A stretch of 24,000 bases of DNA, taken from Clostridia bacterium (lineage in GTDB: Bacteria > Bacillota > Clostridia > TANB77 > CAG-508). The stretch spans positions 2,076 through 26,075 of the forward strand of contig JAFWDV010000017.1 of the NCBI GenBank assembly GCA_017515985.1. The letters run 5' to 3'. Position numbers and translations under genes: made by a program. This document shows, one piece after another, positions 1 to 24,000 of this stretch. Positions within the stretch are counted from its first letter, which is position 1. Every line of letters starts with the position of its first letter. Below the pieces are notes generated by a model. The model made no database searches. It worked only from the letters and a program-made list of their open reading frames with translations, and was not told the origin of the DNA.

Positions 1-495
1 TTCTTTTATAGCGACGATGTTTTCTATTTTAGATAATTCTAGACATGTCTCTGGTAATATATTAACACCTGTTCTACTAGGTACACTATAAACTATTATT
101 GGTAGTGATGTACTACTAGCAATAGTCTTATAATGCTCAACTAAACCTTTTTGCGTTGTCTTATTATAGTATGGTGTTACTATTAATGCTCCATCTACTC
201 CGATAGACTCAGCATACTTTGTCATCTCTATAGCAGCCTTAGTATTGTTTGAACCCGTACCTGCTATAACTGGAATTCTACCTGATACTTTATCTACTAC
301 AAACTTAATAGTATCTTTACGCTCTTCGTCAGTCATAGTAGCCGCTTCTCCTGTTGTACCACATACAATAATAGCATCTACTCCCTCAGATATTTGTTTT
401 TCAATTAAATCTCCAAACACTTTAAAATTTACACCTGTTTCATCAAATGGTGTAGCTATAGCTGTTCCGCAACCTTTAAACAAAATCTTCTTCAT
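1..495 (-). CDS. dapA: 4-hydroxy-tetrahydrodipicolinate synthase (DapA), first 165 codons; 3' end runs off the window
   Basis: Open to the window edge, so absent from the ORF track. Reverse-strand translation from ATG 495-493 reads [60 protein letters not shown]...[10 protein letters not shown]...[14 protein letters not shown], a typical DapA N-terminus. RBS AGGAGG at 502-507. Confidence 0.9.
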
Positions 496-601
496 AAAAA
501 ACCTCCTTTTTTATTTTACAAATCTTTGTTCGTATTAATATAAGTTCCCGTTAGTTACTCATTAATATATAATAAATACTTATTTATATCAATATGTTAT
601 T

Positions 602-1621
602 TTAATTCTTATTGATATATTTAATTAATCCATTTAGTATTTGAACAGCATTACCTCCTGCACCCTTTCTTGTATTATCTGCTACTACCCATAAATTAAC
701 CCCAGATTTTACACTATAGTCTCTTCTTATTCTACCTACTAAAACCTTATCCTGATTATTAGCATCCTTAGGCATTGGATAAATATTATTACTTATATCA
801 TCCTTTACTATTACCCCTGGAGCTTCTTTTAATGTTTCTATTAAATCATTTATTTCAAACTCTTTTTCAAATTCTACATTAATAGATTCACTATGAGAAT
901 TAAATACCGGTACTCTTACTGTAGTAGCTGTAATAGGTAGATTAGATCTTTTAAGAATCTTTCTTGTTTCATCAATCATCTTATGCTCTTCTTTGGTATA
1001 TCTATCATCAGTAAAATCATCTATATGAGGTATACAGTTATTGAATATATCATATGGAAACTTTTTTAATTCATATTTAGTATTAGCCACATAGTTCTCT
1101 ATAGCAGATTCTAAATCTTGTATTCCTCCAAGGCCTGCTCCAGATACTGCCTGATATGTTGAATATACAATTCTTTTTATTCTATACTTTCTATCCAGTG
1201 GGCTTAATGCAACCACAGCCTGTATAGTAGAGCAATTTGGATTAGCTATTATCCCATTATTACGCTCTGCATCTTCCATATTTACTTCAGGAACTACTAG
1301 TGGTACTTCTTTATCCATCCTATAAAAACTACTATTATCAATTACCGTACATTTGTTTTGTACTGCTATAGGTGCATACTTTTCTGAAACTTTTCCACCT
1401 GCTGTAAAAATTGCATAGTCGAAGCCATTATCGAAAGAATGTTCGTTTAATTCCTCCACCGTATATTCTTCATTATTAAATACTATCTTAGTACCTGCAG
1501 ATCTACTAGAAGAAAAGAACTTATATTCACTAATAGGTAAATTATATTTCTCTAAAACATTTCTAGTAACCCTTCCTACCACACCAGTTGCTCCAACGAG
1601 AGCTAATCTATATTTTTTCAT
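602..1621 (-). CDS. asd: aspartate-semialdehyde dehydrogenase
   Basis: LALVGATGVVG Rossmann N-terminus, active-site NPNCSTIQ, QAVSGAG. I place the start at ATG 1621-1619 (MKKYRL) behind GGTGAT, not at the TTG at 1633 used by the track. Confidence 0.9.
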   Translation of the reverse strand: MKKYRLALVGATGVVGRVTRNVLEKYNLPISEYKFFSSSRSAGTKIVFNNEEYTVEELNEHSFDNGFDYAIFTAGGKVSEKYAPIAVQNKCTVIDNSSFYRMDKEVPLVVPEVNMEDAERNNGIIANPNCSTIQAVVALSPLDRKYRIKRIVYSTYQAVSGAGLGGIQDLESAIENYVANTKYELKKFPYDIFNNCIPHIDDFTDDRYTKEEHKMIDETRKILKRSNLPITATTVRVPVFNSHSESINVEFEKEFEINDLIETLKEAPGVIVKDDISNNIYPMPKDANNQDKVLVGRIRRDYSVKSGVNLWVVADNTRKGAGGNAVQILNGLIKYINKN

Positions 1622-1694
1622 ATTAATCACCAACCCCTTCTATTAATTGTATAGAAGTATTGTTTATTTATTACATGTTTTTATTTTACACTAC

Positions 1695-1735
1695 AAAAAA
1701 ATTCAGTCATACTTTCTATCAAAAGTATAACTGAA
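1695..1735 (-). terminator. Rho-independent terminator downstream of the 653-aa gene
   Basis: Minus strand reads ttcagt-tat-acttt tgatag aaagt-atg-actgaa followed by TTTTTTT. Confidence 0.5.
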
Positions 1736-1756
1736 CTTAAAAAAGTATTATTTATT

Positions 1757-3718
1757 CTAATAATCATAATCATTATCATCTATAAACAATCTATCTGAAT
1801 CAGAATCATCATACATCATCGTTTCTACCGGTTCTAAATATATTTCATCTATATCATCATTATCATAACTATATTCTCTAACTGGATACTTGTATGCACC
1901 TTGATATATAGTACTTCCTAACTCGCTTTCAATCTGACATTCAATACCGCTCTTAAAATCGCGATCATTATCACGAGCACTATTAATATTATAATATAAT
2001 TCACCGTTTTTAATCTTCTCTATAATTTGCTCCGATGTAATTCTCACAAAACCTTTTTTATCTTCCCAAATATACATAATACAATTATTCTCTGCAAAAT
2101 TATCAAAGCCACCATTAATAAATAACAATGGTTTTATTTTAACTTTATTATTTTCATCGAGAATATATAATCTATCTAGAAAGTCAACAGAATCAACTCC
2201 AAGAAACCAAAACTTGAAATTACTTAGTAAAGATCTCTTTATAGTATTATCATTTGCCATATGTGGCTCAAGAGCAAGTAGTATTCGATTAATAAGTTTA
2301 ACCTTAATTGCAAAAGATTTTCTATTTTCCAAACCATTCTCGCCACATGGATATACAAATATTCCAGGTACACATCCAGCTTCCTCAAATGATTTTAGCA
2401 TCTTCAAAACAATTTCATATTCACTTTCATCTATAGGCTCTTTTTTTAATGCCCTAATAAAGAAATCTTTATATATTCCATATTCTTTGCTTGAAAATGG
2501 TCTTTTGATTCTAGCTTTAATTCCGTTAAATTTTTTTTCTAATTGTCCAAGACAAACTTTGAGCTTTTTGAATTCACCATCTATATACACTTCTTGAATT
2601 TGTCTATTTTGTTTATCTAAAGAAATTTTTATAAAATTTGATGTCTTAAAACCCAGTTTTGATCTATCCATATCTGTTAATCGAAACGCATATTGTTCTA
2701 CACTTGCCATAAGTTCATTTTGTACTTGAGTTCCATCTGCAATGTACATACCAGCATCATTATCCAGGAACAAAACTCTTTTATGAACATGTGAATGCGA
2801 AATAAATGCTTTTATATTTACCTCATTTAATAATCTCGAATATAAGAAAGCCCATGACCTACATGCTATATTATTATTATCTAGTGTGATTTCAGCTGGA
2901 TTTTTATAGTATGTTTTATATATTTCTAGATAATTATTTTCTTTCATTGTCAAATCTCTTTGGTCCTCTATATGCATTATTTCATCATAAGCTAAATTTC
3001 TATTTAAAGCAACAAATAATTGATATGCGAGTTCAACTTGCTCTTCATTTGTTCTATTTTTCTTATTTAGCAAATCTTGAGACACTTCACTAAATATTTT
3101 AGCTTTTAGCTTATCATCTATTTCATATTTTTCATCTTTTATGCCATCAAAACTGTATTGCCTTCTTTCACAATACATCCTTAAAAGATGCATATTTCGA
3201 AGTTGTTTGTCATTTTCTGTTTTTATATTATTCTTTGTAAAGTAGTCGCATATACTTCCTTTACTTAAAACGTATTCACAAAGCTCTTCGTAATTAGTTC
3301 CTTTAATTTGAATTTTTCCGTAAAAAAATGCCTTTAATTTTTCCTCATCATTTATTAATTCTATTACAATTTTTCTAAATTTAGAATTTCTTTCAACAAA
3401 ATCTGAGTCATACTCAAAATCAAAAGAATCACTATAATCAAAACACATAAAAACCGATTGACTTATGTCTTTACATCTTTTAGCAATATTTATTTGCATT
3501 TTGTTGAATTTATATCCATGTTGTCTCAGATAATAAAAGTATTCAATTGTATAATTTGCGTATAAGTCTCCTTCGGAATAATCACAGTTTTTACATTTCT
3601 TTTTATTGTTTAATACATATCTTTTAAAACTCTCTTCATTACTTAATATTTCTCTTACAATGCTCTGCTGAATAATAAAATCTGACTGATTATTCTTTAA
3701 AAACGTTTTAATATTCAT
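1757..3718 (-). CDS. large hypothetical protein with a transglutaminase-like (Cys-His-Asp) core and acidic C-terminal tail
   Basis: 653-aa ORF with RBS GAGGAG before the ATG. The middle reads ACRSWAFLYSRLLNEVNIKAF..HVHKRVLFLDNDAGMYIADGT, matching the order and spacing of the transglutaminase-like cysteine-protease core. D/Y-rich tail DDSDSDRLFIDDNDYDY. The rest is unrecognised. Confidence 0.6.
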   Translation of the reverse strand: MNIKTFLKNNQSDFIIQQSIVREILSNEESFKRYVLNNKKKCKNCDYSEGDLYANYTIEYFYYLRQHGYKFNKMQINIAKRCKDISQSVFMCFDYSDSFDFEYDSDFVERNSKFRKIVIELINDEEKLKAFFYGKIQIKGTNYEELCEYVLSKGSICDYFTKNNIKTENDKQLRNMHLLRMYCERRQYSFDGIKDEKYEIDDKLKAKIFSEVSQDLLNKKNRTNEEQVELAYQLFVALNRNLAYDEIMHIEDQRDLTMKENNYLEIYKTYYKNPAEITLDNNNIACRSWAFLYSRLLNEVNIKAFISHSHVHKRVLFLDNDAGMYIADGTQVQNELMASVEQYAFRLTDMDRSKLGFKTSNFIKISLDKQNRQIQEVYIDGEFKKLKVCLGQLEKKFNGIKARIKRPFSSKEYGIYKDFFIRALKKEPIDESEYEIVLKMLKSFEEAGCVPGIFVYPCGENGLENRKSFAIKVKLINRILLALEPHMANDNTIKRSLLSNFKFWFLGVDSVDFLDRLYILDENNKVKIKPLLFINGGFDNFAENNCIMYIWEDKKGFVRITSEQIIEKIKNGELYYNINSARDNDRDFKSGIECQIESELGSTIYQGAYKYPVREYSYDNDDIDEIYLEPVETMMYDDSDSDRLFIDDNDYDY

Positions 3719-3845
3719 AATTCAACTCCTCAAAACAATCTATTTTAGTTGACATAATATTAATTGTATCATGATATATAATTTTTGTCAATTAATATGA
3801 ATTACTACTCCTCTGTGCGTTGTTTGTGAAGCTTTTATAATATAG

Positions 3846-3885
3846 AAAAACCCGCACAACTTCTCTTTCTGTTGCGCGGGCTTTT
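3846..3885 (-). terminator. Rho-independent terminator after the 76-aa gene
   Basis: cccgcacaac/gttgcgcggg 10-bp stem (3851-3880). The single non-Watson-Crick position is G.U only on the minus strand, and a T-run follows on the minus strand. Confidence 0.55.
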
Positions 3886-3941
3886 AAAATTCTTTTGTTC
3901 CTTCTATATAAAAGACCTACCTACATCCTTGCGATGGGTAG

Positions 3942-4172
3942 TCAGGCGTACATCAGGTCGGAAAGGCTCTTGAACATTTCGTGAGCCGGGGCAGTTTCTG
4001 CAAAGGTAATCGTCAGCTTACCGAAGCTATCCTGCCATTCTAACTTGAACTCTGCTGTCCCCAACTTTAACGAATTCTTCTTGAACTCGGTAAAGTCCTC
4101 GTCATTGCCAGTCTGGCAAACGATGGTGACAGTTTTGCCTTTGATACGGACGGAACGAATTTTCTTGTTCAT
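3942..4172 (-). CDS. small hypothetical protein (76 aa) in higher-GC island 1
   Basis: ORF with RBS GGGAGG 7 nt before the ATG. Own promoter and terminator. Markedly higher GC than the flanks. No family recognised. Confidence 0.6.
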   Translation of the reverse strand: MNKKIRSVRIKGKTVTIVCQTGNDEDFTEFKKNSLKLGTAEFKLEWQDSFGKLTITFAETAPAHEMFKSLSDLMYA

Positions 4173-4258
4173 TTTGATACCTCCCGGTAATTATACATTC
4201 TTGGAGGTATGAACACCCCCCAAGAAAGGTGTTCATATCGAACACTGTGATAGCTGAT

Positions 4259-4287
4259 ATTTTATAACAAATTTATTAATATGTCAA
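4259..4287 (-). promoter_or_regulatory. sigma-A type promoter for the 76-aa gene
   Basis: Minus strand TTGACA (4287-4282), 17 nt, TAAAAT (4264-4259). A perfect 10-bp hairpin tatgaacacc/ggtgttcata (4208-4237) lies in the 5' UTR. Confidence 0.45.
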
Positions 4288-4350
4288 TAATTTTAGGGAG
4301 CTTTGCATATTGCATCGCTCCCTTCTGCGGATTGTTTGATTTGATTTTTT

Positions 4351-4815
4351 TTAGTTCTTGTTTCGTACCTCGTAGATGAAAACCTTTTCCTCACATTCCT
4401 TGTTATGAAGAATACCACACTGCCAACCGAGATCAAAAAGGAACTTTCTGAAGTTCGGATCAAGCCACTTGATAATCTTCACGTTTTCATCCAGTACAGC
4501 AGAATTGTGAACTATCGGACTAATACCTTTCTTAGAGCCAACATACACGTCATCAAAAGAAATAGTATACTCAGATGCTTTTTTCGGGAAATCATTTGGA
4601 GCCCACTTAAGGGTAAAACCTCGAATCTCAGCCGTGTAGAACTTGGAGCAAAACTCCTTATCGCTCTTGAGCTTTGAAAGCAGGGTTTCCGAAAAAAGTG
4701 TCATAGTATACACCAAACAAGACTCCTTCACGGAATCAATCAAACTTGCGTACACAAAATCATCATGCCCCTCAAAAAACTTTTCGGGAGTTTGAATATT
4801 GTGATTGTGATGCAT
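4351..4815 (-). CDS. hypothetical protein (154 aa) in higher-GC island 1
   Basis: ORF. I prefer ATG 4815-4813 (MHHNHN), 11 nt after AAGGAG, because the GTG at 4827 overlaps the RBS. No family recognised. Confidence 0.6.
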   Translation of the reverse strand: MHHNHNIQTPEKFFEGHDDFVYASLIDSVKESCLVYTMTLFSETLLSKLKSDKEFCSKFYTAEIRGFTLKWAPNDFPKKASEYTISFDDVYVGSKKGISPIVHNSAVLDENVKIIKWLDPNFRKFLFDLGWQCGILHNKECEEKVFIYEVRNKN

Positions 4816-4881
4816 AAAAACTTGCACTCCTTTCGTACAATCCGCAGCTAACCAATGTCCTTGAACATCAGTAATAGACGG

Positions 4882-4910
4882 ATTATATCACAAAGTTGCT
4901 TTAAATGCAA
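4882..4910 (-). promoter_or_regulatory. sigma-A type promoter for the 154-aa gene
   Basis: Minus strand TTGCAT (4910-4905), 17 nt, TATAAT (4887-4882). Confidence 0.45.
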
Positions 4911-4939
4911 ATATTATGTTATCCTCATAGTACTTGTAA

Positions 4940-5287
4940 TTACCTACTTAACTTATATAGAGCATATTGATTAAGTGAAACTCCCTCTTCCTGTGCTTCA
5001 ATTGATAGCTGATAGTGCAATGATTTTGGTATTCTAACAACAAATTTTCCACTGTAATTCTCACTTACTATAGGCATTGGAATGCTTATATTATGTTCGA
5101 TCTTAATTTCAATCCATTCCTTCATTGCTTCCTTTAAGCTCTTATATGCTTCTTCAAAAGAATTACCAGTGCTTTGGCATCCATCGAGCTCTAAAACCTT
5201 AGCATAGAAGTAATCTCCACTTTCATCTTTTATTGGTTGAATTATATAATTGTATGGTAAATTCATATAATAATCAACATTTTTCAT
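4940..5287 (-). CDS. hicB: HicB-family type II antitoxin
   Basis: 115 aa. N-terminal HicB fold signature (YYAKVLELDGCQSTGNSFEEAYKSLKEAMKEWIE) and a C-terminal ribbon-helix-helix-like tail (GKFVVRIPKSLHYQLSIEAQEEGVSLNQYALYKL). Confidence 0.8.
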   Translation of the reverse strand: MKNVDYYMNLPYNYIIQPIKDESGDYFYAKVLELDGCQSTGNSFEEAYKSLKEAMKEWIEIKIEHNISIPMPIVSENYSGKFVVRIPKSLHYQLSIEAQEEGVSLNQYALYKLSR

Positions 5288-5345
5288 ATAAAACCTCCTT
5301 AATCTTGTTCTTCATCTTTAGTACAATTTTTTGAATATCAGGCAT
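5274..5345 (-). CDS. 23-codon upstream ORF, possibly a degenerate hicA remnant
   Basis: Strong RBS AAGGAGGAG 5 nt before ATG 5345-5343. Translation MPDIQKIVLKMKNKIKEVLYEKC*. Its stop overlaps the hicB start (coupled). Too short to be a HicA toxin. Confidence 0.25.
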   Translation of the reverse strand: MPDIQKIVLKMKNKIKEVLYEKC

Positions 5346-5368
5346 AACACTCCTCCTTTTATGCTCTG

Positions 5369-5408
5369 ACATCAGTATTATGATACTATATATGATACTG
5401 ATGTGTCA
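5369..5408 (-). promoter_or_regulatory. palindromic operator overlapping a putative hicB promoter
   Basis: Perfect 10-bp inverted repeat acatcagtat (5369-5378) / atactgatgt (5395-5404). Minus-strand TTGACA at 5408-5403 with TATCAT about 18 nt downstream. Confidence 0.4.
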
Positions 5409-5530
5409 ATGTATTTTTTGAAATTATGGCAGACATGCCAAGAAATAAAACATATACGATTTTATAAACTAAATACCATTATATACAAATTGGAGCATTT
5501 TGCAAGAAAAATCGTGCTACAAATTTCGAC

Positions 5531-5566
5531 AAAAAAAACAGACTATAGTTTAAAGCCTATAGTCCG
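5531..5566 (-). terminator. Rho-independent terminator after the dGTPase-family gene
   Basis: gactatag/ctatagtc 8-bp stem (5541-5564) followed on the minus strand by TTTTTTTT (5538-5531). Confidence 0.6.
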
Positions 5567-5584
5567 CTTTGTACTTAAAATTTC

Positions 5585-6799
5585 TTAGAAACTAATAATC
5601 TCGTTATATATATTAATTACAAAATTATCTGTCATTCCTGCTATAAAATCGATTATAGCTCTACAGTAATCTTGCTCTGTATATTTGTAGACTATCTTGT
5701 TCTTCAAGTTTGTTCCTTGTCTTTCAGTTAATTCCCAATACTTATTAAGCCATTTTCTAAATTGTAGCATTGTATCTGGATAAAACTTCTCCGCTTCTTT
5801 AAAGTTATTCTCTATATCCTCATAGCTCTCAGCATATAAACCTTTAAGAGTGTTGTAAATTCTATTAATTAAAACTCTGAAATACTCATTAGATCCATCT
5901 AAACGTTTATGCAAATAAATGTTCTTATAATTAAAAGCCTTTATTTTGTTCATTAAATTTAGTTTTTCCTCTGAGAAGCATAATCCTTTTTCTATACTAC
6001 TATTATTACATAAATCTATTATCAACTCATTAATAATATTAGGATTATTTAGAGTATCTTCGCTTTTAATATTTAGTATCTCTTTTAGCTCTTCTATATT
6101 ATCTTTAGTTAATAACTTCAAATGAATAGCATCCTCTAAGTCTCTTCCCAAGTATGAAATCTTATCGGAAATTTTTACAACGCAGCCTTCCCATGTATAT
6201 GGGTTATAATGATTCGGCATAGTATATTCTTTAGCCAAATCTATATATTCGGATCTAGGTTTAACGCAATTCTCATCAATCTCACCGCAATGAGAAATAA
6301 TACCATCACGAACTGCATATGTTAAATCAAGGTTCTTTAGATTTCCATCCTCATCTTCTAATAGCTCTATATCATCTACAAAGTGAAGACCATTTCTTTC
6401 GTGCCAGAAAGATTCACCAAGGTCTCTCTTAGCTATTTCGTTAAGTACAACTTCACCTTTATGGCCAAAAGGACTATGTCCCAAGTCATGCGCTATTGAT
6501 ATAGCTTTCGTAAGCTCTGTATTTAACCCTAGATAGTTCGCTATTGTATTACTTATAGACTCAACATAGTTAACATGCTCTATTCTTGTGCATACATGGT
6601 CACTTGCTGGTGAAAAGAATACCTGTGTTTTATGTTTTAATCTTCTATATGCATTACAATGAAGTATTCTAGTATAATCTCTAGCAAACTCACTACGAAT
6701 ATCTCCGCTTCTAGAATATAAATTTTCCTCTCTCTTAATTAAGTTCTCCCAATTAAGGCTTTGCTCTGTTGCAGCCACGCTCTTAAAACTATCTTTCAT
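5585..6799 (-). CDS. dGTP triphosphohydrolase-family HD-domain protein
   Basis: 404 aa. RSEFARDYTRILHCNAYRRLKHKTQVF, then DHVCTRIEHVNYV and AHDLGHSPFGH, the conserved N-terminal block of dGTPase-like triphosphohydrolases. RBS GGGAGG. Confidence 0.85.
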   Translation of the reverse strand: MKDSFKSVAATEQSLNWENLIKREENLYSRSGDIRSEFARDYTRILHCNAYRRLKHKTQVFFSPASDHVCTRIEHVNYVESISNTIANYLGLNTELTKAISIAHDLGHSPFGHKGEVVLNEIAKRDLGESFWHERNGLHFVDDIELLEDEDGNLKNLDLTYAVRDGIISHCGEIDENCVKPRSEYIDLAKEYTMPNHYNPYTWEGCVVKISDKISYLGRDLEDAIHLKLLTKDNIEELKEILNIKSEDTLNNPNIINELIIDLCNNSSIEKGLCFSEEKLNLMNKIKAFNYKNIYLHKRLDGSNEYFRVLINRIYNTLKGLYAESYEDIENNFKEAEKFYPDTMLQFRKWLNKYWELTERQGTNLKNKIVYKYTEQDYCRAIIDFIAGMTDNFVINIYNEIISF

Positions 6800-6831
6800 A
6801 TGTACCTCCCGATATTTTTCTAATAGTGATA

Positions 6832-7296
6832 TTATTCATCTATATTTATATAGTAAAGTTTTTCACCACATTTTAAATCTTCCATAAATATGGCACCAAA
6901 CTGTTCATAGTAATTCTTTAAGTCTGATTTCAAATATAATTTCTTATATCCTCTTGCTCTAGCTTCTCGTATTATAGCATCGTTAAGAATTTTTGAATAG
7001 CCATTGCCTCTATATTTTTCTTTTACATACATCGTAGCATACCACGGTGTCAAATCTGTACGCTCATCTCCATCTGTTGGGAATATTGATATAAACCCAA
7101 TTAATTCATTTTCATTTACTAAAATAAGCTTGCAGAAATTAGAGCTCTCCATTTTACTTTTCAAACTACAAATTTTCTTATCTATGTTTTTTTCGAATTC
7201 ATCAATGCTTGAATCTGGCTCTCCCCATTCATTATGCTCTAATATAGCAATCTCTCTAATAAATTCTGGTCTATCTTTTAAATTATATATCTCCAT
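6832..7296 (-). CDS. GNAT-family N-acetyltransferase
   Basis: 154 aa. Acetyl-CoA binding-type segment YVKEKYRGNGYSKILNDAIIREARARGYKKLYL typical of GNAT motif A. Confidence 0.7.
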   Translation of the reverse strand: MEIYNLKDRPEFIREIAILEHNEWGEPDSSIDEFEKNIDKKICSLKSKMESSNFCKLILVNENELIGFISIFPTDGDERTDLTPWYATMYVKEKYRGNGYSKILNDAIIREARARGYKKLYLKSDLKNYYEQFGAIFMEDLKCGEKLYYINIDE

Positions 7297-7362
7297 TTAT
7301 ATTTCCTTTCTATCTCTAATAATATCGAAAAAGAATTTAACATCTGTTACTTGCTTTCAATT

Positions 7363-7956
7363 TCACTTATCAGTAATCTTTATCTCTGGGAATAACTCAT
7401 ATACACTACATCCAAGCATTTCATCTAGCTCATCTCTTAATTTAAGAGCCTCTTTAATGTGATAAACTGTATTAGTATCAACACCTCTTCTTGTCATTAT
7501 CTCAATCAATCTTTGCTCTAAAATCATAAATTTATTTGTACACATTAAATCGCAAAAATTTATAATTTTTTCATATATGGTATACTCATGATTTTTAACA
7601 AATTCTTTTCTAAATTCATATCCATCACTTTGAGGGCTTGGAACACCACCTGCAGTACAATTTATATCATTGTTTAGGTATGAATGCGTTATGCATATAT
7701 TCGCATATTCATCATCATACCCTAGCTCTTTTATGAACTTATATCCATTTATTACATGATGAGTATGCTCTCCATATCTTTTACCTATATCGTGTATAAG
7801 ACCTAACACCTCTGCTTTTTCTGTATCTAAATTAAGTTTTTCAGCAAATCTTCTTGATGCATCTCCAACTTTTTTTGAATGCTCAATCCATCTCCCAGGA
7901 TTTAATTCTTCCGCTTCTCCCAATAATTTTAGAGCTTTCTCTTTATTTAATCTCAT
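7363..7956 (-). CDS. HD/HDIG-domain phosphohydrolase
   Basis: 197 aa. H..(26 aa)..LIHDIGK metal-binding signature and a later H/D pattern. Confidence 0.75.
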   Translation of the reverse strand: MRLNKEKALKLLGEAEELNPGRWIEHSKKVGDASRRFAEKLNLDTEKAEVLGLIHDIGKRYGEHTHHVINGYKFIKELGYDDEYANICITHSYLNNDINCTAGGVPSPQSDGYEFRKEFVKNHEYTIYEKIINFCDLMCTNKFMILEQRLIEIMTRRGVDTNTVYHIKEALKLRDELDEMLGCSVYELFPEIKITDK

Positions 7957-8046
7957 TTTTTTCTCCTTTGCATTTTTTATTCTGAATTATCCAAAAAGAT
8001 TTTTTGACAGTATAACATATAACACATTTATCTTCAAATAATCCAT

Positions 8047-8076
8047 AAAAAAACCAGGAGCATTATTTCTCCCAGC
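8047..8076 (-). terminator. probable terminator after ppdK
   Basis: Minus strand gctgggag aaataatg ctcctggt (7 bp including G.U pairs) followed by TTTTTTT. Confidence 0.4.
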
Positions 8077-8088
8077 TTTTTTATCTAA

Positions 8089-10740
8089 TTATACTGCTTT
8101 AAATTTTAGCATTTTATTGTTCTCTGCTTTTACAACTGCTTGAGCTGCTGCCAAACGTGCAATTGGAACTCTAAATGGTGAACATGATACATAAGTTAAT
8201 CCTATATTATGGCAGAACTCAACTGTTGGTGGGTTTCCTCCATGCTCTCCGCATATTCCAAGCTCTATATTTGGTCTAACTTTTTTGCTATCCTCAATAG
8301 CAAGTTTCATTAGCTTTCCAACACCTTCTTGATCAACCTTTTGGAATGGATCAGATTCAAATATTTTCTTTTCATAATAATATTTTAAGAATTTTCCAGC
8401 ATCATCACGGCTAAATCCATAAGTTAATTGAGTTAAGTCATTAGTTCCAAATGAGAAGAACTCAGCATTTTCAGCAATTTTATCTGCAATTAAGCAAGCT
8501 CTTGGTATCTCTATCATGGTTCCGATGTGATATTGTATATCACTACCGCTGTTTTTTATCATTTCATCAGCAGTTGTTTCAACTATATTTTTAACAAAAG
8601 CAAGCTCTGTTGCATCGCCTACAAGTGGAATCATTATTTCAGGAATGACCTTTGTTCCCTCATTTTTAACATTAATTGCAGCTTCTATTATTGCTTTAGT
8701 TTGCATTACTGCGATTTCTGGATATTTAACGTCTAATCTACAACCTCTGAATCCCATCATAGGATTAAATTCGTGTAAATCAAGAACAATGCTCTTAAGC
8801 TTATCATATGACATTCCCATATCATTTGCTAAATCAGCAATTTCGTTATCTTTCTTTGGTAAGAACTCATGAAGTGGTGGATCAAGTAATCTTATCGTTA
8901 CAGGATATCCTTTCATTGTTCTAAATAGCTCTTCAAAATCTCCTCTTTGCATTGGAAGAATTTTATTTAAAGCTGCCTCTCTTTGTTCAACAGTATCAGC
9001 CACAATCATTTCTCTTATAGCAGCAATTCTATCGTTTTCGAAGAACATATGCTCAGTTCTACATAGTCCTATACCTTGAGCACCGAACTCGTATGCCTTT
9101 TTAGCATCTCTTGGGTTATCAGCATTAGTACGAACCTCTAAAGTTCTTATGCCATCAGCCCATCCCATAAATGTAGCAAAATCACCTGAAACTGAAGCAT
9201 CAACAGTATCAACTTTTTGTCCATAAACAATACCCGTTGAACCATCTATTGAAATATAATCACCTTCATGGAATTGCATACCATCTTTTGTATATAAAAC
9301 TTTTTCATCGCTATTAACTGAAAGCTCTCCACATCCAGCAACACAGCATGTACCCATACCACGAGCAACAACTGCAGCATGAGATGTCATACCACCTCTA
9401 ACTGTTAAAATACCGCTACAAACAACCATACCTTCAATATCTTCAGGAGAAGTTTCCAAACGAACTAGAATAAGCTCTTTTTCACCTTGCTCAGCAAGCT
9501 CTTGTGCTCTTTCAGCAGTAAACACTATCTTACCCGTAGCAGCACCTGGTGAAGCAGGTAAACCTTTTGTAATTACCATCGCATTCTTAAGTTTATTTTT
9601 ATCAAAATCTGGGTGCAATAATTGATTTAGTTGCTCTGGGTCAACTCTAAGCATAGCTTCTCTTTCATCTATCAAACCTTCTGAAACCATATCAACTGCA
9701 ACTTTAAGAGCTGCAACTGCGGTTCTCTTAGCATTTCTTGTTTGAAGCATATAAAGTTTTCCATGCTCTATAGTAAACTCCATATCTTGCATATCTTTGT
9801 AATGTTTTTCCAATATATCAGCATATTTAGCAAATTCGTTATATGCATCAGGATTAACGTATTTAAGTGTATCCATTTCTTGAGGAGTACGAATACCAGC
9901 AACAACATCCTCGCCTTGTGCATTCATTAGATACTCACCAAATATCTCTTTAGTACCTGTAGCAGGGTTTCTAGAAAAAGCAACACCTGTACCACAGTCA
10001 TCTCCCATATTTCCAAATACCATAGATTGAACATTAACCGCTGTTCCCCAGCTTGATGGTATATCATTTAATTTTCTATATGTTATAGCTCTTGGATTAT
10101 TCCATGATCTAAACACAGCCTTAACAGCCTCATAAAGCTGCCATCTTGTATCTTGAGGGAATTCTTCGTGTAAATAATCTCTATAAATTCCCTTGAAAAC
10201 TCTAACTAAATCTTCTAAATCGTTTGCATCCATATCAGTATCAAGAGTCAATCCTCTTTGTTGTTTCTTTAAATCGATAGCATCTTCAAATAATTTTTTA
10301 GGAACTTCTCTTACAACGTCGCTATACATTTGAATAAATCTTCTATAGCTATCGTATGCAAATCTTCTATTTTTAGCAGCAAAAGCTAAAACTACTTCAT
10401 CGTTCATTCCTAAATTTAAAATCGTATCCATCATTCCAGGCATTGAAGCTCTAGCACCAGATCTTACAGATACAAGTAGAGGCTTATCTTTGCTACCAAG
10501 CTTTTTGCCGGTATAATCCTCTAAATATATAAGAGCAGAATTAATTTGCTCTACAATTTCCTCAGAAATTTGTTCATTATCGTCATAATACTTATTACAT
10601 GCTTCAGTAGTAATCGTAAATCCTTGAGGTATTGGCATACCAAGTGAAGTCATTTCAGCAAGGTTTGCTCCCTTACCACCAAGAAGCTCCTTCATACCAC
10701 TATTACCCTCTTTAAACAGGTAAACATATTTTTTATCCAT
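8089..10740 (-). CDS. ppdK: pyruvate, phosphate dikinase
   Basis: 883 aa. N-terminal GGKGANLAEM ATP-grasp block, phospho-His region GGMTSHAAVVARG, C-terminal PEP-utilising TIM barrel (GTNDLTQ, ICGE). RBS AAGGAGG. Confidence 0.95.
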   Translation of the reverse strand: MDKKYVYLFKEGNSGMKELLGGKGANLAEMTSLGMPIPQGFTITTEACNKYYDDNEQISEEIVEQINSALIYLEDYTGKKLGSKDKPLLVSVRSGARASMPGMMDTILNLGMNDEVVLAFAAKNRRFAYDSYRRFIQMYSDVVREVPKKLFEDAIDLKKQQRGLTLDTDMDANDLEDLVRVFKGIYRDYLHEEFPQDTRWQLYEAVKAVFRSWNNPRAITYRKLNDIPSSWGTAVNVQSMVFGNMGDDCGTGVAFSRNPATGTKEIFGEYLMNAQGEDVVAGIRTPQEMDTLKYVNPDAYNEFAKYADILEKHYKDMQDMEFTIEHGKLYMLQTRNAKRTAVAALKVAVDMVSEGLIDEREAMLRVDPEQLNQLLHPDFDKNKLKNAMVITKGLPASPGAATGKIVFTAERAQELAEQGEKELILVRLETSPEDIEGMVVCSGILTVRGGMTSHAAVVARGMGTCCVAGCGELSVNSDEKVLYTKDGMQFHEGDYISIDGSTGIVYGQKVDTVDASVSGDFATFMGWADGIRTLEVRTNADNPRDAKKAYEFGAQGIGLCRTEHMFFENDRIAAIREMIVADTVEQREAALNKILPMQRGDFEELFRTMKGYPVTIRLLDPPLHEFLPKKDNEIADLANDMGMSYDKLKSIVLDLHEFNPMMGFRGCRLDVKYPEIAVMQTKAIIEAAINVKNEGTKVIPEIMIPLVGDATELAFVKNIVETTADEMIKNSGSDIQYHIGTMIEIPRACLIADKIAENAEFFSFGTNDLTQLTYGFSRDDAGKFLKYYYEKKIFESDPFQKVDQEGVGKLMKLAIEDSKKVRPNIELGICGEHGGNPPTVEFCHNIGLTYVSCSPFRVPIARLAAAQAVVKAENNKMLKFKAV

Positions 10741-10836
10741 TGTTTATTTCCTCCTTAAAAATATTCTTTGGTAAATTCATGATAATTATAACATAAAAAA
10801 ATAAAAAATATATGTTTTTTAAAAAATTTTAAAATT

Positions 10837-10906
10837 AGGGACGGACTCATTTTTCAGGTTTACAGAATTCACTATAACTGTCAACAAAAATAATGGGTCC
10901 GTCCCT
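10837..10906. repeat. 13-bp inverted repeat enclosing 44 bp at the left edge of higher-GC island 2
   Basis: agggacggactca (10837-10849) versus tgggtccgtccct (10894-10906), one non-complementary position. T-runs follow on both strands. A TTGACA lies inside the loop on the minus strand. Confidence 0.5.
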
Positions 10907-10937
10907 TTTTTCCCTTACTCTTTCCTCCGTTTTACTT

Positions 10938-11105
10938 TCAGTCGATATCGCTATTAAGAGCTCTGATACGAGCACTCATCACAGCGTACCGCTCTGTTGT
11001 ATGGAAACCGTCATCGATTTTCATCGACATAGACTCCTGTGCAACAGACTCGACCTGCGGCTGAGAAGCAGATACAATCTCAACCTTGATATCAGTACTG
11101 TGCAT
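10938..11105 (-). CDS. small hypothetical protein (55 aa), below the ORF-track length cut-off
   Basis: My translation: MHSTDIKVEIVSASQPQVESVAQESMSMKIDDGFHTTERYAVMSARIRALNSDID*. RBS GGAGGG 8 nt before ATG 11105-11103. Own promoter. The 86-aa plus-strand ORF on the opposite strand has no RBS. Confidence 0.45.
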   Translation of the reverse strand: MHSTDIKVEIVSASQPQVESVAQESMSMKIDDGFHTTERYAVMSARIRALNSDID

Positions 11106-11187
11106 TGGTCAGCCCTCCTTCCTTGTGAATTTTGGATTAGTGCTGGGTGCTGAAATACACATGTGGTTCTCTCGAACGACAAAATCA

Positions 11188-11216
11188 ATTTTAGCACAAA
11201 TTATCAATCTTGTCAA
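11188..11216 (-). promoter_or_regulatory. sigma-A type promoter for the 55-aa gene
   Basis: Minus strand TTGACA (11216-11211), 17 nt, TAAAAT (11193-11188). Confidence 0.45.
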
Positions 11217-11272
11217 TAATTATGTGATATTTTTATGTATATTATAAAATAAAAATCTAGTAAATATTTCTT

Positions 11273-11301
11273 TTGACATTTGCCCTAGAATAGTATATAA
11301 T
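11273..11301 (+). promoter_or_regulatory. sigma-A type promoter for the YkgJ-like gene
   Basis: TTGACA (11273-11278), 17 nt, TATAAT (11296-11301). Divergent from the 55-aa gene promoter. Confidence 0.5.
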
Positions 11302-11336
11302 ACCTATCAAATCTTTGATATAGGAGGAATACACTC

Positions 11337-11918
11337 ATGTCGAAGCTTGATCGGAACGAAACCAAAACTGTAATCTGCCACAAGTGTAACAACTGTGGTA
11401 TGTGTTGCAGAAACCGCGGAGATATCAGCCTCACACCTCTGGATGTGCTGAACATCTCAAAGTATTTGAATATGTATCCAAAAGATTTCATATCCACTTA
11501 CTGTGAGGTTGGCGAATATCTCGACGTGCATCTGCGCGCAGCTGGAATCTTTGACGCATGCGTATTTCTGAAAGTCAATCCGAAGGGGAAAACATATTGC
11601 GATATTTACAAGGTACGGCCCATGGCCTGTTACCTTTATCCCCTAAAGGTTGTCCCAGGTTATATGAATGTTTTCATGGAAGACCAAGCACCATATTGCG
11701 CTAAGCCCAAAAAAGGCATTCCGGTAAAAGACTACGTTAAAGAAAAATCTAACGGCAGATATTCTAACGAGTTCGTCCACATTTTAGAGTTCACAACCGC
11801 ATTGCGGCTATACTACATCAATCCAAATGGAAGAACCGAACAAGAAATGCTTGAATATTTTTACTACAACGAGTCAAAAGAAGAGCTGGAAAAGAAGCTG
11901 GACAGTTTTGTTTTCTGA
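11337..11918 (+). CDS. YkgJ-family cysteine-cluster (putative Fe-S/Zn) protein
   Basis: 193 aa. CHKCNNCGMCC N-terminal cluster plus later C...C (TYCDIYKVRPMACYLYP), the UPF0153/YkgJ pattern. RBS AGGAGG. This is the only convincing plus-strand gene. Confidence 0.75.
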   Translation: MSKLDRNETKTVICHKCNNCGMCCRNRGDISLTPLDVLNISKYLNMYPKDFISTYCEVGEYLDVHLRAAGIFDACVFLKVNPKGKTYCDIYKVRPMACYLYPLKVVPGYMNVFMEDQAPYCAKPKKGIPVKDYVKEKSNGRYSNEFVHILEFTTALRLYYINPNGRTEQEMLEYFYYNESKEELEKKLDSFVF

Positions 11919-11927
11919 ACGAACCAT

Positions 11928-11960
11928 GAAAAAGCAGTGGCGATATACCACTGCTTTTTA
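11928..11960 (+). terminator. Rho-independent terminator after the YkgJ-like gene
   Basis: aaagcagtgg (11931-11940) cgatata ccactgcttt (11948-11957) followed by TTTATTTATT. Confidence 0.7.
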
Positions 11961-11970
11961 TTTATTAAAA

Positions 11971-12186
11971 TTATAATTCTTTATCAATCTTTTTTTCTGC
12001 AACCTTTTGGTCGAAGAACTCTTTCAACCAAGGCTCTAATTCATCATAGTGCTCTATAAACTTAAGTAAATTCATTATTGTGCTTAACTGCGAAAACTTC
12101 TCATCTAAATTTTCCACATTTTCAGATACATACGTTGCTTCTGCTCTCAATACATTACCTAATTTAGTATATAGATACTTGTTCAT
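11971..12186 (-). CDS. small hypothetical protein (71 aa)
   Basis: ORF. I place the start at ATG 12186-12184 (MNKYLY), 6 nt after AAGGAGGA. No family recognised. Confidence 0.5.
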   Translation of the reverse strand: MNKYLYTKLGNVLRAEATYVSENVENLDEKFSQLSTIMNLLKFIEHYDELEPWLKEFFDQKVAEKKIDKEL

Positions 12187-12323
12187 TTGATCCTCCTTGT
12201 GCACACTAGGAATTCTTTTATACTACGTCTTTTCCGCTTCTCTTAGTGCAATCATTCGTTAAACTTATCGTTTATAAAGTATCATATATTTTTTAGGTAT
12301 GCAATAAATAATATAGAAATATT

Positions 12324-12393
12324 ACAAAATTCGACACCTATCAATTTAAAATCTATTTTGTTCCATTATATAATTCATCTGGGCATATATCTG
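12324..12393. repeat. direct repeat copy A (70 nt), spanning the last 13 codons plus stop of the DUF2442 gene and 29 nt downstream
   Basis: acaaaattcgacacctatcaatttaaaatctattttgttccattatataattcatctgggcatatatctg. Identical to 13024-13092 except for one extra A. Confidence 0.9.
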
Positions 12394-12583
12394 CTCCGTT
12401 ATCCCATGAAATTGATAAACCAGATATTTTTACAGTGTTAAATAGATCTATATTCTTTAAATCTTTAAATTGTATAAATTCAAGATATGGTTTAACATCA
12501 AATATCCCCTTTTTACCGTCTTCAAAAGTTACCTCAATTTTATAATCTGATAATGCTTTTACATCTATAGCTTTAGGTTTCAT
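12353..12583 (-). CDS. DUF2442-domain protein
   Basis: 76 aa from ATG 12583 (MKPKAIDVKALSDYKIEVTFEDGKKGIFDVKPYL...ISWDNGADICPDELY), the usual DUF2442 pattern. RBS GGAGTG. Lies 5 nt after the DUF4160 stop. Confidence 0.75.
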   Translation of the reverse strand: MKPKAIDVKALSDYKIEVTFEDGKKGIFDVKPYLEFIQFKDLKNIDLFNTVKISGLSISWDNGADICPDELYNGTK

Positions 12584-12588
12584 AAAAA

Positions 12589-12870
12589 TCACTCCAATCC
12601 TTTTATTTTAATGATTTCACCATTTTCATTGTAACTGTAAAATGATGCTCTTAATTCATCTTGATGAAGTTCATACCATGCTTCAACTAACTTCATCTGT
12701 TTTTTCGGTAATTTACCTTCCAAAATTTTACCATTCAAATTCATAGACATTTCAAATTCGTTATATTTTATATGTATATGTGGTTCGTTATGGTGACCAC
12801 CAATTTCTTTGTATATATATATTAGTATTCCATAAAACTGTGATATTAGAGGAATGTTTACCACCTCCAT
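12589..12870 (-). CDS. DUF4160-domain protein (start codon uncertain)
   Basis: ISQFYGILIYIY..GHHNEPHIHIKY matches the DUF4160 N-terminal signature (FYGI...H.PPH.H). DUF4160-DUF2442 pairs are a recurrent two-gene module. Start options are discussed in findings. Confidence 0.7.
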   Translation of the reverse strand: MEVVNIPLISQFYGILIYIYKEIGGHHNEPHIHIKYNEFEMSMNLNGKILEGKLPKKQMKLVEAWYELHQDELRASFYSYNENGEIIKIKGLE

Positions 12871-12951
12871 TATATAAAAATATTTAACTTTTTTCAAGGG
12901 AATTAACTTATAGATAAAAATAAAAACTGCTGACCTAAAACTATAGATATA

Positions 12952-12978
12952 AAAAGTGGAGATTGATTCTCCACTTTT
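12952..12978 (-). terminator. hairpin terminator between the ImmA-fusion gene and the DUF4160 gene
   Basis: aaaagtggaga ttgat tctccactttt, an 11-bp perfect stem with a T-run following on the minus strand. Confidence 0.55.
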
Positions 12979-13023
12979 ACAATTATAACCACCTTATATT
13001 CTATTTGCAATAGAATTCGTACG

Positions 13024-13092
13024 ACAAAATTCGACACCTATCAATTTAAATCTATTTTGTTCCATTATATAATTCATCTGGGCATATATCTG
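13024..13092. repeat. direct repeat copy B (69 nt), an orphan 3' fragment of a DUF2442 gene
   Basis: Same sequence as 12324-12393, exactly 700 bp away. It begins 10 nt below the stop of the ImmA-fusion gene. Similarity ends abruptly at both edges. Confidence 0.9.
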
Positions 13093-13102
13093 TTTCTTTC
13101 CT

Positions 13103-14125
13103 TTATTTTTCCTTATATTCATTATATAGCCTTCCTTTGTAGCTAATCTTTCCCACTTTAGCTAATCTACCAACTATAAAGCTCATAGGAATTTTATATC
13201 TTTTTGATACAGATAACAAATTTTCTATATTAGTATTTTTTATGATTATATCCCATACCTCATCATTTACCATTGTTTTAATAGCAAACTCATCTGCTCT
13301 TTGCTCTATCTTGTCATCTCCATCAATAATCGTTTTGCTCTTTGCTCTGTTGTAATCGCTTTTACAATGACCAAGCTCGTGGAATAGCTCAAAGTAAAAG
13401 GAATCTTTAGCAGAATAGTTTTTAGTTATATATATAGCCGGAGTATTTAATTTGACTCTAAAACAACCTCTTACTTTTGTTCCAGATAATGCTTTTTCAC
13501 ATACAAAGATAATACCATACTTATTTAGTATTTCTTGTATTTTATCGATATTTAATCCATCATTATATGAGTATTTCTTTAGCTCATATATTAAATCATC
13601 AAATTTAGAGCTTGTATATTCTCCTACATGTTGATTCTCTGAAATCTTATCACAATGAGCAATCCACAATGCAAGTTTATTGCTATCCTCTCCGCTCTTT
13701 TTAAATAAAACATTTTCCATTAAGCAATTGTTTATTTCAAAATCTTTAACTTTTAAAAAGTCTAAAATATCTATGCTATTTTGTATAGTATTTGTTTCAT
13801 CTTTAAAGTCCACCCATTTTAGCTTCTTAAGTTCATTTAAATGATATTTTTCTTTTAACATCTTTTTAATTTTATCTTCAGATCCATATTGCTTAAGTAG
13901 CTTATTTTGTATTATATTAGCATTCTCAATAGAAACAATTAATTTTGATGAAATACCAGTCAATCTCTCGATAGTAGCAGCCATCTCCAATGTAATACTT
14001 GTTTTTCCATTAATTATTTCATTCATATGTTTTTGTGTAACACCAAGTCTACTCGCAAACTCACTTTGAGATATATTATAGTATTCAAGATAATCTTTTA
14101 AATATTCTCCAAAATGTACCATCAT
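13103..14125 (-). CDS. XRE-family HTH fused to ImmA/IrrE-type (COG2856) zinc metallopeptidase
   Basis: 340 aa. N-terminal HTH ISQSEFASRLGVTQKHMNEIINGKTSITLEMAATIERLTG. C-terminal HExxH in FYFELFHELGHCKSD followed by EQRADEFA. RBS AGGAGGGAGA. Confidence 0.85.
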   Translation of the reverse strand: MMVHFGEYLKDYLEYYNISQSEFASRLGVTQKHMNEIINGKTSITLEMAATIERLTGISSKLIVSIENANIIQNKLLKQYGSEDKIKKMLKEKYHLNELKKLKWVDFKDETNTIQNSIDILDFLKVKDFEINNCLMENVLFKKSGEDSNKLALWIAHCDKISENQHVGEYTSSKFDDLIYELKKYSYNDGLNIDKIQEILNKYGIIFVCEKALSGTKVRGCFRVKLNTPAIYITKNYSAKDSFYFELFHELGHCKSDYNRAKSKTIIDGDDKIEQRADEFAIKTMVNDEVWDIIIKNTNIENLLSVSKRYKIPMSFIVGRLAKVGKISYKGRLYNEYKEK

Positions 14126-14324
14126 TCTCCCTCCTATCCATGTTATAAATAATATGTAAGCTATCTTGCATTACATCTTTCATACTTTCAGAAGAAATAA
14201 GAAACTGCTCTATTTTCTCTAATAGAATCATCTCTCTATTCATATGTTTATTTTTTAATTTAGCTCTGTAATCTTTTGTATATGATTTTGTTTTTATTAT
14301 CTTGATCTTTATCACCTCAGCCAT
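14085..14324 (-). CDS. small upstream ORF (79 aa), possible divergent or degenerate RelE/YafQ-like toxin partner
   Basis: Overlaps the HTH gene by 41 nt. The N-terminal half (KTKSYTKDYRAKLKNK...LLEKIEQFL) resembles the beta-strand/helix start of RelE/YafQ-family toxins, but I cannot find the C-terminal catalytic half. No SD. A TGtTATAAT box ends 7 nt before the ATG, so it may be leaderless. Confidence 0.3.
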   Translation of the reverse strand: MAEVIKIKIIKTKSYTKDYRAKLKNKHMNREMILLEKIEQFLISSESMKDVMQDSLHIIYNMDRRENDGTFWRIFKRLS

Positions 14325-14373
14325 TTATTATATTATAACATTTTAGGTTATAATATACAATATTAATTACAAT

Positions 14374-14400
14374 ATAGGGGCAATAAAATATTGCCCCTAT
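14374..14400. terminator. perfect 12-bp palindromic hairpin downstream of the PBECR4-like gene
   Basis: ataggggcaata aaa tattgcccctat. Weak U-tracts on both strands. Confidence 0.45.
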
Positions 14401-14473
14401 AACATTTTATGGATATTCAAGTATAAATTAAATTAATTTGAAAACGATATTCGTCACACTAATGTTATAATGG

Positions 14474-15175
14474 TTAATCTGATTCTAAATTATAATTATT
14501 TATTTTTGAATTTAAATTTCTGTTTTTTGAATAAAGATTCTTGATATCAATTTCATTCAATATGTGTTGGGTACAAAATATTTCCTCTAAACTCATACAT
14601 TTTTTTATATATGTAATCTCTTTATATTTTTTATCGGTGATAGTTTTTTTTAATATTGCAAGTATATTACATTTACTGATAATTACATCTCTCATATCAG
14701 TATTTAATGCTGTATTCGGCACATAAACATCTTTTTTTACTGCCTTAACAAAACCCATGCAACAATTGATTCCTCCAATTAACTTATCAGTTTGTAGATA
14801 TACTTTAGAATTATCGTAATCACCCACTATATTTGCATTTTTATCTATTTTCATTAAATATGGTAATACTTGTAATTTTAGATTGGTAGTATGGTCTTTA
14901 CATTCTATTTTATACTTATTCAAACTGACAGATCCTCTTTTTAATAAATTATAAAAGCTAAAACTATTTAATGCATTATTGTTACTATCTATAATTATTA
15001 CTCCTGTTAGATGGGCAAAACTTGATTTTGGAAAATAGAGCTCTATCTTCTCGATATTCATTTTATCATTCCTCATGATAAGTAATACTTTCTTGTTCTT
15101 TAGGTTTTCATCATATAACTTCAAACATTTGTATATTATATTCAATATTTGCTTTTGACCAGATGTATTATTCAA
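14474..15175 (-). CDS. PBECR4-like protein (phage Barnase-EndoU-ColicinE5/D-RelE-like nuclease family 4), putative RNase toxin
   Basis: 233 aa. TTG start 6 nt after AGGAGG. The block pattern FPKSSFAHLTGV ... YLQTDKLIGGINCCMGFVK..VYVPNTALNTDMRD matches my recollection of the PBECR4 signature (F.HLTG ... TD.L.G...GF...Y.PNT.L..D.R). Needs HMM confirmation. Confidence 0.6.
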   Translation of the reverse strand: MNNTSGQKQILNIIYKCLKLYDENLKNKKVLLIMRNDKMNIEKIELYFPKSSFAHLTGVIIIDSNNNALNSFSFYNLLKRGSVSLNKYKIECKDHTTNLKLQVLPYLMKIDKNANIVGDYDNSKVYLQTDKLIGGINCCMGFVKAVKKDVYVPNTALNTDMRDVIISKCNILAILKKTITDKKYKEITYIKKCMSLEEIFCTQHILNEIDIKNLYSKNRNLNSKINNYNLESD

Positions 15176-15230
15176 TATAACCTCCTATAAAAAATTGAAA
15201 AGGAGGAGTATTTTCGTACCGCAGTACCAT
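15168..15230 (-). CDS. 20-codon upstream ORF overlapping the PBECR4-like start
   Basis: Strong SD GGGGGAG 6 nt before ATG 15230-15228. MVLRYENTPPFQFFIGGYIE*. The stop TAA lies a few nt past the TTG start of the downstream gene. It could be non-coding leader structure instead. Confidence 0.25.
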   Translation of the reverse strand: MVLRYENTPPFQFFIGGYIE

Positions 15231-15245
15231 AATCACTCCCCCTTA
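15188..15245 (-). terminator. terminator-like hairpin between the tandem repeats and the PBECR4-like gene
   Basis: Minus strand aagggggagt ... (25 nt) ... actcctcctt, 10 bp with one G.U, followed by TTTTCAATTTTTT. Confidence 0.4.
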
Positions 15246-15251
15246 GTGTGC

Positions 15252-15359
15252 GATTTTTATGTTGCCTAACCAACCTGAAAGACTAAATCTTTCCCTGAAT
15301 TTTAAGATTTTTATGTTGCTTAATCAACCTGAAAAGCTATACTTTTCCCTGATTTTAGG
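15252..15359 (-). repeat. 2 x 54-nt exact head-to-tail tandem repeat (43/54 identical), candidate repeat RNA
   Basis: Unit a is 15252-15305 and unit b is 15306-15359, both starting gatttttatgttgc. Each contains a 6-bp hairpin (gaaaga..tctttc versus gaaaag..cttttc) maintained by two compensatory double substitutions. Confidence 0.85.
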
Positions 15360-15364
15360 TTATT

Positions 15365-15399
15365 GTTGCAGTCGCACCTGCCATGCAACAAAGTTGCAT
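15365..15399. promoter_or_regulatory. overlapping GTTGCA/TGCAAC palindromes (operator or alternative RNA hairpins)
   Basis: atgcaac aaa gttgcat (15383-15399) is a perfect 7-3-7 palindrome. gttgca (15365-15370) can alternatively pair with tgcaac (15384-15389). The motif gcaacat recurs in each 54-nt repeat unit on the minus strand. Confidence 0.4.
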
Positions 15400-15416
15400 C
15401 TATTAATATTATATAT

Positions 15417-15445
15417 ATTTTAATATAAAAAATACATCCAGTCAA
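15417..15445 (-). promoter_or_regulatory. sigma-A type promoter heading the repeat/PBECR4 locus
   Basis: Minus strand TTGACT (15445-15440), 17 nt, TAAAAT (15422-15417). Confidence 0.45.
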
Positions 15446-15556
15446 GCCATAAAGGTTTGATTTTGGTGCATTTTCGTATGACATTTTTCGACACTTAATA
15501 ATACAAAAGCACCATAATATTTAATACACACTTTATAAATACTCTTACCATGCCAA

Positions 15557-16282
15557 CTAATACCCGACTGCAGTTGCTCCATATTCTGCCTGGCTAGCTG
15601 TAAAGCCCTCATATTTTAGCTGATCTATTAAACCGCTTCTTGAAAAAGACATAAGATCTAAATACGATTTAGCTTTCTTAGCAGCTTGCTCATTCCAGTC
15701 TGCTCCACTATTTGCAGCACCATACTCTGCCTCTTCTTTTGAAAACCCTTCGTATTCAAGTTGTCCAACTAATCCTTTTTCAGAAAATGCCATAACTTTT
15801 AAATACTGTTTGGCTTTTGCTACTGCATTTTTCTGACCCATGGTTGTACTATTGTTGGTTGATGTCGTTGGTTCGCTCTTTGTTTGCTCGCTTTTAGAGC
15901 TTTCTTCGTTTTTAGGCTCTGTAGCGGTAACCGTTGATTTTGTCTCACTTTTGCTATTTGATTTTTCTACTTTAGTTGTTTCCTGCTTAGGCTCCTGCTT
16001 ATTATTCTTTTCTTCTTCATTATTGCTCTGATCTGTTGCATTATTATTATTTTCATTTGTTTGTTCAGAATTCTCTTCACCATTTACTTGAGCATATAGC
16101 AAATCATATTGCTGTTTTACATCACTATATTTTGCCTCTAGCTCGTTATAGCTTTGCATCATTTTCTTTTTATCGGAACTATACTTATAATTAAATATCA
16201 AAAAAATTCCAATAAAAATACATGTTATTCCCAATATAATAACCCAAAATAAACTGTTTTTTAAAATATTACTTTTTTTCAT
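15557..16282 (-). CDS. membrane-anchored protein with two C-terminal Ltp-type (host cell surface-exposed lipoprotein) repeats
   Basis: Start at ATG 16282 (MKKSNIL) after AGGAGG. N-terminal TM helix, coiled and low-complexity N/E/K/S/T linker, then a duplicated module AKAKQYLKVMAFSEKGLVGQLEYEGFSKEEAEYG / KKAKSYLDLMSFSRSGLIDQLKYEGFTASQAEYG typical of Pfam Lipoprotein_Ltp. Confidence 0.8.
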   Translation of the reverse strand: MKKSNILKNSLFWVIILGITCIFIGIFLIFNYKYSSDKKKMMQSYNELEAKYSDVKQQYDLLYAQVNGEENSEQTNENNNNATDQSNNEEEKNNKQEPKQETTKVEKSNSKSETKSTVTATEPKNEESSKSEQTKSEPTTSTNNSTTMGQKNAVAKAKQYLKVMAFSEKGLVGQLEYEGFSKEEAEYGAANSGADWNEQAAKKAKSYLDLMSFSRSGLIDQLKYEGFTASQAEYGATAVGY

Positions 16283-16318
16283 AACAAACCTCCTTTTATT
16301 TTTCATTATTGTTTAGTA

Positions 16319-16687
16319 TTATGGTCGACATCTTGAGCATGCATCATAACCTCTTGAAATTGCATTGGATTTACTGATTGCATGACAACTTCTTCTAAGA
16401 TACTGACATCCTGAACGATGATATTTGGACCCTGTATTCGTTATATATACGGTCTGAGAATCTTCATCCTCAAAATTACTATATGTTAGATTATTTTCTT
16501 TCACGGTATTTGAATAATATCTATTTTTACTAGTATTTTCCGACGTATTGTATGTATAACTGTTATTATTATATATTTTATTCTCTTTTTTCGAAGATTG
16601 AAAAGGATTTAATACTGCCAAACATATAAGAGCAACATATACTATTAATCCTATTATTCCACTCCAACCATTACCTCTTTTACCCAT
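16319..16687 (-). CDS. membrane-anchored small protein with C-terminal KYH-x3-C ... C-x2-C metal-binding-type motif
   Basis: 122 aa. TM helix IIGLIVYVALICLAVL, N/S/T/Y-rich linker, C-terminus VYITNTGSKYHRSGCQYLRRSCHAISKSNAISRGYDACSRCRP. Confidence 0.6.
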   Translation of the reverse strand: MGKRGNGWSGIIGLIVYVALICLAVLNPFQSSKKENKIYNNNSYTYNTSENTSKNRYYSNTVKENNLTYSNFEDEDSQTVYITNTGSKYHRSGCQYLRRSCHAISKSNAISRGYDACSRCRP

Positions 16688-16763
16688 ATAGCATTACCTC
16701 TATCTTTTGTGTTATTTTTTTACCTACACACAATTAACATCTTCTTTAATTTATACAATTGAA

Positions 16764-17297
16764 TTACCACTCTAAAATAATTTTGCAATTAGGTTTACCA
16801 TAGAACATATTGTCATAGTATTCCATTTCAATATAGTTACTTCTGTTATTTAAAGCGTAAGCTACAGATGCAGATGTTTTTCTCCCCTTGCTAACTGTTC
16901 CACCATATTTTGTATTTGCTGGATATGCCTCTAATTTATTGTTTTCTTTATCGTATGCATTAAAATTTAAACTACTAACATATAGATCATCTTCATCCGT
17001 AAGATTTTCATATTCATATTCTATTACTATAACTCTATCTGCTTTGGTATCTGAGAAACTATTTCTTTCCTCCGTTTCAGATATATTTGTAATCTTAACA
17101 CGGTATTTTCCATAATCATTTGTTATATATATATCGTCATTTATTCCATATTTAGGTATTTCACTTACTTCTGATACTGTACCATTTGAGTCCGTACTTG
17201 TACTAACATTACCAGAATCCAAAGTGCTACCAACCGCTAACATAAAATAAATAGTACCACACATTAATACACATAATAAATTTCTAATTTTTTTCAT
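16764..17297 (-). CDS. secreted or membrane-anchored protein, possibly DUF4352-like beta-sandwich
   Basis: Start at the ATG 7 nt after GGGGGA. Signal/anchor LLCVLMCGTIYFMLAVG. The remainder is beta-rich (YRVKITNISETEE...VIVIEYEYENLTDEDDLYV). The family call is tentative. Confidence 0.55.
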   Translation of the reverse strand: MKKIRNLLCVLMCGTIYFMLAVGSTLDSGNVSTSTDSNGTVSEVSEIPKYGINDDIYITNDYGKYRVKITNISETEERNSFSDTKADRVIVIEYEYENLTDEDDLYVSSLNFNAYDKENNKLEAYPANTKYGGTVSKGRKTSASVAYALNNRSNYIEMEYYDNMFYGKPNCKIILEW

Positions 17298-17655
17298 AAT
17301 CATTCCCCCAATACTTTTTTTCTATTAAGCATGCAATACATGATGCACAAAAATAAACAATAATGTCTAAATAATCAGATGTGCCATTAACTATATTCTT
17401 ATACTGGCATATTTCAAATAATGCTCCTAATATAACTGTATAAATTGCAGTTACCCAAATATATTTTTGGGTAATTTTTTTCATAAAACACACTACTATA
17501 AAATAAAAACTGATAACCCACAATCCATCTAGTACATAGTTTTTGATTATTGACGATAAATAATTATTCTTTGCCAATACTTTATAGTGATACAAACTGT
17601 AGATTATAACTCCCAGTATTAGTGGTAATACAATAGATACTATTCTTTTACGCAT
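17284..17655 (-). CDS. small polytopic membrane protein (4 predicted TM helices)
   Basis: 123 aa, RBS GAGGAGAA. Hydrophobic segments IVSIVLPLILGVIIYSL, WVISFYFIVVCF, IWVTAIYTVILGALFEI, LDIIVYFCASCIACL. Overlaps the next gene by 14 nt. Confidence 0.6.
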   Translation of the reverse strand: MRKRIVSIVLPLILGVIIYSLYHYKVLAKNNYLSSIIKNYVLDGLWVISFYFIVVCFMKKITQKYIWVTAIYTVILGALFEICQYKNIVNGTSDYLDIIVYFCASCIACLIEKKYWGNDYEKN

Positions 17656-17693
17656 CTTTGTTTCTCCTCTGCATACTTAATTTAATTAATGCT

Positions 17694-17754
17694 ATCAAAA
17701 AATGTCGAAATATGCAATTTAAATCGTATTGCATATTTCGACATTTTTCGACTT
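17694..17754. repeat. 61-nt palindromic repeat, copy 1 (also a bidirectional terminator-like hairpin)
   Basis: atcaaaaaatgtcgaaatatgcaa-12 nt-tgcatatttcgacatttttcgactt. 21-bp perfect stem (17698-17718 / 17728-17748). Its arms are identical to copy 2 at 23713-23773. Confidence 0.9.
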
Positions 17755-17798
17755 TTTATCTATTACAAATTTTATTCTTTTTTATTTTATCGTATTAA

Positions 17799-17933
17799 TT
17801 ATTTCCTTTTTCTTGCCTCTATGGTAGCCTCTATTATTTGCTTTTCAAGTTCCATTTTCTCAAGTTCCTCCGGTGTAAATTCTTCCTCAATTTCTTTTTT
17901 TACATCTTCCCACCTTTTAAAATTCCCCATCAT
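17799..17933 (-). CDS. 44-aa ORF, possibly a truncated N-terminal piece of an XRE-type antitoxin
   Basis: ATG 17933 lies 7 nt after AAGGAG. MMGNFKRWEDVKKEIEEEFTPEELEKMELEKQIIEATIEARKRK resembles the pre-HTH leader segment of some HTH antitoxins, but stops before any HTH. Confidence 0.35.
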   Translation of the reverse strand: MMGNFKRWEDVKKEIEEEFTPEELEKMELEKQIIEATIEARKRK

Positions 17934-18092
17934 ACTCAACTCCTTTTTTATAATCATCCAATAATCTTTTTGCTTTTTCAATTCTTATCTTCGTAAAATT
18001 CTATGTTGTACAATAATTTGCATTATATTTTAAAAAGAATAATATTTTGATATCATTTTATGATATATTTCTTGCAATCCAAATTATAATTT

Positions 18093-18238
18093 AAAAAGCT
18101 TCGCCTCTGTATGTGAGACTAAGCTTTTTAGTGTTAGTTATTTGGTAGGCGTGGCCTTCTCCTACATCTCTCGGGTATATATACCCTATCAGTACCATCG
18201 GCGTGTGGTTGCCACGAAATTTACCACCTCAAATAACT
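18093..18238 (-). ncRNA. candidate structured small RNA (about 145 nt) with its own promoter-like boxes and terminator; class unknown
   Basis: A GC-enriched island in an AT-rich spacer. P1 is AGUUAUUUG..GUGG (18238-18224) with CUAC C AAAUAACU (18149-18136). P2 is CGUGGC/GCCACG. An internal hairpin is GGGUA-UAUA-UACCC. The terminator is gcttagtctc acataca gaggcgaagc plus TTTTT (18129-18093). G.U pairs occur only if it is read on the minus strand. Confidence 0.45.
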
Positions 18239-18390
18239 ACTTCTATTATACTTAAATTATATCATTTTTGTCTATCTTTCTCCAGACAATTTCTTTTAAT
18301 TTTCTGAAAAAAATATCCTATCACAAATTTAGATAAAAATATCATACATATATTATAAACCATTATATAATACAGCTTTATTTCAAATCA

Positions 18391-19791
18391 TTAGTCGGTA
18401 TTACTTATCCATCCTTTCAAAATCTGCACATCTTCGCTGTTGCTATTATCTATATAGCCAAATAAAGTATCCTGAATTCCTTTATATATCTTACATCTGT
18501 AGTTTTCAGGTATTCGTGAAAAAATATTATTTTCTTGAGCCAAATTAGTTACTGGACAAGTACCACAAAATGGCATATATACACATGAATGACACTTATT
18601 TAGACACTCTAAACACGATGAAACACATAGAGCTTTTGTTGTATCCGATTTAACTAAATCGTTATAATTATTCTCAAAAACATTTCCAATTTTAAAGCTA
18701 TCATCACCCATTTCTGATAACATTCTTCCTTCATCACATGTATATACATTTCCATCGTAATAGTATGCCATTTGTCCTATTGCTCCACCACATGGCGACC
18801 TAAGTTCCATATAATTTATAGGTTCATTTGCTAATATTTTCTTCAAAAAAATACAACTGTGTCTCTCAGATATATTTATTCCTTCTTTATTCTTCTCTAT
18901 AATATACGAGAGAATATTTTTATAAAACTCAATAAATTCTTCAGCAGAATAACCTATTTTTTCCCAATTCCTATCCGCCTTTCCCAGTTGAGTCAATGGT
19001 CTTACAAATAGATCTTTAAATCCTAAATTTATATATTCATCTACAATTTCTTTGTATTTATTTAAACTGTACCTAGTTGTTGTTTGTATAGCAGAAACTG
19101 GAATATTATGTTCTTGTAACTGTTTTATTTTTTTGATAGTTTCATTATATGAATCGTTATTTGCATATGGTCTATTTTTATTCTGTAGCTCCCTATTGCC
19201 ATCAATTGATGTACATACAATCAAATTGTTATCTTTAATAAATTGAATCATGTCATCCGTTAGAAGAGTTAGGTTTGATACTAGATTATATTCTATATAT
19301 TTTCCATTAGCATTTTCATTTGCGTATTTTACAATAAATTTAATAACATCAAAATTCAATAATGGCTCTCCACCTTGAAACTCAATGGTAATATACTTAG
19401 TTGGCGATTGAAGAGCAATGTCAACACATCTCTTAGCAGTATCTATATCCATATTAAAGTTTTCTTTTTGTGATAAATTTCCAGCTTGGCAATATACACA
19501 ATTAAAATTACAATTCTTTGTAACTACAATTATATGTAATGCAGTCGGAGTAAATATATAGTTTTTCTGTTTTCTTACTTCCAAATAAGATTTATTGGCA
19601 AAAATTTCAGAATTTTCGTCGTATATAAATCGCTTCTGTATAAGTTGCTCTTTAATATCATTCTCTAGCTCTTCCTTCATCATTAATTTCTTAAAATTAT
19701 CTTTACTCAAGAACTGATATTTACCTAAATCGTTTGTAATTAAATAATTATTTTCACGCTCTTCAAAATTGAAGTAATTTAACTTGTACAT
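18391..19791 (-). CDS. hxsB: His-Xaa-Ser system radical SAM/SPASM maturase (HxsB-like)
   Basis: 466 aa. CNFNCVYCQAG (Cx3Cx2C), FQGGEPLL, Cys-rich SPASM-type C-terminus CGGAIGQMAYYYDGNVYTCDEG ... CLECLNKCHSCVYMPFCGTCP. Genomic context with hxsA/C/D. Confidence 0.8.
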   Translation of the reverse strand: MYKLNYFNFEERENNYLITNDLGKYQFLSKDNFKKLMMKEELENDIKEQLIQKRFIYDENSEIFANKSYLEVRKQKNYIFTPTALHIIVVTKNCNFNCVYCQAGNLSQKENFNMDIDTAKRCVDIALQSPTKYITIEFQGGEPLLNFDVIKFIVKYANENANGKYIEYNLVSNLTLLTDDMIQFIKDNNLIVCTSIDGNRELQNKNRPYANNDSYNETIKKIKQLQEHNIPVSAIQTTTRYSLNKYKEIVDEYINLGFKDLFVRPLTQLGKADRNWEKIGYSAEEFIEFYKNILSYIIEKNKEGINISERHSCIFLKKILANEPINYMELRSPCGGAIGQMAYYYDGNVYTCDEGRMLSEMGDDSFKIGNVFENNYNDLVKSDTTKALCVSSCLECLNKCHSCVYMPFCGTCPVTNLAQENNIFSRIPENYRCKIYKGIQDTLFGYIDNSNSEDVQILKGWISNTD

Positions 19792-19800
19792 ATTAATCTC

Positions 19801-20961
19801 CTATTTTATTGGATTTACTTTTATTTCTTTCATATTAATTGTAGAAAAGAAAAATCCTCCACAATAATCTTTCGCTTTACATTCCATACATTCATCCTTA
19901 AATCTTACTTTGTAATCACTAATGCTCTTCTTAGCAATACTATATAATCTATTATCAATTTTGCACAATGGGAAATTATATAAACTAGTTTGTATTCCAG
20001 CCTTTAATAGTGTTAATACCGGATCAAATAAATAACTTTTTACCTCATCGAAATTTACCCATACATTATCTTTGTTTTTGAATGCATTTCCACTCATCTC
20101 TAAAGCCATAATATTAACAAATTTAACGTTTTTCAGCTCCTTCGCTATAAAAGTAGCTATATTGGATAAATATTTATAGTTTTGCTTTAATACAACAATT
20201 CTAATTTCTATCTCAATATTCCTTTGTAATAAATTCTTTATACCCATAACTGCTTCTTCAAAACTTCCTTCTGCTCGAGTAATACTATCATGTAATATTG
20301 CATTATCCGCATATATTGGAATTGCGATTTGAATCTTTGAAGGTGCATTTTTTACAAATTCGTTTGAAAAATTTATATCTGAAAAAATTCTCCCATTAGA
20401 CAATAACAAAAAATTTGTTTCAGGAAGACATTCTTTACATTCTCTAACAACATCAACTAAACCATACTTTAATATTCCTGGCTCTCCTCCAGTAATGCAT
20501 ATATTTTCCGTATCATCTGGAATACACCTTATTTGTTTTCTTATTTTGTTAATATCTGGCACATAATGATTATTCCTAACTTGGTCTGAATCCGGACACA
20601 TTATACAGTTTGAATTGCATTGATTGGTAACTTGAATAAAATTGTCGCCCGAATCATCTCTATATAGAACCCTAATATATGTATCATCAATCATCTCTAT
20701 AACATCATTGTTTATGAGTGTTTCCACATTTGTAATATCCGTTGCATAATTAATATTATCTAAGTCATATGCTGGTATCCAATCAATAAAAATATATCCC
20801 AAATATCCATCTTCATACAAATCTATATGCTCTTTATCTATTATTTGTATATAATTGGATTTATTATCAGTATTATCATTTTTTACTAATCTTCCAATTA
20901 TGTAATAATCTTCACTTTTAACACTTATTTTTCCTTTTAATATAAATGGTCTATTTTTCAT
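19801..20961 (-). CDS. hxsC: His-Xaa-Ser system radical SAM maturase (HxsC-like)
   Basis: About 386 aa from the ATG 7 nt after GGAGA. CNSNCIMCPD (Cx3Cx2C), ITGGEPG, short C-terminal Cys cluster CMECKAKDYCGG. About 110-aa N-terminal extension before the radical SAM core. Confidence 0.8.
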   Translation of the reverse strand: MKNRPFILKGKISVKSEDYYIIGRLVKNDNTDNKSNYIQIIDKEHIDLYEDGYLGYIFIDWIPAYDLDNINYATDITNVETLINNDVIEMIDDTYIRVLYRDDSGDNFIQVTNQCNSNCIMCPDSDQVRNNHYVPDINKIRKQIRCIPDDTENICITGGEPGILKYGLVDVVRECKECLPETNFLLLSNGRIFSDINFSNEFVKNAPSKIQIAIPIYADNAILHDSITRAEGSFEEAVMGIKNLLQRNIEIEIRIVVLKQNYKYLSNIATFIAKELKNVKFVNIMALEMSGNAFKNKDNVWVNFDEVKSYLFDPVLTLLKAGIQTSLYNFPLCKIDNRLYSIAKKSISDYKVRFKDECMECKAKDYCGGFFFSTINMKEIKVNPIK

Positions 20962-20971
20962 ATACATTCTC

Positions 20972-22009
20972 CTATAGAATTACTTTTATAACTAAATATA
21001 TTGTTGTTCCAACAAAAATAAATGGAGCAAATGGCATATGTCTCACTATTACAATCTGTTTTCTTCCTTTTTTTGTTCTACTCCATCTTTTTATACTATC
21101 AATTTCCGCTTCTGTAATTCTTGAATCTGTAGTTTCTGTTGTCTTTTCTGGTAACCCCTTTACCTTCGATCCATAGAACATTAATATAGTCTCAAAAGCA
21201 AGTATCATACCTGGTTTTAAATCATCAACATTAATTTCTTCATAGTTGTATTTTTCTGATATCTGCCTAAATAAAAATAAAATCAAAACAAGAAAAATCA
21301 TTTTTATGTTAATAGAATATATAACAAATCCATATAAAAAAGTATATATAATATTTAATAATATAGCTATTATCATTATGATTACATAGTTTCTTCGTTT
21401 TGAAACAGCTCTATATAAAAAAGTAATAAATAGCATATTACAAATCAGCAATAGAGCACCATTATATCTATTAAATTCTGGAAAAAATGTGCTTATAATA
21501 TTATTAATCAGCATAATAGAGAAATATGCCGTAAAGTATTGTATGGAAAAGTCTATCCAATTTATTCTAGATAATCTAACCAAAGAAGTTTTTGTAAATT
21601 TTTCTCTATCTTTAATCCATAATATTACGGTTTCAATAGCTACATATATAAAAGCACTACTAAATATCATAATTAATAAAAAAACAGATGGAAATATATT
21701 TTCTTTTGGCGCTTCATATATTGAGAAAGGGATAATGAACGATATAACCCAAAATAACTTTGCATCTCCTGCTGCCCATATTTTAAAATAGTAAAATAAG
21801 AAGGATAGTATCAGTGTTATGATGTTATTTATGATGTGACTAACTATAAATTCTGTTTCAATCTCCTTATAAAATACTATGTATATGCATGAACTAACAG
21901 CCAATGAAACTAGTACAATTTTATTGTATATCTTCTTGCTCTTTATATCTGTTATGGACGCATATACACATAATAAAACAACAATAATACTTTGCAAATA
22001 AACTAACAT
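20972..22009 (-). CDS. A24-family (prepilin peptidase / FlaK / TadV-like) membrane aspartic peptidase with an inserted soluble domain
   Basis: 345 aa, polytopic. First Asp in ASITDIKSKKIYN (D21), second in WAAGDAKLF (D82, GxGD-type). C-terminal MPFAPFIFVG as in prepilin peptidases. A roughly 70-aa hydrophilic insert precedes the last helix. Overlaps hxsD by 7 nt. Confidence 0.7.
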   Translation of the reverse strand: MLVYLQSIIVVLLCVYASITDIKSKKIYNKIVLVSLAVSSCIYIVFYKEIETEFIVSHIINNIITLILSFLFYYFKIWAAGDAKLFWVISFIIPFSIYEAPKENIFPSVFLLIMIFSSAFIYVAIETVILWIKDREKFTKTSLVRLSRINWIDFSIQYFTAYFSIMLINNIISTFFPEFNRYNGALLLICNMLFITFLYRAVSKRRNYVIIMIIAILLNIIYTFLYGFVIYSINIKMIFLVLILFLFRQISEKYNYEEINVDDLKPGMILAFETILMFYGSKVKGLPEKTTETTDSRITEAEIDSIKRWSRTKKGRKQIVIVRHMPFAPFIFVGTTIYLVIKVIL

Positions 22010-22425
22010 TCTTGTCCTCTATTCTTATCAAACCAATTTACAGCAATTTCATTTATATCATGATTTTTGTCATTGTTATCGTAATCAACAGTATTTTCGT
22101 CTGTATCTATACAGGTAGTATATAATGCCCTACCTAAAATTAATTCCCTTATGTTCTTTGTTTGTATCATAATGTCATATCTTAATGACTCGTTAAAAAG
22201 CTCATTATATAACTTTTTAATGTACTCATCTATATTAGTATTCTGATCCTTTAAATATATTTTCACAAGAATAATATTTTCATCAAAATGATCAAGCATA
22301 TAGTAGCAGTCTTCTATATAATTAAAAAGTGCCTTTTTTATAACTACTAAGTTATATATTCTTTCGTCTAAGTATAGCTCAATAAGATTTTCTTCTTTAA
22401 CTATATTAATTTTACTATTATTCAT
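22003..22425 (-). CDS. hxsD: His-Xaa-Ser system accessory protein (HxsD-like)
   Basis: 140 aa, soluble. The segment LYNELFNESLRYDI resembles the LLNDYxLRE motif I recall as the hallmark of the HxsD family. Position between hxsA and the maturases. Confidence 0.55.
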   Translation of the reverse strand: MNNSKINIVKEENLIELYLDERIYNLVVIKKALFNYIEDCYYMLDHFDENIILVKIYLKDQNTNIDEYIKKLYNELFNESLRYDIMIQTKNIRELILGRALYTTCIDTDENTVDYDNNDKNHDINEIAVNWFDKNRGQEC

Positions 22426-22438
22426 TTATTAATCTCCT

Positions 22439-22861
22439 CTATGGCATTGGTGTTTTAAGTGGTATTTGTGGTTCATTAAAGTCTGGAATTGTTTCTACAG
22501 GTTTCGTCGTTGTCACGCTATTATTTGTTGAGTTTCCTGAAGTAATGCCACTATTAGAGCTACTATAATGAGTTGAACTGCTGTTACCATGTGTTGATGA
22601 ACCACTACTATGGCTTTGATGGCTTCGATGACTTTGGTGACTGTAATGTCCTCCGGAACTTCCAGATGAATGTGAAGAATGAGATCTATGCGATGAATGC
22701 GATCTATGGGCTGCCAAAACTTCATCTGCAAATATTATTCCAGCTAATAATACCAATGATCCAACTGTTAATATTTTCCCCCTACTTATATTACCTTCTT
22801 CCTCATATAAGAAATCAGATATTTTTCTATTTACCTTAGATAAAAATTTTTCATTTTCCAT
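22439..22861 (-). CDS. hxsA: His-Xaa-Ser repeat precursor protein (HxsA-like)
   Basis: 140 aa. Charged N-terminus, one hydrophobic helix, then HRS-HSS-HRS-HSS-HSS GSSGG HYS-HQS-HRS-HQS-HSS ... HYS (11 HxS triplets, nt 22562-22708), then an S/T/N-rich and Pro-rich tail. RBS AGGAGG. Confidence 0.8.
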   Translation of the reverse strand: MENEKFLSKVNRKISDFLYEEEGNISRGKILTVGSLVLLAGIIFADEVLAAHRSHSSHRSHSSHSSGSSGGHYSHQSHRSHQSHSSGSSTHGNSSSTHYSSSNSGITSGNSTNNSVTTTKPVETIPDFNEPQIPLKTPMP

Positions 22862-22870
22862 AGATTCCTC

Positions 22871-23671
22871 CTACTTTGAATACTTGTTATTTGTCCAAGT
22901 TCCAGTATAACTTTTCCCATTTTTAGTATATGTACCTTTTCCATTAAACTTATTATCTGAAAAACTACCTTTATATACATCTCCATCTGAAAATGTGTAC
23001 GTACCTTCTCCATTCATACAATCATCCTTAAAACTTCCTGTGTACTTATCTCCATTTTTAAATGTATATGTTCCCGTTCCAGACATCTTATTGTTTTCGA
23101 AGCTTCCATCGTATGAATCACCTTCAGCAAATGTAATTTTACCTTTTCCGCTTATCTTATCATCTTTCCACTCACCTTCATATTTTGTACCATCTTTCCA
23201 TGTAAAAGTTCCATTTCCCTCTCTTTTATTATCATTAAACTCTCCGCTATACTCTCCATTCTCAAAAGATGGTACCGTTGGAGTAACTGGCTCTATAGAA
23301 TCTTCTGTATTAGTACTTTCTTCACTTTGAGTTTCATAAACGTCATTGTTATCCGCTATTACTCCTGAATTAGATGTTGTTGCATCATTGCTAGGTATTC
23401 CATTTATAAAAGTGAAAAATAATATCGTAAAAATAAAATATTTACCTATTTTTAAATATTTTATCCCATTCAATATTTTTCTAACTTGTGGTAATAATAT
23501 TATTCCAGCAAGCATTATTGCTATTGATGGTCCAGCAGCTTCTTTGCTATATACAAGACCACTCAAAATAAAAAAAACAGAAAATACATATGAAACAACG
23601 GTTAATACAATATTTTCCTTAGATTTATTTTCATCTACAATTCTTTTTCCTTGGTTATAATCACTTCTCAT
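22871..23671 (-). CDS. membrane-anchored MORN-repeat protein
   Basis: 266 aa. Three N-terminal hydrophobic helices, acidic linker, then about 6 tandem MORN units (YSGEFNDNKREGNGTFTWKDGTKYEGEWKDDKISGKG...YTGSFKDDCMNGEGTYTF...). Stop lies 9 nt before the hxsA start. Confidence 0.85.
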   Translation of the reverse strand: MRSDYNQGKRIVDENKSKENIVLTVVSYVFSVFFILSGLVYSKEAAGPSIAIMLAGIILLPQVRKILNGIKYLKIGKYFIFTILFFTFINGIPSNDATTSNSGVIADNNDVYETQSEESTNTEDSIEPVTPTVPSFENGEYSGEFNDNKREGNGTFTWKDGTKYEGEWKDDKISGKGKITFAEGDSYDGSFENNKMSGTGTYTFKNGDKYTGSFKDDCMNGEGTYTFSDGDVYKGSFSDNKFNGKGTYTKNGKSYTGTWTNNKYSK

Positions 23672-23712
23672 TAAAATCTCCTTAAATAGTAATATACACT
23701 TTTAGTTAGAAT

Positions 23713-23773
23713 ATCAAAAAATGTCGAAATATGCAAATTATTTTTATCTGCATATTTCGACATTTTTCGACTT
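23713..23773. repeat. 61-nt palindromic repeat, copy 2
   Basis: atcaaaaaatgtcgaaatatgcaa-12 nt-tgcatatttcgacatttttcgactt. 19-bp stem (23717-23735 / 23749-23767). Same orientation as copy 1. Sits between the transglutaminase-like gene stop and the MORN gene. Confidence 0.9.
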
Positions 23774-23793
23774 CATATATTTAATTAACTTTC

Positions 23794-24000
23794 CTACGCA
23801 GCTCCTGCATAGTCACTACCATTTAATGTTGGAACCTCAAAATCATCATCCAAAATATGAGAACTTATAAAATTCGCATTATTTGCTCCTCTTAAGAAAT
23901 ATGTATGATGTATTTGGTTTAACCATTCCTGGCTTGGTGCACCTTCACCATTAATCCTAGGATCATCCCAAGTAACATCCATAGCATACCATTCACCATC
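23794..24000 (-). CDS. C-terminal 68 codons of a transglutaminase-like domain protein (5' end outside the window)
   Basis: The frame is open to the window edge. GEWYAMDVTWDDPRING matches the Asp-containing strand (W..D.TWDDP) that closes transglutaminase-like cores. Confidence 0.5.
   Translation of the reverse strand, partial: DGEWYAMDVTWDDPRINGEGAPSQEWLNQIHHTYFLRGANNANFISSHILDDDFEVPTLNGSDYAGAA

What the first reader, a model, noticed from the sequence alone, without database searches (positions are those of the whole stretch)
14474..15445. Type III toxin-antitoxin-like architecture: promoter, tandem repeat RNA candidate, terminator-like hairpin, then a PBECR4-like RNase gene
Seen, on the minus strand in order: (1) TTGACT-17-TAAAAT promoter (15445-15417). 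(2) GTTGCA/TGCAAC palindromes. (3) Two exactly abutting 54-nt repeats (15359-15252). (4) A 10-bp hairpin followed by TTTTCAATTTTTT (15245-15188). (5) An AGGAGG/TTG-initiated 233-aa gene whose motifs look like PBECR4, a predicted BECR-fold endoribonuclease. Established: in type III TA systems (ToxIN, CptIN, TenpIN) a short tandem repeat array is transcribed from the same promoter as the toxin. It is separated from the toxin by a terminator that sets the RNA:toxin ratio, and is cleaved into units by the endoRNase toxin it then inhibits. Inference: this could be an analogous RNA-antitoxin system built on an unrelated (BECR-fold) nuclease, which would be a new type III-like family. Caveats: there are only two units, they are 80 percent rather than nearly 100 percent identical, and 54 nt is longer than the classical units.
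Basis: partly seen in the sequence, partly recalled or inferred. Interest (0 to 1): 0.8.

Follow-up and report, generated by a model that had tools for sequence, protein, structure and literature searches.

The report
New RNA-antitoxin system with PBECR4 nuclease

Summary
On the minus strand, 15445-14474 holds a sigma-70-like promoter, a 5' hairpin, two abutting 53-54-nt repeats, a long hairpin with a UGCG tetraloop and a T-tract, then an AGGAGG/TTG-started 233-aa gene matching Pfam PBECR4 (E 8e-28).

The same layout recurs upstream of every PBECR4 homologue with enough upstream DNA (49/49 genome loci, the most distant homologue found, and Erysipelothrix phage phi1605). No protein neighbour is conserved.

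The RNA is strongly supported by covariation. It has five hairpins plus three loop-to-tail helices: loop1:tail2, loop2:tail1 and loop0:tail3. The two units therefore swap tails, so the leader is an interlocked double pseudoknot. It matches no Rfam family. The protein matches no ToxN- or CptN-like sequence or structure.

RNA-first scans found many structurally intact "orphan" copies without the gene, several inside phage genomes. This resembles phage pseudo-ToxI.

Best reading: a new type III-like toxin-antitoxin family built on a BECR-fold RNase. Toxicity, RNA binding and RNA processing are inferred and untested.

The parts
15417..15445 (-). Sigma-70-like promoter, TTGACT-17-TAAAAT
   Evidence: A promoter of this type sits at the same position in 38/49 homologous loci (>=10/12 match), against 2.6% of shuffles.
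15383..15399 (-). 5'-proximal hairpin, ATGCAAC-TTT-GTTGCAT. Its sequence varies between loci but a hairpin is present at this position in most.
   Evidence: Fold. Hairpins at the same position are visible in the sequences. Coordinates.
15368..15381 (-). HP0: 4-bp hairpin GCAG-GTGCGA-CTGC. Its loop pairs with tail3.
   Evidence: loop0:tail3 is 100% paired in the window's clade and 91-99% in the other clade, with compensatory changes.
15307..15359 (-). Repeat unit 1 (53 nt): tail1 CCTAA (15355-15359), hairpin H1 (15331-15347), hairpin HP1 GTTG-ATTAAG-CAAC (15315-15328), A-rich linker.
   Evidence: TRF, covariance-model hit, pair counts, coordinates.
15254..15306 (-). Repeat unit 2 (53 nt): tail2 CTTAA (15302-15306), hairpin H2 (15277-15293), hairpin HP2 GTTG-GTTAGG-CAAC (15261-15274), A-rich linker.
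   Evidence: As for unit 1. H1 versus H2 differ by two compensatory pairs (GAAAAG/CTTTTC versus GAAAGA/TCTTTC), read directly from the sequence.
15248..15253 (-). tail3, TCGCAC, complementary to the HP0 loop GTGCGA.
15189..15243 (-). Terminator-like hairpin (18 pairs, UGCG tetraloop) plus the T-tract TTTTCAATTTTTT.
   Evidence: The equivalent hairpin (12-19 pairs) is clear in about 35 of the 50 loci folded, and in most others lies inside a longer predicted fold. A YNCG tetraloop caps it in 45/50.
15173..15186 (-). Ribosome-binding site AGGAGG and TTG start codon.
   Evidence: The homologue alignment supports the long N-terminus.
14474..15175 (-). PBECR4 gene (233 aa), a predicted BECR-fold endoribonuclease and the candidate toxin.
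   Evidence: Pfam PF18813, E=7.8e-28. H55, T57, K100 and K131 are invariant and T155 nearly so. AF2 model pLDDT 85.9.
14373..14401 (.). Bidirectional terminator hairpin that closes the module and separates it from the next gene pair.
   Evidence: 13 pairs, found on both strands.

Best explanation

One promoter drives a roughly 200-nt structured leader and, by read-through of a leaky terminator, the gene for a PBECR4 (BECR-fold) endoribonuclease toxin.

The leader holds two 53-nt units. Each unit is a short tail, a variable hairpin, and a 4-bp hairpin whose loop is complementary to a tail. The units swap partners: loop1 pairs with tail2 and loop2 pairs with tail1. The flanking half-units pair with each other (HP0 loop with tail3).

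Inferred steps:
- The RNA is made in excess because of the terminator.
- It binds and inhibits the nuclease. It is probably first cut by the nuclease in the conserved A-rich linkers, leaving two units held together as a closed RNA dimer with the protein.
- When transcription stops, for example during phage infection or loss of the element, the RNA decays and the nuclease is freed.
- Phages that carry the RNA alone use it to keep the nuclease inhibited.

What is shown: the anatomy, RNA-level selection, strict gene-to-RNA dependence, absence of a protein partner, and orphan RNAs in phages.

What is inferred: toxicity, nuclease activity, direct inhibition, processing, stoichiometry, and a defence role.
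For: Protein family:
- Pfam PBECR4, E=7.8e-28.
- The family is described as predicted metal-independent RNases with a His in a helix and a C-terminal Thr/Ser (PMC5512222). H55 is invariant, T155 nearly so, and H55 lies in helix 50-57 of the model.

Architecture:
- Promoter, repeats, terminator and gene are conserved in order.

Association of gene and RNA:
- The RNA lies upstream, on the gene strand, in 49/49 genome loci that have upstream DNA.
- It is also present at the most distant homologue found (31% identity) and in phage phi1605.
- No protein neighbour is conserved.

RNA structure:
- In 32 sequences, 94.3% of cells are paired and 27/35 pairs show changes on both sides; 0/500 shuffles reach this.
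- loop1:tail2 and tail1:loop2 are 100% paired.
- The unswapped alternative reaches only 86% and 75%, with little compensation: 2 of its 8 pairs change on both sides, 1 sequence each.
- The window's own clade shows the same trend.
- A model built without the window's clade still finds the window element at E about 1e-8.

Orphan RNAs:
- In viral contigs, roughly two thirds of the confirmed RNA elements have no PBECR4 gene anywhere in the fetched stretch. Two keep only about 10 codons of it.
- Their neighbours are phage genes: major head protein, DNA polymerase, methyltransferase, exonuclease.
- In metagenomes about 30 of 78 elements are orphans, with no shared alternative downstream gene.
- Orphans keep 89-95% pairing and show new compensatory variants.

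Precedents:
- Phage pseudo-ToxI neutralising ToxN (PMC3475682).
- A two-motif RNA neutralising AbiF (bioRxiv 10.1101/2025.04.15.648962).
Against: - There is no experimental evidence of any kind for this family. Only one incidental paper mentions PBECR4.
- Toxicity and RNase activity are predictions. Foldseek found no solved structure resembling the model, so even the BECR fold rests on profile analysis.
- The T-tract after the hairpin is interrupted in many loci (TTTAAATTTT). Termination efficiency is therefore unknown.
- Orphans could partly be remnants of decayed modules rather than selected anti-defence genes. A few are visibly decaying.
- The protein-first locus set was drawn with two peptide patterns, so very distant PBECR4 members were not sampled. 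That includes the domains in phage polyvalent proteins.
Confidence: 0.7

Rival explanations
1. The leader is a purely cis-acting regulatory 5' UTR. It would be an attenuator, a ligand- or protein-sensing switch, or an autoregulatory binding or cleavage site for PBECR4. It sets expression of the gene but does not neutralise the protein in trans.
For: The leader lies between the promoter and the gene and ends in a terminator-like hairpin. The 3' arm of that hairpin is complementary to the ribosome-binding site, read directly from the sequence. Structured leaders of this kind are common.
Against: Structurally intact copies are frequent without any downstream PBECR4 gene, including inside phage operons. 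About half of the orphans examined have their own promoter, and many keep the terminator hairpin, so they are free-standing small RNA genes. Unit number varies from 1 to 3. The reciprocal tail swap has no obvious role in attenuation.
Confidence: 0.13
2. The RNA is a positive partner of the nuclease rather than its inhibitor: a scaffold, cofactor or specificity subunit of an RNA-protein enzyme.
For: The gene always co-occurs with the RNA. RNA type tracks protein clade. PBECR domains also occur in phage polyvalent proteins, which could use an RNA supplied in trans (PMC5512222).
Against: Intact RNAs persist next to decayed or deleted genes, but the reverse is never seen. That asymmetry is what is expected of an antidote. 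The variable loop and tail positions pair with each other, not with an outside target. Orphan-bearing stretches hold no PBECR4 domain.
Confidence: 0.08
3. The repeats act as DNA, as iterons or operator sites for the neighbouring HTH protein, or they are a chance repeat.
For: An HTH_3/Peptidase_M78 protein is encoded about 350 nt downstream of the PBECR4 gene.
Against: Compensatory changes preserve base pairing rather than sequence. All copies share the orientation of the gene. No HTH or other neighbour is conserved across loci. A strong terminator separates the HTH gene pair from the module. The covariance-model E-value excludes chance.
Confidence: 0.01

Closest known systems
ToxIN, CptIN and TenpIN: the classical type III toxin-antitoxin families (Blower et al. 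2012 criteria, as quoted in PMC12283969)
   Same: - One promoter, a short tandem array of structured RNA units, a terminator, then an endoRNase gene.
- Pseudoknotted units with conserved A-runs.
- About two repeats, as in cptIN and tenpIN.
- Non-identical repeats, as reported for tenpIN.
- No protein antitoxin.
- Found on chromosomes, mobile elements and phages.
   Different: - The toxin is unrelated. It is Pfam PBECR4, with no ToxN, AbiQ or CptN match by sequence or structure.
- Units are longer: 52-56 nt here, against about 34-45 nt in the known families (figures recalled from my own knowledge of the literature).
- The units base-pair with each other by swapped loop-tail helices, and the flanks pair with each other. 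I am not aware of this in the known families.
- The RNA has no Rfam match.
AbiF/RCd22 of Clostridioides difficile (bioRxiv 10.1101/2025.04.15.648962)
   Same: A non-coding RNA with two copies of a conserved structured motif lies upstream of a toxic RNase-type Abi gene. It acts in cis and in trans by direct RNA-protein binding. The system is prophage-borne in Bacillota.
   Different: [quoted passage not shown] The RNA motif is different. An inter-unit tail swap is not mentioned in the abstract I read.
Phage pseudo-ToxI (phage PhiTE; PMC3475682)
   Same: A phage genome carries antitoxin-like RNA repeats without the toxin, which suppresses the host's abortive-infection nuclease. The orphan elements found here in viral contigs have the same layout.
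   Different: Pseudo-ToxI was shown experimentally. Here the role of the orphans is inferred from genomes only, and the orphans are full-length, structurally intact copies.
PBECR domains of phage polyvalent proteins (Iyer et al. 2017, PMC5512222)
   Same: The same protein superfamily and the same predicted catalytic His/Thr configuration.
   Different: Those domains are proposed to be injected offensive effectors fused into giant proteins. Here the protein stands alone and is paired with an RNA. No RNA partner is described in that paper or in the 2026 BECR survey.

Membership tests
Type III toxin-antitoxin system (operational locus criteria) | The toxin gene is preceded by a rho-independent terminator | tested here: met
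   An 18-pair hairpin plus T-tract at 15189-15243. A clear equivalent hairpin is predicted in about 35 of the 50 loci folded, though the T-tract is often interrupted.
Type III toxin-antitoxin system (operational locus criteria) | Tandem repeats lie between a shared promoter and the terminator | tested here: met
   TRF reports period 54 and 2.0 copies. Repeats of 52-56 nt recur in the homologous loci. The promoter is conserved.
Type III toxin-antitoxin system (functional definition) | The protein is toxic, and the RNA neutralises it by direct binding | not testable with these tools
   Indirect support only: the gene is never found without the RNA (49/49), the RNA is often found without the gene, and there is no protein partner.
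Type III toxin-antitoxin system (functional definition) | The toxin cuts the repeat array into units | not testable with these tools
   Conserved A-rich linkers are candidate cleavage sites. No transcript data were available.
toxIN / cptIN / tenpIN families | The toxin is homologous to ToxN/AbiQ, CptN or TenpN | tested here: not met
   The only Pfam hit is PBECR4. PADLOC gives no hit. The PDB sequence search gives only noise. Foldseek against PDB finds nothing at E<1e-3.
Pfam PBECR4 (PF18813) | A match above the gathering score across the domain | tested here: met
   98.6 bits against a cut-off of 27, covering profile positions 1-187 of 188. All 25 homologues carry PF18813.
BECR-fold endoRNase | Catalytic His in a helix and a C-terminal Thr/Ser; a helix followed by a strand core resembling solved BECR structures | tested here: inconclusive
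Any described RNA family (Rfam 15, including ToxI-type and abiF motifs) | A covariance-model match | tested here: not met
   No hit over the element at E<=10 in the window, or at E<=1 in three other loci.

The most novel reading that the evidence does not exclude
This is a widespread, undescribed type III toxin-antitoxin and abortive-infection family of gut and rumen Bacillota (also found in Synergistales and Erysipelothrix). A BECR-fold RNase is caged by two RNA units that lock onto each other by reciprocal loop-tail helices, forming a domain-swapped double pseudoknot. Phages counter it by carrying the antitoxin RNA alone.
Probability: 0.55. Interest if true: 0.88.

Novelty: new variant of a known kind. 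Interest (0 to 1): 0.82.

Why it matters
**A new toxin fold for this kind of system.** Repeat-array type III toxin-antitoxin systems are known for only three related toxin families. This would add an unrelated nuclease fold. It would show that the promoter, RNA repeats, terminator, toxin design has evolved more than once.

**A testable role for an unstudied family.** Stand-alone PBECR4 proteins form a large family: 1,911 clusters at 50% identity. They have no studied function.

**A new structured RNA class.** The RNA is supported by covariation and has an unusual topology, so it is a good target for structural work.

**A candidate natural anti-defence RNA.** The orphan copies in phage genomes would be an example of one. 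That matters for phage-host dynamics in the gut and for choosing therapeutic phages.

**Easy to test.** The module is about 1 kb, with clear predictions for compensatory mutagenesis.

Tried and rejected
**Searches for a known identity (all negative)**
- Rfam at permissive thresholds on the window and on three other loci: nothing over the element.
- PDB sequence search with the family profile: only a chance Csm5 match at E 0.01.
- Foldseek against PDB: no match at E<1e-3.
- Foldseek against viral models: two unnamed viral proteins (TM 0.6-0.7) and weak hits to polyvalent proteins. This is consistent with the family but not informative about the fold.
- PADLOC and NCBIfam: no model for the PBECR4 protein.

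**Searches in annotated collections**
- blastn of the RNA against isolated phage genomes: no match.
- tblastn of the protein: one phage, phi1605; no plasmid.

**Searches for a partner gene**
- A conserved protein neighbour (possible protein antitoxin): none. The top 'family' was spurious antisense ORFs lying over the RNA.
- A shared alternative toxin downstream of orphan RNAs: none.

**Structural model rejected**
- The unswapped pairing model, in which each loop pairs with its own unit's tail, was tested and rejected in favour of the swapped model (versus 37, 57 versus 58, 92).

**Technical dead ends**
- The first locus scan with the 21-sequence alignment failed for lack of a conserved stretch. 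A 12-sequence alignment worked.
- MAFFT and the covariance model align the window's clade poorly against the larger clade in the loop regions, so the two clades were analysed separately.
- My regex-based parse of the loops kept only 35 elements. I replaced it with column-based counts.
Full report
**1. What is in the window**

Read on the minus strand, 15445-14474 contains the following, in order.

- A promoter-like site, TTGACT-17-TAAAAT (15445-15417).
- A 7-bp hairpin, ATGCAAC-TTT-GTTGCAT (15383-15399).
- Two abutting repeats. TRF reports 15252-15357, period 54, 2.0 copies, 84% matches. Measured tail-to-tail, each unit is 53 nt.
- The hexamer TCGCAC (15248-15253).
- An 18-pair composite hairpin capped by UGCG (15200-15243).
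- The T-tract TTTTCAATTTTTT.
- AGGAGG, and 5 nt later a TTG-started 233-aa ORF.

The ORF matches Pfam PBECR4 at E=7.8e-28 over the whole profile. Gene callers in public assemblies start it at an internal ATG, giving 195 aa. The 240-nt leader folds much better than shuffled versions of itself (z = -4.0).

**2. The same architecture recurs wherever the gene occurs**

A scan of one genome per species found 51 loci encoding relatives at 26-51% identity. They come from Clostridia, Lachnospiraceae, Oscillospiraceae, Filifactor, Proteiniclasticum and Synergistales.

TRF found 52-56-nt repeats in about two copies upstream of 18 of them. Reading the other loci showed the same element with more divergent units.

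I built a covariance model from 32 elements of the larger clade, excluding the window's clade. The results:

- It hits all 49 loci that have upstream DNA, always on the gene strand.
- It hits the window at 15245-15381 on the minus strand (39 bits, E about 1e-8). This is the only significant hit in 24 kb.
- It hits the most distant homologue recovered, at 31% identity (113.6 bits).
- It hits the isolated Erysipelothrix phage phi1605, where the gene is annotated 'hypothetical protein' (79.6 bits).

The flanking signals are conserved too.

- A promoter matching >=10 of 12 consensus positions lies within 80 nt upstream of HP0 in 38/49 loci, against 2.6% of shuffles.
- A hairpin follows the array, clear (12-19 pairs) in about 35 of the 50 loci folded and in most others lying inside a longer predicted fold. 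It is capped by a YNCG tetraloop in 45/50 (UGCG in 32) and followed by a T-rich tract.
- No protein-coding neighbour is conserved.

The family is large: 1,911 clusters at 50% identity, most of them stand-alone proteins of about 200-240 aa.

**3. The RNA is under selection as a folded molecule, with an unexpected topology**

Each unit consists of four parts: a short tail, a variable hairpin (H), a 4-bp hairpin (HP, typically GTTG-loop-CAAC), and an A-rich linker.

The HP loops are complementary to the tails, but not to the tail of their own unit. Loop1 pairs with tail2. Loop2 pairs with tail1. The loop of the upstream half-unit HP0 pairs with tail3, the half-unit after the array.

Counts on 32 sequences:

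- 94.3% of cells are paired.
- 27 of 35 pairs change on both sides.
- No shuffle out of 500 reaches this, and slid controls drop to 22-43% paired.
- loop1:tail2 is 100% paired, with all four pairs covarying. Examples are CTGG:CCAG, CGAG:CTCG, CAGG:CCTG, CGGG:CCCG, CAAG:CTTG and TGAG:CTCA.
- tail1:loop2 is 100% paired.
- The six core pairs of loop0:tail3 are 100% paired.

The unswapped model reaches only 86% and 75%, with little compensation: only 2 of its 8 pairs change on both sides, in 1 sequence each.

In the window's own clade (10 sequences), loop0:tail3 is 100% paired. The swapped helices score 94% and 90%, against 88% and 88% for the unswapped ones. In the window itself the swapped pairs are perfect (TTAAG:CTTAA, TTAGG:CCTAA, GTGCGA:TCGCAC). 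H1 and H2 differ by two compensatory pairs.

An independent metagenome set gives 99-100% pairing for the swapped model.

The three loop-tail helices are concentric with one another, and each is a pseudoknot relative to its HP stem. The leader is therefore an interlocked double pseudoknot. If it were cut in the linkers, the two units would stay together as a closed dimer, and the two flanking pieces would pair with each other.

No Rfam family matches the element.

**4. The protein**

Here H55 (in the HLTG motif), K100 and K131 are invariant, and T155 (in the PNT motif) is nearly so. The AlphaFold model is confident (pLDDT 85.9). It places H55 in a helix and T155 in a strand.

The protein does not resemble ToxN, CptN or AbiQ, or any solved structure, at Foldseek sensitivity. 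PADLOC has no model for it.

Neither the founding paper nor a 2026 survey of BECR RNases mentions an RNA partner or type III systems. Only one incidental paper names PBECR4.

**5. The gene depends on the RNA, but the RNA does not depend on the gene**

I searched for the RNA first, using an exact 17-base pattern from HP2 and confirming hits with the covariance model.

In viral contigs:

- 31 covariance-model matches in 28 of the 35 stretches were confirmed.
- Only about a third are followed by PBECR4.
- The rest have no PBECR4 anywhere in the stretch, which runs up to 15 kb.
- Two retain only the first ~10 codons of the gene.
- Their neighbours are phage genes: major head protein, DNA polymerase, DNA methyltransferase, exonuclease, NrdD.

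In metagenome contigs, out of 78 confirmed elements:

- About 33 have a full gene.
- About 10 have a broken or truncated one.
- About 30 have none.

Further properties of the orphans:

- They share no alternative downstream gene.
- About half of the 33 checked have their own promoter at the usual distance, and many keep the terminator hairpin. They are therefore free-standing small-RNA genes.
- They keep 89-95% of the swapped pairs and show new compensatory variants. Examples are CTATG:CATAG, CAGA:TCTG and GAATGA:TCATTC.

Within bacterial loci, extra RNA copies sit next to paralogous or decayed PBECR4 genes. The two one-unit elements go with disrupted ORFs.

This asymmetry is what a toxin-antidote pair predicts. 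The gene is never without the RNA, while the RNA often outlives the gene or travels alone in phages. A purely cis-acting leader does not predict it. It also parallels phage pseudo-ToxI, which neutralises ToxN (PMC3475682).

**6. Mechanism**

Shown:
- The conserved operon-like layout.
- RNA-level selection on five hairpins and three loop-tail helices.
- Absence of a protein partner.
- RNA type tracking protein clade.
- Orphan RNAs in phages.

Inferred:
- The terminator makes the RNA more abundant than the toxin message.
- PBECR4 is a toxic endoRNase.
- The RNA binds and inhibits it.
- The nuclease probably cuts the A-rich linkers, yielding two ~53-nt units that remain locked together by the swapped helices, in a closed (possibly 2:2) complex.
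- Loss of transcription frees the toxin.
- Phage-borne RNA copies act as anti-defence.

I put 0.7 on the type III-like reading. I put 0.13 on a cis-only leader, 0.08 on the RNA being a positive cofactor, and about 0.01 on DNA iterons or chance.

**7. Comparison with what is known**

The locus meets the operational type III criteria quoted in PMC12283969: promoter, tandem repeats, terminator, toxin gene. It works like ToxIN, CptIN and TenpIN, but it is not a member of those families, because the test of toxin homology was run and not met.

It also resembles AbiF/RCd22, where an RNA with two motif copies neutralises a different RNase.

It differs from all of these in three ways: the toxin family, the unit length, and the inter-unit tail swap. 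I found no description of this RNA or of this pairing in Rfam or in the searchable literature.

**8. Verdict**

The finding is a strong, experimentally tractable candidate for a new family of RNA-antitoxin systems. Every functional step remains to be shown.

Noticed in passing
window 13103-14324 (minus strand): A 79-aa ORF overlaps by 41 nt a 340-aa protein with HTH_3 and Peptidase_M78 domains. That protein matches PADLOC PD-Lambda-2_B at E 1e-25 and is HigA-like in NCBIfam. This looks like a separate toxin-antitoxin or defence pair next to the module.
   Followed up: partly
window 14373-14401: A 13-bp GC-rich hairpin scored as a terminator on both strands. It separates the PBECR4 gene from the next gene pair.
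   Followed up: no
window 12353-12897 (minus strand): An adjacent DUF4160 and DUF2442 gene pair, overlapping by 4 nt. This is a recurrent two-gene cassette of unknown function.
   Followed up: no
window 15557-16306 (minus strand): A membrane-anchored protein with two Ltp repeats (Pfam Lipoprotein_Ltp, E 1e-29) lies directly upstream of the module. This is the family of a phage superinfection-exclusion protein (from my own knowledge).
   Followed up: no
window 15181-15210 (minus strand): The 3' arm of the terminator hairpin (ACUCCUCC) is complementary to the ribosome-binding site AGGAGG 15 nt downstream. In nearly all loci the stem is purine-rich on the 5' side and pyrimidine-rich on the 3' side. 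This may couple termination, or cleavage at tail3, to translation.
   Followed up: no
L022:2439-4648 (Filifactor villosus): Three RNA elements in tandem. Two are followed by PBECR4 paralogues and one is an orphan. A RelE-like/RHH pair lies next to them.
   Followed up: partly
L110:1542-2143 (also L113, L121, L141): Two orphan RNA elements in divergent orientation about 320 nt apart. Each has its own promoter, and neither has a PBECR4 gene.
   Followed up: no
L008:3713-3879: Three 100% identical 56-nt units instead of two divergent ones. Here every loop can pair with every tail.
   Followed up: no
L042 and L051: Elements with a single unit, whose loop matches its own tail. They occur next to PBECR4 ORFs that are interrupted by stop codons.
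   Followed up: no
window 18391-19791 and L092:2637-6671: A radical-SAM gene cluster with HxsD and a Peptidase_A24 (a His-Xaa-Ser-type system) lies a few kb from the module.
   Followed up: no

Follow-up and report, generated by a model that had tools for sequence, protein, structure and literature searches.

In Escherichia coli, the His-Xaa-Ser (HXS) system has been shown to be a broad antiphage system that blocks the entry of phage DNA (Li et al., Nat Commun 2026, PMC13128918). Its HxsB, HxsC and HxsD proteins mature the precursor HxsA, which undergoes radical SAM-dependent cleavage at the N terminus and whose SHRSS motif acquires a +8 Da modification; mature HxsA stays cell-associated and acts from the periplasm (PMC13128918). 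HxsA must also be cut a second time, by a protease other than signal peptidase, and cleavage persisted after replacement of the signal peptide; the protease was not identified in that study, which placed 99.7% of HXS systems in Pseudomonadota and made no mention of a protease or of Gram-positive bacteria (PMC13128918). An earlier note on the DNA considered here, a window of 24,000 nucleotides from a Clostridia bacterium, described HXS as an experimentally uncharacterised system, here in a six-gene form, a description of the system outdated by the E. coli work. HXS is already known from E. coli as an antiphage system, and the novelty here lies in the six-gene form.

The six-gene cluster at positions 18391-23671 is confirmed. 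All six reading frames were found at their expected positions, tightly packed on the minus strand, which the earlier note had left unstated. The recomputed gaps from the MORN gene to hxsB (9, 13, -7, 10 (or 4) and 9 nt) match those first given, and the motifs quoted then (LFNESLRYD, CNSNCIMC, CNFNCVYC and CLECLNKCHSCVYMPFCGTCP) are all present in the translations. A GGAG-type Shine-Dalgarno site precedes each gene, and its spacing favours the shorter form of HxsC. The terminator-like hairpin upstream closes the preceding gene and sets the limit of the cluster on its 5' side.

Table 1. Features of the HXS cluster and its upstream boundary (positions in the window; bit scores with cut-offs in brackets).
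Feature	Position	Strand	Evidence
Terminator-like hairpin, 20-bp stem and T-run	23719..23765	-	Scan and sequence read
Possible promoter TTGATA...TGTATATT, after hairpin	~23690-23718	-	By eye only
MORN-repeat membrane protein, 266 aa	22871..23671	-	Pfam MORN, 111 bits
HxsA3 precursor/effector, 140 aa	22439..22861	-	NF038309, 108.4 bits (65)
HxsA3 leader, residues 1-27, motif DFLYEEEGNISR	22781..22861	-	Alignment, 54 distinct sequences
HxsA3 hydrophobic segment, residues 28-50, GKILTVGSLVLLAGIIFADEVLA	22712..22780	-	Alignment
HxS array, residues 52-86, HRSHSSHRSHSSHSS-GSSGG-HYSHQSHRSHQSHSS	22604..22708	-	Triplet count
HxsA3 C-terminal tail, residues 123-140, ETIPDFNEPQIPLKTPMP	22442..22495	-	List of homologue tails
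HxsD, 140 aa	22003..22425	-	TIGR03976, 54.2 bits (50)
A24-family (GxGD) aspartyl membrane protease-like, 345 aa	20972..22009	-	PF01478, 41.9 bits (26.5)
HxsC radical SAM maturase, 386 aa (388 aa from 20967)	19801..20961	-	TIGR03977, 314.1 bits (267.9)
HxsB radical SAM/SPASM maturase, 466 aa	18391..19791	-	TIGR03978, 512.5 bits (370)

Judged by its protein families, the cluster is a genuine HXS radical SAM system. Four Hxs models were tested against the curated NCBIfam cut-offs and all were passed, those for HxsB, HxsC and HxsD being the same equivalog cut-offs that the E. coli proteins exceed. HxsB aligns end to end, and the other SPASM families fit it far less well, the runner-up PapB scoring 149 bits where 340 are required. 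The maturases belong to the SPASM peptide-maturase superfamily, with PapB, the nif11-peptide maturase and CcpM as the next-best models. In HxsB, CNFNCVYC spans residues 94-101 and the SPASM region, with seven Cys, residues 389-412; HxsC (388-aa numbering) carries CNSNCIMC at 117-124 and a C-terminal C360-x2-C363-x5-C369. HxsD, which contains LFNESLRYD and an R82 invariant in the alignment, appears as PF27806 in precomputed tables, and its AF2 model (pLDDT 72) comprises a beta-sheet and a long helix. As HxsB is only ~35% identical to proteobacterial HxsB, function could differ from that of proteobacterial HXS. The claim that the repeat protein is an Hxs precursor stands, but not as canonical HxsA (TIGR03979, 22.4 bits against 121.65); it belongs instead to the separately modelled HxsA3 type, whose sister NCBIfam models are HxsA2, HxsA4 and HxsC4. 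The HxsA3 model covers only the first 81 positions of the precursor, and its cut-off is exceeded by all Clostridial homologues tested. NCBI applies the name HxsA3 to such proteins in Clostridia, Oscillospiraceae and Blautia MAGs, and a literature search found no mention of it.

The layout of HxsA3, shared by 53-54 distinct homologues, comprises a conserved leader, a hydrophobic segment, an HxS array and a tail, with a Ser/Thr/Pro linker between the array and the short tail. As in E. coli, the precursor is of an exported type and its array starts with (A/G)HRSHSSH; in contrast to E. coli HxsA, in which a spacer follows a short signal peptide, the leader precedes the hydrophobic segment and a peptidoglycan-binding domain is absent. 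The leader, in which G23 is invariant in 54 distinct sequences, is predicted to be cytoplasmic and is likely to be a maturase-recognition sequence. Its motif [DE]E[ES]G[NKR]I[ST] also occurs in HxsA4-type precursors from other phyla that have no A24-like gene, and it cannot therefore be a protease-specific signal. The hydrophobic segment contains an invariant G34 and closes with a small-x-small site resembling those cut by signal peptidase I (V48-L-A50↓A51-H52), the two small residues directly before the first His being kept in 53/53 distinct homologues.

Eleven HxS triplets were counted, five in a row at residues 52-66, another five at 72-86 and one more at 98, in agreement with the earlier note; the family median is 13, and E. 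coli HxsA has five. A run of at least five was obtained in none of 10,000 residue shuffles, the longest shuffled run being three. The array was compared with that of Aeromonas HxsA (AGHRSHRSHSSHRSHSSHRSHYSG). Both runs terminate in SHSSGS, a sequence similar to SHRSS, the site modified in E. coli HxsA, and SH[SR]SG is present in 27 of 53 homologues. The tail motif P-x-F-x-x-P-Q-x-P-x-x-T-P is conserved in loci with the gene order of the window, and the tail might dock to the MORN protein.

The A24-like protease and the MORN protein had been put forward as parts of the system, and this is strongly supported by a survey of 69 distinct peptidase-anchored metagenome loci, in which both recur with Hxs genes. 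HxsD accompanies the protease in 62/62 loci, HxsC in 53/54 and HxsB in 44/45, with the protease lying between hxsD and hxsC. The 32 loci with full context comprise 19 with the order MORN-A3-D-A24-C-B, nine with D-A24-C-B-MORN-A3, two with D-A24-C-B-A3 and two that are disrupted, whereas the E. coli order is D-B-C-A, with neither of the two extra genes. In 5/5 Clostridia loci found from HxsB, the peptidase gene was flanked by hxsD and hxsC, and the same genes were found in 4/4 distinct neighbourhoods of peptidase homologues. The six-gene arrangement is a conserved, undescribed form of HXS in gut Clostridia. We consider it reasonably probable that the cluster is an HxsA3-type HXS system of monoderm hosts, which have no periplasm, working by the route of processing, tethering and phage-entry interference proposed here. 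HxsA3 has the leader, hydrophobic segment, about 11 HxS triplets, linker and tail described above; HxsB and HxsC, with HxsD, would recognise the leader in the cytoplasm and act on the array, probably modifying its terminal SH(S/R)SG repeat if the E. coli modification is a guide.

The protease, which NCBI names simply 'prepilin peptidase', shares with Peptidase A24 (PilD, TadV/CpaA, FlaK) the Pfam domain, the TM1 and (G/A)xGD aspartates (here D21 and AAGD82) and a C-terminal PF(A/G)PF helix (here PFAPF). The best PDB match to its AF2 model (pLDDT 80) is FlaK 3s0x, a weak match (E 0.67, TMt 0.52). It differs in being 345 aa long, with ~10 TM helices, and in carrying a soluble insert of ~70 aa (residues 255-325) that is basic and conserved, and it has no PilD-type N-terminal or methyltransferase region. 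Its gene lies inside an operon for radical SAM maturation, with no pilin, ATPase, secretin or other secretion genes found nearby, and no NCBIfam model matched either this protein or the MORN protein. At E<=1e-30 the family comprises 214 cluster representatives (50% identity), and the best 150 of these are mostly ~340-350 aa and matched over nearly the full length. D21 and G81 are invariant among homologues and D82 is at least 90% conserved, and the protease looks active. The positive-inside rule places both catalytic aspartates and the insert in the cytoplasm.

The protease probably processes the HxsA3 precursor, the predicted topology of which (a cytoplasmic leader, then a hydrophobic segment) is that of A24 substrates. 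The hydrophobic segment would carry the array across the membrane, and the protease would cut near or within its cytoplasmic end, with G23 and G34 as candidates, removing the leader in the manner of a prepilin peptidase; signal peptidase I may also cut before the first His. A different role for the A24-like protein within an HXS-type system is unlikely. For release of the array, a canonical signal peptidase I site could be enough. HxsA3 also has no classical (K/R)-G↓hydrophobic-xxx-E motif, the residue before the hydrophobic segment being G in loci of one gene order but N, S or E in those of the other, and most HxsA4-type systems carry the leader motif with no protease. Eukaryotic SPP, another GxGD protease, clears signal-peptide remnants, and the A24-like protein may act similarly on what signal peptidase I leaves behind or, given an insert that ordinary A24 enzymes do not possess, may use this insert as a membrane docking or export platform for an HxsC-HxsD-HxsA3 complex. 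However, the catalytic motifs are kept across a family diverging to ~30% identity, which argues for real proteolysis, and invariant glycines lie near the cytoplasmic end of the segment. Moreover, E. coli HxsA needs its second cleavage (PMC13128918).

After leader removal, the mature His-rich effector would be held at the outer membrane face or wall zone by a tethered MORN protein, which would take the place of the peptidoglycan-binding domain found in proteobacterial HxsA. The MORN protein consists of three N-terminal hydrophobic segments, an acidic proline-rich linker and five MORN repeats. In both gene orders, HxsA3 is immediately preceded by a homologue of this protein; in one Blautia MAG the MORN and HxsA3 genes form a pair, and no maturase lies within 8 kb of it. 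The MORN domain is predicted to be extracytoplasmic, because the anchor varies between loci, from three TM segments or just one to a signal peptide in L084 and a lipobox in L073. The protein probably tethers the HxsA3 effector outside the membrane, a role supported by loci without MORN, in which HxsA3 bears its own Choline_bind_2-type repeat (27.4 bits, cut-off 27), a C-terminal TM with a KKK tail, or other repeats.

With 12 His and 28 Ser in 90 residues, the mature region would suit chelation of Ni, Zn or Cu, and the relationship of the maturases to SPASM peptide maturases fits a secreted, modified His-rich peptide, either a metallophore or surface buffer or a bacteriocin. Such a non-defensive role is quite improbable, since the homologous four-gene system is antiphage with a cell-associated effector (PMC13128918), wall-binding repeats, membrane anchors or a tethered MORN protein argue for retention and not release, and no conserved transporter, immunity or metal-uptake genes were found near the surveyed loci. 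The metal-binding product suggested in the earlier note, the interpretation of which is partly supported overall, finds no support in this analysis.

The window also encodes a defence-type dGTPase (186 bits), a PD-Lambda-2_B-like HTH-M78 protein (88.8 bits), a PBECR4 nuclease, HicB and, ~2 kb downstream of the cluster, an Ltp-type repeat protein (15557-16306), a context that fits defence or mobile DNA. An AAA_21 and RloB pair adjoins one surveyed cluster (L022), and flanking genes are often for capsule or wall polysaccharides rather than defence (Wzz/CpsD-like in nine loci, CpsB-like in five, LCP in four, plus flippases and glycosyltransferases). These flanks would suit a function in cell-envelope biogenesis or maintenance, such as wall or capsule organisation, to which the A24-like and MORN genes would then also belong, but may reflect synteny shared by related genomes or the usual variability of surface-polysaccharide regions, and this reading is very improbable given that the cluster is patchy among related MAGs, decays (a split hxsC in L017; a truncated HxsA3 and peptidase D82N in L021) and has mobile or defence neighbours, as is typical of accessory defence genes. 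PADLOC (2023) contains no Hxs model, so it gives no independent defence-system call.

In the proposed HXS route, the retained effector would interfere with phage DNA entry, an extrapolation from E. coli, with which the system would share a requirement for N-terminal processing and an effector retained in the envelope. [quoted passage not shown] Ltp proteins are unmodified lipoproteins, usually prophage-encoded and with no homology to Hxs components, whereas the effector here would need radical SAM maturation. The protease and MORN protein may supply the processing and anchoring steps that are still unexplained in E. coli HXS.

The six open reading frames of the cluster lie on the minus strand of a window with a G+C content of about 30%, and their common direction, lengths, motifs and intergenic gaps (9, 13, -7, 10 (or 4) and 9 nt) are as described in the earlier note. 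A GGAG-type Shine-Dalgarno sequence precedes each of the six genes, and its spacing at hxsC favours the ATG at 20961, giving 386 aa, over that at 20967. The interval of about 400 nt on the 3' side of hxsB contains an independent small-RNA gene. The precursor carries 11 His-Xaa-Ser (HxS) triplets, arranged as two unbroken runs, each of five (residues 52-66 and 72-86), and a single further triplet, as had been noticed from the sequence; no run of five or more appeared in 10,000 shuffles of its own residues. Searches with the HxsB, HxsC and HxsD family models, which the earlier note had proposed, placed all three proteins above the NCBIfam curated cut-offs, and no rival SPASM family came near its own, the next for HxsB being PapB at 149 bits against 340. 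The precursor was assigned to HxsA3, its score against the canonical HxsA model TIGR03979 being 22.4 bits (cut-off 121.65) in a match confined to the repeat region. No NCBIfam model matched the MORN protein or the A24-like peptidase. That the cluster is a His-Xaa-Ser (Hxs) radical SAM system is practically beyond doubt.

Features of the Hxs cluster and its surroundings in the window, with family matches
Feature	Position	Strand	Match or remark
653-aa ORF	1757-3718	minus	no Pfam or PADLOC match
HicB antitoxin	4940-5287	minus	no obvious HicA partner
Defence-type dGTPase	5585-6799	minus	PADLOC PDLC02374, 186 bits
PPDK gene	8089-10740
HTH + M78-peptidase protein, adjoining PBECR4 nuclease	13103-15175	minus	PD-Lambda-2_B-like (88.8 bits); nuclease Barnase/EndoU/RelE-like
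249-aa membrane protein, two Ltp repeats	15557-16306	minus	PF07553, 102.8 bits
122-aa membrane protein	16319-16687	minus	Cys-rich end YHRSGCQYL...CSRCRP; no family match
Weak terminator	18119-18103		flanks skipping-rope RNA
Skipping-rope RNA	18137-18237	minus	Rfam RF02924, 56.4 bits (gathering 36.7); in gap downstream of hxsB
Near-consensus promoter-like site	18274-18245		flanks skipping-rope RNA
Hxs cluster, six genes	18391-23671	minus	MORN-A3-D-A24-C-B
HxsB radical SAM/SPASM maturase			TIGR03978, 512.5 bits (cut-off 370), residues 4-462 against model 1-466
HxsC radical SAM maturase			TIGR03977, 314.1 bits (cut-off 267.9); adjoins hxsB, 9-nt gap
A24-like peptidase	20972-22009	minus	PF01478, residues 8-117, 41.9 bits (cut-off 26.5)
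HxsD small protein			TIGR03976, 54.2 bits (cut-off 50, narrowly above)
HxsA3 precursor	22439-22861	minus	NF038309, 108.4 bits (cut-off 65); C-terminal tail ETIPDFNEPQIPLKTPMP
Terminator-like hairpin	23765-23719		20-bp stem and T-run; ends the gene upstream of the cluster
TTGATA...TGTATATT element	after hairpin 23765-23719		upstream of the cluster

The A24-like and MORN genes recur with Hxs genes, as emerged from the neighbourhood survey suggested earlier. A search of species-representative genomes seeded with HxsB yielded 16 loci, five of them from Clostridia (Clostridia MAGs, Acutalibacteraceae and the isolate Lachnospiraceae bacterium XPB1003); in these the A24-like gene lies between hxsD and hxsC in 5/5 and a MORN gene is present in 4/5, and all five precursors exceed the HxsA3 cut-off. 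The non-Clostridial loci (a gammaproteobacterial MAG, Saccharibacteria, Myxococcota and Gracilibacteria) have HxsA4-like precursors, and a peptidase profile HMM found no match in the non-Clostridial loci of this set with the exception of a Spirochaetes MAG locus (L008, 8921-13479), where a 377-aa member of the A24-like family (238 bits) is encoded on the opposite strand. Searching with the peptidase gave 274 homologues, the best 120 of which are nearly all about 345 aa, and each of the four distinct neighbourhoods examined showed the same six genes. In metagenomes, a scan with the peptidase alignment as seed recovered 315 relatives, from which 78 loci at 30-63% identity were retrieved. Among the 69 distinct peptidase sequences in this set, and where the flank was sufficient, HxsD lies upstream in 62/62, with HxsC (53/54) and HxsB (44/45) downstream. 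The 32 loci with full context are ordered MORN-A3-D-A24-C-B (19), D-A24-C-B-MORN-A3 (nine) or D-A24-C-B-A3 (two), and two are disrupted. An exhaustive peptidase search of 1.84 billion cluster representatives gave 214 matches at E<=1e-30, and the 150 of these that were listed are mostly about 340-350 aa and aligned near full length. From the precursor, 136 HxsA3 homologues were obtained, some already so named by NCBI, and the full gene set was present in two of the three informative contexts. Since it is conserved in searches started from HxsB, from the peptidase and from the precursor, the A24-like protease belongs to the core of this clade. The MORN gene lies directly upstream of HxsA3 in every arrangement that includes it, and MORN is a near-constant partner of this precursor. 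We are highly confident that the six-gene form is a real, conserved variant.

Some loci depart from this plan. An extra small ORF without Pfam match is called between hxsD and the peptidase gene in two divergent loci, L105 (3313-3573, 86 aa) and L106 (8852-9073, 73 aa); the window has no counterpart, as the two genes there overlap by 7 nt. The hxsC gene of L017 is broken into two ORFs (9043-10195), the locus otherwise being identical to the window; in L021 HxsA3 is cut off at the start of the array (5100-5279, 59 aa), and Asn replaces the GxGD Asp of the peptidase (6001-7029). These defects may reflect real pseudogenisation or assembly errors in repeats. An orphan MORN-HxsA3 pair occurs in a Blautia sp. 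MAG (L104, JBAMPZ010000009.1, 7462-8393), adjoining a serine recombinase and a PDDEXK/AAA protein, and none of hxsB, hxsC, hxsD and the peptidase gene occurs within 8 kb of it; either the pair is left over from a mobile element, or it relies on maturases from some other locus.

Few defence systems are reported to target phage DNA entry, and HXS is one of them. The earlier description of the system as experimentally uncharacterised was out of date, the Escherichia coli HXS having been characterised by Li et al. (Nat Commun 2026, PMC13128918). The four-gene E. coli operon restricts 110/113 coliphages without blocking adsorption, and all four genes are required. E. coli HxsA consists of a signal peptide, five HxS repeats and a peptidoglycan-binding domain, which it needs; its N-terminal cleavage depends on HxsB, HxsC and HxsD and survives replacement of the signal peptide, and a +8 Da modification was mapped to its SHRSS motif. 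HxsC binds HxsD, and the periplasmic product binds DNA. The protease that cleaves HxsA was not identified, with host factors considered by the authors to be possibly needed, and the processing protease, the export route and the modification chemistry were left open (PMC13128918). Their survey, built on HxsA, placed 99.7% of systems in Pseudomonadota, with 99.8% four-gene and 99.6% in the order D-B-C-A; proteases, Gram-positives and Firmicutes are not mentioned. The DNA-entry block, the +8 Da modification and precursor cleavage are known for E. coli HXS only (PMC13128918). The window differs in having six genes in the order MORN-A3-D-A24-C-B and a precursor of the HxsA3 rather than the canonical HxsA type, without a peptidoglycan-binding domain (no Pfam domain matched). 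A literature search found no paper mentioning HxsA3. The six-gene system is, on balance, probably antiphage like E. coli HXS, an analogy that rests on context and on homology, the identity of HxsB to proteobacterial HxsB being about 35%.

The plan of HxsA3 was drawn from 54 distinct sequences. After a variable start there is a strongly conserved leader, [DN]F[LI]Y[DE]EEGNI[STP]R, in which G23 is invariant; next come basic residues, a hydrophobic segment some 21 residues long (G34 invariant) and an acidic patch. Two small residues resembling a signal peptidase I site precede the array in 53/53 (V-x-A|A in the window), and the array follows them directly, always opening with H(R/S)SHSSH and containing a median of 13 HxS triplets. 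In 27/53 homologues the first run ends in SH(S/R)SG, similar to the SHRSS site that is modified in E. coli. Beyond the array lies a Ser/Thr/Pro-rich linker, and a tail, P-x-F-x-x-P-Q-x-P-x-x-T-P, is conserved in loci with the gene order of the window. The tail motif was dropped as evidence bearing on MORN presence, as all loci of this order have both and phylogeny confounds the comparison. HxsA4-like precursors with His-Gly-Ser repeats (the Spirochaetes locus L008 and the Gracilibacteria loci L010 and L012-L014) have in common with HxsA3 the leader F-[LI]-T-[SD]-E-[ES]-G-[KR]-I, and no member of the A24-like family was found in these Gracilibacteria loci. Canonical HxsA, taken from an Aeromonas plasmid, begins with a short Sec signal, followed by a spacer of about 35 residues, an array (AGHRSHRSHSS...) and a C-terminal peptidoglycan-binding-type domain. 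The order of parts thus differs: relative to the hydrophobic segment, the conserved pre-array sequence of HxsA3 is on the cytoplasmic side, whereas in canonical HxsA it follows the signal peptide.

HxsD carries the motif LFNESLRYD (family type LLNDYxLRE), with R82 invariant in 24 homologues, and precomputed Pfam assigns it to PF27806 (HxsD). In its predicted structure (pLDDT 72) a sheet of four strands packs against a single long helix, and fold searches returned weak matches, all at E>=0.007, to Rpb11-like subunits and ExsC/CesT-like secretion chaperones. With regard to leader-dependent RiPP-type maturation, the leader is strongly conserved; HxsD gained no support as a PqqD-like RRE, as its model is not PqqD-like and the fold matches are weak and unrelated.

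In the A24-like peptidase, D21 of the helix-1 motif T-D21-x-K-x-x-x-I-x-N is invariant in alignments, and in the second motif, W-A-A-G81-D82-x-K-L, G81 is invariant and D82 is conserved in at least 90% of 44-49 sequences, being Asn in one member; the aspartate motif is AxGD, not GxGD, and the C-terminus carries P-F-A-P-F. We take these motifs to be hallmarks of A24 GxGD proteases, as in PilD and FlaK. The AlphaFold model (pLDDT 80, pTM 0.71) consists of about ten helices, with a small soluble insert at residues 255-325, and its top PDB match is FlaK 3s0x (probability 0.94, TMt 0.52), weak at E 0.67; a sequence search of the PDB gave nothing relevant, with one spurious weak match. Loop charges, read by the positive-inside rule, suggest that both aspartate motifs and the basic insert lie at the cytoplasmic face if the N-terminus is outside. 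So oriented, the enzyme would cleave its substrate where a membrane segment meets the cytoplasm, and HxsA3 is the sole conserved protein of the operon with a shape fitting such a substrate. We put the chance that the A24-like enzyme processes HxsA3 at about even. The MORN protein is an unlikely substrate, its N-termini being unconserved and its anchor types differing between loci. The residue at -1, directly preceding the hydrophobic segment of HxsA3, is G, N, S or E, in contrast to the Gly of prepilin-type substrates, and a classical prepilin cut, R-G28|K-I-L, was rejected as a general rule, G28 being N, S or E in the second gene order. With this residue variable, the invariant G23 and G34 stand as candidate cut sites from the alignment. 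The leader motif was discarded as a protease recognition signal, as it also occurs in HxsA4-type precursors (Gracilibacteria and a gammaproteobacterial MAG) without the protease. No pilin, ATPase or secretin gene was found in any peptidase neighbourhood examined, and a literature search for A24-family proteases in radical SAM peptide or protein maturation found nothing.

The MORN protein of the window has five repeats (PF02493, 111 bits) after three hydrophobic segments, and homologues elsewhere have four or five. In other loci what precedes the repeat domain is a single signal-anchor, or a cleavable signal peptide as in L084, or a lipobox as in L073, and this variety of anchors places the domain outside the membrane. 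Seven distinct precursors belong to loci in which no MORN gene is adjacent, and another module forms the C-terminus of six: a choline-binding-type repeat in L071 (Pfam Choline_bind_2, 27.4 against 27 bits), a similar C-terminal extension in L085 (Choline_bind_2 matched L071 alone), a C-terminal hydrophobic helix with a KKK tail in L097, L099 and L101, and other C-terminal repeats in XPB1003 (L005). For the seventh (L075) the contig is short, and its upstream part is insufficient for a judgement. On the simplest reading, the choline-binding-type, helix/KKK, repeat and MORN modules all hold the effector at the surface, MORN in trans; that MORN tethers the effector is proposed tentatively.

A PADLOC 2023 scan of the six proteins, with no Hxs model in that release, gave only weak generic pVip matches to the radical SAM domains, and thus no independent identification as a defence system. 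On both sides of the PPDK gene the dGTPase, HicB, Ltp-repeat, HTH-M78/PBECR4 and skipping-rope items suggest an accessory island, in which the HTH-M78 protein and PBECR4 may constitute a defence or toxin module of two genes. In Streptococcus phage TP-J34, Ltp is reportedly a superinfection-exclusion lipoprotein that blocks DNA injection; by analogy, the Ltp-repeat protein, encoded about 2 kb from the Hxs cluster, would be another putative blocker of DNA entry. The skipping-rope RNA, a motif of unknown function (Weinberg et al. 2017, PMC5737381), does not occur in nine other Hxs loci and is probably unrelated to the system. Elsewhere, AAA_21 and RloB adjoin the cluster in one locus and Cas9 is adjacent in four, and capsule or wall-polysaccharide flanks recur (L020, L021, L029, L033, L041 and others), with Wzz/CpsD-like proteins in nine loci, a CpsB-like phosphatase in five, and LCP proteins, flippases and glycosyltransferases; the latter flanks may reflect either function or shared synteny. 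The defence and mobile neighbours, with decay in some strains, fit an accessory, defence-type element without proving it. A scan of viral contigs with HxsB found no relatives. The sole match of this type in a phage collection, a 7.5-kb human-faecal contig labelled 'UNVERIFIED: Bacteriophage sp.' (L103, MT837156.1), is essentially one D-A24-C-B-MORN-A3 (type II) cluster; as the contig is simply an Hxs cluster, it was set aside as evidence of phage carriage, and either the label is wrong, as is probable, or the cluster rides on a mobile element.

The locus and its approximately 70 distinct relatives represent a widespread gut-Clostridia form of the system with two extra conserved genes, a membrane protease, catalytically intact by sequence, within a maturation operon and a candidate extracellular tether paired with the effector. 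It is possible, if somewhat doubtful, that a radical-SAM-matured antiphage effector has recruited, as its dedicated leader peptidase, an intramembrane protease of the GxGD prepilin-peptidase family, and that this protease and a tethered extracellular MORN protein together build a His-rich barrier outside the monoderm membrane. This would be, to our knowledge, the first link of an A24-family protease to radical SAM peptide or protein maturation. If true, it would represent a Gram-positive solution to the 'periplasmic' interception of phage DNA and would hint at the type of enzyme behind E. coli HxsA cleavage. With the parent system already characterised, the locus is less novel than the earlier note held; it is still useful, since it supplies testable candidates for the processing and anchoring steps missing in E. 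coli and extends the Hxs system to monoderm gut bacteria, which have no periplasm. An entry block that has gone unrecognised may thus influence the host range of gut phages in Clostridia, Lachnospiraceae and Oscillospiraceae.

Follow-up and report, generated by a model that had tools for sequence, protein, structure and literature searches.

The window, i.e., the whole 24-kb stretch of Clostridia DNA that was analysed, encodes an HXS (His-Xaa-Ser) system in a Clostridia-type variant of six genes, in which a membrane protease of the A24/GxGD type probably trims the N-terminus of the effector HxsA3. Such a role would be new for this protease family. The model that we favour, by a modest lean, gives HxsA3 a three-part N-terminus of leader, Sec-type signal and core: the A24 protease would cut the leader, and the HxS domain would be exported and tethered.

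The gene calls and family assignments at the locus are secure. Six tightly packed genes follow each other in the order MORN gene-hxsA3-hxsD-A24 gene-hxsC-hxsB on the minus strand, to which all coordinates below refer. The operon starts with the gene of a MORN-repeat membrane protein of 266 aa (22871..23671; PF02493 MORN, E 5.9e-33), directly upstream of hxsA3 (22861..22439; NF038309, 108.4 bits against a cutoff of 65, with the profile covering aa 8-86). Further downstream are hxsD (22003..22425, 140 aa; TIGR03976, 54.2 bits against a cutoff of 50), the gene of the Hxs-associated A24/GxGD aspartyl membrane protease (20972..22009; PF01478, Peptidase_A24, 41.9 bits against 26.5 over residues 8-117), the radical SAM maturase gene hxsC (19801..20967, 388 aa; TIGR03977, 314 bits against a cutoff of 268) and the radical SAM/SPASM maturase gene hxsB (18391..19791, 466 aa; TIGR03978, 512 bits against a cutoff of 370). 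A terminator-like hairpin with a 20-bp stem followed by a T-run (23719..23765) forms the boundary upstream of the MORN gene, and another terminator-like hairpin, a weak consensus match, lies downstream of hxsB (18103..18119); no terminator-like sites were found within 23671..18391. The A24 gene has an upstream GAGGA ribosome-binding site and overlaps hxsD by 7 nt (ATGTTAG, read directly from the sequence). A previous, sequence-only reading of this DNA had counted the A24 gene to the operon on the basis of this overlap, which is confirmed together with the tight minus-strand gene run, and it had quoted the HxsA3 N-terminus MENEKFLSKVNRKISDFLYEEEGNISRGKILTVGSLVLLAGIIFADE and the two A24 motifs TDIKSKKIYN (D21) and AAGDAKL (D82) exactly. 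The cluster has, in addition, a sixth conserved gene, the MORN gene at 23671..22871. The reading had located the A24 gene correctly between hxsD and hxsC, but a simple insertion into the canonical cluster does not describe the locus, given the order D-A24-C-B here versus D-B-C-A in Proteobacteria.

The HXS system of E. coli and Klebsiella (HxsA, B, C, D) is an anti-phage system that blocks the entry of phage DNA (Li et al., Nat Commun 2026, PMC13128918). N-terminal processing of HxsA depends on the radical SAM enzymes; in E. coli this processing is real and required for defence, and it has no assigned protease (PMC13128918). Similar to this system, the window encodes orthologues of HxsB, HxsC and HxsD above the NCBIfam cutoffs and an effector with tandem HRSHSSH repeats, for which export and N-terminal processing are predicted in the Clostridial variant and which would likewise need anchoring at the wall or surface. 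The four-gene order D-B-C-A is found in 99.6% of the described HXS systems (PMC13128918). Whereas the canonical system is proteobacterial and has no protease, the Clostridial order is (MORN-A)-D-A24-C-B, with two added conserved genes (A24 and MORN) and a putative anti-phage role; gene order in related loci is D-(D2)-A24-C-B-MORN-A. The effectors differ as well. Canonical proteobacterial HxsA has no leader and begins with an ordinary Sec signal peptide, after which come a propeptide of ~25-35 residues and its own peptidoglycan-binding domain, whereas HxsA3 carries a 23-residue acidic leader before its export signal and has no peptidoglycan-binding domain. PADLOC 2023 contains no HXS model, and neither PADLOC nor PHROGs holds a model for HxsA, HxsD or the A24 protein, with the exception of a weak PHROG match for HxsD.

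The A24 gene is an obligate, co-inherited component of the Clostridial Hxs subtype. It lies between hxsD and hxsC in all loci (22/22) that were reached via the peptidase on genome contigs. These loci extend to identities as low as 33%, and Lachnospiraceae, Desulfosporosinus, Haloimpatiens and Anaerovorax are among their hosts. Reached from the opposite side, via HxsA3, 18/18 loci contain it: 14/14 from metagenomes, counting those with the stretch upstream of hxsC on the contig, and 4/4 from an independent HxsA3 protein search. The proteins have also diverged together, with correlated pairwise distances between A24 and HxsB (r 0.97), A24 and HxsC (r 0.98) and HxsB and HxsC (r 0.97; Mantel p = 0.001). 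The co-occurrence of A24 and Hxs genes, which the sequence-only reading had put forward as a check, is thus borne out from both sides. No relative of the A24 protease was present in the plasmid collection, though 430 plasmid records carry hxsC, or among viral contigs. Across the first 46 loci, surveyed with flanks of up to 6 kb, the only conserved gene families are HxsA, B, C, D, A24 and MORN. The A24 family comprises 334 representatives (50% identity) at E<=1e-30, and the traced A24-Hxs examples come from human gut and rumen Clostridia.

With a profile score above the curated threshold and both catalytic Asp residues in place, the protein of 345 aa and ~10 TM helices is a member of the A24 family; NCBI annotates its gene plainly as 'prepilin peptidase'. 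The catalytic residues D21 (21947-21949, motif TDIKSKKIYN) and D82 (21764-21766, motif AAGDAKL) do not change across 33 locus copies, nor across 140 representatives at 24-42% identity, with column counts of 140/140 for D21 and 141/141 for both G81 and D82. Among the 140 full-length representatives, D21, N29, G81, D82 and K84 do not vary. The first position of GxGD is taken by Ala in 111 sequences and by Gly in 29, and the last TM helix holds an invariant PFAPF motif. The two Asp residues are 61 residues apart; Hu et al. in 2011 are said to have described the pair of FlaK as D18/D79, an equal spacing. The Pfam A24 domain, G-D-x-K-L and PF-x-PF in the last TM helix are shared with the A24B peptidases without a methyltransferase domain (FlaK, PibD, TadV/CpaA), and the best PDB fold match of the AF2 model (pLDDT 80.9) is FlaK (3s0x). 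Unlike these enzymes, the Hxs A24 protease has ~four extra TM helices and a conserved cytoplasmic insert of 75 residues, matches no NCBIfam model, usually has Ala for the first Gly of GxGD, and is not accompanied by pilin, ATPase or platform genes. The only NCBIfam hit at E<=10 is a non-significant one to EppA (E 0.85), and PDB sequence searches with the A24 protease profile and with its N-terminal domain gave no matches. The insert (aa 250-325; 21035..21262) is a small alpha/beta domain between TM9 and TM10 (model pLDDT 81.7), in which Y256, S281, L286, P287, E292 and W309 are nearly invariant; its fold has no meaningful match in the PDB (best E 1.6). The positive-inside pattern of the loops would place it on the cytoplasmic, active-site side of the membrane. 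It is a candidate for the domain at which the leader or HxsBCD would dock.

The product of the other added gene spans the membrane with three helices at its N-terminus and carries five MORN repeats, which are predicted to be extracellular. The gene adjoins hxsA3 in 40/46 loci, always on its upstream side, and the two are relocated or duplicated together. Across loci, the N-terminal anchor varies between three TM helices, one TM helix and a lipoprotein-like form. Four loci possess the A24 gene and no MORN gene, and in each of them (4/4) HxsA3 itself bears a C-terminal TM helix with KKK, a dockerin (PF00404, 35 bits) or an extra domain. The MORN protein was considered as an A24 substrate and rejected, its N-termini being neither conserved nor provided with a shared Gly motif.

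HxsA3 is the obvious candidate substrate because it is the only product of the cluster with a conserved cytoplasmic-side motif beside a conserved N-in helix. It is improbable, in our estimate, that HxsA3 is not cleaved by the A24 protein and that the latter processes the MORN protein or host pilins instead, or acts as a non-proteolytic dock or exporter for HxsBCD-HxsA3. An insert domain without a recognisable fold would suit such a role, and the MORN protein is likewise a membrane protein of the operon. Invariance of the Asp pair and of G-D-x-K in 140 divergent representatives, however, argues for catalysis; the variable MORN N-termini and the four loci with A24 but without the MORN gene speak against the MORN protein as the target, no pilin genes are conserved nearby, and in a single locus (L049), a lone anecdote, D82 is replaced by Asn and hxsA is frameshifted.

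The architecture of the HxsA3 N-terminus was derived from 132 distinct sequences of unrelated assemblies, in two subsets of 43 and 89. Their alignment is nearly gapless through the leader, the hydrophobic helix and the first HxS repeat, and 116/132 sequences place the first His 29 residues after the EEG Gly; this layout is therefore not a matter of chance. The leader (aa 1-23, MENEKFLSKVNRKISDFLYEEEG; 22793..22861) follows the conserved motif F-P-K-I-x-K-x-I-x-D-F-L-Y-E-E-E-G and ends in Gly23 (22793-22795), which, on the strength of its column conservation, we propose as the P1 residue for the A24 enzyme. This column contains 129 Gly and 3 Ala (Gly 40 plus Ala 3 in the subset of 43; Gly 89/89 in the other). 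The three positions ahead of it are acidic in more than 97% of the sequences, and Asn occupies +1 and Ile +2 in >88% of the smaller and >96% of the larger subset. Against cleavage of the leader by A24 stands a cousin precursor (L044) whose similar leader goes with a CPBP-type protease, without A24. The second segment (aa 24-51, NISRGK-ILTVGSLVLLAGIIFA-DEVLA|A; 22709..22792), an export signal or anchor by column conservation, consists of a basic n-region (Arg at G+4 in 116/132, Lys or Arg at G+6 in 130/132), a hydrophobic run of 16 residues with Gly34 (kept in 131/132) and a [VA]-x-[AG]| site before His52. The core (aa 52 to the stop codon; 22439..22708) comprises the tandem HxS repeats (HRSHSSHRSHSSH...), read directly from the sequence, a Ser/Thr-rich linker and a C-terminal tail with the conserved pattern P-D-F-x-x-P-Q-I-P-x-x-T-P (alignment A2).

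Judged by its n-region, h-region and residues -1 and -3, this N-terminus qualifies as a predicted Sec-type (class I) signal peptide, for which the 23-residue extension ahead of it is atypical. The uncharged run spans 15-17 residues in 42/43 sequences, and directly after the hydrophobic run of 16-17 residues follows a conserved signal-peptidase-I-type consensus, [VA]-x-[AG]|x-H-R-S-H. Position -1 is Ala or Gly in 43/43 and small in 85/89, while position -3 is Val, Ala, Ile or Leu in 43/43 and an allowed residue in 86/89. A similar junction, [FY]-x-A-[AG]-H-R-S-H, also occurs in Klebsiella HxsA, distant from its signal peptide, so the site in HxsA3 may belong to the HxS core or be an Hxs-specific processing site rather than a site for signal peptidase I.

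Class III leaders are hydrophilic, count 6-26 aa and end in a conserved Gly (PMC4471445). HxsA3 may have such a leader at E-E-G|N (23 aa, 129 Gly plus 3 Ala among 132) rather than at R-G|K, where Gly is found in 35/132. Seen from Gly23, a leader of 23 aa followed by a tract of 21 residues in N-in orientation has a class-III-like geometry. Unlike class III substrates, however, HxsA3 lacks their usual Glu5, carries a signal-peptidase-I-type site after the helix, and continues after the conserved Gly with N-I-S-R-x-K, polar and basic at +1 to +6 where known A24 substrates are hydrophobic; the ~21 mainly hydrophobic residues that come straight after a class III leader are thus not present. None of 10 diverse HxsA3 N-termini matched a pilin or Flp Pfam family, even at E<=10. 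The class III-like N-terminus claimed by the sequence-only reading accordingly survives in its leader and Gly23 geometry, but not with respect to Glu5, a pilin family match or hydrophobic residues at +1 to +6, and the signal-peptidase-I-type site had been overlooked.

The same reading had the class III signal cut at R-G|K, leaving the HxS protein anchored by its helix or polymerised in a pilin-like manner, and we regard this as highly improbable. It can draw on the presence of an obligatory A24 enzyme, on an N-in helix with cytoplasmic basic residues and on the sequence R-G-K in the window's own clade. Yet the column of Gly28 (22778-22780), the Gly of R-G|K, is occupied by Asn in 59, Gly in 35, Ser in 26 and Lys in 7 of the 132 sequences, besides Ala, Thr, Glu and Asp; R-G|K thereby fails the refutation test that the reading itself had set. 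Of the two candidate Gly residues, the one of EEG, mentioned by that reading in passing, is the one that homologues conserve. The hydrophobic run of 16-17 residues is short compared to the 21 in pilins, a small-x-small site is conserved after the helix, and pilin Pfam matches are lacking. Type IV filament systems are defined by a traffic ATPase and a platform protein (PMC4471445), neither of which is conserved in the first 46 loci or present at all in the 24-kb window. Moreover, the C-terminal anchors or the MORN partner suggest that HxsA3 is retained by means other than an N-terminal helix. Taken together, the unconserved R-G|K, the short run, the post-helix site, the lack of filament genes and the separate anchors argue against both a pilin-style polymer and an N-terminal membrane anchor.

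The conserved signal-peptidase-I-type site leaves room for an inverted order of events, which we consider unlikely: signal peptidase I would first free HxsA3 outside, and the GxGD enzyme would then cut the remaining leader-helix stub, in order to clear the membrane, to recycle leader-bound HxsBCD or to release the leader peptide as a cytoplasmic signal. GxGD proteases of the signal-peptide-peptidase (SPP) type cut the N-in signal-sequence stubs that signal peptidase leaves behind, and the orientation and layout of their substrates match the HxsA3 N-terminus. Membrane GxGD aspartyl catalysis, as in presenilin and SPP (A22), is also predicted for the Hxs protease. In addition, the invariant Gly at G+11 and the small residue at G+18 could destabilise the helix or offer a packing face, and the HxsA3 leader shows much stronger conservation than the leaders of ordinary prepilins. 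The Pfam family of the Hxs protease is A24, however, not A22, and A24 enzymes are, to our knowledge, not established to cleave within the membrane. Known members cut full-length precursors at the membrane surface and not stubs within the bilayer (PMC4471445). Nor is it obvious that pure housekeeping would need a strict 1:1 linkage and a conserved cytoplasmic domain. The model that we favour has difficulties too: were signal peptidase I to remove leader and helix jointly, a separate leader protease would seem redundant. The conserved leader could also serve solely for recognition by the radical SAM enzymes.

In the three-part model that we prefer, maturation would proceed in five steps. By analogy with the E. 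coli HXS system, HxsB, HxsC and HxsD would modify the repeats in the cytoplasm, after which the helix of HxsA3 would enter the membrane in an N-in/C-out orientation. The A24 protease, with its Asp pair and insert domain on the cytoplasmic face, would then remove the leader, most likely at E-E-G|N-I and not at R-G|K. Subsequently, the HxS domain would be freed outside at the signal-peptidase-I-type site and tethered to the cell surface by the MORN protein or, in loci without a MORN gene, by the C-terminal TM helix or dockerin of HxsA3 itself. The model builds on the observed gene content, strict co-occurrence, co-divergence and conservation of the catalytic residues and of three sites; HxsA3 as the substrate, the cleaved bond, the sequence of the steps, the attachment at the surface and the defence against phages are inferred from these.

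A cluster-encoded protease next to radical SAM/SPASM maturases is reminiscent of RiPP leader peptidases such as the C39 peptidase-transporters, and similar to RiPP pathways the leader of HxsA3 is conserved, acidic and likely a recognition element. Unlike in those systems, the substrate would be an exported repeat protein of 130-260 aa and not a small peptide. In the full-text literature searched, we found no paper that ties prepilin peptidases or A24 enzymes to radical SAM or RiPP systems, and none that mentions HxsA3. It is conceivable, though we lean slightly against it in this complete form, that an A24 enzyme was recruited away from type IV filaments to become the dedicated maturation protease of a radical-SAM-modified effector in a Gram-positive form of the HXS system, with a hybrid class-III-like/Sec signal, in which removal of the leader couples modification to export. 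If HxsA3 is indeed cleaved by this protease, it would be the first protein cut by an A24 enzyme without being pilin-like and dependent on a filament assembly machine, and it would hint at the type of protease that is missing from the processing model of E. coli HxsA. The combination of a cluster-encoded membrane protease and a surface partner provides a testable handle on the coupling of modification, cleavage and export. An A24 enzyme without pilus or archaellum machinery would also broaden the meaning of 'prepilin peptidase' annotations in Firmicutes and, given the large size of the family and its hosts among human gut and rumen Clostridia, may shape phage-host dynamics in those microbiomes.

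The six minus-strand ORFs of the operon are tightly packed, with intergenic gaps of 9, 13, -7, 4 and 9 nt, and encode a 266-aa membrane protein with five MORN repeats (23671..22871; PF02493), the 140-aa HxsA3 (22861..22439; NF038309, 108 bits against a cutoff of 65), the 140-aa HxsD (22425..22003; TIGR03976), a 345-aa Peptidase_A24 protein (22009..20972; PF01478 over residues 8-117, 41.9 bits against 26.5), the 388-aa HxsC (20967..19801; TIGR03977) and the 466-aa HxsB (19791..18391; TIGR03978). Direct reading of the window recovers exactly the sequences quoted in the sequence-only reading, the hxsD/peptidase gene overlap ATGTTAG and a GAGGA ribosome-binding site ahead of the peptidase gene, which NCBI labels 'prepilin peptidase' in this Clostridia MAG. 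Terminator-like hairpins lie on both sides of the six-gene block and none within. Outside the operon, the window is occupied by genes of metabolism and by others of toxin-antitoxin or mobile type; no pilus genes were found there. Past hxsB, at lower coordinates, the gene content suggests a variable or mobile-type region, with a HicB antitoxin gene, one for an HTH plus IrrE/M78 peptidase protein and one for a PBECR4 nuclease (4940-5287, 13103-14125 and 14474-15175 (-)).

A protein search returned 270 relatives of the peptidase, nearly all of 342-346 aa, and a peptidase-seeded scan with one genome per species gave 22 loci, spanning close human-gut and rumen MAG relatives to copies of 33-36% identity in Lachnospiraceae, Desulfosporosinus, Haloimpatiens (on a plasmid) and Anaerovorax. 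All 22 loci encode HxsA, HxsD, the peptidase, HxsC and HxsB, and in 21 the MORN gene is directly upstream of hxsA. From the other side, metagenomes scanned with HxsA3 sequences as seeds yielded 24 loci; in all 14 whose contig includes the region upstream of hxsC, the peptidase gene is flanked by hxsD and hxsC, as it is in four of four further loci chosen from an independent HxsA3 protein search (361 relatives), that is, in 18/18 on the HxsA3 side. Clustering of every ORF in the flanks of the first 46 loci revealed no further conserved gene family, a traffic ATPase or platform protein included. Pairwise distances of the peptidase correlate with those of HxsB (r 0.97) and HxsC (r 0.98), on par with HxsB against HxsC. 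The plasmid collection, in which 430 records carry hxsC (Klebsiella, rhizobia, Leptospira and others), contains no relative of the Hxs peptidase, and a published survey of ~10,000 mostly proteobacterial HXS systems describes four genes only (PMC13128918). Based on these results, the proposed co-occurrence of the A24 gene with Hxs clusters holds, specifically for the HxsA3 subtype. In more distant clusters, hxsD and the peptidase gene are separated by an additional HxsD-like ORF of smaller size (70-102 aa, motif E-F-x-N-Y-[LI]-I-D-L; L017, 5678-5986; L028, 1266-1532; L052, 2369-2593; and nine other loci), which is absent from the window's clade. In one clade (L050, 7504-14492; L051, 7546-14534; L052, 7519-14480) a set of genes is kept downstream of hxsA3, encoding an unknown 255-aa protein, a beta-propeller protein, a Ser/Thr kinase, an FHA protein and a ClpB-like AAA+ protein; this could be a neighbouring defence module.

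Both candidate catalytic residues of the peptidase, D21 within T-D-x-K-x-K-I-x-N and D82 within A-G-D-x-K-L, are kept without exception across 33 locus copies and in 140 full-length representatives with 24-42% identity to the window protein, from a family of 334 representatives at E<=1e-30. In the AlphaFold model of the peptidase (pLDDT 80.9) roughly ten helices span the membrane, and the closest PDB match, with a weak score, is the GxGD protease FlaK. According to the positive-inside rule applied to the loops, both Asp would face the cytoplasm, with a 75-residue alpha/beta insert on the same side. This insert (aa 250-325) is conserved, with nearly invariant Y256, E292 and W309, and its model gave no recognisable fold match; no NCBIfam model matched the peptidase, and at E<=10 solely an insignificant EppA match appeared. 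Taken together, these sequence and model features define a distinct, active-looking subfamily of A24. A full-text literature search found neither a link between A24 enzymes and radical SAM or RiPP systems nor a description of HxsA3 clusters. That the A24 protein acts on a different substrate or in a non-proteolytic role is quite unlikely in our estimate. The sole homologue with D82 replaced by Asn (P0118) occurs in L049 (5100-5517 and 6001-7029), where hxsA has a frameshift at the point where its HxS repeats begin; the locus is either decaying or misassembled.

The 132 distinct HxsA3 N-termini compared (43 from the loci, 89 from the protein search) align nearly without gaps. The leader consensus F-P-K-I-x-K-x-I-x-D-F-L-Y-E-E-E-G-N-I-x-R-x-K is followed by 16-17 uncharged residues including an invariant Gly, and then by [DE]-[VA]-x-[AG]-x-H-R-S-H. 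The sequence-only reading suggested cleavage at R-G↓K (arrow, candidate bond), leaving an anchored or perhaps pilin-style product; the column of this Gly holds N in 59 sequences, G in 35, S in 26, K in 7 and others in 5, so R-G↓K is not a conserved site and that exact model becomes very improbable. The Gly of E-E-G, the alternative site, is conserved before the helix (129 G, 3 A), followed by Asn at +1 in 124/132 and Ile at +2 in 129/132, and the three positions preceding it are acidic in >97% of sequences. If the protease cuts the HxsA3 N-terminus, E-E-G↓N-I therefore appears the better candidate bond. With Gly23 as P1, the leader measures 23 residues and the subsequent tract ends exactly 21 residues on; both values fit the class III signal as published, a 6-26 aa leader ending in Gly, 21 mostly hydrophobic residues and cytoplasmic-side cleavage (PMC4471445). 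Unlike such signals, HxsA3 is polar and basic from +1 to +6 and lacks Glu5, and no pilin or Flp model matched its N-terminus even at E<=10; judged by these three departures, the fit is incomplete.

The sequence-only reading missed a textbook signal-peptidase-I pattern at the helix end, directly ahead of the first repeat: -1 is A or G in 43/43 N-termini from the loci and small in 85/89 from the protein search, and at -3 the former have V/A/I/L in 43/43 and the latter an allowed residue in 86/89. If signal peptidase I cut here, the A24 enzyme could clear the remaining signal stub in an SPP-like manner, which we consider doubtful. The helix has Gly at +11 in 131/132 sequences and a small residue at +18, conservation unusually high for a plain signal peptide, which suggests recognition by a membrane protein. 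In a Klebsiella HxsA (L047, 4915-5550) the pre-repeat junction F-Y-I-A-G-H-R-S-H, far from the signal peptide, resembles the HxsA3 junction [VA]-F-A-[AG]-H-R-S-H; rather than a site for signal peptidase I, the H-R-S-H junction motif may mark a processing site specific to Hxs.

The MORN gene (22871-23671 (-) in the window) is directly upstream of hxsA3 wherever it is present among loci L001-L053. Both genes form a unit, relocated jointly between two cluster layouts and duplicated as a pair in L031 and L037. The anchors of the MORN proteins vary (three TM helices, one TM helix or lipoprotein-like), while the repeats are predicted to be extracellular. Four loci lack the MORN gene, and there HxsA3 is longer, with its own C-terminal module: a TM helix and Lys-rich tail (L018, 9490-10194; L029, 4927-5568), a type I dockerin (L043, 5992-6786; PF00404, 35 bits) or a domain of ~90 residues with no family assignment (L034, 5535-6221). 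Canonical HxsA has a peptidoglycan-binding domain, which HxsA3 lacks. The MORN protein is probably a sixth system component tethering the exported HxS protein. Together, these features fit an HxS domain that is exported and in need of tethering, and hence favour its release from the N-terminal helix over anchorage or polymerisation by way of that helix; the case is moderate rather than decisive, as the protein might also be doubly anchored. The C-terminal tail of HxsA3 (22439-22480 (-)), conserved across clades as L-P-D/T-F-Q-x-P-Q-I-P-P-x-T-P-x-I, may be a docking motif.

In E. coli, HXS is an anti-phage system whose mature protein acts in the periplasm (PMC13128918). Klebsiella HxsA opens with a Sec signal (VWA↓S), which ~34 residues separate from ...FYIAGHRSHSSH, whereas HxsA3 shows the inverted order of leader, export signal and repeats. 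An A24 enzyme accompanies HxsA proteins whose membrane helix has a leader ahead of it and is absent where, as in canonical HxsA, no such leader exists. A cousin precursor that resembles HxsA3 in leader and helix, carries HxS repeats and has CACCYFY at its C-terminus lies in a different cluster, L044 (1847-11304), along with five or more radical SAM genes, a class-V aminotransferase or cysteine-desulfurase-like gene and a CPBP/Rce1-type intramembrane protease, with no A24; this pairing hints that leader-plus-helix precursors generally require a membrane protease.

We infer all cleavage events, and lean towards processing of the HxsA3 N-terminus by the A24 protease on the cytoplasmic face, so that the sequence-only interpretation is supported in part; a pilin-like fate, with no ATPase or platform protein and with separate anchors, is unlikely. 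The sequence-only observation itself is confirmed and extended: the cluster is a widespread Clostridial form of HXS with six genes, which include those for a dedicated A24/GxGD protease and for a MORN partner. In this form the A24 enzyme would trim HxsA3 on the cytoplasmic side, more probably at E-E-G↓N-I than at R-G↓K, and the HxS domain would be exported, freed from its N-terminal helix and tethered outside.
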